Source of the DNA: Rotaria sp. | Taxonomy: Eukaryota | Assembly: GCA_905330235.1 (NCBI GenBank) | Contig: CAJNUA010000005.1 | Location: 400,093 to 434,696 of the forward strand | DNA: 34,604 bases | Reading direction: 5' to 3' | In this document: positions 1-34,604 of the stretch, in pieces | Layout of the letters: each line of letters opens with the position of its first letter | Position numbering within the stretch: position 1 is the first letter of the stretch | Notes under the pieces: model-generated | Seen by the model: the letters and a program-made list of their open reading frames with translations, nothing else | Database searches by the model: none | What the model was told of the DNA's origin: nothing | Position numbers and translations under genes: made by a program

Positions 1-1089
1 ACGAATATATAGTAAATAATTTACCTTTAGAACGAAATATACTTATTTTTAGAAAAAAATCTCTCAAACAGTTTTGATATTATTCAATGAATAGCAATAA
101 CATATATATATATATTTGTTTTTTAGATTTTACTTTCACTTTATCGAGTTTCTATTGCATTCTACTATGACATTTATAAATAACATAGTGACTAATGGAT
201 TTTGTTGCTTGAAAAACAAGAAAAAAAATCTTTTTTTTTTTGCTGTTTTTCTCTTTTTCTTTCTCTAAATGTCTTGTCATATTTTGCCTATCATCGGAAT
301 GATGATTATCGTCATTTCAACCGTGCTCAATCTCGGCCGACATGCTACCATCAAAAAAAAAAAGAAACACCCACGACTTCTCATTGTCAATAGTTGCAAG
401 AACAGAAATATCGAAAAACAAATTATGTTTTTTCGGCCTAATCTCTACGATGTTCTAATAAAAAAAAGAAATCTGTAATCTAATAACTGAATTGTCTAGC
501 TACTATTGCAAGGAAAACCTTCTTAGTTAAACCACGAATACACGCATTTTTGATAGAAGGAAATGATAGTTCATCATTAGAAGAAAACGAGGAAGAAGAA
601 AAAAAATATAGAGATGAAGAGAGAGAAAAAAGCGAGCGACAAAAAAAGAAAATAACATGATGCTCATTGTGATAGGAATAGAATTGAGATAAAGAAACGG
701 GAACAAACATCACCCGTGGAAAACAAACATTCGATCAACAAGCTCGTAAGTTAATGCTAAATAACTATTGACAAAAAACTTAATTGAGAAGAAAATTTTA
801 TAATCAATAGAAGAAGAATAAAATGGCATAAAAAGACAATGCTGTTTTTCCTTTCTAAATAACTCATGAATAATGTTATCTTTCTAGAATATTTAACCAC
901 TTTTTTTTTCTATTCGCTTACCCTACTTCAATTAACTTCCTTTTTCCTAAAATAAGAGACATCCGGTTGAAAGATACTATTCGTTCGGATATGTAAAAAA
1001 GAAAATACAAAAGAAGATATAGATTGCTATTTTTATTTTGTTCATGAATATTTTCGATGTTCATATATATGACGTATTCATTTTAGAAA

Positions 1090-3113
1090 ATGGTGGTACA
1101 TCTTGGTGGTCTTGCAGCCGTTGTTTTTTTTTATGTTCTTATTTTACTTGTTGGAATATGGGCTGGACGAAAACAAAAATCATCGGAAAAGTCACCCGAT
1201 ACAGAAGAGATTATGTTAGCAGGAAGGAATATTGGTTTACTGGTTGGGATATTTACAATGACAGCAACATGGGTTGGTGGTGCATATATTAATGGTACTG
1301 CTGAACAAGTTTTTTCTACGGGTCTTCTTGCATGTCAAGCGCCATTAGGTTATGCTATTAGTTTAGTTGTTGGTGGATTATTGTTTGCACGACCAATGCG
1401 TAATGCAGGATATGTTACAATGCTTGACCCATTTCAGCGTAAATATGGTCAACGAATGGGTGGATTATTATTTATACCGGCATTATTAGGAGAAGTATTT
1501 TGGTCAGCAGCTATTCTATCAGCACTGGGTGCAACAATTAGTGTTATTTTTACGGATGTTTCAACGGTAGCATCAATCATTATATCAGGTAAAATATTTA
1601 AGAAAATAATATTTAAAAAAAATTGAATTATTTTGATATATTTAGCAACTGTGGTTATTGTTTATACTCTTTTTGGTGGATTGTATTCAGTAGCTTATAC
1701 TGATGTTGTTCAACTTGGATTTATTTTTGTTGGTCTTTGGGTAACTATTCCATTTGCTATGAAACATGAAGGCGTCGGTAGTATTGTTGCTACGTGGCCT
1801 GAATGGCGTGGACGTATAGAAAAATCTCAAATAGTTGAATGGATTGATAGTATGTTATTATTAATTTTTGGCGGAATACCATGGCAGGTAAAATATAATG
1901 TGATTTTTTCTTATTTACAATAGAGAAAAGTCTCTTCATTTTTAATTTATTAATAATATTTCGTGTAAGAAACAGTGTGAAAATCTAAATTGAATTTTGA
2001 CAACTTTTTGTTTAGTTAATAATTGGCTTTTATCTTGTCTTGTTGCTTGTTTTAGGTCTATTTTCAGCGCGTTCTCTCAGCTAGATCAGCTAAGAAAGCA
2101 ATGTATCTTTCATTTTATGCTGCTGTTGGTTGTATCATATTGGCAATACCGCCTGTACTAATTGGAGCTATTGCTAAATCTACTAGTCTGTCTAGATTTT
2201 ATACTGGTTCAACTTATATTTATACATCTATTCTATTTGTTTTAGATTGGACTATGACAGATTACGATATAAATAAAGATATAACAGCACCTGAAGCAAC
2301 GAAACTAATTTTGCCATTAGTTCTTTTACATTTATGCCCAAAATTTATTGCATTTATTGGATTAGGCGCTGTATCTGCTGCAGTTATGTCAAGTGCTGAT
2401 TCGAGTGTACTTAGTGCTAGTTCTATGTTTGCTCGAAATGTCTGGAAACTTGTTTTTCGTGATCAAGTATATGATTTATTAATCTTGATTATTTAAAAAA
2501 AAGAAATTTTTCTTTTTCTTTTTATTTAAAATAGGCATCTGAACGAGAAGTTTTACTAGTAATGCGTATTGGAATACTTCTGGTTGGAATAGGAGCTGCT
2601 GGCATTGGCATTCTTGTATCTTCAATTTATATCCTTTGGTATTTATGTTCAGATCTTGTTTATGTCATACTGTTTCCACAATTACTTTGTGTTGTTTATG
2701 TTCCACATTCAAATACATATGGTTCATTAGCAGCATATATAACAGGTTTTCTTTTTCGTATTCTTATTGGTGAATCATCATTAGGAATTCCAAAATTCAT
2801 TAATTTTGGTCCATATATTCCACCGAAAACTTTATGTATGCTTATAAGTCTTGGAACAACATTAATTATTTCTCAAATAGCTAAAAGTCTTTTTGAAAAA
2901 CGTACTTTACCACCAAAATATGATATATTTCATTGTCTTGTTGATATACCAAATGAAACTTTACCATTAAAAGAAAGTTCAACAACAGATGAATTACAGT
3001 ATAAAGTTATTAAACCAACAACAGGACAACAATATTTAACTGAACCAACAATGATGATTAATAATTCTTTTTCACAAAGTCAAGAAATTTTAAATTCATA
3101 TGGAAAAGATTAA
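1090..3113 (+). CDS. CHT1: High-affinity choline transporter (SLC5A7/CHT1 family), complete CDS: join(1090..1588,1646..1887,2056..2466,2535..3113), 576 aa
   Basis: The spliced translation [26 protein letters not shown]...[31 protein letters not shown]...[14 protein letters not shown]...GGIPWQ|[15 protein letters not shown]...[22 protein letters not shown]... aligns along its whole length with the human CHT1 landmarks ([76 protein letters not shown]). All three introns have GT..AG boundaries (gtaaaat..tttag, gtaaaat..tttag, gtatat..aatag). Exon phases are consistent (499+242+411+579 = 1731 nt) and the CDS ends in TAA. Confidence 0.9.
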
Positions 3114-3627
3114 TTATAATATTAAATGTATGTATTTATATAGTGTTATCCCCACCGGTGAATGTTGTTTTATTGCTTGCTCTTTTTTTTTTCTTCTATC
3201 CTTACATATCATTAGTTTAATAATTAAAAATCAATGGTAAACCAAAGAAGCACTTCTGTGGAGATGCTTTTACAATTTCTTTTTTCTTTCTCATTTTTTT
3301 TAAGTAGTCAGATGACTAATGATGACAAAGCATACATATCAAAATATTATTTATCAATTTGTAATAACATACATATCAGATTGCCTTCCACAAGAGAATA
3401 AAATACATATCAAAAAAAATGTTTCTTCTGCTTTTATTTTATTTTTTGTTTTTGTTTGATGTTGTATTTTCCCCGTCATTTTAAAATAAAGAATCTCTTT
3501 GTTCCTCATCTTATGATTAAAAATTTTATTATTTAAAAAACAGAAAAAATAACGTATAATAAACTGTTCGTAGTTTTTAACAGTGAAATTACAATTATGA
3601 AATTAAAAAAAAGAATTTCATTGACTA

Positions 3628-5016
3628 TTATTTAGCGATGTCATTTGTATTTGATAGTAGATTATTATGATGATTTAACATCCAATTATATATCTTATAT
3701 GATATATGTAATTTATCCTTTGTAGCTTGCCGATCAAGTAATATTTTAAGTAATGATTGTTTTGGCTCATCAATATATTTTGTTATCCATCTAAAATATG
3801 ATCAAGGAAAAAAAAATATTTAAAACATATTTAAAAAGAAAAATATACTAACCTTAAAACATCATTCTCTGATCGACCGAAATCATTTCTATACCAAAGA
3901 AACAATTTCGGTAAACGAATTTCATTATTTTCTGGTATAATATCAACTTCTGAATTACAATAAGATGTTGTTGCCATATTTAAAGCTTTTTCGATATTGG
4001 TTGATGAATAAATAGCTATTTGTGGACATGAACGTGCACCACGATTAATGGTAAAATGGATACGTGGATCACAACGACGCATGGAATATTTTGCACGAGG
4101 ATCATTAAATGTAAAGTGCCGTTGAGTACAATAGGAATGCGGTTTATTACCTACAAAAAAAAACAGAAAAACCAATTTAAGAAAATCTCTAATCAATTTC
4201 AAATTGAACCTCGTAAAATGCCATGTTCAATATCATCTAATGAATAAATATGTGCACCAACTTTATATGATGTTGTTTTCCAAAATTGATTTAAATCAAG
4301 AACAGATTTTGGAATATCAGTTAATGATACAATGCCATGAATTGTTAATACATTGTAAAGATCTTAGAAAGACAAAAACAAACGATGACAACAATTCTTT
4401 TTGTTTTCTGTAGTAAATATATTATTTATTGTGATAATTACTGATAAATAATGTTTTACGTTCATTTTCTGTGACATTGTCAAGACTAATTGTTGTCAAA
4501 TGTTTCGTTATTTCGCATAAATCATTATAAATATTACTTGTACGTAATTGATAATAGTTAACTAGACGACCAGATGGATCGATAAACATGGATTTTAGAC
4601 TAAAATAGCAAGAAATATAAAGAAAACGAACAATAAAACAATATGTTCTATTTATTTTACTTTAACATTTTCTTCTGTAATTCAATTGAAAATTGTACAG
4701 TATTATAAACATTTTTTGTTTTTAATTCATTTTCATCTTTTACTGTTGTTCCTTCCGTCATTGTTGATTTACTCATAGTTAAATTTTCTAATTGTGACCA
4801 ATTAAGTACATTTAGTAAATGCGTATTTTCAATTTCTTCAGAAGATGTTGTCGAACACATTCCATTGACTACTTTGATCCGGTCTAATTTGATCGTAGAC
4901 AAAAAAAAATAAACAAAATAACCGTCAATGACATCAACAATAAAGTAAAATAAATGTTGTTTTTCTTTTTTATTCCCCTGATTGTGGTTCATTAAACAGC
5001 ACTCTCGTCGACACAA
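3628..5016 (-). CDS. DUF547 (PF04784) domain protein, 6 exons: complement(join(3628..3790,3853..4150,4210..4362,4442..4599,4661..4883,4923..5016)), ~362 aa
   Basis: The spliced product ...KTLFI|NLYNVLTIHGIV...YKVGAHIYSLDDIEHGILRG|NKPHSYCTQRHFTFNDPRAKYSMRRCDPRIHFTINRGARSCPQIAIYS...LPKLFLWYRNDFG matches the DUF547 consensus (fwiNvYNalv.H..., sl.dIEh.iLR, dpRihfAlncGs.SCP). Introns of 38, 61, 79, 59 and 62 nt all have GT/AG boundaries and consistent phases, and the total of 1089 nt is 363 codons. The 5' end (ATG at 5016) is the first in-frame ATG; exon 1 (4923..5016) is the least certain. Confidence 0.7.
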
Positions 5017-6124
5017 TCTTCAATATATTCTATTTTTGATAAAGTTATAAGACTCTTACTATTACTCTTATTACAAATCAAATTAATATTAAATAATAAT
5101 CGAAATAAAGTTCTAACAAAAAAAACACATTAAGATGAAATTCTTCACGGATTTCCGTTATAAATGTACACGATATGAAGATATGCCATATAAGTAATGT
5201 AACAGCGTGACATGAATAATTATAGTAGTGTGCATGTTTTATATAAGAAAAAAAAAGACTTTTATCCAATTAGTCAGCATGTTAAGACCTCAAAAAGCAG
5301 ATGAGTAAAAGAGAGAAATAAATGTTAATGACATTTTCATCTATATATATGATTGCATTGACCACAACAAAATAAAAGAATTCTTCAATGACTTATTATC
5401 CATCACGAAAGTTTATAGTTGATTAATCCTCGTTTTCAACATAATCAAAATTATTTAATTACACATGGACAACTCATTAATAAAAGCGAGCGCTAAATAT
5501 TGATACTTAGATCATAATCGAATACACGTAGCACGCTCTACTTATTTTCTTATGTGAAAAAAAAATAGAATAATTGTTTTGTATATACTTCTTTGAAAAA
5601 TCATGCTAACGCTAGTTTCGTTATGTATAACGACGTTACACTTCAAATAACAGCAAACAACAACAAGAAAAGGAAAAGAATAATAGAAAGAAAAAAAAGA
5701 CATAAATCAACTAATCGAGTTGGCGTAGATAAATTTTTAGTTATTTATATACAGTGTAATATAATGAAAATAGATGGATGTCAGAAAAAAATTTGACAAA
5801 AATATTATGTGCATGAACAATAACTAATCAAAGGAACTTGTCATAACAAATTTTAATCATCTGTTCATAAGAGAAAAAGAGAAAAAAAGTAAATAACTAC
5901 ATGCATACTTACAAAAAGGTCTTGTACTATTTGATCGATTAGAACGAGACATTTTTGTAAATGCTTTGTTTTTTATTATTATTAATTTGTCTTTAATATT
6001 CAATGTTTTCTTTTCTTCTTGTCTTTATTGTTGATAAGTTTCCATCGATAAGTAGTATTGAAACGTCAACTATTCTGCGAACATTCAATGCACTCGAAAT
6101 CGTTTAAATAGTACCCGAGCGTTT

Positions 6125-6188
6125 CATATAGAGAGAAAACTTCTTTTCATATAGAGAGAAAACTTCTTTTCATATAGAGAGAAAATCC
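6125..6188. repeat. 23-bp tandem repeat (catatagagagaaaacttctttt) x2.8
   Basis: Two exact copies at 6125-6147 and 6148-6170 and a partial third at 6171-6188 are visible directly in the sequence. Confidence 0.9.
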
Positions 6189-6242
6189 TATGACAGCACT
6201 TCTTTTTATTTTTTTTCTCCATATCTATCTATTTGCTTGTTT

Positions 6243-6271
6243 CTCTCTCTGTCTCTCTCTCTCTCCTTCTC
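6243..6271. repeat. (CT)n / (TC)n microsatellite, imperfect
   Basis: The run ttctctctctgtctctctctctctcc is read directly from the sequence. Confidence 0.85.
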
Positions 6272-8551
6272 TATTTGCGTTATGATGCTGATCACCATCA
6301 CCTTTCTCTTATTCGCCTTTGGCTGCACTGTTATTGACTGTAACGAATGTCGTCTTGAGCATATAGGCAGATGATAGACGGGCGGAAAATGAGTACACTA
6401 TACAATCGAATAAACTTCAGGATAGCAGTATATAAGAAAGACGGAAAAGGATGAGCACATCGATAAGAGGTCTGATGAGAAAAAAAAAGAAGAATGAAAG
6501 AAGAGCCGAGATGGATGTCAACCAAATCAATTTCATTCGTATGTCGTTCATCGTTTGACTAATCATTGTCATAATCAGTACGGAACATCGGCGATGCATA
6601 CTATTATTATTATTATAACAAACAAATATACATGTACATAAAAATCAGGAGATGAAAAACAAAATGATAAGATCTTCATTTAAACATTTATATGGATTCA
6701 TTTGTGAACAGATATGAAGGTCATATATTATTCGTTTTTAATAGAGGCAACGCAGTTCATTCTTGAAAACAAATTTAGCATTATGTCCATATGGTGAAAA
6801 AGAAACACCTGTGAAGTTTTTAAAGGCAAGAACATTTATTTATTCTTCTCTATATTTCTTAATCCAAATGAGAGTCGATGAATGAATAGTATGATTTTCA
6901 GAAATGTCTTTTTTTAGTTCATGTTATCTGAATGAACATTTCATTCAAATGATCATCTCTTCTTAAATGATGAAAAACCAAAAAAGAAATCTCCAGAGAA
7001 AAGCATCGAGTCTTGACGTTCCAACCGGATATTAAATTTGTCCGTCATGACTATAATCTAGTTTAGGCTCTCTTGTTGACATTTTTTTTCCTTGAAACCA
7101 ATAATAAAAATAGCGATTAATGATGGATTAATTTTCAATTTGTCTTTATCGTTGCAGAAATAGAAATTTAATTGTCGTCTAATTCAATCAAACGATGAAT
7201 AGCAAAGCAACTGTCTTATAGAACAGACAGACCATTGATTAAAAAAAGACTTACAAACGCAGTTTTTTGTTGCTTTATGTTTATATGTCATGGAAGTAGA
7301 ACAAATAATCTTTAAACGGATTTTAACTAAGATAAAAACATTCAACTATTGTTCAATCACACGTAAAAGCTTAAAATACATGTATATTTACAAGAAATTC
7401 ATATTAAATTGCAAAATATATATTTTTTTAGCCTTTGTATATTATTCACAAATATTCAATTGATTTAATATCTTTACAATGGTTACATTTAAATGCAAGA
7501 TCAAAGTACATCTGAAGATTTGCATATCTCACGCGCATGTATGAAAAAAACAATTGTATGTAGTTTTTAAGTAAAACATACGAAACTCTTATCTGTGAAT
7601 ATACTTGCCTGTATTACAGTTGTGTAAATAGGATGATCAAAGTGTTCATTGTAATGTACTTTCAAGATGAACACAATTTTATCAAATTCTACATATCAAT
7701 TCAAAAACGGTTGTATTCATGAAAACTATCACTAAAACGATTCTGTGTTCCAATGCAAGGTTTTACTATGTTGTAGTATGCATGACACTACATACAAGTG
7801 TTTTGTTCTTTGTATAATTATTCATATTTCGTTAAAGATCAACTTATTCTTCAATAATTATCTTATATTAGTTGAAAAAAGACTTGCTCTTTTTTCTTTT
7901 CTAATTCTTCAATAGTTTTTATATTTATGATCTCATAAGTATCAGATGATCATTAATTCCTCCTGCTTTAATGGCACTTGTAATATCAGTAGATGGTTGT
8001 ATGATGAAAAATATTATGTTCAAAATCAAATTATGTATGTTCGAGTCTTATATCGGAAAAAGACACAATGCTCATGTATCATTGCTACAATATTCTTCTT
8101 TTTTTTTTGAGATACTCTAGCACTTTTTTCCGATGCACACACGAGAGCTTTTTGTAATCACATTGGCATATTCTTCCCATATGATAATATAATGCTGCAT
8201 GTATAAACGACAATTCCCATATGTATAAAACGCAAATATAATATAGTCTATGACGCACTCATATGTACATCATGTAAAAGTGACTTGTGCATGTTTACGT
8301 AGTGTTGTTATGTGATTATAGACAATTTTTTGACAATTGAAAATACATAGGTGAAAATGTTTTGTATTCTACCTTAAGTTATCGAATATAAAATTTAGAC
8401 GAGATATTCATATTAATAATAAACAATTAATTGTCTTAAATTGTATTTGAAAGAAAGATTTCACATTTATTTTATATATAATTTATATCAGAAATTAGAC
8501 AATTATAACAAATAGATAAATACACAAACAAACACAAGCATTGAGTAGTCT

Positions 8552-9698
8552 TCATTTCATATAATAGTCACACTTAAGTATTGGACAATCACCGTGTACA
8601 TCTATTGGTAAATAATCATAATAGAGTGTATAAGTTGGAAATGATTGATTATGTGTACCATCTACATATGTACCTGTATAGGAATAGTTTTCAAGTGAAC
8701 GCATCGGATCTAAAAGAGTATTACGTGAACGAATGTTTTCACGACATATACTAACAGATCGTGTGACTAAATCTGTTTTATCAATAATCATTTTTGATAG
8801 AGCATAGATACTCGTATGATCTGGTACAGTAATGTGTATATGACCTGGGTATTCATTGTAGAAATCGAATGTGATATAACGAAGATGAATAGTAACATAT
8901 CTATTTACAAACACAAGAGAATCTATCATATCTTAAAACGTATTGAAATTACCTAGCTTGATTTAATTGTAAAGATTCATTAAATTTTTGCTGAAATTCT
9001 TTTGAAGACTTTTTTTCAAGAATAATATTATTTGTTTTTGGTACAGATAATTTTGTTATGTATCGTAAAATACCATTACCGAGTTTTTCATCTAGTATTG
9101 CTTGATAATCAATTAAATCTTCGATTTCGAATAATTTTGTAAGAACAAAAACATCTTCTATAGACATTTCAGGTAATTGATCTTTGATAACTAAGAATAA
9201 AAATAAAAATTTCATTTGAATATAAATAATAACATAGCAAAAATGATTTTCTAATTACTAAGTCGAAATTGTTCATATAGTAAACGACCGGAATGTAGTT
9301 TATCTAGTGAACGGCAAACAGTAAGTAATCTTGTTTTGTGACCTAATAATAATGAATTAATACGTTCACATACAGTGTTCAATTGTTCGGGAGAAGTAAA
9401 TATTGTTTTTGTTAATTTTGTTAAACGTTCCTATATTAGAAAATATTATTAGTAATATTTTTCTTATTATGAAAATCTTCACAAGTTCTTTTTGACGAAG
9501 AGATTTGATTTTCTTTTTTTTCTTCGTTTCCTTATCAACTGTTCCTTCATTTTGTTCGAATTGGAGAGATTGAATTAAGGATATTGTTGTTGATGGTACT
9601 TGTTTAGTATTGGACGCTTCATCTGATGAAGATTCTACATCAAAAGATTCGATAGTTTCTATCGTCTGTTGTTGTTGTTCTTCGTCGGTAGTCTCCAT
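8552..9698 (-). CDS. Conserved hypothetical protein, 4 exons: complement(join(8552..8900,8953..9190,9259..9430,9483..9698)), ~324 aa, no family recognised
   Basis: Four long ORF segments on the minus strand join with GT/AG introns of 52, 68 and 52 nt and consistent phases (216+172+238+349 = 975 nt). The N-terminus is acidic/Q-rich (METTDEEQQQQ...KKKKKIK). The C-terminal exon is Tyr-rich (...GHIHITVPDH...TLYYDYLPIDVHGDCPILKCDYYMK*). The ATG at 9698 was chosen as the start although an upstream in-frame Met exists at 9791. Confidence 0.55.
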
Positions 9699-10354
9699 TT
9701 TACAATCAAGAAGAACAGAAAGAAAAAGAAAACGATTGATGATGCTGTTTAGCGGCATCTTACTATGGACACAAGAATGCATGATTTGCATATCGTATCG
9801 ATTTCAACAGTGTAGAGAACAATGTAATGTGAGATTTCTTTTATAATTACTTTCAGATAGATGATCAGAACGAATATACAATAACGAAAAACTCATTCAT
9901 CGAATAGATTATCTTTTTTTCAAATTTACAATATTTATTGACTAATATAATCAATAGCAGTGACTGATTATTGATTCAATATAGTTTATTAATGCATTGA
10001 TCCATATGATTTGTTATAACATTTTCTTCAACTCTAAAAAGTGTACACATATGACATCCAACGAATAGAAATTATTAAGTTGTCGAAGATTGTACGATGA
10101 TGTAAAAGTTTTGGTTGGTGAAATCTACATGGCCAGCCATTGATCACTCGCACATGGGAAAGATTCGAATTAAAAAGTGAAGAAAGCCAACGAGAAAACC
10201 TCTTCAGATGTCAAATCGATTTTCAACCGAGACAATGTTCATTTGATGAGTACTAGTGATTAATAGAAAAATGTAGAATAGTTTGGTTTTTGGGGCTTTA
10301 TTCTTCAGATATCGAAATTTTACTTTTTTTTTTAACAAAAAGCTCTGATCCATG

Positions 10355-10656
10355 TCAGGTCAGCTGGAAAGTCGACTTTCGAGTTTCGACTTCAAACTTT
10401 GCACAAAGCACTTAATGAGATTCGTTGATTGTACAATTTTTATCTTTTTTAGTATTTTCTTTTTGGAGATATATATATATATATATATATAAACATAATT
10501 TGTTCTAACCTATGAGAGGATTTGGAATATGCAATATCTCAGAATCGGAGATACTAGAATAACTATAACTTGTTCAATTAATTAATCTCACTGAGAACTT
10601 TGTTCGCGCAAAGTTTGATGTCAAAATTCGAAAGTCAATTTTCTACATGACCTGAA
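10355..10656. mobile_element. Foldback / MITE-like element: imperfect inverted-repeat arms (10355..10418 and 10588..10656, ~78% identical over ~65 bp) flanking a ~170-bp loop that contains (AT)11 at 10469..10490
   Basis: The left arm caggtcagctggaaagtcgactttcgagtttcgacttcaaactttgcacaaagcac matches the reverse complement of the right arm (caggtcatgtagaaaattgactttcgaattttgacatcaaactttgcgcgaacaaag). No ORF is present. The same arm family recurs at 22725..23065. Confidence 0.6.
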
Positions 10657-13600
10657 GGGCACCACAACTTTTTGTTTAAAAATCCCAGTAAAATTTCGAT
10701 ATCTCAAGAACGAAGGCCCGGTAAACCAAATTATTTTAGTTTTTCTATTACTCAATAGTACTCATTAAATGAGCATCGTCTCGATCAAAAAGAGACTTGA
10801 CACCTAGAGAAATTCTTTCGTGAATGTATCATTGAAAATTAGAACGATCTGCAATATTTGAAATGGAAGTGGTTCTATTCACCAACAGAATTGAATTCTG
10901 TGAAAACGTGAAATCTTTCTTAGAGTGAACAACTCGAAAATCAGTTTGTGTAAAAGGCAGTAGTAGAACACATTGTCAAACAACGACTGATCAAGAGGGA
11001 AAAAATCTTCAATCAGTTATTAATCGATCGGATACGAAGTACTCTTTCAACATATAACCTTCGTATAAATGTTAGATGTTCATGAACCAAGATGAAGTGT
11101 TCAAAAGCCATCTCTATTTTGTAACGGAAATCGTTTGTAGTATATTTTGCTCGTTTATATTGGCAATTTCCGCAACAAAAATTACGCCTCCAGATAGAGT
11201 TAAACAAGCTCCATCGAACACACCCATTTCGAGTGTATCTTGATTAGATCATTAAACGCTTTACATTGTTTTTTTTCAAAAGTATGCACATATTTGGAGT
11301 GAGCATCGAATTCTGAACAAAATAGAGTGTTTAGCTAATCAAAACTTAAGCTTTTATTTTTCTCAAAAGTTCTTCGAGTCGAAAAAGCTTGAGTATATTG
11401 TTTTTGTTTGATTCTAGTGAAAAACACATCATTTGATGTAGAATTCGATGGTGGTGACGAATAGCTAGTTCCTTTCAACTTTTTTGCTTTCATGCTGATT
11501 CAAGATACGATTTTTAGAAAAACAATGAAATTCTGTAACGCACACTATTTTTAGTTTTTTTTTCTATGTAGTTATGCTTTTTAAAAAATGGACTGATATT
11601 CTAAAAGCTTGTTAAAAACTGAACAACTTTATTATAGAAAGTTTATTTGTATGTTGTTTCGTTTTGTAGTAAAATGTTAAACTGTTAGTCCCGCTGTAAA
11701 AATTCCATTTTTTTAAAATTTTATAACAGCCGATATTTTATAAAGAGCTCAATTCGAGCTACAGAAAAATCAATGAAATTTTCTACTGATAGTAGATCTA
11801 AATGGTTTCTATCTATAATAAAAGTTTCAAAGACTTTGTTTTTGATTTAGACGAGAAATAGATGTTACAATCTTACAAAAATGAAACTCCGTAACACTTG
11901 GCGACACCGAGTTTGCTTTTTTTTCGATTTATGCATTGCTTCAATACAGCAGATCAATTTTCTGGTGTCAAGGAATTACATTTCTTTGAGTTTTTGTAAT
12001 ATTTTTAGCTGCATAATAGATTCAAAATAAGCTTCTTTTTCCAAATGATAAAGATCTAAAGAAAGTTCGGCACTGTTCAATAGCTTATTGCCCTTACCTA
12101 TGAGGTTTCTTCAATTAGCATAACGACTTATTCTATGATGAATACAGAGTTCTAATTTTCTTCTTTCTAAAAATATGATCCTGATATCCGTGTGGTTTTT
12201 TTCGAGATAAAAAAAACTAATCTGCACTGTTAGTAATAAAAGTCGTATTGATAGTAGATTGCTCTTTTTGCTAAAACTTGAAACGACTGTAGTCATCACA
12301 GGGTGTCCAAACGACGACGATCAATGACACAGTACTAAAAATTTTTCTTCATGATGTTCGGCTTTTCTGATAATCAAAAGAGTTTGTCGTATACATTGCC
12401 ACCTGATTGGACTGTTGTATCTTTGATGTATTGGAAGAAGACTGTACGTCTATAGGACGTAAACTGATCACTTTCAATTAGATTATTTTTATCTATATCC
12501 AAGGATGGGATAATAAAAATACAGTAAAGTCTCTATTCTCTGAACCCTATTGAGACCAATCAAAAGTGTCCACTCTAGAGAGTTGAAGCATGATTTGGTG
12601 TGAAATAAAGAAAAAATTTCAGAAAATCTGCTTCTATAATTGCCATAGATAAAGGCCTAACTGTCCATTCTCTTTTTCATCTATCTTCATCGGAATGATT
12701 TGAATTGAAAGATTTTTCAAGTAAAACACAAAATACAATTGTTTTTAAAAAGAATCTTCTAATTTTGTTTGTCTTTTTGCTGTTGAACTAAGTTTTTTGT
12801 ACCTTGTTGTACAAACTATTCGTACACTTGATTGTCTAGTTTTTGTATATTGACACGTTTTTATTTTCGTCTAACATTTTGATTCTGATTGATTTCGTAA
12901 TCATTTCAATATTCTATTTTATGTTTTAAAATATTTGATGCAGAGCTGAGTGAGATATAATATATGTTTTTTCATTCAATTTATGTTATAATATACTATT
13001 ACCATCGTTATTATCATGAATGAATAGTATTTTTTTTCTTGCAAAGTAAGTTTGCGTCGTGATATCATTCTTTACTTTACACATATAGCAGTCGAATCTT
13101 ACACAAAATCCATTTACCCATAGTGTATACCAAACAGGTGACAAAAAAAGAGAAGGATGTCACAAAAACATATTCACATTAGAGATTATAATAGCAAAAG
13201 AGACTACATAACTGTTCACATTAAAGAGAGGCATTTACAGCAAAATCGCTCTATCGGACCCAAAACCGTTCATAACTAGAAGATGTTTATTTTAGAGAAG
13301 TATTCAATAGTAGAGGTTTTACAATATATGCAGACTTTAGTAATTGTTTCCAAGGATAATTTTCATGTGAATAGAATAAATAATTTTCTTTCTGATAAGT
13401 TATTTAACTGAGTCTCTTAAACATCAATAATGTTTTTATCTCTCATCTTAATATGAATACTGAAAATAACATCACGTTCTCCTCTAACTTTCGAGTCTGT
13501 GCTAATATTTCTAATCACCAAATACCTATAGAATTCTACGTATTCTATCGATATGTTGAAAACTAAATAAAGAAATACTAATATTTTTTATTTGCCTTTG

Positions 13601-13854
13601 ATGACATTACTTATTGTGCTTACTATCGCAAAATCAAAAGCTACGAACATTTGCTTTAAAAAAAAAAGAACCAAGAAAAAAAAGAGATAGCATAGAAAAA
13701 AAAGCAGACATCTGTTGCTACTTTATTTTATTTTTAGTTGTATAAAAAATGGTTATGTGAGAGCAAGAGACGAAACAAGACATAAGAGAAATGTATCAGA
13801 TGACGACTTTGGTTTAGTCCTTTAAGCATTTGTGATTGTAATGATTTAAAATAT

Positions 13855-14467
13855 CTATTCAGCACGTTTATACCAGCGACGAGCTGTGACATTACCAGCT
13901 TTCATATCCTAGAAGTATATAAGAAAATAAGATAAACTTTATTTTCAACAAAAAAAAAAAAAAGAAATAAACGTACAATTTGCTGTTGTCCTTGAGCATC
14001 AACATAACGTACGATTGTAGATTCTTTACCATGTTTATCACGCATTGTATGAACCCATTTATCATTTTCAAATTTGATAACCGACTATTGAAATAAACAA
14101 AAACAAAGATAATGTTTATATTTTCTAGATAAGACATTCGACTAACTTTAACAACTTCACCATCGAGACGAGTTTCATCGAATTCAACACCAGGTGTAAA
14201 TTCATAGTGTGCCGATTTAAGTGTTGATTCACTTTTAAGCGACCATTTACCGTTATTTTCGCCAATAATTAATTTTGGTTTAATCAATTTAGCTGATTGA
14301 CGAAGAGCAAAACCGACACCCTTTTAGAAAATTAATAAATATTTAATATATAAATATTCGAAATAAGAGAATTTTCTTACAATTTCTTTCATATAATCAT
14401 CGAAATGTTCACCATCAACATATTCCCAAGTACCTTGAAGTTTTTCAATACCGCTACCAGCTGCCAT
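13855..14467 (-). CDS. Fatty-acid-binding protein (FABP/lipocalin-type cytosolic FABP), complete CDS: complement(join(13855..13908,13977..14084,14147..14320,14381..14467)), 140 aa
   Basis: The spliced product MAAGSGIEKLQGTWEYVDGEHFDDYMKEI|GVGFALRQSAKLIKPKLIIGENNGKWSLKSESTLKSAHYEFTPGVEFDETRLDGEVVK|SVIKFENDKWVHTMRDKHGKESTIVRYVDAQGQQQI|DMKAGNVTARRWYKRAE* carries the FABP signature (G.W......NFD.YMK.LGV.F..R, F.LGEEFDE.T.DGR.VKS). It has the classic 4-exon FABP gene structure. Introns of 60, 62 and 68 nt all have GT/AG boundaries and are all phase 0. Confidence 0.9.
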
Positions 14468-15240
14468 ATTATTTTAATAAATATTCTAAGAAATCAAATT
14501 TGAATGTAAATATATTACTATGAACGTCAAGTTCACTATGAACTTACTGAATCCACAGAAAAAGTTATGCTTGTAAATATGAAAAGACGAGGTAATGAGT
14601 GAATGAAAGAATATATAGTCACGTCTTGTTTTATATATAGTGATATCTTCTATGAGAGAATAAGAGAGGGAGAGAGAAAGAAAATGAAATACCAATCGTG
14701 TTGTATACAAGGATTTTTTTCTTTGTTAAAATAGAAAGAGAGAATGCAAACATGTTGTGATGGCGATATATGGTTGGATGAGCCTCGAAAGCTTTACATA
14801 CATAATATCATTTATCACTAAATAGAATGAAAACAATGTTCGATTTCTTATCGTTAGAGTCTTGCGGTTATTCGCCGAGGAATCTGTATCATTTATCGAA
14901 TGAAAGAAAAACATAGACATCCAAATTTTTTTCTTTCTAAATGAAATGCATCAAAGAGCGAAGCATCTGCTTCATAATAGTAATAACTATTATCATGTCA
15001 TAATTTATTTCCATTCATATATCGACCTACTTTTTAACCTTTGATCAAGGCAAATCAATCTGACAGAGAATGATAACTGTATATTTCTATTCTCTTTGAT
15101 AAGCTTTTTAACGAATATGGGCGAAAAAAAATGATATTAAATTGTCAATTCGAAGATATTTTTATTGATTATTTAATTTGAAAAAAAAAACAATCTCTTG
15201 TTTTATTTATTTCATGATTAGAAAACAATATAAAAGAAAG

Positions 15241-15909
15241 TTAATTATTAATATGAAAAAGTGCATATTGAATAAACTTTTCCCACGATGAATAATTCAA
15301 TTCTAATTGTTCACAATAAATTCCATAACATAAACGTTTTTGCTCGTAAAAATGAATTACTTTATCAACATTTTCTAATAAAGTTTTCGGTAAATGACGA
15401 TAAAGAATTGACTTGAAATTTAAAAAAATTTAGAAAAAGAATAAAAATCTCACAATTTCTTACTCGAATTTGTTCACTATCAAATGGAACTAAAAATATA
15501 TTTCTTTCCGACACAGGTACTTGTAATAATAGTTCAAGAAGAATGATACCCGTAGCAATCAAATGGATTATATCATTTTGTATATTTAATGCTGAAAAAA
15601 AAATAAATTCGTTTGTTGTTTTTTTTACGTTCCAATAAAAACAAATAATTTCATCTTACCAAAAGAACTAAAACCTTGTTTATTTAAATATATTTTAAGT
15701 TCATCAAAATCTCTCATACTAAGAGATAATAAATTAGCTAAATCTTGATTTAAATCAAATGACCCATTTGTTAATTGAATTCTTTTTAATTCATTTATCA
15801 TCATCGAAGTTAAGTCGATTTGTTTCAATTTATTAAATGTTGAAAAACCTTGAAAATGTTCTGGTTCATCAGTAAAATTAACTTTTTCATTTGTAGTTTC
15901 ACCTTTAAG
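15241..15909 (-). CDS. Putative nuclear-receptor ligand-binding-domain-like protein, partial (the 5' exons and any DNA-binding domain were not found): complement(join(15241..15411,15464..15591,15660..15909))
   Basis: Three exons splice in frame through GT/AG introns (gtaag..tttcag, gtaaga..ttcaag). The product ...DELKIYLNKQGFSSF|GALNIQNDIIHLIATGIILLELLLQVPVSERNIFLVPFDSEQIR|SILYRHL... resembles the NR LBD signature region (FAK.IPGFSSL..DDQ..LL....E.L.L....RS), but similarity is moderate. Only ~180 aa were recovered. The most upstream exon starts at an acceptor (tttttag|ctt), so the gene continues 5' of 15909. Confidence 0.35.
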
Positions 15910-16859
15910 CTAAAAATTAAAATGAAAAGGATTTTGTTGTTTTTAAAAGAGAAATCATGAGACTATCGAGTATACGAGGCGCTCAATAAAAAAAGAAAAA
16001 CAAAACAATTTTCCCTTCTTTTGTGTATTCATTACAACGATGTCTAAAACTACCAATCCCAAAATTTTAACTGCCAACAACATTTCTTTGAAAAGTTAGT
16101 CAATAGCGACCTTTTATCACTATCATACCCTTATGAAAAAAAAATAAAAACTTTCTTTTAAAAATCGAACTCGTTTCCACAAATTATTGGAATTTTTTAT
16201 AAATTTTCCGACGAGTATAAAACGTCCACTTGATAACAATCTGTCTCCGATCGAAATCAGCAATCAAAATCGAATCGAGTTATTTGACAATTCGATTCAA
16301 CAGCAATTTCTTTAGTAATCTTCAAACACGAACAACAAAATTCACGTCAATATAGGGTTCATGCTCTTTGTGTCTTGTACTTGTGCAAAGTGTATCAATC
16401 TCTTGGTATGAGAAGTCTACTGCTATTCATTTCGAAATATCATGAATATAAACTCGGTTTCGCCCCGAACATACCATGTATTATTGAATAATCAGTTACC
16501 ATGTTCTAGCGAATAAAAAAAATCTTTGATCCTGCATCCCGGTAGAAAGTAGATTATTATAAAGTGGATATTTTAAATTCGTCAATTAAACTATTTTTCA
16601 TTGTTGTTGACCGTATAAAACTAGTCTCAGTTAAACATTGTATTATTATTTTGAAATAAGTCATTTTGTTCAATTTTTACTTTTCTATCTTTTAATATAA
16701 TTTATGAAAAAACTCGAATCATTCGTCCAAACAAGTACGACTTTTGCAAGACTTTTTCTATTACTTTTTTTCATAAGGATATGATGGTTGTAAAAGTTGA
16801 TATTGACTATATTTCAAAAATGAAAGCTATTGAAAACTAAAATGTTGGAGTTCATGTGG

Positions 16860-18775
16860 TCAGATGTCGACGCATTGAATGCACAAAAAAAATTCTTTTT
16901 CTTTTATTAAATAGCTCATATAAGTCGAGTATCTCATAATGGCTTTCTTAATAATTTTACAAACCATATATAGTGAATCATTGGGTCCTCGATCATGAAC
17001 ACATGCAGCACGAAAATCTGGGTTACTTTCTACATATGAAAGATGTCGTTCAATATCATTTGTGTTATGTAGATCTATATAATAAATAGAAAATAACTCA
17101 GAAAATTTTCATTTTAATTAAGAAATATCCTTACAATCATTTTTTGAATTAATTACAAATTTGGTTTTAGCACCTGATCGTGATTCTTCAGCTTCAACTT
17201 GTACGAAACCATTGCAATCAATATCCATAACAATTGATATTTCTAATGTTTGTGAAGCAAAATTTGGTGTTAAACCTGTAAGTGTAAATTCACCAAGAAA
17301 TATCTAAAAAAGCAACAAAATGAATTAACATAATAAATTTTGATTTGATATATTTTAAACTAACATTATATTTTGTAAGTTTATGTTCTCCACTGAAAAC
17401 GCGAATTGAAGCTGTTGTTTGATAAGCATAAGCATTTGTAAATACAGGATAAAATTGTGTTCGAAATGGCATTGTTGTATTACGCCTAATAATTATACAC
17501 ATGTGACCATTAATGTCTTCAATACCTAAACTGAGTGGTGTAACATCAAGTAATAAAACACACTCTTCGTCAGTTTTATGAGCTGACTTAGGTTTTCCTT
17601 TCATCCTAAAATGCAGTCAAATTTATGTTATTGAGTACAGTTAATGCCTATTATTTCAAAGTCGTACTTCTTTAATAACATCGAATCTGTCTTGGCAGAT
17701 AATTCACATGCAAATTCTCTGGAACTTGACCTGACTATTGGCATTACCGTTTGTTCATCGCATCGTGTCTACAATGAGTAATAATTTATGCAGATGATCT
17801 AAGCTTAACTCTATCTGTACATACATCAGTATACCGTCCCCATGACTCAGAAGCTTTATGGATGACATGTTTAGCTTCTGAAGCTGACTTTAATTGGTTT
17901 GCAATATCGGAAAATTTATGTTGTTTCGATTTTTGACTCGTTAAAGTGCAGAAATCCATTTTGTTGTGTAGTTTACTTGATTGCTCAACAGTTCTCCCCG
18001 GATAAATAGATTCATTTTCTTCAACAGTTGAGCACGGTTCATATGATTCTGTTCGGATTTTATCAACATCTGATAACATTTCCATTGATTCACCAGATCC
18101 ACCGAATGAAAACAATAATTGTGACTCCGATGATGTGCTGCTAAATGGTAATGCTCCTGTTGTTGTTGGTGGTGGAGGAGGTGGAGGTGGAGGTGGAGGA
18201 GGAGCAAGAAAAGATGGTCGTGGTGGTAGTTGTGAAGGCACAGCAGAAAATATTGCTGAACCGTCATATTCTTTGGGCGCGAAAGTAGCATTCATGCTAT
18301 TACTATTGTAGTTGACGTTACTTCCAAATGTGAATGCATGTGATGCAGAAAAAGGAGCTGATGATTGAAAACCGAAAGTTGAAGGTATTGTTGAAACATT
18401 CAATACTTGGGAGCCGAAAGAAGCGTTGGTCGTAATGCTAGATGTGAATGGATTGAACGCCAATGGTGAGGTATGAGAAGGAGGTGGTAATGTTGCAGTG
18501 GTGGTAATGGTAGTATCAGTAGTAGTCTGATACCCTACTGGAACATTAAGCCCTGAAAACATTGGATAAACATTGTTAGTGTTGATGACATTGCCTGGGC
18601 GCGAAAATAATGATGTTGTAGTTGGAGCCCAGCTTGAGTGAATCATTTGAGGCGTTTGTGGTGCAAACGTTTCCTCATTCAACATGCAAATACTCTGTGG
18701 GGAAACAGATGAATCTAATATTGTCACTTGTTGCTGTTGTTGTTGTTGCTGTTGAATTGGTGCAGAAAAAAGCAT
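16860..18775 (-). CDS. Protein with a Q/P/FG-rich disordered N-terminal region fused to an Hsp70 substrate-binding domain (SBD-beta) homologue and no nucleotide-binding domain: complement(join(16860..17074,17135..17303,17365..17605,17835..18775)), ~521 aa
   Basis: Exon 1 (941 nt) is low-complexity: polyQ(11), PPPPPPPPPPPP, and SFGSQ/TFGFQ/TFGSN repeats. Exons 2-3 encode ...[124 protein letters not shown]. This aligns with Hsp70 SBD-beta ([105 protein letters not shown]). The donor choice cg|gtatac at 17834 is the only one that keeps the frame. The first in-frame ATG is at 18775, and an upstream AG acceptor at 18880 sits in the same frame. Confidence 0.65.
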
Positions 18776-18980
18776 CGGTAAATCATTCAAACTATATTGT
18801 TGTTGTTTTCCTTGTAGTCGATGAACAGAAGAAGTGTACTGGTTATTTTGAGCTTTTCCCCTTGACTTGCTACATGTTTCTGAAAAAAGGATTGATTACA
18901 ATTCATAACAAATCGTTGCCATTTTAAGGACAATCTCAAAGCATCTTTTGAAAATAATAAACATCAAAAGTTATCGATAA

Positions 18981-21900
18981 TTATTTTATCTGAACATAGG
19001 TCTCGATGTGGTAGGAGTTAAGATCGGTTAGCTGCCTTCTCCTACTGTCTTCATCATATCTATGAAAATGCTGAACTGTAGTGGGAAAATTGTCCGCCAA
19101 ACTTTCAGTTCTTTCCACTTCTAAAAACTATCGAAACTCTTGTATTTGGATATAAAATATATCTTATTGAAAATTTTTACCTGTTGCAGATGAAATTTCA
19201 TGAGCAAAAAGATTCATATCAAAGTCACACGACTTTTCTTGAACCGGCGCCTTTTTCAAGCGAACTTTTGACAAAACTGGAGATGCTATCTTCTTTTTTG
19301 AATATTCTTTCACTTCTTGATTTGTTTCTTTTTGTTTTCCAGTTTTCTTTGTATGATACACCATAGATTTCATCTCTTCGTAAGGAGAAGGACCAAAATC
19401 AAGTTCATGAGAATTGATTTCTTCTTGTTCTTCATCATAGGACAACGCAAAAGATTTTCTGTTACTGGGAGTAACAGTAATTTCTAGTTTCTTAGATGTT
19501 GTGTTCGCCTCTGTCAGCGGTTCATAGCCATCGAAGAGACAAAAACCCATATCCTCATCATTTTCTTCACTCTCTGCGTCTTTTACTTGTTTACTTTCAC
19601 TACGTTCTAGTCTACATTCATCAACTTCTCCGAAAACATATAAAATATAAAAATATTTAAAATTATGTTTTGAGTAAAGTAAATTTACCTATCAAATCCG
19701 ACCTTAAACATGTGGAACTGGATTGTACTTCATCTACATCAAAGTCACATGAAAACATTTTGCCATTATTCCTCTAGAGTTGATTCAAACGATTTTTCAT
19801 TCATGCTATAGAATTAACTTACAAATAGTTCACCGACAAACTCACCGCGTCCGTTACGATAATCGCCACGACCACCTTCGCCACCGTAATACATTTCATC
19901 ATCATCAACCGGTAACTCTTCTTCTTTTTCTTTTTCTTCCCCTTCTTCATATTCTTCCTCTTCTGTAAAAGTTGTACGTCGATGTTCTACATCTTCTCTA
20001 ATAAAAATATAATCGCAATAATATACATATTCTGCATATTCAACTTACAATATTTCAGCTTTCATACGCATATCAATTTCATCAAATCGTTTTTCTAATA
20101 TTTTTCTTTCATCAGTTGTTGCATTTTTTATTTCATTAATTAAATCTATTAATATTCATTGGGTATTAACTAATAATTTTAAGAAAAATTTTATATTTAC
20201 CTTTCTGCATATTTTCTTCTAATTCTCGAGCTTTTTCTTTTTGCTTAAATGTTATTCGATATGTATCAATAATTGCTACCATTAAGTTATATTTTGCATC
20301 ACCACCAGAACGATATGATATATTCTGACAAAGACTTTCATATTCATTTAATAACTCAACTTTATTTGATATTGAAGCACTATCAAATAAACGTTTTCCA
20401 TTAATTAATTTATCTTTAATTATATCAATTTGTGATCGATCACCGTCCCAACCAATGTATGGAAGTAAATCAATATCATTTTCAAGCATAACATCAAGTA
20501 ATCGAACACCTGGTTCAAGTGCTTGTCCATCACGTTCTTCAATAGCTACAAAACTTGTAAATGAACTCACAACAGAATATTTCATACTAAGTTCAATTAA
20601 ATCTTGTTTATATTTCTTTTTAATAAGTTCATTTTCACATTCATCATTATGTAATAAACCATTTTCATAATCTTGAATAATTGCACGAGCTGTTAAACAA
20701 TGTAATATACGGCCTTTTGTGTCAGTTATTTTATTACTAAATACGGTGGTAACATACTCTTGATTATTTATTGTCGCTGTTAATGTTGCTTTATGACAAT
20801 TCTGTATAAAACGATATGCAGTTAAGCGCATACCATTAAATAATGATCGAATTATATTTGGTGCTTGACTAGTAAATTTTTCTTGTTGATCATCAATTCT
20901 TCCATGCCAATCAATGGATACATTTGTTATACATGGTTGACCAATATGTTCAAGTATTTGAAGTACTTTTGTTTTCCATCTTGAACGATAATTTGAATCA
21001 AATATAGTTGTTAAACCACCACCATTCATCTCATTAGCTAATTGTCTTAAATTATGTTTATTAGATGTATCACCAATTGAACATGTAAATAAACGATCAT
21101 GGCGCATTGATGATTGATTTTTTAATAATGTTAAAATAGATTGGAGATCATTGATATGCCCATCTGAAAGAAGAATAAATTGTCGACCAAGTTTAGATGA
21201 GGATGGTAAAAGAGAATATTGACGAAGTACAGAAAATAGATCAGTATTACCACGATGATCAAGTGAATGCTATAACAGATATAGACTTAAATATATTAAA
21301 AAAAGAAGAAACAATACAAACCAAAACAAAATGCTTAGCTTTATCAATATTTTCTTTTGTATTTTGTGATGCAATAGGAAAACATTCATCATTATCTAAA
21401 ATAAATAAATTAATGAAAAATAAAATATAAAAATATTTTTCTGGATTTACCTGATCCAAACGTAACAATATTAAAGAAAATATTTCTATCAGTTTTCATA
21501 TTCGTCAAAAATAAATGTGTTAACTGTTTTGCTTGTTGTACATGCTTTCCATCCATAGAATTTGATACATCAATAATAAAAATAATTTCCACATATTCAT
21601 TTGAATTATTAGCTATTTCAAATTTTGGATAAAATGTTAACATACATGCTTGACAATTTTCATCAATCGATTGATTATTAGTATTTGTATCAGATGGCGC
21701 ATATGTTTCATTTAACATGCGTGGTAAATTAACACTTTTTAATGTTATTGAAAGAATAAAATCTTTTTCAAATAAAATATTATCAACAAGTTCAATCATA
21801 GCAAGACAATCAGTTATTTTTCGACGAAGTCGATGTGTAGGTGAAAATAATTTTGTTATTTCGTATGGCATACGTATTGATGTTTTGAGACTAAATTCAA

Positions 21901-24900
21901 CTGATTTCATTGAAGAATTATCTTGTTCAAGATTAATTGACGGAAGTATTGTTTGATCTTTCATTTGTAAAGCTTGTTTTGATTGCCATGAAGCTACTTT
22001 AGCTGGCAAACGAAATATAATATCATTACTTTCAATAGATAATTCAGCAACATATGTGATTTTAATAATCACTTCACAATTAGCTGGTAAATTACCAACC
22101 GATACACTGAATACTTCAGGTTGTTCTTGATGCATTAAATATGCGCCATGACCTTTTTCAATAGCTTCACGATATTCACGTTTAGCTTGTTCTTTTTCTT
22201 TAACAACACCTTTAATTATTTTATTATTAATATGAGCTTCAAAACCACAAACCGAAGAATTTTCATCCAGAGGAAATACATATTTTGCTTCAATTGGTAC
22301 TGAACTTGAATTATGATAAACTTGATAAAGAACAACCTAAAATAATTTATAAAAGGTGTTTTGTTTTTACAGAAAAGAAAATTATTTAATTTACTTCAGC
22401 AGTAACATCAACAAGTTGTGCACGAATATGAAAAGCTTTCAGTGGAACAAGTTCACCTGACGATGGACAAACTAAACCATAGTCTTGTTCTGCTACTTGA
22501 ATTACTTCATCTTCGATTGTTGAAGGAATATCTACTGAAATAAATATATACATGTATGATAACTACTTTATCGACTGCAATACTAACGAAGGAACGCTTC
22601 TAAGTGTCAAATCGTTTTTGAATCGGGACGACGTGGATCATATAGGCTCTAATCCACTATGAATACTCTGAAAAGAGTTCAGACTAACAGCTTATTACAA
22701 CTGAGATATTGTATTTTTTAGTAGAATTCCGTGATCGCTCTTAGAAATACTAGAAAAACTAAGTTTTGAATTTTGATTTGAAACTTTACATGAAAACAAG
22801 CCCTAATGAGAATAGTTTATTGTAAAAGTTTGAGATCTTTTGATTATTTCTATCCTAAGATACGGCTATTGTAGTAAAAGCATGTTTTTCACGCAGCTCA
22901 TATACGTCGACGTATTCCAATGTTCTTATTTCAAAATAGATGCAATCGAAAAATCTGAAACTTTCACAATAAACTATTCCCATTAAGGCTTGTCTGTGTG
23001 CAAAGTTTCAAATTGAAATTCAAAGCTCAGTTTTTCTAGTGTTCATGAGAGAGCCACAGTATTCTGCTAAGAAATTCGGTAAAAATATAGTATCTCGACA
23101 GCAATTAGCTTTTAGTCCAAATTCTTTTTCAGGTATTTGTATCTCATTAGAGCCTACACGATACACCTATTCTCGATTCAAAAGCAGTTTGACAGTTATA
23201 AACGTTCCTTCATTAGTTTAAATCATTTTCTTTATAATATTGCTGGAGATTGCTCAATCGAAAATATATAAATGGTTAATGAATTACAGAGATATTGACC
23301 AGAAGTTGCTCTTGTAACGTTATATCTAACCGTGACCCATTTATCAAAGAGTCACTGTATGAGAGTCACGCATCGATTCTACTGAACTGAAAATTTCAAA
23401 CTTTTGTTCACATTTGCGCATAGGCCTAACTGTAGTTTTTAAGAGAAAATATGTGAAGGAATTCTATCGCGCTAATCTAAAGAAAAGTTATCTACATGAT
23501 GAAGTGCTCTAAAGCCACTCTATACACCTTTGTAACAGACTTTTTTCAGACCAGTACGTTGAAACTGTTTGAAACATTTTTCTCCGAAGACTAATCACGT
23601 AAATTTATCTGGATACGTAAGCAAATGTTTGAGATCTTCAATTGAGCTGAAGCATTCATGAGTCTCATTTCATAATTCATGTCAACTGTTTATAGAGAAG
23701 TTGAACGGTTACCGATATTTATTTAAAATACCAGATATATTTGAACTTATTCTATTAATAGTATATAATACATCTTCATTGCATCAAAAGGGAGCTATAT
23801 TTCTGAAGAGTCAGTCTTTACTCTCAGCTGATCTCCATCTTTATGTGTCGTTCTTGTTATCACCTTCAACTAATTATCTGCCTTCAACTTAGTTTCTTTC
23901 ATTTGGTAGTAACATAAGTAATGAGATTTAGAGAAAAATCTAAGAAATCCCTAAAAAAACTACTCTTGGAAGCTGTTACTATGAGGATGACAAACGTCTT
24001 ATCTAGGGATCAATATATTACGATAAAGATTTATCGAAGAGAATCGACACGAAATTAAGACGAAATATGAATGCTGTTATATATTATGACTTATCTGTGA
24101 TTTGGTTAGAAAAACCTGATTACCTTCATCTGACAGTGATTTTGACTGATTTGTTACAGAATCACGAATAATAGGTACTAATTTTGGTGATTGATCCGTA
24201 TTGTCATATGGTATCCATGAAAGTTCAACAAGATAAAGTAATCGTTGTTGATCAAGATTATAAATAGCATATTCATCATCCTAAATAAACATTATAATAG
24301 AAATCTGATCGAAAACATGACTTATTCCTTACAATAAACTTTGAATTATTTTCATCATTTTTTTTTACTCCATGTGTACTATGAAAATTTTCAGGCGGCT
24401 GTGTTAAATTTGGTGAATATGAATAGAATGTAGCAGAATCTCCTAATGCTACTTGAGATATACATAATAATCGTCTACCAGGACGTGTTATACTTGGTGT
24501 TGTATATTTTAATGATGTTGAAACTGAATCAGAAAAATAAAGTCCATATCCTAAGCACCCAATATCAGTACGTGCAACTCCTAAATCATTAGCAACTACT
24601 TTTGGCATAAGAAGACCACTAAAAAGAAAATTAAAAAAAAATTGAATATAAAATTAAAAAGGACGATTGTTTTGTTTTGGATCGATTTACCGTGATAAAA
24701 TACCAAGAAAATTATTATATTTTGATCCATGAAAAAGTTGTTTTTGATTATACAGTGTTGAACAAAAATTCAATGCATCTGTTTGTTTAGCTACACTATA
24801 TATTTGATGAATAATTACTTGTTCATTTCTGCAAAAATATAAAATTTTTGATTTTATTTTGGTAATTACAAACAACAACAAAATACGAACACATTCGTTG

Positions 24901-26464
24901 ATGAAGAAATCATATTACTAATTGTTCCATATTCATGCGTATCATTTTTTATGGCTTCTATATGGCATTTCAATGCTCGATATTTTGCTTCGATTGATGC
25001 TTTTATATTCCAATTTGTTAATTCATTTACAGTAATCATATCGCGTAGCATCTAAATTGTGAAAAAGAAAGACTAGAAAAAGAAAAAAAAAGATGAAAAT
25101 AGAATTTCTACCTGACATAAGTCTAATTTATCAATTAATGCACGACGATTATTAACAAGATCGACAACAAATGATTTTTGATGAGGAATAAGTGAATAGA
25201 AACGAGTTTCTGCTTCTGATGATGATTTACTATCAGATTTGATATCAAGTAAAGCAGCTTCTGCTTCAATAATCTAATAACAATATGAAAAAAAACAATA
25301 AACAAATTGTTTTTTATATATGTTTCTTCCTACTGTTTTAAGAGCAATTGCCTCTGGTTGTACAGAAAGTATTTTATTTAAATCGCCAATTGATTCAATC
25401 CAAAGAGATTCAACTAACTGACAAACATTATCGTCAAGCATTTGTGTATCGATTCGATGAAGAAATAGTGACTATAGATTAATAGAAATTTTTTCTCGAG
25501 CAAAAAAGGATTTTATGTTTATCTTACACGTAATAATAATTTAGAACTTAATTTATCAGGTAATAAATCACGAATTCGTATTATTCGTGGCATTGTTGCA
25601 ATACGATTATAATATGAAGCATATAATTGATGTAATTCACTAATATCATTACTAAATGCATATTGAATTAAAGTTATTTTACCTTTTGAAGTTGTTATTG
25701 TTTGTTTTTCATAACGAAATCTTAATTGGTAATCATTGCTTATTTGATTATTATATTCTTCTGGAATAATTTGAAGTTCAAGAGAAAAATAAACATCAGA
25801 ATTTTCATTTGTTTCCTATTTTACAAGAAAATAAATAAACAATAAATTTATTTCTCAACAAATACGTATTTACTTTAAAAATTGCCCATTTGCCAATTTC
25901 AGCATGTGTCAATTCATCAAATCGTGGTATTTCAACATCGTCAGAATTCCAAATTTTTATTTTTGATAAATCTAACTTGACAGGTTTTATTGTACTACTT
26001 GAAGGATTTCCTCCACCTATGAGAGAGAAAAAAGATAGTAATCATTTATGTTTCAATGAAATCAGTTTATTAACCTGTAACAGGTATAGTACCACTTTTT
26101 GAAAAATTTTCTTTATCTTCTGCTGACGTTACAATAAATCGTTTAATATCAATAGATGCAGTTTCATTAGACGATTTACGATATTCATAAATATATTCAA
26201 CATTTACTAATGGTATACCAAGCTGTTTAGCTCGACGAGTTTTATATGTATCAATATCATTGGAAACCAAAACATAATCAGTCTAGGGAAAAATTAATTT
26301 AATTATATTTAAATATAATATTAATCAAAACATACACTAGCTGTCAAAATATATGAGATACGAGCGTTTTGTTCATGTAAATAGTTAATAAGTTCTTGTT
26401 TAGCTTTGAAACGAATATCTCGACCAAGCTCAAGTACAAATGTTTTACCACATAATGGTAACAT
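18981..26464 (-). CDS. PARP4: Vault poly(ADP-ribose) polymerase (PARP4/vPARP-like), complete 19-exon CDS, ~1645 aa: complement(join(18981..19120,19181..19627,19689..19773,19823..19997,20049..20145,20201..21269,21328..21395,21451..22336,22395..22534,24124..24280,24333..24618,24691..24828,24870..25051,25112..25273,25334..25471,25528..25815,25874..26016,26075..26282,26336..26464))
   Basis: The domain order matches human PARP4: BRCT (MLPLCGKTFVLELG...VNVEYIYEY), a WGR-like exon, the PARP regulatory helical domain (FYSLIPH...LDLCQMLRDMITV...EAKYRALKCHIEAIKNDTHEY), the PARP catalytic domain (LFHGSKYNNFLGILSRGLLMPKVVANDLGVARTDIGCLGYGLYFSDSVSTSLKYT...LLCISQVALG) and VIT (GELVPLKAF...VPIEAKYVFPLDENSSVCGFEAHINNK...EYREAIEKGHGAYLMHQEQPEVFSVSVGNLPANCEVIIKITYVAELSI). 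These match human PARP4 strings such as VPIEAKYIFPLDDKAAVCGFEAFINGK, EYLEAVTQGHGAYLMSQDAPDVFTVSVGNLPPKAKVLIKITYITELSI, FYRLIPH and LLHGSPVQNIVGILCRGLLLPKVVEDRGVQRTDVGNLGSGIYFSDSLSTSIKYS. A vWA domain follows (IIFIIDVSNSMDG..., ...RLFTCSIGDTSNKHNLRQLANEMNGGG...) and then the conserved segment LHCLTARAIIQDYENGLLHNDE...FTSFVAIEERD (human: IHKLAARALIRDYEDGILHENE...FTSFVAVEKRDE). All 18 introns are GT..AG. Their phases sum to 4938 nt, exactly 1646 codons. Seventeen introns are 41-72 nt and one (22535..24123) is ~1.6 kb. The last two exons (3' of 19181) are the least certain. Confidence 0.85.
22535..24123 (-). other. Long (~1.59 kb) phase-1 intron of the PARP4 gene, lying between the catalytic-domain exon and the first VIT exon and carrying a nested foldback element
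   Basis: The donor gaa g|gtaatc at 24123 and the acceptor tatttcag|ta at 22535 give the in-frame junction ...SLSDE|VDIPSTIEDEVIQVAEQDYGLVCPSSGELVPLK. This reproduces the human PARP4 linker between the catalytic domain and VIT. The interval has no long ORFs and contains inverted repeats. Confidence 0.75.
22725..23065. mobile_element. Foldback / MITE-like element inside the PARP4 long intron, with arms 22725..22816 and 22981..23065 (~80% identical over ~85 bp, inverted)
   Basis: The reverse complement of 22725-22816 (cattagggcttgttttcatgtaaagtttcaaatcaaaattcaaaacttagtttttctagtatttctaagagcgatcac) matches 22981-23065 (cattaaggcttgtctgtgtgcaaagtttcaaattgaaattcaaagctcagtttttctagtgttcatgagagagccac). 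The arm sequence is related to the arms of the 10355..10656 element (gcaaagttt..a..ttcgaa/caaa...tttctac). Confidence 0.65.
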
Positions 26465-26912
26465 AGACGAGAATACTGTCAAATGAAGACTACAGTAATG
26501 GTAAAGAGTGAATGTGCCTTGTATAGGTTATTTTTTTGTCAACGATTGAGAGGAAAAAAAACCTTACACGTAACATTCGATGATTCATACGCTATACGAT
26601 AACGTGCGCCAACAGAGAAAGGCAAGCAAAGACTATTGCATATTTTTTTTTTATTGTTCTTTCACCAGATGTCAGAATACTGTTCTTGCACAAGTCAATG
26701 AAATTTTTTCGTTTATAATCTGCGGGTTTTTTATTATATGCTGAGATATATTATTTATAATAATAAACAAGAAAGTAAACAAAATAAAAAAAAAAATACA
26801 AATAAAAAAAAATGAAAAAATACATTCGTTTAATTAGTAGCATTCTCTCTTACTGTTCACTTGCACTGATAGTAATTCAAGATGAAATTCGTTCTTGATC
26901 AATATTAATTTC

Positions 26913-28613
26913 ATCAATTACTACTGAATACATAGGCCGGATATCTTTCAGCATTATAAATACGACTTATTTGTAGCAACATATATCCAATTTCTGGATC
27001 ATTTAAATAAGTTGTGATTGTACTGGGATCTTCATATAAATGAAGCATAACTAAATTAAAAATTTTCATTAAAATAATACGAATTATTAAAAATAAAAAA
27101 TCTACCTAAAAATATCCTTGGTTTATTAAGTGCTCGTTGAACAATTGAGTTTTCCATAATAGCTTGAAACATACTTGAATTTAGATCAAGACTTTGTTCA
27201 TTAATAGCACCAATAATATTTTTTTGTTCTTCATCAACAATAAGATATTCACACTAAAAAAATTTACAGATAAATATCAGTGAAAAATAAGAATTTTTTT
27301 CATACAGCTAAACTTTCATTATTATGATATATTCGTAAAGCATTTATTATATCATCATGATTGAAACCCATTTCTTTTAATGATTGAATGGCCTATTTAA
27401 AAAAAAAAAACGAAAGGATTTTTTTCAATTAAGCATAATTGTCTTTTACTGAGGGATTTGGTTGAAAACATTGCTTTCGAAATTGTCGAAATGGTATAAA
27501 TGGACCGTAACGTGAATAGATGGATTTTGTTTGATTCAAGTTTTTCGATCCTTTCTCATCATGATCAGTATCTTCTTGGCTTGAAAGTAATTTCATAGCA
27601 GCATTTAAATCATACCTTAGAAAAAAACGTATTGAAATTATATAAAAATAATTTTCTTCTGTAATTTTTTTCTAACTTCGTTCGTTCAAGTGCTTGTTGT
27701 GCTTGCTGTTCAGTAAAGCCCATATGAACTAGTTTCTCGACTTGATTTGGATGTATCTCTGTATGGTTTGATTCTGTTCTCGATGATCTTGAAAGAATTT
27801 CTATGGAATACAACAAGTGAGAAAAAAACAAACGAATTTTAATTAAGAAAACAATATACCTTCAGCTTCCTTAAAGATATGTTCAGCATCTGGACAATAC
27901 CAAAGTAATTTATGTGATGCCTCAACCAATGTAAATAGTACACGACTAAGATCAGTACGAAACTAAATATTATGAATTTATTTTTTTCTTTGGGAGGAGG
28001 GAGGGGTACAATTAAGAATTGAATATTACTTCTGTTCTTCCCGCTAAACGTTGAGATTGAGAAAGTGAATGTGTAGGTAATGGAAGAGCTTGTGTTCGAT
28101 ATTCGATTAAATCCTGATTTATAGAAGAACGTTCGAATGTCTATATAGTCAAATATATATAGATTTTGAAGGATGCAGTTCTGTCGTTATACTTGTTTAG
28201 CTTGCAATGATTGTGGAGGAACTTTTGTTGTTAGAAGATATTCATCTAGAAAAAAATTTTCATGAAGAATAAATCAATATTTCTTGACGAATAATCTAAC
28301 CTCCATCTTTAACACATTCTTGACCTAGCGTTTTCTGTTCGTCCATAATTTTTCTTGTTTCAATCGATATTAATATATAATTATCCATTTCATTCATTCG
28401 CATGTCACGCATTGAATGATCATAACTCGATAAATGGCCATTACTATTCCTTAATAAAAATCCCTTAGCTAAATATTTAACATATGCAAATGTTGTGTTC
28501 TCAACCGGAAATATATCTTGAAACATTGCACCAGTTTTTGACCAAATTTTTAGCATAACATGTTTTGATTGATTATCACGAATATCGAATATTGCACTTG
28601 CTGTTTCTGTCAT
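26913..28613 (-). CDS. Double-UBA-domain protein with a C-terminal STI1/DP-like motif (ubiquilin/NUB1-like architecture), multi-exon (~11 exons). Confidently placed exons include 28301..28613 (exon 1) and 27677..27800 (UBA1); the stop codon is near 26913
   Basis: The exons splice in frame. UBA1 reads ...HPNQVEKLVHMGFTEQQAQQALERTK and UBA2 reads AIQSLKEMGFNHDDIINALRIYHNNESLA. The C-terminal exons encode ...SMFQAIMENSIVQRALNKPRIFL|VMLHLYEDPSTITTYLNDPEIGYMLLQISRIYNAERYPAYVFSSN*, which is DP/STI1-like. The N-terminal exon starts MTETASAIFDIRDNQSKHVMLKIW... and may be a UBL-like fold, but this is weak. The intermediate exon boundaries were traced but not all were indexed precisely. Confidence 0.55.
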
Positions 28614-29984
28614 TTTATTAACAAAAAAAGCAAAATCTAGAAAAAATGAACCAAAAATTTTTTTTGTTTTTGCTTTTTGTCTGTTGCATTCGAAAGAAAT
28701 ACGAAAAGAAAACTTTGTTACAACAGAAACACACAAAAAAAGAAAAGAAGAAGACATTTTCTCTCATTTCGGCCTTATACATATATCTGTAAGTTGAGAG
28801 AACAAGGGTAACAAGAGCACACAAACACACACAAACAAATAAACGAAAAAAAAAGAAGAAAAGAGAGACAAATACGAAATGAACATTTTCGATTTTTTTT
28901 TCTTGTTTTATTTTCAAAATACATATCAGTGTTTAAGTTTATAATAGGAATTAAACTAGACAAAAGATAGAGTCAATGTATACAAGTTGAACGATATACT
29001 CACATAAACATATAGAAAAAAAACTTATTTACAGAGACAAACTACAGTGATCATCAATTACATGTGGAGAAGTATATGCGAACTGTGTAAAAAAAAAACA
29101 AAAAAAAAGAACAACAAAAGCATTATTTTGTTTGTCTCTCTTCCTTTTTCTCTCTTTTCATTGTATGTTTACGATAATGATTAATTTAGATTAAGATACT
29201 GCCCATTTTCTTTAAGCCAATCAACAGCACATGCTTTTACATGCGCCGTTATTCCTTGACATTTGAGTGATTTTCGACATTGAACATTTGGCTAAAGAAA
29301 ACAATTCATTGCATTCAAAAACTTCACTAATTCTCAATTTATTTTTGAGTAAGTTCAGATGGACTTATATAAAATAGGACAGTTCTGTAGATTAGTTTTA
29401 GTGAAGAACAATTCTTTTCAACGTATCGCATTTCAAACGATATAACCTAAGCTGACTGAAATTCGAATGAACATAATCTATAAAATTCATTTTATGCTGA
29501 GTTCAAGTTTTTGCAATGTTTTCATAGAAAATATGCTGTTGCATAGGTATACAATGTTCATTTACTCTTTTTCGAATTCAATTTTAAATGAATAAATTAT
29601 AGACAACGTGAGAAAATATTTCTAAAAAGCGAAAGGCTAATTTTTTCCAGGAAATCAAAAAGAAACCAATTCTTGACGATGATTATTTATTAGTTCATTT
29701 CTCATCAAAATTCTAAATTTGTTTTTACTAAAGAAGTAAATTGAACAATTTTCAGATAGATTTTTTTTATTGAGAAAGTCATAATCATTTTGCTGTCTTG
29801 ACAATCTTGAACTTAATACAACACAATCGAAAATTTTTTCCATTCTTTAATCTTAAAACGAATAAGATTTGCTAAAAATTGCTCAGGAAAGACTTCGAAT
29901 TGAATATCCTTCAAATCGAGTTTTGAAACTAAAATAAATCTCTGATTTGAAATTTGTATATTGAATTAATTTTTTCATACTTAC

Positions 29985-30923
29985 ACATTCATATTCTCCT
30001 TCAGCGTTTTTCATTAGTAAAGTCACAATTTTATTTTTACCACTTCGTCGTTTTTTAACTGCATTGACTGCTAGTTGCTGTGATGATCGATCTTGATGAT
30101 GTGAATTTGTTTGATGATGATTACCATGTCCAGTACTTGTATGATGTTGTTGATGATGTGATGGAAGTTTATTGGGATTAGTTGTACCACTACCATTTTG
30201 TTGTGCAGTTAAATTATGATGTGCAAGATGATGATTTGTTGCACCAGCAGCAAGTGCAGCAGCAGCAGCTGCTGCTGTTGATGCTGCTGCAGCTTGTTGT
30301 TGTGTTGTTTGACTAATATAACCACATTGATGTTGTATAAGTGCTGCTTGTGACATAGAAATTTTTCCAACTGTAGCCCATCTCTCAAGTAATTCACATA
30401 GTGTACGCTGTTTTTCATCTAGTACTTGTGCTGTTGTTGATGTTGGTTGTTGTTGAGACGTTGTCAATAATGCACGAATATTTGCTTTGACTATATTCGT
30501 TTCTATTGATACCAAAAAAGAAAAAAAATTAACTAAGAAAAGAAAAGCTAAATGTTCTTTTTACCATTAATTAATTGTTCAATTTCATATCGTAATAAAT
30601 TTTCATGTTCATGTATATGATCAATACAAAGTAATAAATGACAATGTGGACCTAATATTGAAGCAGAAAAAAAATATATTGAAATTAAATAAATTCAAAT
30701 AGAAAATCTTACAAGAAACATAAAGATTTCTTGAACACGTTAATAAACCATTTTCATTTCTATGTTGACATTTAACGGATATTGTTTGGCATATACCAGA
30801 AAAATAAAGTGACGATGCTTGATCATCAGCTGTTTGTTGTGTTGCAGCCATATGTGTGCCGGCTGCCATTTTATTCGAAGAAACAAAAGAGTAAAATTTT
30901 GAAGTTCTTTCTTTGTAAACCAA
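29985..30923 (-). CDS. Gln/His/Ala-rich low-complexity protein with an N-terminal Cys/His cluster. Three exons placed: complement(join(29985..30502,30565..30651,30713..30923)). The 3' terminal exon is unresolved (candidate 29235..29291)
   Basis: The spliced product is MAAGTHMAATQQTADDQASSLYFSGICQTISVKCQHRNENGLLTCSRNLYVS|CPHCHLLLCIDHIHEHENLLRYEIEQLING|ETNIVKANIRALL...LCELLERWATVGKISMSQAALIQHQCGYISQTTQQQAAAAS...HHQQHHTSTGHGNHHQTNSHHQDRSSQQ...KKRRSGKNKIVTLLMKNAEGEYEC|. Donors are gtaaga, gtaaaa and gtaagt. No confident family assignment could be made. Confidence 0.45.
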
Positions 30924-33756
30924 CTTTGAATTTGAATTAATTAAAATGCAAAAAAAAAGAAATAAAATTAATAATAAATGTTGATCTTGTTTTTTTTTTT
31001 GGTTTTGGTATTATTTAATTGGAAATATAAACAAGAAAATAAAATGGCAGCGTTCAATTAGACTTGACAAGAGAATCTAAAGAGAATAAACAATAATCGT
31101 AATTGACGATCTTTTGACAAAAGAAATTCCAGCTGATCCAACTTCATTATCCATACTTTACATTGGAAATGTTGAGGATCAACAGCCATCATGATTTCTG
31201 TTGACATTCATTATGTGTAGAGGTCTTTGTGCTAATTTTTTTTTTTTGATACGATATTAGCGACATCATTGATATCAACGACGATTGACATGAAATCATT
31301 TATTTATTTATTTGAAATGAAAACTAATATTATTTGAAAAAGATTAAATGCTTGGTTTAGGTTTCGAAAGAAGAATAAAATTATTTGATAGATGATGAAT
31401 CATCACTACTAGAGTGGTGGCTTTTTTGACAAAAAGATTTCGATTGGTGTTTTGTATTCAAAGTGAGTTTTTTACTGATAGTGTTAGAATTTTTGTTTTT
31501 GATATAAGGAAAATAATGCTGGATTTATTATACATAGATATTTAATGGATTGTTATTAAAAAAACAAACTATGTATGATTGCAAATAATAACAAAATACT
31601 TGACACACTGTTATTGAAATATATTTTGAATTTTCAGAAGATCGTACCGAATATGAACTTTCTAGTAACATATAAATTAATGAAGAACTTGGAATACACT
31701 TGAGTCTTGTCTATATTGTTACTTAATGTCTTCTCAACTTATTTTTAAAAGAAAATATTCAACAAAAAAAAGTCTAGAATGAATAAGAAATAGACTGGTT
31801 TCTATTAATAGAACTCACTTCTATTCAAGTTAACGAAAGTTTATGAAGACCAAATAGATCTGTATAATTTAAACATTGATGATCGTAACTTATGAATAAA
31901 AAAATCTTTGCAAAATATGTCTGTTCAATATTCCTGCATTTAGAAAAAATCTTTGATGAAGGTGCAAATCGACGTTTGTACAAATTTTTCATATTGTTTA
32001 TTTTAGTATTTTGATTAAAAATGCCTCAATCCAAACTATAAGAAAATCTTTTCATACACTAGCTTGTAGGAGGATATTTGATCTATAAAATGTCCAATTT
32101 GTTTATCTTTTTATATGTTACTACAAATGATCGAAATCTGTTCCATTTAAAATATTGAAATTTGTAAAACGAACGAGTTTGTTTGAAAAATGCTGTCTAA
32201 CTTATGGAGTTAATATTCGAAAAATGTTTATAGTTTTCTGTTCTTTTGAGTTCTAGCTTATTAGAAACCTAAACCATGATTTTATAGAAAATTAAATTCT
32301 CTATAGCAATAAAAAATCAAAACTACATCAACATACCCTTCAGAGAAGTTATAACTGATAGGAAAAAGTTTATTGGTCTTGCGAGGAAAACCCTTCAATT
32401 GAATAAATGCCTTTGATTCGAGTTTATGTGCAAGGTGTAAATTCTAATAAGCTATGATTAACTTGAAAAAAAATGATGTCACTTCTCTTGTATCTGTTGA
32501 GATATTGTAGTTTTATGGTACTTTTTAAGTCAATATCGATTATATGAACAAGTTTACCATCATTTACATTAATAACTACTATATTAAATAACACGAAATG
32601 AAAAGCAATTTTAACTGATGTTGAAAGATCCAGTTAAATCACCAGTAATATTATAACCAAAGATATGGAATACAAAGTTGTATATTCGCGTTATATATCT
32701 GACAGTCAGCTACGTACTGATTTACCGCAAGAATTTTACCAATGGTGGACAACATACTATGTTTATGATGAATCACCAGTTCAATGCGATAAAATTCGGC
32801 TAGTAACAAATACGCATTGCACGCTGAAAAGTTTCTTTATACAAGAGACCTCCACGTAACATGGAAAACACATAGACGACAGTCATTTCGATATTGTCAT
32901 CAAAATCCAAGAGAAACAAAAGATCTAAGCAAAACTTCTATAACCGTGAAATGTATTATAATGTAGCGACAATCTAGATGCATAGTTTACTGCTATCCTC
33001 GTTAATAGTGTTTATTGAATTATTTCGTATGCCCATGTTGTACTTGATTCACATAGAGCATACGCTTATATAGAAGAGAGCAAGATAGGAATGAGCACAG
33101 GAAAGAACCATAGAGATAAGATAAAGAGGTAAGAGGTAAGAAAGATCAATAGGAAGGGATATCAGTATCGGCACACATACAATTTGTACACTATTTATAG
33201 AAACCAAAATAGATATTCATCTCCAACATATACAGCGTTTTCTCTATTATCGAATATTCAATAAGTAGTCAAGCACTACTGTCTTTCATGTTAACATGAA
33301 CTCTTATCCTAGATTTATTCAACTTCAGACAATTTAATCAGCAACTGATTCAATATTAAAAGCACATCCTACTATACGAAGTCAACAAGATGAAAACAAC
33401 TTCAATTACATCCTTTATCATAGATTTACACTGTAACTGCTAAATTTCGAAACGTGTCGTATCGATGCGGTAACTTTTGCTTCTATAAGTGCACATTCAC
33501 ACCCACAGCTGGAAGTGCTTGTGGTTTCAAAACTGGCTCATGTTATTTCTTCAGAATGTATTCTTATTTCTTGATTTTGTTCCTATTATGGTGAAGCGCA
33601 TCATTCCCGTTGGAAAAGTTCACCAGAGATTGTTTAATTTGCGATTGAAAACTGTTAGTTTAGTTGAAATCAATGATAGTCTAGGGTTAGTATAAACGAA
33701 GTTCTTTCGTGTCATATTGAGAATTTAAGCAAGTTCTTTTTCAGAGTATCTATGAA

Positions 33757-34158
33757 TTATGGAAAATTTAAACACATATTGTCCATTGCAAAATGTTTAT
33801 CACTCCCATTTATGCTTGGATCTCTTAAACCACCATATGATATAAACTTCACAACGTCTACTATAGTGAACTCATTGAACACTAGATGGGATAATGCGAA
33901 TACTTGAAGAGTGAAAGTTACACTCACAATAACTGTGCCAGCATAATAACCAACAATACTCAATTGTAAATTATGATACCATGAAGCAGCAGCAACTGCA
34001 ACAGAGGGCAATGCAAATACACTGCTATTGGTACTTGTAAGAATCAGTGAATGGGTAAATTCATTTAAAAGGACATTTGGCATTCTTACGATGACTGTAT
34101 CATATCCACTTGCATTTGCACTTGCAACATAAATGTATTCATATGTAAAATTTGCCAT
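33757..34158 (-). CDS. ORF or exon encoding a hydrophobic, probably multi-pass membrane segment (MANFTYEYIYVASANASGYDTVIVRMPNVLLNEFTHSLILTST...VAVAAASWYHNLQLSIVGYYAGTVIVSVTFTLQVFALSHLVF...). Gene structure not resolved
   Basis: The 133-codon open frame shows hydrophobic periodicity typical of TM helices. No family was recognised and the flanking exons were not traced. Confidence 0.3.
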   Translation of the reverse strand: MANFTYEYIYVASANASGYDTVIVRMPNVLLNEFTHSLILTSTNSSVFALPSVAVAAASWYHNLQLSIVGYYAGTVIVSVTFTLQVFALSHLVFNEFTIVDVVKFISYGGLRDPSINGSDKHFAMDNMCLNFP

Positions 34159-34204
34159 GTTGGCAACCTAAAAAAGGAAGTGCAATAGAAATTGATTTAG
34201 ATGA

Positions 34205-34604
34205 AAATGTCTTCCGGTTTAAGTACCGGGTGTCCGGAAAGTTTCCTACAAAAACCAAAATTATATAGCTTCATCCTAGTTAGACTACTAAATGATCTTA
34301 TTTTTTTCTGATGATAGAGGAAGGTTCTAAGTTTGTATTCATCAGCAAAAAGTTTATTAACCTAACTCAAAACTATTATTATCTAACGGGTGTCCCAGAA
34401 TAAATTATACCATTCGTATTTTGAGTATAACTCTTCTATTATCCATTAGATCGGGACATCTTTTTATACTAAAAGATAGCGCTTGAAATTCTCTACAAAA
34501 TTATATATGACTAGTCCCAAAAACTGTCTTAGATATATTTGAAAAAAGATGAAAAGTAACGACATATAAAAAGCTGTAAAAAATAACGGGTTGGACATAA
34601 TGAA
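34205..34604. repeat. Degenerate tandem-like repeat with a ~170-200-bp period. Units are marked by the acgggtgtcc motif at ~34219, ~34388 and ~34595, and a related motif is at 12300
   Basis: The motifs ccgggtgtccggaaag, acgggtgtcccagaat and acgggttggacat recur at roughly regular spacing. Partially similar stretches lie between them (ctacaaaaaccaaaattatatagcttcatcctagt and ctacaaaattatatatgactagtcccaaaaactgtcttag). The repeat is truncated by the window end. Confidence 0.4.

Follow-up and report, generated by a model that had tools for sequence, protein, structure and literature searches.

The minus strand of the 34,604-nucleotide stretch of Rotaria sp. Silwood2 DNA analyzed here (referred to below as the window) probably harbors a single bdelloid PARP4 gene in which a captured Hsp70 clamp is located beside the MVPID, an explanation which we consider the best available overall. 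The gene model extends from position 26464 to position 15241 and specifies a protein of approximately 2,320 amino acids. Its N-terminal part comprises, in order, a BRCT-like domain, the PARP catalytic domain (H-Y-E), a VIT domain, a vWA domain, and an acidic tail, while its C-terminal part comprises an S/P/Q/FG-rich disordered linker, an Hsp70 interdomain linker with the beta-sandwich substrate-binding domain (SBD-beta) and helix A, a linker of approximately 40 amino acids, and the helical MVPID. In GenBank, the same Silwood2 locus is represented by two proteins of 1587 and 706 amino acids.

Gene structure of the PARP4 locus

The closest database protein to the SBD product in the homology search was P0001, a 706-amino-acid protein of Rotaria sp. 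Silwood2. Mapping of P0001 onto the window yielded a model of the gene tail with eight exons on the minus strand (18775-17825, 17768-17668, 17605-17365, 17303-17135, 17074-16965, 15909-15660, 15591-15464, and 15411-15241), whose product matches P0001 at all but 3 of 706 residues. Every splice site in this model is of the GT/AG type, and the introns measure 52 to 68 nt, with the exception of one of 1055 nt. The first-pass annotation of this DNA had instead described a four-exon gene at positions 16860 to 18880; the corresponding 521-amino-acid model is in frame, yet it is replaced by the eight-exon model. The assigned span proved too short, with coding sequence continuing to 15241. Its last exon crossed the real donor, tatatg/gtttgt at 16965 (the slash denotes the splice site), into the 1055-nt intron, and it is this read-through that generated a false stop at 16860 and concealed the last three exons. 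The 101-nt second exon was likewise missed: the donor cg/gtatac at 17835, which had closed the first exon, is probably unused, and the public model employs gat/gtatgt at 17825 together with exon 17768-17668.

The 5′ two-thirds of the PARP4 gene were located at positions 19181 to 26464 (minus strand) by tblastn with P0122, the public 1587-amino-acid Silwood2 model, and by Pfam analysis of that model, in agreement with the earlier recognition of PARP4 directly upstream on the same strand. Pfam assigned PARP (PF00644) and VIT/vWA (PF08487, PF13757, PF00092, and PF13768) domains to this upstream model and no MVPID, and the catalytic H-Y-E motifs LFHGS, GLYFSD, and DDEY were identified in P0122, the model mapped onto the window. 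As read from the sequence, this part of the gene ends at a strong phase-1 donor, acag/gtaaaa, whose last exon base is 19181, and it is linked to the tail exons by an intron of 301 nt (18880 to 19180, minus strand).

Downstream of this intron, a large exon encoding the disordered linker (17825 to 18879, minus strand) is delimited by an ORF which is open from 18895 through to the annotated ATG at 18775 and by a conserved peptide upstream of that ATG. Thirty-five codons precede the ATG and are followed by approximately 312 to 317 amino acids rich in S, P, T, and Q, with a composition that includes Q9, P12, and four FG motifs (FG-type motifs read FSFGG, FTFGS, and STFGF). The disordered exon of about 310 residues that was originally described is consequently upheld at approximately 312 S/P/T/Q-rich residues, with P12 and four FG motifs, save that the poly-Q run is 9 residues long and not 11. 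The ensuing 101-nt exon (17668 to 17768, minus strand) has canonical GT/AG sites and specifies a conserved TRCDEQ motif and a basic stretch that precedes the SBD; P0006, P0008, P0121, and A. vaga P0125 all retain the TDTRCDEQ form of the motif. The Hsp70-derived module itself (LLLDV linker, SBD-beta, and the beginning of helix A of the lid) occupies positions 17040 to 17571 on the minus strand and is spread over exons 17605-17365, 17303-17135, and 17074-16965, which are separated by two introns of approximately 60 nt.

The 1055-nt intron (15910 to 16964, minus strand), defined by exon mapping and splice sites, holds a MITE-like insert, whose inverted repeats lie at 16087-16142 and 16765-16819. 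In R. sordida, the orthologous intron has a length of approximately 987 nt; in A. vaga, it is short. The three terminal exons (15241 to 15909, minus strand), the last of which includes the TAA stop codon, encode the second linker and the MVPID/MINT domain, whose coding stretch lies roughly at 15843-15259, and the protein terminates in ...FHINN. The window is composed of AT-rich eukaryotic DNA with short introns, and an Rfam scan of the window returned no match.

One gene or two at the PARP4-tail junction

The phase-1 donor at 19181 joins the acceptor ttttcag/aaa at 18879 in frame, a relationship which the first-pass annotation had correctly read from the sequence. Across this junction the window reads ...HEISSAT/ETCSKSRGKAQNNQYTSSVHRLQGKQQQ, and the R. 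sordida protein P0121 reads ...GEISPRA/EIPSESRERSSIRQYTSSDHGLQEQQQQ; the peptide ETCSKSRGKAQNNQYTSSVHRLQGKQQQ, encoded ahead of the annotated ATG, can be aligned with EIPSESRERSSIRQYTSSDHGLQEQQQQ in this fused protein. The junction donor and acceptor and the length of the intron (approximately 294 nt, L004:10455-10748) are also conserved in R. sordida. P0121 (2409 amino acids) is the product of a single gene in the same neighborhood as in the window (a UBA gene, PARP4, and a lipocalin gene), and the A. vaga orthologue, P0125 (2221 amino acids), is likewise a single gene in a PARP4 and lipocalin neighborhood. The arrangement recurs at each of the four loci examined: both parts occupy one strand, with the PARP-VIT-vWA part upstream and the SBD-MVPID part downstream. 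The public 1587-amino-acid model reads into the 301-nt intron and terminates five codons past the donor, with GKNFQ followed by a stop codon at 19166-19164. On the basis of these sequence comparisons, we propose that the locus very probably constitutes one PARP4 gene of approximately 2,320 amino acids, which was split by the annotation pipeline. A long C-terminal extension of PARP4, comparable to the disordered tail that precedes the MVP-binding domain in the human protein, had been one of the options put forward initially, and it is the one favored by the conserved in-frame junction and pre-ATG peptide, by the syntenic single-gene orthologues, and by fused models in three lineages. It is noted that the fused models of other bdelloids, being gene predictions, may themselves be over-merged.

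A related possibility, compatible with the single-gene explanation and in our estimation unlikely though far from negligible, is that the locus produces two isoforms, where splicing yields the long form with the SBD and MVPID, and intron retention or an alternative 3′ exon yields a short PARP4 unable to dock in vaults. The in-frame stop five codons into the 301-nt intron would suit such an arrangement, as would the length of this intron, which is about five times that of the typical 52- to 68-nt introns of the gene, and the intronic ORF remains uninterrupted in R. sordida, where it differs by a 3-nt indel. The PARP4 terminal exon and stop initially assigned within the intron (approximately 19120 to 18981) are, however, not conserved in R. 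sordida, in which the acceptor AG reads TAC and the TAA reads TAT, and the 82% identity of the intron between the window and R. sordida falls inside the 64 to 93% range of other noncoding DNA, being no higher than expected of such sequence.

Decidedly improbable, in our view, is the existence of two genes, with PARP4 ending at the GKNFQ stop (19164) and a separate 706-amino-acid protein acting as a vault-docked adaptor without an enzyme, expressed from its own promoter or through spliced-leader (SL) trans-splicing at the 18880 acceptor. Bdelloids use SL trans-splicing, which would allow this arrangement, and the ATG at 18775 does come after the acceptor. Separate genes are called in Silwood1 and in three public Silwood2 assemblies, the latter with the 1587-amino-acid PARP, VIT, and VWA protein as the adjacent upstream gene product in the same orientation. 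At one paralogous locus of R. sordida, moreover, the PARP-VIT-vWA part and the tail exons are 8.5 kb apart, which makes tail-only expression conceivable there. Against these points, it is chiefly the Silwood1 and Silwood2 annotations that show the split, which leaves PARP4 without its defining C-terminal domain although the R. sordida and A. vaga orthologues are single genes. The conserved in-frame junction, the ORF that is open before the ATG, and the conservation of the peptide over those 35 codons equally argue against it. The separate gene that was considered at first corresponds to the GenBank annotation for Silwood2, but the evidence favors one transcription unit, and the appearance of an SBD-only gene is largely an annotation artifact.

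An Hsp70 substrate-binding module without an ATPase domain

In the spliced 521-amino-acid four-exon product, residues 326 to 461 match the Pfam HSP70 profile (PF00012; E = 1.2e-24), and the match is confined to profile positions 380 to 510 (or 511) of 599. The best PDB sequence match of the SBD is the rat Hsc70 substrate-binding domain (4e-23), and a Foldseek search with the SBD model confirmed the Hsp70 SBD assignment. Three full-length Hsp70 queries matched only the SBD exons in tblastn searches of the 34.6-kb window, and since nothing else was matched, no Hsp70 nucleotide-binding domain (NBD) is present at the locus. The initial identification of an Hsp70 SBD without an ATPase domain is thereby substantiated, while the notion of a stand-alone, SBD-only Hsp70 relative is not, as the SBD lies within a longer protein that ends in an MVPID. 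The lid had been described as absent, which is accurate only beyond helix A: the start of this helix (DIERHLSYVES; residues approximately 180 to 191 of the AF2 model) is present and is followed by the disordered linker and MVPID. The remainder of the alpha-helical lid (SBD-alpha) and a C-terminal EEVD or equivalent are absent.

The SBD-beta sandwich with its hydrophobic peptide pocket is present at the locus. The locus protein is a PARP4 family member; it is not an Hsp70, because three of the five defining Hsp70 features tested are absent. The window has CVLLLDV as its interdomain linker, most paralogues have DLLLLDV, and L, L, D, and V are invariant. We take residues I401, F426, A429, Q433, I438, and I472 (DnaK numbering) to form the pocket and arch of the DnaK-peptide structure; across 36 family sequences, these positions either do not vary or are I/V. 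Loop L3,4 is a family-specific 10-residue stretch, invariant or nearly so in the 36 sequences and preceded by a two-residue insertion. Further changes at the pocket comprise V436 to A, T403 to an invariant D, and an aromatic YAY loop, which could reflect a specialized or altered ligand instead of generic unfolded clients. The latch residue R467, which pairs with the lid, is lost across the family, as would be expected given that the lid is missing. Judged from the alignment, this conservation pattern is that of a constrained, specialized predicted binding site.

Nei-Gojobori estimates of dN/dS, with R. sordida and A. vaga as the comparison species, yielded omega values of 0.4 to 0.8 in every region and 0.44 in the noncoding control, and the pairwise omega of the SBD, at approximately 0.6, is not separable from that control at such divergence and AT content. 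The AF2 model of the SBD is of low confidence (pLDDT 50 to 70).

The C-terminal MVPID

Several relatives of P0001 carry a precomputed PF26156 assignment, described as the "PARP4 MVP-ID C-terminal domain." A Pfam scan of the model performed in this study gave no PF26156 call, and the assignment was, therefore, tested independently. With one C-terminal domain sequence as the query, phmmer retrieved nothing from the PDB, and a 12-sequence profile was needed: when built from twelve bdelloid C-terminal domains, it found human PARP4 residues 1574 to 1697 as its sole significant PDB match (E = 3.5e-6; 177,635 sequences). Foldseek with a shorter, poorer model of the MVPID only did not provide confirmation. 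By profile and by fold, the C-terminal domain is the PARP4 MVPID.

The human MVPID/MINT domain has been delimited to PARP4 residues 1570 to 1724 (PMC10450202) or 1562 to 1724 (PMC12280208), and it fixes the PARP4 C terminus between MVP repeats near the vault waist, from where the remainder of the protein reaches into the lumen (PMC12280208). Residues S1614, K1618, Q1682, and R1689 of the human domain contact MVP (PMC12280208). In the bdelloid profile, S1614 aligns with a conserved S, while K1618 is replaced by an invariant N and R1689 by an invariant Q; the PARP4-binding residues of MVP were, in the cryo-EM paper, present only in vertebrates. Since two of the four contacts are replaced and the PARP4-binding MVP residues are reported to be vertebrate specific, it is from homology that we infer vault docking of the rotifer PARP4.

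Distribution and origin among bdelloid rotifers

The choice of query determined what was recovered from the databases. A composite query from which the SBD had been omitted retrieved fused orthologues, whereas an SBD-containing query returned mostly Hsp70s and missed all of the fused proteins. The composite query identified single proteins of approximately 2,000 to 2,600 amino acids with PARP, VIT, VWA, and HSP70 domains, many of which also carry PF26156. Fused models were found in R. sordida, R. socialis, R. magnacalcarata, A. steineri, A. ricciae, A. vaga, and D. carnosus. The D. carnosus protein P0310 (2098 amino acids; PARP, VIT, VWA, and HSP70) clusters at 90% identity with P0264, whose C terminus matched the MVPID profile. 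No non-bdelloid PARP4 match of this search, which encompassed sponge, cnidarian, echinoderm, amphioxus, nemertean, annelid, mollusc, and vertebrate sequences, contained an HSP70 domain. An exhaustive HMM search of 1.84 billion representatives with the MVPID profile returned 73 proteins; among those looked up, the strong named matches were all bdelloid (Rotaria, Adineta, and Didymodactylos), and the weak named matches were vertebrate PARP4 C termini.

Among the matches examined, the combination of PARP4 with an Hsp70 SBD thus appears to be found only in bdelloids. Intact ORFs and splice sites occur in dozens of paralogues from three bdelloid lineages (Rotaria, Adineta, and Didymodactylos), and the Hsp70 piece appears to have been captured before the divergence of the sequenced bdelloid lineages and kept in many PARP4 paralogues. 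Because the three genera share the architecture, the recent chimera that had initially been entertained is rejected. When scored with the bdelloid SBD profile, Hsc70 and BiP reach 106 bits, compared with approximately 97 for DnaK and approximately 89 for mortalin. A eukaryotic cytosolic/ER-type Hsp70 is weakly favored as the source of the SBD, by a small margin, because Hsc70 and BiP outscore DnaK and mortalin and because the linker follows the cytosolic DLLLLD pattern; a bacterial HGT origin is weakly disfavored by the same profile scores and linker type.

Proposed role of the Hsp70-derived clamp

The MVPID is presumed to anchor the PARP4 C terminus to the inner vault wall, as in humans, where the adjacent lidless, ATPase-less SBD-beta would clamp extended hydrophobic peptide segments independently of ATP, an ATP-driven cycle being impossible because the NBD is missing. 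Inside the vault lumen, such a clamp would retain clients, or one particular motif, within reach of the tethered ADP-ribosyltransferase, and its activity would be part of the radiation and desiccation response. This specific mechanism, a vault-tethered, ATP-independent peptide clamp near an ADP-ribosyltransferase, is advanced tentatively, as a possibility to which we assign less than even weight. Its extension to a bdelloid vault holdase, wherein the PARP4-tethered SBD would trap exposed hydrophobic stretches of proteins, either damaged or specific ones, that are then sequestered or ADP-ribosylated while the animal recovers from radiation and desiccation, is more doubtful.

Expression data from A. 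vaga provide the stress-response context for this proposal. A. vaga possesses several MVP genes, of which five are over-expressed after irradiation or rehydration, and its PARP family is expanded and induced (PMC10809525). PARP4-like genes annotated with PF00012 in addition to PARP, VIT, and VWA are listed in the supplementary tables of the same study (PMC10809525). One of the A. vaga genes, FUN_013713, has a log2 fold change of 4.5 after radiation (FDR of 4e-94) and of approximately 0.2 after rehydration alone, and is filed under "HSP" in one expression table; FUN_002086 is also radiation induced, with a log2 fold change of 1.8 (PMC10809525). MVP genes and genes for PARP4 with an Hsp70 domain are, hence, induced together in A. 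vaga.

An alternative reading of the clamp, which we regard as unlikely but deserving of consideration, is that the SBD does not bind foreign clients but rather the LLLLD linker of a neighboring PARP4 molecule or the FG-type motifs of PARP4 itself, such that PARP4 tails would oligomerize or compact along the vault wall in the manner of lid-truncated BiP or DnaK. Lid-truncated BiP and DnaK oligomerize via SBD-linker contacts, and the structural matches of the bdelloid SBD include lidless constructs in oligomeric or dimeric states (7a4u/7a4v and 4f01). Self-binding would also suit the invariance of the L-L-(L)-D-V linker in a protein that has no NBD for it to dock into, as well as the FSFGG, FTFGS, and STFGF motifs of the disordered exon. 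Linker conservation may, however, be partly structural, since the linker leads into strand beta-1, and neither the linker nor the YTDTRCDE motif further upstream was positioned confidently in cis in the SBD pocket by AF2 (residues 1 to 64, pLDDT below 50). A decaying Hsp70 fragment or recent chimera without function, as might be suggested by the absence of the NBD, lid, and EEVD and by a pairwise omega of only approximately 0.6 for the SBD, has a negligible likelihood in view of the intact genes in dozens of paralogues of three lineages, the invariant pocket residues and 10-residue loop, and the expression and radiation induction of A. vaga members.

Comparison with known PARP4 and Hsp70 proteins

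Relative to human PARP4, a clade-5 PARP, the rotifer protein differs by the insertion of an Hsp70 linker and SBD-beta just before the MVPID and by N and Q at the positions of the contact residues K1618 and R1689. PARP4 copy number also differs, with dozens of paralogues in bdelloids and one copy in most animals (PMC4245714). The rotifer SBD shares with those of DnaK, Hsc70, and BiP the beta-sandwich fold, the I401/F426/I438/I472 pocket, the A429 arch, Q433, and the DLLLLDV linker, at an identity of approximately 35 to 40%. Unlike these chaperones, the rotifer protein is devoid of an ATPase domain, a lid beyond helix A, EEVD, and R467, and carries A in place of V436 and D in place of T403.

Appended 14-3-3, actin, or ubiquitin-related domains are known from the PARP4-like proteins of amoebae, Capsaspora, lancelet, and sea urchin (Perina et al. 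2014, PMC4245714), and such combinations are also visible in the precomputed Pfam lists of PARP4 matches. A VIT- and vWA-containing clade-5 PARP with an extra C-terminal protein interaction domain is the theme common to those proteins and the one described here, but in the rotifer case the extra domain is an Hsp70 SBD, which is not mentioned in that study (PMC4245714) and is absent from the non-bdelloid matches of the composite query. VWA5A and other VIT-vWA proteins possess an MVPID-like helical C-terminal domain (PMC10450202) but are without a PARP domain and SBD; PARP4 is the better match to the rotifer protein. No description of an Hsp70 SBD inside PARP4 was found in the literature searched, while the rotifer protein sequences and their automatic domain labels are already public.

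This architecture bears on the cargo of vaults, the manner in which it is carried, and the role of PARP4 inside vaults: a clamp beside a vault anchor offers a concrete, testable hypothesis of cargo recruitment in animals that tolerate radiation and desiccation. A vault holdase, if true, would represent a defined cargo-capture mechanism and a rare instance in which an Hsp70 SBD acts in a protein other than an Hsp70. The family further indicates that an Hsp70 SBD can stay constrained over the long term without an ATPase, and is informative regarding this domain acting alone. At the level of annotation, bdelloid HSP and PARP gene counts are affected, because the Silwood1 and Silwood2 annotations split the gene and at least one A. 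vaga member is binned as "HSP."

Domain architecture of bdelloid and non-bdelloid PARP4

A second group of bdelloid PARP4 paralogues, represented by P0139-P0141, P0145, P0157, P0167, P0171, P0173, and P0013, carries not only the Hsp70 substrate-binding domain (SBD) and the MVP-interaction domain (MVPID) but also paired EF-hands, which are located after the vWA region and before the disordered linker. In a PARP4-like protein of D. carnosus (P0313/P0294), the PARP_reg, VIT, and vWA domains are succeeded by a 14-3-3 fragment and then by part of an Hsp70 SBD, which is preceded by a weak match to Cdc37_N and followed by a weak match to the MVPID; several chaperone- or adaptor-related pieces are thus combined in one tail. 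Appended domains on PARP4-like proteins have been reported previously (Perina et al. 2014), a pattern which is extended by the precomputed Pfam lists of the non-bdelloid PARP4 matches, where 14-3-3 (the sponge Corticium, Branchiostoma, and Owenia), actin (crinoids, Glandiceps, and Corticium), and ubiquitin (bivalves) were encountered, some of which combinations may represent gene-model fusions.

The SBD also has a bearing on published expression data. The A. vaga gene FUN_013713 encodes a PARP4 that contains an Hsp70 SBD, but the table of highly over-expressed genes in PMC10809525 (supplementary files 7 and 12) places it in the category "HSP", and at least one of the radiation-induced "HSPs" of that study is, therefore, actually a vault PARP.

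Conserved motif and divergence along the gene

At the exon 1/2 boundary (window positions ~17834-17750), 40 to 60 residues N-terminal to the SBD, lies the motif (R)YTDTR(C/S/F)DE, which is retained from Rotaria to Adineta inside one paralogue group (P0006, P0008, and the R. sordida and A. vaga orthologues P0121 and P0125) and is surrounded by fast-evolving disordered sequence. It could constitute a cis-ligand, a modification site, or a cleavage site.

Comparison of Silwood2 with the orthologous R. sordida locus L004 yielded a pS of 0.33 and a pN of 0.27 to 0.28 for the disordered-linker exon (18775-17825) and the PARP4 tail exon (19571-19182), while the neighboring introns and intergenic DNA were mostly less diverged (7 to 24%). 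The high divergence of these two exons reflects either low-complexity misalignment or unusually fast turnover, and recalls the linker of primate PARP4, which also evolves rapidly (PMC10450202). Between the window and the A. vaga locus L005, synonymous divergence was low across the SBD core (pS, 0.27), given that this gene pair reached 0.72 in its disordered exon; for the low value, gene conversion between paralogues, codon constraint, and alignment bias are possible explanations.

Introns, a split paralogous locus, and a neighboring gene

Intron 16964-15910 harbors two inverted repeats of ~56 nt each (16087-16142 and 16765-16819) which enclose ~620 nt, an arrangement resembling an inserted MITE or other non-autonomous transposon; the orthologous intron spans ~987 nt in R. 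sordida and is short in A. vaga. In the PARP4 part, a gap of ~1.6 kb (24125-22535) separates the catalytic-domain exons from the VIT exons and far exceeds the ~60-nt introns usual for this gene. At a paralogous R. sordida locus (L009:10001-29407 and L007:7034-13298), the PARP-VIT-vWA part is located ~8.5 kb from the exons encoding the tail, SBD, and MVPID, and neither a called gene nor PARP4 similarity was found within this ~8.5-kb spacer. The separation could be due to an exceptionally long intron or to inserted DNA, or the tail exons could form a genuine tail-only gene.

On the plus strand, open reading frames at 1090-2496 matched the sodium:solute symporter family (SSF; PF00474), and the left end of the window is therefore assigned a transporter gene; an SSF gene is likewise present near the orthologous A. 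steineri locus.

Follow-up and report, generated by a model that had tools for sequence, protein, structure and literature searches.

Which gene does the minus strand carry at 18981-26464 of this 34,604-nt window (the whole stretch of DNA that was analysed), and where does it end? The earlier note read it as a complete vault PARP (PARP4-like) gene, most plausibly of a flatworm, with all human PARP4 domains in order. The gene is a bdelloid rotifer PARP4 orthologue, and taking the sequence evidence jointly, we consider it fairly likely that this span holds its first two thirds, that the whole forms one unit of about 2335-2360 aa, and that exon 19 is alternative.

The claimed 19-exon gene was rebuilt over the same span by splice reconstruction, in a search steered by bdelloid homologues (Table 1). 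It runs from the ATG at 26464 and encodes 1640 aa, where 1645 aa had been given. All 18 introns are GT-AG; 17 of them are 49-72 nt long and one is 1589 nt, and the junction given before as 24123/22535 is shifted by 1 nt to 24124/22534. At the position of this long intron, about 63 nt lie between the mapped exons of the Adineta vaga (A. vaga) orthologue. GenBank model P0001 of the same locus reads on into intron 18 and stops at 19164-19166. Beyond exon 18 there are eight further GT-AG exons, encoding a linker rich in Q, FG and Pro, an HSC70-type substrate-binding domain (SBD) without lid, and the MINT domain. With them the proposed unit reaches 3.7 kb past the span of the earlier note and comprises 27 exons and 2360 aa, or 26 exons and 2335 aa when exon 19 is skipped. 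In tblastn, the C-terminal parts of the 2221-aa A. vaga model and of more than six paralogues map to 17616..15244.

Table 1. Features of the PARP4 locus (window coordinates; all on the minus strand)
Feature	Position	Strand	Details
Proposed full PARP4 transcription unit	15241..26464	-	splice search, all introns GT-AG, zero internal stops
Short model of the earlier note	18981..26464	-	19 exons, 1640 aa; last exon 19120-18981, TAA 18981-18983
Exons 1-5	26464-26336, 26282-26075, 26016-25874, 25815-25528, 25471-25334	-	
Exons 6-10	25273-25112, 25051-24891, 24828-24691, 24618-24333, 24280-24124	-	
Exons 11-15	22534-22395, 22336-21451, 21395-21322, 21269-20201, 20145-20049	-	
Exons 16-18	19997-19823, 19773-19689, 19627-19181	-	
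Exon 19 in 27-exon option	19120-19046	-	optional exon
Exons 20-24	18879-17825, 17768-17668, 17605-17365, 17303-17135, 17074-16965	-	
Exons 25-27	15909-15660, 15591-15464, 15411-15241	-	stop 15241-15243
BRCT, residues 3-76	26184..26458	-	Pfam PF00533, E 1.6e-5, 25.5 bits
WGR-like region, residues ~125-235	25591..25981	-	collinear BLASTP to PARP4 N-termini
HD + ART catalytic domain, residues 256-575	24209..25530	-	phmmer vs 8sx1, Pfam PARP
Triad codons	H443 24729-24731, Y483 24537-24539, E554 24272-24274	-	
Intron 10	22535..24123	-	1589 nt, unusually long; 636-bp imperfect palindrome at 22582-23217
ITIH-like region	21021..22442	-	Pfam VIT 124-128 bits, VWA_3 56.6 bits
VIT	22052-22442	-	
vWA	21021-21589	-	MIDAS DVSNS at 21557-21571
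Exon 18, acidic disordered linker	19181..19627	-	phase-1 donor ACAG/GTAAAA
Exon 19 of short model	18981..19120	-	terminal exon with TAA, or part of 301-nt intron
Exon 20, disordered linker	17825..18879	-	351 codons, Q-, FG/FxF- and Pro-rich
Hsp70-type substrate-binding beta-domain, residues 2018-2152	17043..17568	-	Pfam HSP70, 83-86 bits
Long intron	15910..16964	-	1055 nt; includes an element of 733 bp whose terminal inverted repeats (16087-16142 / 16765-16819) are ~56 nt long
Helical C-terminal MINT/MVP-ID homologue, residues ~2215-2358	15241..15801	-	domain 15250-15801; stop codon 15241-15243

Over 25 kb the window shares 99.78% DNA identity with contig CAJNSZ010000028.1 of the bdelloid (Bdelloidea) assembly that GenBank labels Rotaria sp. 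Silwood2. The 41 best protein clusters all belong to bdelloids; next come PARP4 proteins of cnidarians, molluscs and fish with 33-39% identity at 74-98% query cover. The flatworm origin drew only on ~70% A+T and short introns, both of which are also found in bdelloid rotifers; against that DNA identity, a synteny (UBA, PARP4, lipocalin, DUF547) shared with three bdelloid loci and zero flatworm proteins in the best 120 matches, its probability is negligible. The wider expectation of a vault-bearing animal holds. Several MVP genes are present and expressed in A. vaga (PMC10809525), and none was found within the window.

Pfam places BRCT, PARP_reg, PARP, VIT and vWA in the order claimed before, and gives no WGR in the exon translations or the full-length protein. 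BRCT scored 25.5 bits on the translation of exons 1-2 and 19.8 bits in the full-length protein (cut-off 21.3), PARP_reg scored 25.4 bits, slightly below its own cut-off, and the PARP catalytic domain scored 93 bits. In BLASTP, residues 6-293 are collinear with PARP4 N-termini (coral, E 2e-22; bird, E 1e-6), and this alignment takes in the region that structural work has assigned to the WGR domain of human PARP4 (PMC10450202, PMC12212138). Using phmmer against the human PARP4 N-terminus, zero matches were obtained at E<=0.01.

The catalytic region matched human PARP4 (8sx1) with E 3e-59 in phmmer, against 7.5e-19 for PARP2 and 1.9e-18 for PARP1. The catalytic motif LFHGS...GYGLYFSD was found as described before, and the triad is H443-Y483-E554. 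T490 occupies the position of human PARP4 T484, which is the PARP1 K903 position, so that Thr is common to both PARP4s. The earlier suggestion that the triad separates poly- from mono-ADP-ribosyltransferases is unable to decide here, because human PARP4 has H-Y-E yet performs only MARylation (PMC10711553).

The VIT-vWA part aligned with residues 615-1182/1217 of human PARP4 with E 6e-124 to 8e-130, and among solved structures human PARP4 is the closest to both the catalytic and the VIT-vWA regions. The identity is 38% over HD+ART and 40% over VIT-vWA. Stretches of 20-40 aa nearly identical to the human protein, as had been described, were overstated; the best windows have 15/20, 21/30 and 29/40 identical residues (70-75%). 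ITIH4 and ITIH1 were weak matches (ITIH4 E 6e-13 vs 8e-130 for human PARP4). These comparisons bear out the claimed kinship, and by homology the locus encodes an orthologue of PARP4/vault PARP.

What had been called a conserved C-terminal block is in fact the acidic linker of exon 18 followed by a poorly conserved exon. The linker carries the motif EDMGFCLFD (19518-19568), which resembles a ribosomal P-stalk tail, and a weaker copy, DFDMNLF (19194-19232). A nucleotide block at about 18960-19003 contains the TAA of exon 19; the sister species has it unchanged, the two paralogue loci L007 and L008 retain it, and it was not found in A. vaga. The Silwood1 orthologue has lost the acceptor AG of exon 19 and contains an in-frame TAG, and in paralogue L008 the exon 19 peptide and the conserved block stand in different frames. 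Exon 19 is probably an alternative terminal exon, or else part of the 301-nt intron. The TAA block could be a true 3' end, and the 19-exon form is a possible short isoform without MINT, which would be produced by an alternative terminal exon or an intronic polyadenylation site.

The Hsp70-type domain matched only profile positions 381-510 of the 599 of Pfam HSP70. It includes the interdomain linker VLLLDV and the first part of helix A. By this coverage the nucleotide-binding domain is absent, with disordered linker upstream of the SBD; the alpha-helical lid and the C-terminal EEVD are also absent, as the alignment stops in helix A and MINT follows. The closest solved relative is the HSC70 SBD 1ckr (E 3e-23). 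The AF2 model of an 87%-identical orthologue resembles the SBDs of DnaK, BiP and HSC70 (rmsd ~3-4 A over ~139 residues; Foldseek E ~1e-10), at a pLDDT of only 55-68 across the SBD. The modelled domain has the substrate-binding beta-sandwich with hydrophobic cleft and may bind peptides.

For the C-terminal domain, a profile of eight bdelloid C-termini matched human PARP4 residues 1574-1699 (E 1.1e-5) as the sole significant match. Precomputed PF26156 (PARP4_MVP-ID) matches are present in paralogues, and the AF2 model of this part is helical with pLDDT 70-93. The 19-exon span thus does not hold all human PARP4 domains: it is without the MVP-interaction domain (human 1562-1724), which is encoded downstream at 15250-15801. 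It is probably not complete either, since the transcription unit most likely runs on to 15241. Three residues of human MINT contact MVP, K1618 and Arg1689 among them (PMC12280208, PMC10450202). Two of the three are not kept in the rotifer, where K1618 is replaced by Asn and Arg1689 by an invariant Gln; Arg1689 is conserved in other animals. Vault docking is therefore not to be assumed. The combination of PARP4 core, Hsp70 SBD and MINT was seen in three bdelloid genera and not elsewhere among the matches inspected, and a literature search for this architecture found no description.

Core, linker, SBD and MINT probably belong to one transcription unit ending at 15241. Exon 18 would be joined to exon 20 through the phase-1 acceptor ttttcag/AAACATG at 18880. 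The phase-1 donor of exon 18 is kept in loci L003 and L008, and in these and the window a phase-1 acceptor 289-301 nt downstream keeps 280 codons open. The exon 20 acceptor and frame are kept in L003, with indels that are non-multiples of 3 upstream and multiples of 3 downstream. The A. vaga orthologue is annotated as a single protein, and at its junction an annotated 467-nt "intron" is open frame; a 68-nt GT-AG intron instead adds 133 stop-free codons. Its paralogue P0027 also runs from core through linker and SBD to MINT, with gaps of at most 134 nt between mapped exons. At least ten other bdelloid models combine PARP, VIT, vWA and HSP70, several also with MVP-ID, and D. carnosus has the four within one model. 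Two separate genes are a rather unlikely alternative: the core would end at 18981 or 19164, and a linker-SBD-MINT gene would start from the ATG at about 18775. Bdelloids use spliced leaders, and in a variant of this reading the downstream gene may be transcribed together with the core and receive its leader by SL trans-splicing at 18880. In GenBank, the annotation of the contig with 99.8% identity cuts the locus into genes of 1587 aa and 706 aa, L003, L007, L008 and several other bdelloid annotations are likewise split, and stand-alone SBD-MINT models exist in several species. Moreover, the conserved block holds a stop codon and AATAAA-like hexamers, the big ORF contains an ATG, the junction intron, at 301 nt or 166 nt, is longer than the usual intron by a factor of 3-6, and a search of the protein database for the exon junction sequence gave zero matches. 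However, the predicted breaks vary by locus (L001 is cut after exon 18, L003 after exon 16, and L007 and L008 after about exon 15), which fits prediction failure in low-complexity sequence, and one model (P0122) bridges exon 18 and the SBD. The ATG position is not shared by the window and L003, and the frame above it is open to the acceptor. Both A. vaga loci stay open past this point, interrupted by short introns alone, and in every other animal examined (fish, bird, coral, sponge and Trichoplax) PARP4 includes MINT.

A decaying paralogue would be in keeping with the large family (41 bdelloid clusters), the inserted repeats in two introns and the SBD dN/dS of 0.62, and we regard it as very improbable. 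The 2335-2360 codons contain no stop or frameshift, the splice sites are all canonical, and the catalytic triad and MIDAS motif are intact. Compared with A. vaga, dN/dS is 0.14-0.19 across 1300 core codons and 0.42 in MINT, with all frames intact; the SBD and MINT are faster-evolving than the core.

By homology with human PARP4, the single-unit protein would be a mono-ADP-ribosyltransferase with a BRCT that binds nucleic acid and a C-terminal domain that anchors the enzyme within the MVP cage. More speculatively, the Hsp70 beta-domain beside MINT, without ATPase and lid, might bind extended hydrophobic peptides without nucleotide control and serve as a client-capture module. That bdelloids rebuilt vault PARP in this way, with an Hsp70 SBD before the docking domain in many paralogues and a P-stalk mimic in the linker, capturing clients for mono-ADP-ribosylation in or at the vault and keeping a MINT-less free form through an alternative 3' end, is a tentative and quite doubtful proposal. 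If true, unfolded or nascent polypeptides would be brought to the enzyme inside or at the vault, and vaults, whose function is still open, would be tied to proteostasis in animals surviving desiccation and radiation. PARP and MVP genes of A. vaga are induced by both stresses (PMC10809525). The short span alone is an ordinary orthologue, already in GenBank as an unnamed predicted protein, and is chiefly of use for recognising the source as a bdelloid rotifer; the extended gene is more interesting for its chaperone peptide-binding domain ahead of MINT, and a PARP4 with its own client-binding module suggests a testable cargo-recruitment idea in a tractable extremotolerant animal. In addition, public bdelloid annotations split or truncate the PARP4 family inconsistently, which bears on published counts of radiation-induced "PARP" and "von Willebrand" genes.

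Among known relatives, the GenBank bdelloid PARP4-like models are automatic predictions with conflicting gene ends. A. vaga I4U23_003265 (2221 aa) is orthologous, with 80% aa identity and the same synteny, and its model omits the 133 in-frame codons. The Rotaria sp. Silwood2 1587-aa "unnamed protein product" has 96-100% aa identity in a near-identical locus with the same synteny; its model lacks the last 12 aa of exon 9 (VKKNDENNSKFI) and has its stop within intron 18. VWA5A and the ITIH heavy chains share the VIT-vWA (ITIH-like) core but are without the BRCT-WGR-ART module. Apart from PARP4 itself, fold and profile comparisons relate MINT to a single human protein, VWA5A, in which the moderate match is an MVP-ID-like helical domain without an Arg1689 equivalent (PMC10450202).

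Human and vertebrate PARP4 (vault PARP, ARTD4) shares with the proposed full-length rotifer protein the order BRCT, WGR (a WGR-like region in the rotifer), HD, ART, VIT, vWA, disordered linker and C-terminal MVP-interaction domain, together with the H-Y-E triad and the Thr at the PARP1-K903 position. The rotifer protein differs in the Hsp70-type beta-domain inserted right before MINT, the Q/FG/Pro-rich linker with a P-stalk-like DMGFxLFD motif, the Asn and Gln in MINT, a far more diverged BRCT and WGR-like region, and an expanded bdelloid family with many paralogues. The likeness to the SBD of Hsp70/HSC70 (HSPA8) lies in the VLLLDV linker, the eight-stranded beta-sandwich, retained pocket residues matching DnaK I401, F426, Q433 and I438, and a helix-A start DIERH similar to EDIERM of cytosolic Hsp70. 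Unlike Hsp70, the rotifer domain is without nucleotide-binding domain, alpha-helical lid and EEVD tail, and carries two inserted residues along with the motif FTNAYAYQTTA, which is specific to this family. The Hsp70 part of rotifer PARP4 counts as a borrowed domain rather than as a chaperone of the Hsp70 class.

The window is AT-rich (G+C about 29%), and a chain of stop-free segments runs along its minus strand from 26464 to about 19170. A Pfam scan of these segments found BRCT, PARP_reg, PARP catalytic, VIT and vWA domains in this order. Splice search anchored on homologous proteins rebuilt 19 exons, from an ATG at 26464 to a TAA at 18981-18983, encoding 1640 aa; all 18 introns are GT-AG, 17 of them 49-72 nt long and one 1589 nt. 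This agrees with the 19-exon gene that an earlier note had drawn at 18981-26464, there with 1645 aa. The domain order of human PARP4, also claimed in that note, was found by Pfam for BRCT, PARP, VIT and vWA, but WGR, which is defined in human PARP4 by structural work (PMC10450202, PMC12212138), had no Pfam match in the core gene and is represented only by collinear alignment: residues 6-293 align with PARP4 N-termini of coral (E 2e-22) and bird (E 1e-6), taking in the stretch that corresponds to the human WGR. The N-terminal 293 aa had no match in PDB.

Against solved structures, the helical and catalytic domains (HD+ART) matched human PARP4 at E 3e-59, followed by PARP2 (7.5e-19) and PARP1 (1.9e-18), and VIT-vWA matched human PARP4 residues 615-1217 at E 8e-130, followed by ITIH4 (6e-13). 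The gene is a PARP4 orthologue, and the family name given to it was correct. HD+ART and VIT-vWA share 38% and 40% of their residues with human PARP4; the 20-40-aa stretches described as near-identical to the human protein are only 70-75% identical at best. The orthologue itself is ordinary, and a GenBank entry for it already exists, as an unnamed prediction.

The catalytic triad is H443/Y483/E554. It had been proposed that the triad could separate poly- from mono-ADP-ribosyl transferases. However, human PARP4 has H-Y-E yet only mono-ADP-ribosylates, and therefore the triad cannot tell the two activities apart here; the mono-activity was explained by an altered acceptor site, including the Thr at the PARP1 K903 position (PMC10711553). 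This Thr (T484 in human PARP4) aligns with T490 of the rotifer protein, and the residue common to both points to mono-ADP-ribosylation as the predicted activity.

A flatworm had been considered the most plausible source, which does not hold. Over 25,376 bases the window shares 99.78% identity with contig CAJNSZ010000028.1 (GCA_905329745.1, Rotaria sp. Silwood2, Bdelloidea). In the protein search the best 41 clusters are without exception bdelloid (Rotaria, Adineta); the first of them has an overall identity of 96%, rising to 99-100% in most exons, and the next matches, at 33-39%, are PARP4 of cnidarians, molluscs and fish. The neighbour genes also match three bdelloid loci, with the UBA protein upstream and the lipocalin and DUF547 genes downstream. 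The reasoning that the source should be a vault-bearing animal was sound: Adineta vaga has several MVP genes, which are radiation-induced, besides 17 PARP genes (PMC10809525). No MVP gene, tRNA or Rfam match was found within the 34,604-nt window. At the protein level the window PARP4 has 80% identity to A. vaga (dS 0.4-0.66) but 75% to Rotaria socialis, and is thus nearer to the former; either old paralogues confound orthology or the genus label of the assembly is doubtful. Some bdelloid PARP4 paralogues outside the window also carry EF-hand domains (PF13499, PF13405, PF00036), another lineage-specific domain accretion in this family.

Domains of the PARP4 gene with its probable extension, and neighbour genes, with window positions
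Feature	Position	Strand	Remark
BRCT			Pfam, 25.5 bits
PARP_reg			Pfam, 25.4 bits, just under cut-off
PARP catalytic			Pfam, 93 bits
VIT			Pfam, 124 bits
vWA			Pfam, after VIT
Q/FG/Pro-rich exon	18879-17825	-	351 codons
Hsp70-type substrate-binding beta-domain	17043-17568	-	Pfam HSP70 positions 381-510, 83 bits
Helical C-terminal domain (MINT)	15250-15801	-	profile match to human PARP4
Sodium:solute symporter	1087-3110	+	neighbour gene
DUF547 protein	3834-4226	-	neighbour gene
Lipocalin/FABP	13895-14323	-	neighbour gene
UBA-domain protein	27613-27861	-	neighbour gene

The A. vaga orthologue is annotated at 2221 aa, and its long C-terminal extension, in which Pfam finds HSP70, recurs in at least ten other bdelloid models, several of which carry PF26156 (PARP4_MVP-ID). 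In tblastn these extensions map to window 17616..15244 on the strand of the core, and they end in EQLELNYSSWEKFIQYALFHINN before the stop. Eight further exons with canonical GT-AG sites lie downstream, with introns of 52-68 nt plus one of 1055 nt, and the gene so extended would cover 15241..26464. As a single sequence the MINT region gave only noise against PDB, and therefore a profile was needed: that of eight bdelloid C-termini had human PARP4 residues 1574-1699 as its sole match (E 1.1e-5). These residues are inside the MINT/MVP-ID domain (1562-1724), which docks PARP4 inside the vault (PMC12280208, PMC10450202). The pattern LQ..DGS[WF]...G..SL...RLELG..W also ends PARP4 of fish, bird, coral, sponges and Trichoplax. 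The span 18981-26464 had been said to hold all human PARP4 domains, but MINT, the sole domain by which PARP4 counts as a vault protein, is outside it; the gene as first drawn probably lacks its 3' part. Once corrected, it would run from the PARP4 core through a disordered linker and an Hsp70 substrate-binding domain (SBD) to MINT; this architecture is bdelloid-wide, found in multiple paralogues, and carries a functional implication open to testing. Three human MINT residues, S1614, K1618 and Arg1689, contact MVP (PMC12280208). In bdelloids S1614 is kept, K1618 is Asn, and Arg1689, conserved in the other animals examined, is an invariant Gln. Vault docking of the bdelloid protein is plausible from these residues but not assured.

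There is no stop or frameshift anywhere in the 2335-2360 codons. Between the window and the A. vaga orthologue, dN/dS is 0.14-0.19 for BRCT-WGR, HD-ART and VIT-vWA, 0.42 for MINT, 0.62 for SBD and about 0.5 for the linkers, which are poorly alignable. The C-terminal modules are retained yet evolve faster than the core.

From the reading frames and splice sites, the core through MINT is probably a single long transcription unit. A true fission into two genes would agree with the two-gene annotation of the near-identical GenBank contig and with a junction intron 3-6 times the usual length, but the splice sites across the junction fit each other: the phase-1 donor of exon 18 (ACAG/GTAAAA, 19181/19180) suits the phase-1 acceptor ttttcag/AAACATG (18880/18879), and in the Silwood1 orthologue and one paralogue locus (L008) the same donor is followed by a compatible acceptor after 289 and 298 nt, with 280 joined codons stop-free in both. 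Indels between the window and the Silwood1 orthologue are 11 and 1 nt upstream of the acceptor and multiples of three downstream of it, and the first ATG of the big exon differs in position between them. The block around the first-drawn stop (...ACCTATGTTCAGATAAAATAATTATCGATAAC...) could mark a real gene end, as it is 100% kept in the Silwood1 orthologue where its surroundings are 75% identical, and persists in both paralogue loci (L007, L008). Against this, the model of an 87%-identical orthologue (P0122) joins exon 18 to SBD, a second A. vaga paralogue runs from core through linker and SBD to MINT with gaps of at most 134 nt between mapped exons, and Didymodactylos carnosus has PARP-VIT-vWA-HSP70 within one model. 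Fission is thus rather unlikely, and we prefer the single unit.

In A. vaga the annotated 467-nt junction "intron" of model I4U23_003265 (11800-12265 of our CP075493.1 locus) is also mostly open: 399 nt are an in-frame ORF behind a 68-nt GTAAGT...AG intron, giving 133 extra codons without a stop, and the annotation of this protein is probably 133 aa too short. The junction peptide found nothing among proteins at E<=0.001; its parent model was likewise not recovered. Automatic annotations cut the family at varying points of the low-complexity linker: the break follows exon 18 in the near-identical contig (L001), exon 16 in the Silwood1 orthologue (L003) and approximately exon 15 in the two paralogue loci. 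The results are "PARP" models (1366-1587 aa) and separate "HSP70" models (478-908 aa). Because the breaks differ among loci, they suggest prediction failure in low-complexity sequence and not a real boundary. Such split models may affect the published PARP and vWA gene counts in bdelloids.

The block of about 29-45 nt that holds the exon-19 TAA (18960-19003, minus strand) is perfect in the Silwood1 orthologue, recognisable in two paralogue loci and absent from A. vaga. In the Silwood1 orthologue the acceptor of exon 19 is gone and a TAG interrupts its frame, and in L008 the block is in a different frame from the upstream peptide; with its absence from A. vaga, this means conservation at the nucleotide and not the protein level. 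Keeping exon 19 through a donor GACA/GTAGGA at 19046 and a 166-nt intron would preserve the frame (2360 aa), but a constitutive cassette exon was rejected on the same lost acceptor, TAG and frame shift, and the exon-skipping form (about 2335 aa) is preferred. The block may serve to control alternative polyadenylation or splicing. Exon 19 is probably an alternative terminal exon or a region of intronic polyadenylation, and its use would yield a short isoform without MINT in addition to the long one.

Two imperfect palindromes of about 635 bp (22582-23217 and 10190-10821) have arms of about 300 nt that are 71-72% identical. They share the terminal motif TGTCAAATCG(A/T)TTTT and so look like one family of foldback elements. 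The former makes up part of the 1589-nt intron, where A. vaga has about 63 nt between mapped exons. A 733-bp element (16087-16819) with terminal inverted repeats of about 56 nt (16087-16142 / 16765-16819) lies within the 1055-nt intron that separates the SBD exons from those of MINT, and looks like a MITE-type insertion. Functional content in the long introns was rejected, as Rfam and tRNA scans were empty and ORFs in the 1589-nt intron had no Pfam match.

The acidic linker carries SEENDEDMGFCLFDGYE (19518-19568, minus strand), with a weaker copy at 19194-19232. It closely resembles SDDDMGFGLFD, the universal C-terminal tail of ribosomal P-stalk proteins. At least seven further PARP4 paralogues of bdelloids have the same motif; a PARP4 from a fish (Anableps) has it in two copies, precomputed as PF00428, and a PARP4-like protein from a sponge in one. 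A literature search found no publication with both GFGLFD and PARP4.

The SBD+MINT query was run against 1.84 billion representative proteins, and full-length matches (E < 1e-90) were bdelloid wherever the source was named. Among ten weaker two-stretch matches inspected, two were from D. carnosus and the other eight were members of the Hsp70 family, ordinary or duplicated. No HSP70 domain was recorded in a non-bdelloid PARP4 among the best 120 matches. The searchable literature gave no publication combining PARP4 and bdelloids; bdelloid stress papers group these genes under "PARP" or "von Willebrand factor".

The best solved relative of the SBD is that of HSC70 (E 3e-23). The AF2 model used was that of P0122, of moderate quality (mean pLDDT 55); in Foldseek it superposes on DnaK, BiP and HSC70 SBDs at 3-4 A over about 139 residues, and Hsp70 SBDs fill its match list. 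HSC70 scores slightly above DnaK, BiP and mortalin (85.8 against 79.6, 78.2 and 77.8 bits), which argues for a probable origin from an endogenous cytosolic Hsp70; horizontal transfer from bacteria is without support and was rejected, the helix-A start being of eukaryotic type as well. Metagenomic DnaKs come after the bdelloid matches in the protein search. Compared with Hsp70, the bdelloid module retains the interdomain linker VLLLDV, the pocket positions equivalent to I401, F426, Q433 and I438 of DnaK, and a helix-A start DIERH against EDIERM of cytosolic Hsp70, whereas the nucleotide-binding domain, the lid and EEVD are absent from it.

Follow-up and report, generated by a model that had tools for sequence, protein, structure and literature searches.

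The window, by which we mean the whole stretch of 34,604 nt that was analysed, is AT-rich eukaryotic DNA in which introns are very short. Its minus strand carries a PARP4-like gene, whose spliced model encodes about 1,650 residues and has the domain order of PARP4, namely BRCT, PARP regulatory and catalytic, VIT and vWA. Pfam recognises the VIT (2e-37), PARP catalytic (2e-23) and VWA_3 (2e-14) domains, and gives weak matches for BRCT and PARP_reg. The closest homologues are proteins of Rotaria and Didymodactylos, and identity to the proteins named PARP4 in cnidarians, fishes and birds is 36-45%. The homologue search also brought up VIT-vWA proteins of other lineages which have no PARP domain. 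A single intron of the gene is long and holds a foldback (inverted-repeat) element, here called copy B, of which the window contains a second copy (copy A) and a fragment. The features discussed below are the following; no strand is assigned to the foldback sequences.

10190..10821, no strand: foldback copy A, with arms 10190-10476 and 10527-10821 that are 76.9% identical, in a lineage-specific intergenic block
22395..22534, minus strand: exon downstream of the long intron, residues 618-664, start of VIT
22535..24123, minus strand: long PARP4 intron, 1,589 nt, GTAATC...TTTCAG, phase 1, after residue 617 (from the spliced model; site and phase also seen in loci L003 and L048)
22535..22581, minus strand: 3' tail of the intron, 47 nt from hairpin base to acceptor, its last ~26 nt alignable with R. 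magnacalcarata
22582..22876, no strand: acceptor-side arm of foldback copy B (repeat finder, gapped alignment and fold)
22877..22912, no strand: loop of copy B, 36 nt (repeat finder)
22913..23217, no strand: donor-side arm of copy B (repeat finder, gapped alignment and fold)
23218..24123, minus strand: 5' part of the intron, 906 nt, non-repetitive and non-coding, colinear with R. sordida locus L042 at 78% identity
24124..24280, minus strand: exon upstream of the long intron, residues 566-617, end of the PARP region and linker
32391..32530, no strand: third, partial foldback copy, the outer part of one arm (120-140 nt, ~65% identical; blastn/alignment)

A first-pass annotation, made from the sequence alone, had singled out one PARP4 intron as exceptionally long, and this is borne out by its 1,589 nt against 39-72 nt for the rest. 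The count given there, 17 other introns of 41-72 nt, was right in that all of them are short; the spliced model has about 18, of 39-72 nt. Two junctions of this model lie a few codons off in comparison with the R. magnacalcarata protein, which affects neither the range of intron lengths nor the contrast. The PARP match of Pfam ends at residue 568 and VIT begins at residue 637, so that the long intron lies in the linker, at the PARP/VIT boundary where it had been placed.

Copy B measures 636 nt, and the repeat finder reports it as two adjacent inverted pairs that form a single structure. Of the 293 aligned positions in a gapped alignment of the arms, which also has 14 gap columns, 224 match and 69 differ (by 47 transitions and 22 transversions); this corresponds to 76.5% identity, and blastn aligns arm with arm at E = 1e-103; the inverted-repeat element proposed for this intron is thus present. 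A perfect 14-nt mini-palindrome, ATACGTCGACGTAT, at 22902-22915 starts in the loop and enters the donor-side arm by 3 nt. The sense-strand RNA is predicted to fold into one long hairpin with a minimum free energy of -271 kcal/mol, against -133 +/- 8 kcal/mol for shuffled sequences (z = -16.8). The earlier description of a ~90-bp hairpin with 80% identical arms at 22700-23090 had the hairpin right and its size wrong: it spans ~300 bp at 22582-23217, about three times as long, with arms of 76.5% identity. Between donor and hairpin there are 906 nt, and between hairpin and acceptor 47 nt. The hairpin therefore cannot bring the splice sites together, contrary to what had been suggested, and would loop out 636 nt only. 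The 47-nt tail, 22535..22581, must hold both the branch point and the pyrimidine tract. The longest start-to-stop open reading frame inside the foldback has 60 aa, and six-frame Pfam scans, which covered the flanks of the foldbacks only (23200-24130 and the block around copy A), gave no coding remnants. The arms contain no tandem subrepeats; Tandem Repeats Finder lists nothing beyond an (AT)11 run and two micro-arrays, one of 20 nt and one of 21 nt. An Rfam scan of 22300-24400 yielded only chance matches below threshold (the best, mir-722, scored 27 bits where the gathering score is 81), and no tRNA genes were found in the window. Inspection of the flanks of copies A and B showed no matching direct repeat; the ends are ~12% diverged per arm, and the neighbouring DNA is itself inserted.

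The remaining 906 nt of the intron contain no repeats, open reading frames, Pfam match or Rfam family above threshold, and their fold signal is weak (z = -2.3). Apart from the R. sordida orthologue, no other copy of this part exists in the window or in the fetched loci, and a search for inverted repeats that would bracket the entire 1.5-kb insertion, or for repeats within the 906 nt, gave short chance matches only. This part may have arrived together with the foldback or earlier.

Two full copies of the element and one fragment, three instances in all, are dispersed within the 34.6 kb. Copies A and B are alike in size and layout and align end to end at 65-67% identity (blastn E = 1e-24), and copy A is predicted to fold at -259 kcal/mol (z = -22). 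A foldback of the same family had been noted at 10355..10656; the family match stands, while the true extent is 10190-10821. When the four arms are aligned, 43 columns have the arms agreeing within a copy and differing between copies, against 10 for the two alternative two-plus-two splits together. Because the arms group by copy, each copy would have descended from a palindromic master, and such grouping looks like the behaviour of a foldback-type mobile element, unlike that of a single local duplication. Metagenome contigs were also searched for a degenerate 24-nt motif present in each of the four arms of the window. This gave chance matches only: 28 contigs with a single match, mostly GC-rich, of which none resembles the element by blastn. 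The homologue search with the gene adjoining copy A returned no annotated Rotaria protein.

Orthologous loci were retrieved via homologous proteins and compared at the intron that follows residue 617. In two bdelloid contigs from JGI metagenomes (L003 and L048) the intron has 51 nt, stands at the identical codon in the same phase and is without the foldback; in Rotaria sp. Silwood2 (L002) it has ~62 nt. In more distant bdelloid contigs from ENA (L004-L010) the intron is missing and the reading frame is continuous. The six R. sordida assemblies (L042-L047), in contrast to these empty sites, are filled: their intron of 1,772 nt is colinear with that of the window and contains the same foldback (L042, 17891-18525), with two local indels, ~85 nt extra in the window and ~230 nt extra in R. 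sordida. The species of the window is a bdelloid rotifer, close to R. sordida. The comparison supports the earlier suggestion that the element is an insertion. That annotation had named a long orthologous intron lacking the repeat as the observation that would count against it; what we found were short introns without the repeat and, in R. sordida, a long intron with it. In R. magnacalcarata (L011-L013) the intron has 340 nt and no foldback. Only ~45 nt at its 5' end and ~26 nt at its 3' end align with the window intron, and internal alignment scores equal those of shuffled sequences. The introns of R. magnacalcarata and of the window may nevertheless have had a common expanded ancestor, since the divergence of R. 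magnacalcarata is too great for old homology to be detected, and the 340 nt could be what is left of an earlier expansion, now beyond alignment.

The age of the insertion can be read from the arms themselves. Between the window and R. sordida, exon dS is 0.13-0.15, and between the window and R. magnacalcarata 0.33-0.44; the intron differs from that of R. sordida by ~22% (~0.26 corrected), and the Jukes-Cantor distance from arm to arm in copy B is 0.28. When the two arms of the window and the two of R. sordida are compared over 290 positions, the four arms agree at 170 and a single arm has changed at 75, evenly spread over the four (20, 16, 16 and 23), whereas only 16 are arm mismatches common to both species. 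So few common mismatches, together with the evenly spread single-arm changes, indicate that the element was almost perfectly palindromic when R. sordida and the window lineage parted. Its entry is accordingly dated shortly before this event and later than the divergence of R. magnacalcarata. The equal arm divergence of copies A and B suggests one period of activity.

We therefore propose, with good though not full confidence, that copy B is a non-autonomous palindromic foldback (MITE-like) DNA transposon which decays neutrally in a once-short PARP4 intron. An ancestral intron of ~50-70 nt at the PARP/VIT linker would have taken up extra DNA, of which at least 636 nt would be the palindromic foldback transposon, nearly perfect on arrival, and this would have happened not long before R. 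sordida and the window lineage separated. Since then the whole intron, element included, would have decayed neutrally while still being removed. In the pre-mRNA the arms would form an imperfect duplex of ~300 bp, ~85% paired, looping out 40% of the intron, and this looping-out would follow passively from the sequence, without having been selected for.

The stability of the predicted sense-strand hairpin, its retention in two species and its position 47 nt from the acceptor could point to a functional RNA, either a source of hairpin-RNA, endo-siRNA or miRNA-like products, or a structure that shortens the effective intron and aids or modulates splicing. The rates of change argue against this. 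Identity between the window and R. sordida is 78.3% in the 5' non-repeat part of the intron, 77.0% in the donor-side arm, 77.8% in the loop, 78.4% in the acceptor-side arm and 76.6% in the 3' tail; the arms change at the rate of the flanking intron, and all segments diverge faster than synonymous sites. Loss of pairing is equal in the two lineages, with 36 pairs lost in R. sordida and kept in the window and 31 the reverse. Mismatches compatible with G:U pairing are symmetric between the strands (24 on the sense and 23 on the antisense strand), and the opposite strand folds nearly as well, at -258 kcal/mol. Changes in both arms are in mild excess (25 observed against ~14 expected if the arms were independent), yet pairing is retained in only 8 of these 25 pairs, so that compensatory changes are at chance level among the double changes; a slight excess where both arms changed together (8 observed against ~3.5 expected) counts in favour of a functional hairpin. 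Mirrored mutable contexts, arm-to-arm conversion or weak selection could produce the excess of 25 over ~14, which we do not read as selection. Neither pairing conserved beyond the neutral level nor a strand-specific tolerance of G:U, by which a functional hairpin would be recognised, was found; no Rfam family reaches threshold, and the intergenic copy A shows the same properties. As the arms and flanks have equal rates and pair loss is symmetric, nothing indicates that the hairpin is maintained, and its structure appears to decay neutrally and not to be kept by selection. A functional RNA is therefore very unlikely, and the comparison lends no support to a role in splicing or in small-RNA production.

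A second alternative takes the 1.6 kb as a spacer with an internal promoter or terminator that yields separate BRCT-PARP and VIT-vWA products, with the gene splitting at the junction, which the first-pass annotation had named as a place where the gene could be split in other lineages. Predicted gene models seem to speak for it, since PARP-only models end here in R. magnacalcarata and in two of the six R. sordida assemblies, where a model of 603 residues stops at the long intron. In the other four R. sordida assemblies, however, the halves are joined, in models that even extend into the HSP70 gene next to it. Those of R. magnacalcarata are in four pieces, with cuts also at gaps of ~10 and ~100 nt, so that the split models look like prediction artefacts. 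The window has an in-frame ATG 19 nt upstream of the acceptor from which a separate VIT-vWA product might start, but this ATG is out of frame in R. sordida, and the in-frame methionine that follows is already within VIT. On either side of the intron the reading frame stays open; dN/dS in the exons upstream as well as downstream is 0.15-0.22 in the comparison with R. magnacalcarata and 0.20-0.38 in that with R. sordida, so that both halves of PARP4 are under purifying selection. The long intron has kept the donor, acceptor and phase of its 51-nt counterpart in the relatives. We infer that the long intron is still spliced out, since both halves are constrained and a disabled downstream half would have gained stop codons by now. 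The occurrence of PARP-less VIT-vWA proteins in other lineages and the independent expansion, in several copies, of the introns flanking the linker exon (see below) fit a split. With the only splits seen being those of gene prediction, both sides constrained and the splice phase conserved, a divided gene nonetheless has little probability.

That the palindrome was made in place by a local inverted duplication, for instance in break repair, with no mobile element involved, would agree with the fact that neither a target-site duplication nor an autonomous partner was found, and bdelloids do repair many double-strand breaks, but it has hardly any probability given a second copy 12 kb off with the same ends, arm length and symmetry centre, a third fragment, and four arms that group by copy at 43 against 10 positions. 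Introner elements are transposons that create new introns, and like them the foldback makes up a large share of the intron that holds it; the intron here, unlike theirs, predates the element, since relatives without it (L003 and L048) have the 51-nt intron at the same codon and phase, and the introner idea is rejected.

The foldback transposon that we propose can be set beside several known systems. As in palindromic MITEs and foldback-like non-autonomous transposons, nearly the whole element consists of inverted arms and a short loop and is non-coding, several dispersed copies exist and are present or absent at orthologous sites, and the arms are closer within a copy than between copies. In contrast to typical MITEs, it has no readable target-site duplication, no terminus diagnostic of a superfamily and no known autonomous partner, and with ~636 nt and arms of ~295 nt it stands at the long end of their range. 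It shares long, hairpin-forming inverted arms with the Drosophila FB element, whose arms are built of tandem subrepeats; the window arms are without such arrays. Transcribed long inverted repeats, as in hairpin-RNA loci, give dsRNA that Dicer can cleave, and the window element, if transcribed, would do so in the manner of endo-siRNA loci and MITE-derived miRNA precursors, but in contrast to these it shows no selection on structure. Human intronic inverted Alu pairs likewise form a duplex in the pre-mRNA, as the intronic arms of the window would. These arms, unlike the Alu pairs, are adjacent and part of one element; with no exon between them, they lack the arrangement that exon circularisation needs.

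Foldback-like insertions and MITEs have already been reported in bdelloids, and we regard the window foldback as an uncharacterised element with an ordinary explanation. Insertion of a foldback-like DNA transposon has been described as an indel polymorphism in bdelloid gene-rich contigs, regions which are otherwise poor in transposons (PMC2861651), and MITEs form a small fraction of bdelloid repeats (PMC7943196). Our understanding of PARP4, vaults and splicing is unchanged by the finding. Its value is that of a dated case, in which a palindromic element would have entered an intron of the 50-nt class in a conserved gene, been tolerated and decayed at the neutral rate in two species. The locus also offers a yardstick for that rate, with an intron divergence of 0.26 against 0.14 at synonymous sites, and the copies of the window can serve as a seed for defining a Rotaria foldback family. 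Annotators should be aware that gene models break at the long PARP4 intron in several Rotaria assemblies.

In the loci examined, long PARP4 introns are concentrated at the two positions on either side of the 52-codon linker exon, and nearly all remaining introns of the gene have ~50 nt. The lengths after residues 565 and 617 are as follows.

Window: 52 nt after 565; 1,589 nt after 617; none long elsewhere
R. sordida copy 1 (L042): short after 565; 1,772 nt after 617, in common with the window; none long elsewhere
R. magnacalcarata (L011): 53 nt after 565; 340 nt after 617; none long elsewhere
R. sordida second copy (L050): 344 nt after 565; ~1,059 nt after 617; none long elsewhere
Rotaria sp. 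Silwood2 (L002): 1,381 nt after 565; ~62 nt after 617; elsewhere 726 nt at residue 1241

Since bdelloids are degenerate tetraploids (PMC2861651), each species is expected to have a second, diverged copy of PARP4, such as that of R. sordida. If the window site is taken as given, three of the four further expansions fall in two of ~19 introns, for which a rough binomial P is 0.004; it is 0.03 when both cases at residue 565 are counted as one event, and either value is post hoc and drawn from a small sample. The pattern is suggestive of independent expansion of the linker-flanking introns in several copies or lineages. One could speculate that the linker is a preferred or tolerated landing zone, that it marks an internal transcript boundary for separate PARP and VIT-vWA products, and that the hairpin feeds the expanded RNAi of bdelloids with siRNAs against its own family, but we consider this improbable. 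The inserted sequences of the different loci are mutually unrelated, and the intron after residue 617 in the second R. sordida copy has a pair of 36-nt inverted repeats at its ends.

Several bdelloid contigs (L004-L010, from ENA) lack the PARP4 intron after residue 617, the 1,589-nt intron at window 22535-24123 (minus strand), and their reading frame is uninterrupted at that point. Two homologous proteins, P0003 and P0005, are also continuous through the following PARP4 intron position, at residue 664. Bdelloids are therefore polymorphic for the presence or absence of introns in PARP4. Long introns that are independent of the one in the window lie at or adjoining the PARP/VIT junction in further PARP4 copies and in other species.

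Long PARP4 introns in other copies and species
L050 (second R. sordida copy), within 6460-8020: intron after residue 617, ~1,059 nt
L050, within 6460-8020: intron after residue 565, 344 nt
L002 (Rotaria sp. Silwood2), 6505-7888: intron after residue 565, 1,381 nt
L002, 10145-10870: intron at residue 1241, 726 nt
L011 (R. magnacalcarata), 12376-12715: intron after residue 617, 340 nt

The sequences of the long introns in L050, L002 and L011 are unrelated to that of the window PARP4 intron. The L050 intron after residue 617 holds two 36-nt arms in inverted orientation (6992-7027 and 7834-7869), which may be the termini of a further element.

Comparison of the window with R. sordida gives a corrected divergence of ~0.26 for the intron at 22535-24123 and a synonymous divergence of 0.13-0.15 for the exons on either side. 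The nearly twofold ratio of intron to synonymous divergence suggests either that the synonymous sites are constrained or that the inserted DNA has a higher mutation rate. An ATG at window 22553 (MYIFISVDIPST...) lies 19 nt upstream of the acceptor and is in frame with the downstream exon. This ATG is probably fortuitous, because in R. sordida a 1-nt indel shifts it out of frame.

Annotated gene models are broken at or near the residue-617 intron in R. magnacalcarata and in two of the six R. sordida assemblies, and in the remaining R. sordida models PARP4 is fused to the downstream HSP70 gene. The 12,010-nt R. magnacalcarata contig L001 stops exactly where the exon preceding this intron ends.

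Further features were identified in the window and in the R. sordida locus L042.

Features outside the long PARP4 intron
Window 30869..29184, minus strand: highly conserved 290-residue gene neighbouring PARP4
Window 10190-10821: foldback copy A, inside the block 9900-13672
Window 32391-32530: outer-arm fragment of the copy A/B foldback family, ~65% identical to copy B (the foldback in the long PARP4 intron)
L042 5497-6578 (R. sordida): partial duplicate covering residues ~1315-1590 in the C-terminal region of PARP4

The last intron of the 290-residue gene is ~690 nt long (window 29293-29983, minus strand), and therefore PARP4 is not alone in having long introns in the window. In R. sordida and R. 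magnacalcarata, too, the DNA span of the orthologue of this gene far exceeds its coding length.

A 3.4-kb stretch around foldback copy A is without counterpart in the colinear bdelloid metagenome contig L048, in which 8685..9039 corresponds to window 13673..9899. Neither long ORFs nor Pfam matches occur in the remainder of the copy A block (9900-13672). A second block of ~1.2 kb (window 7170-8550) is also missing from L048, where 10364..10532 corresponds to window 8551..7169. Relative to L048, the window lineage displays several non-coding expansions. The foldback fragment at 32391-32530 is without a partner arm, and its counterpart was not found in L042.

The R. sordida duplicate precedes the start of PARP4 by ~8 kb and shares 74% nucleotide identity with window 20285-19249; its matching position would be just beyond the window edge.
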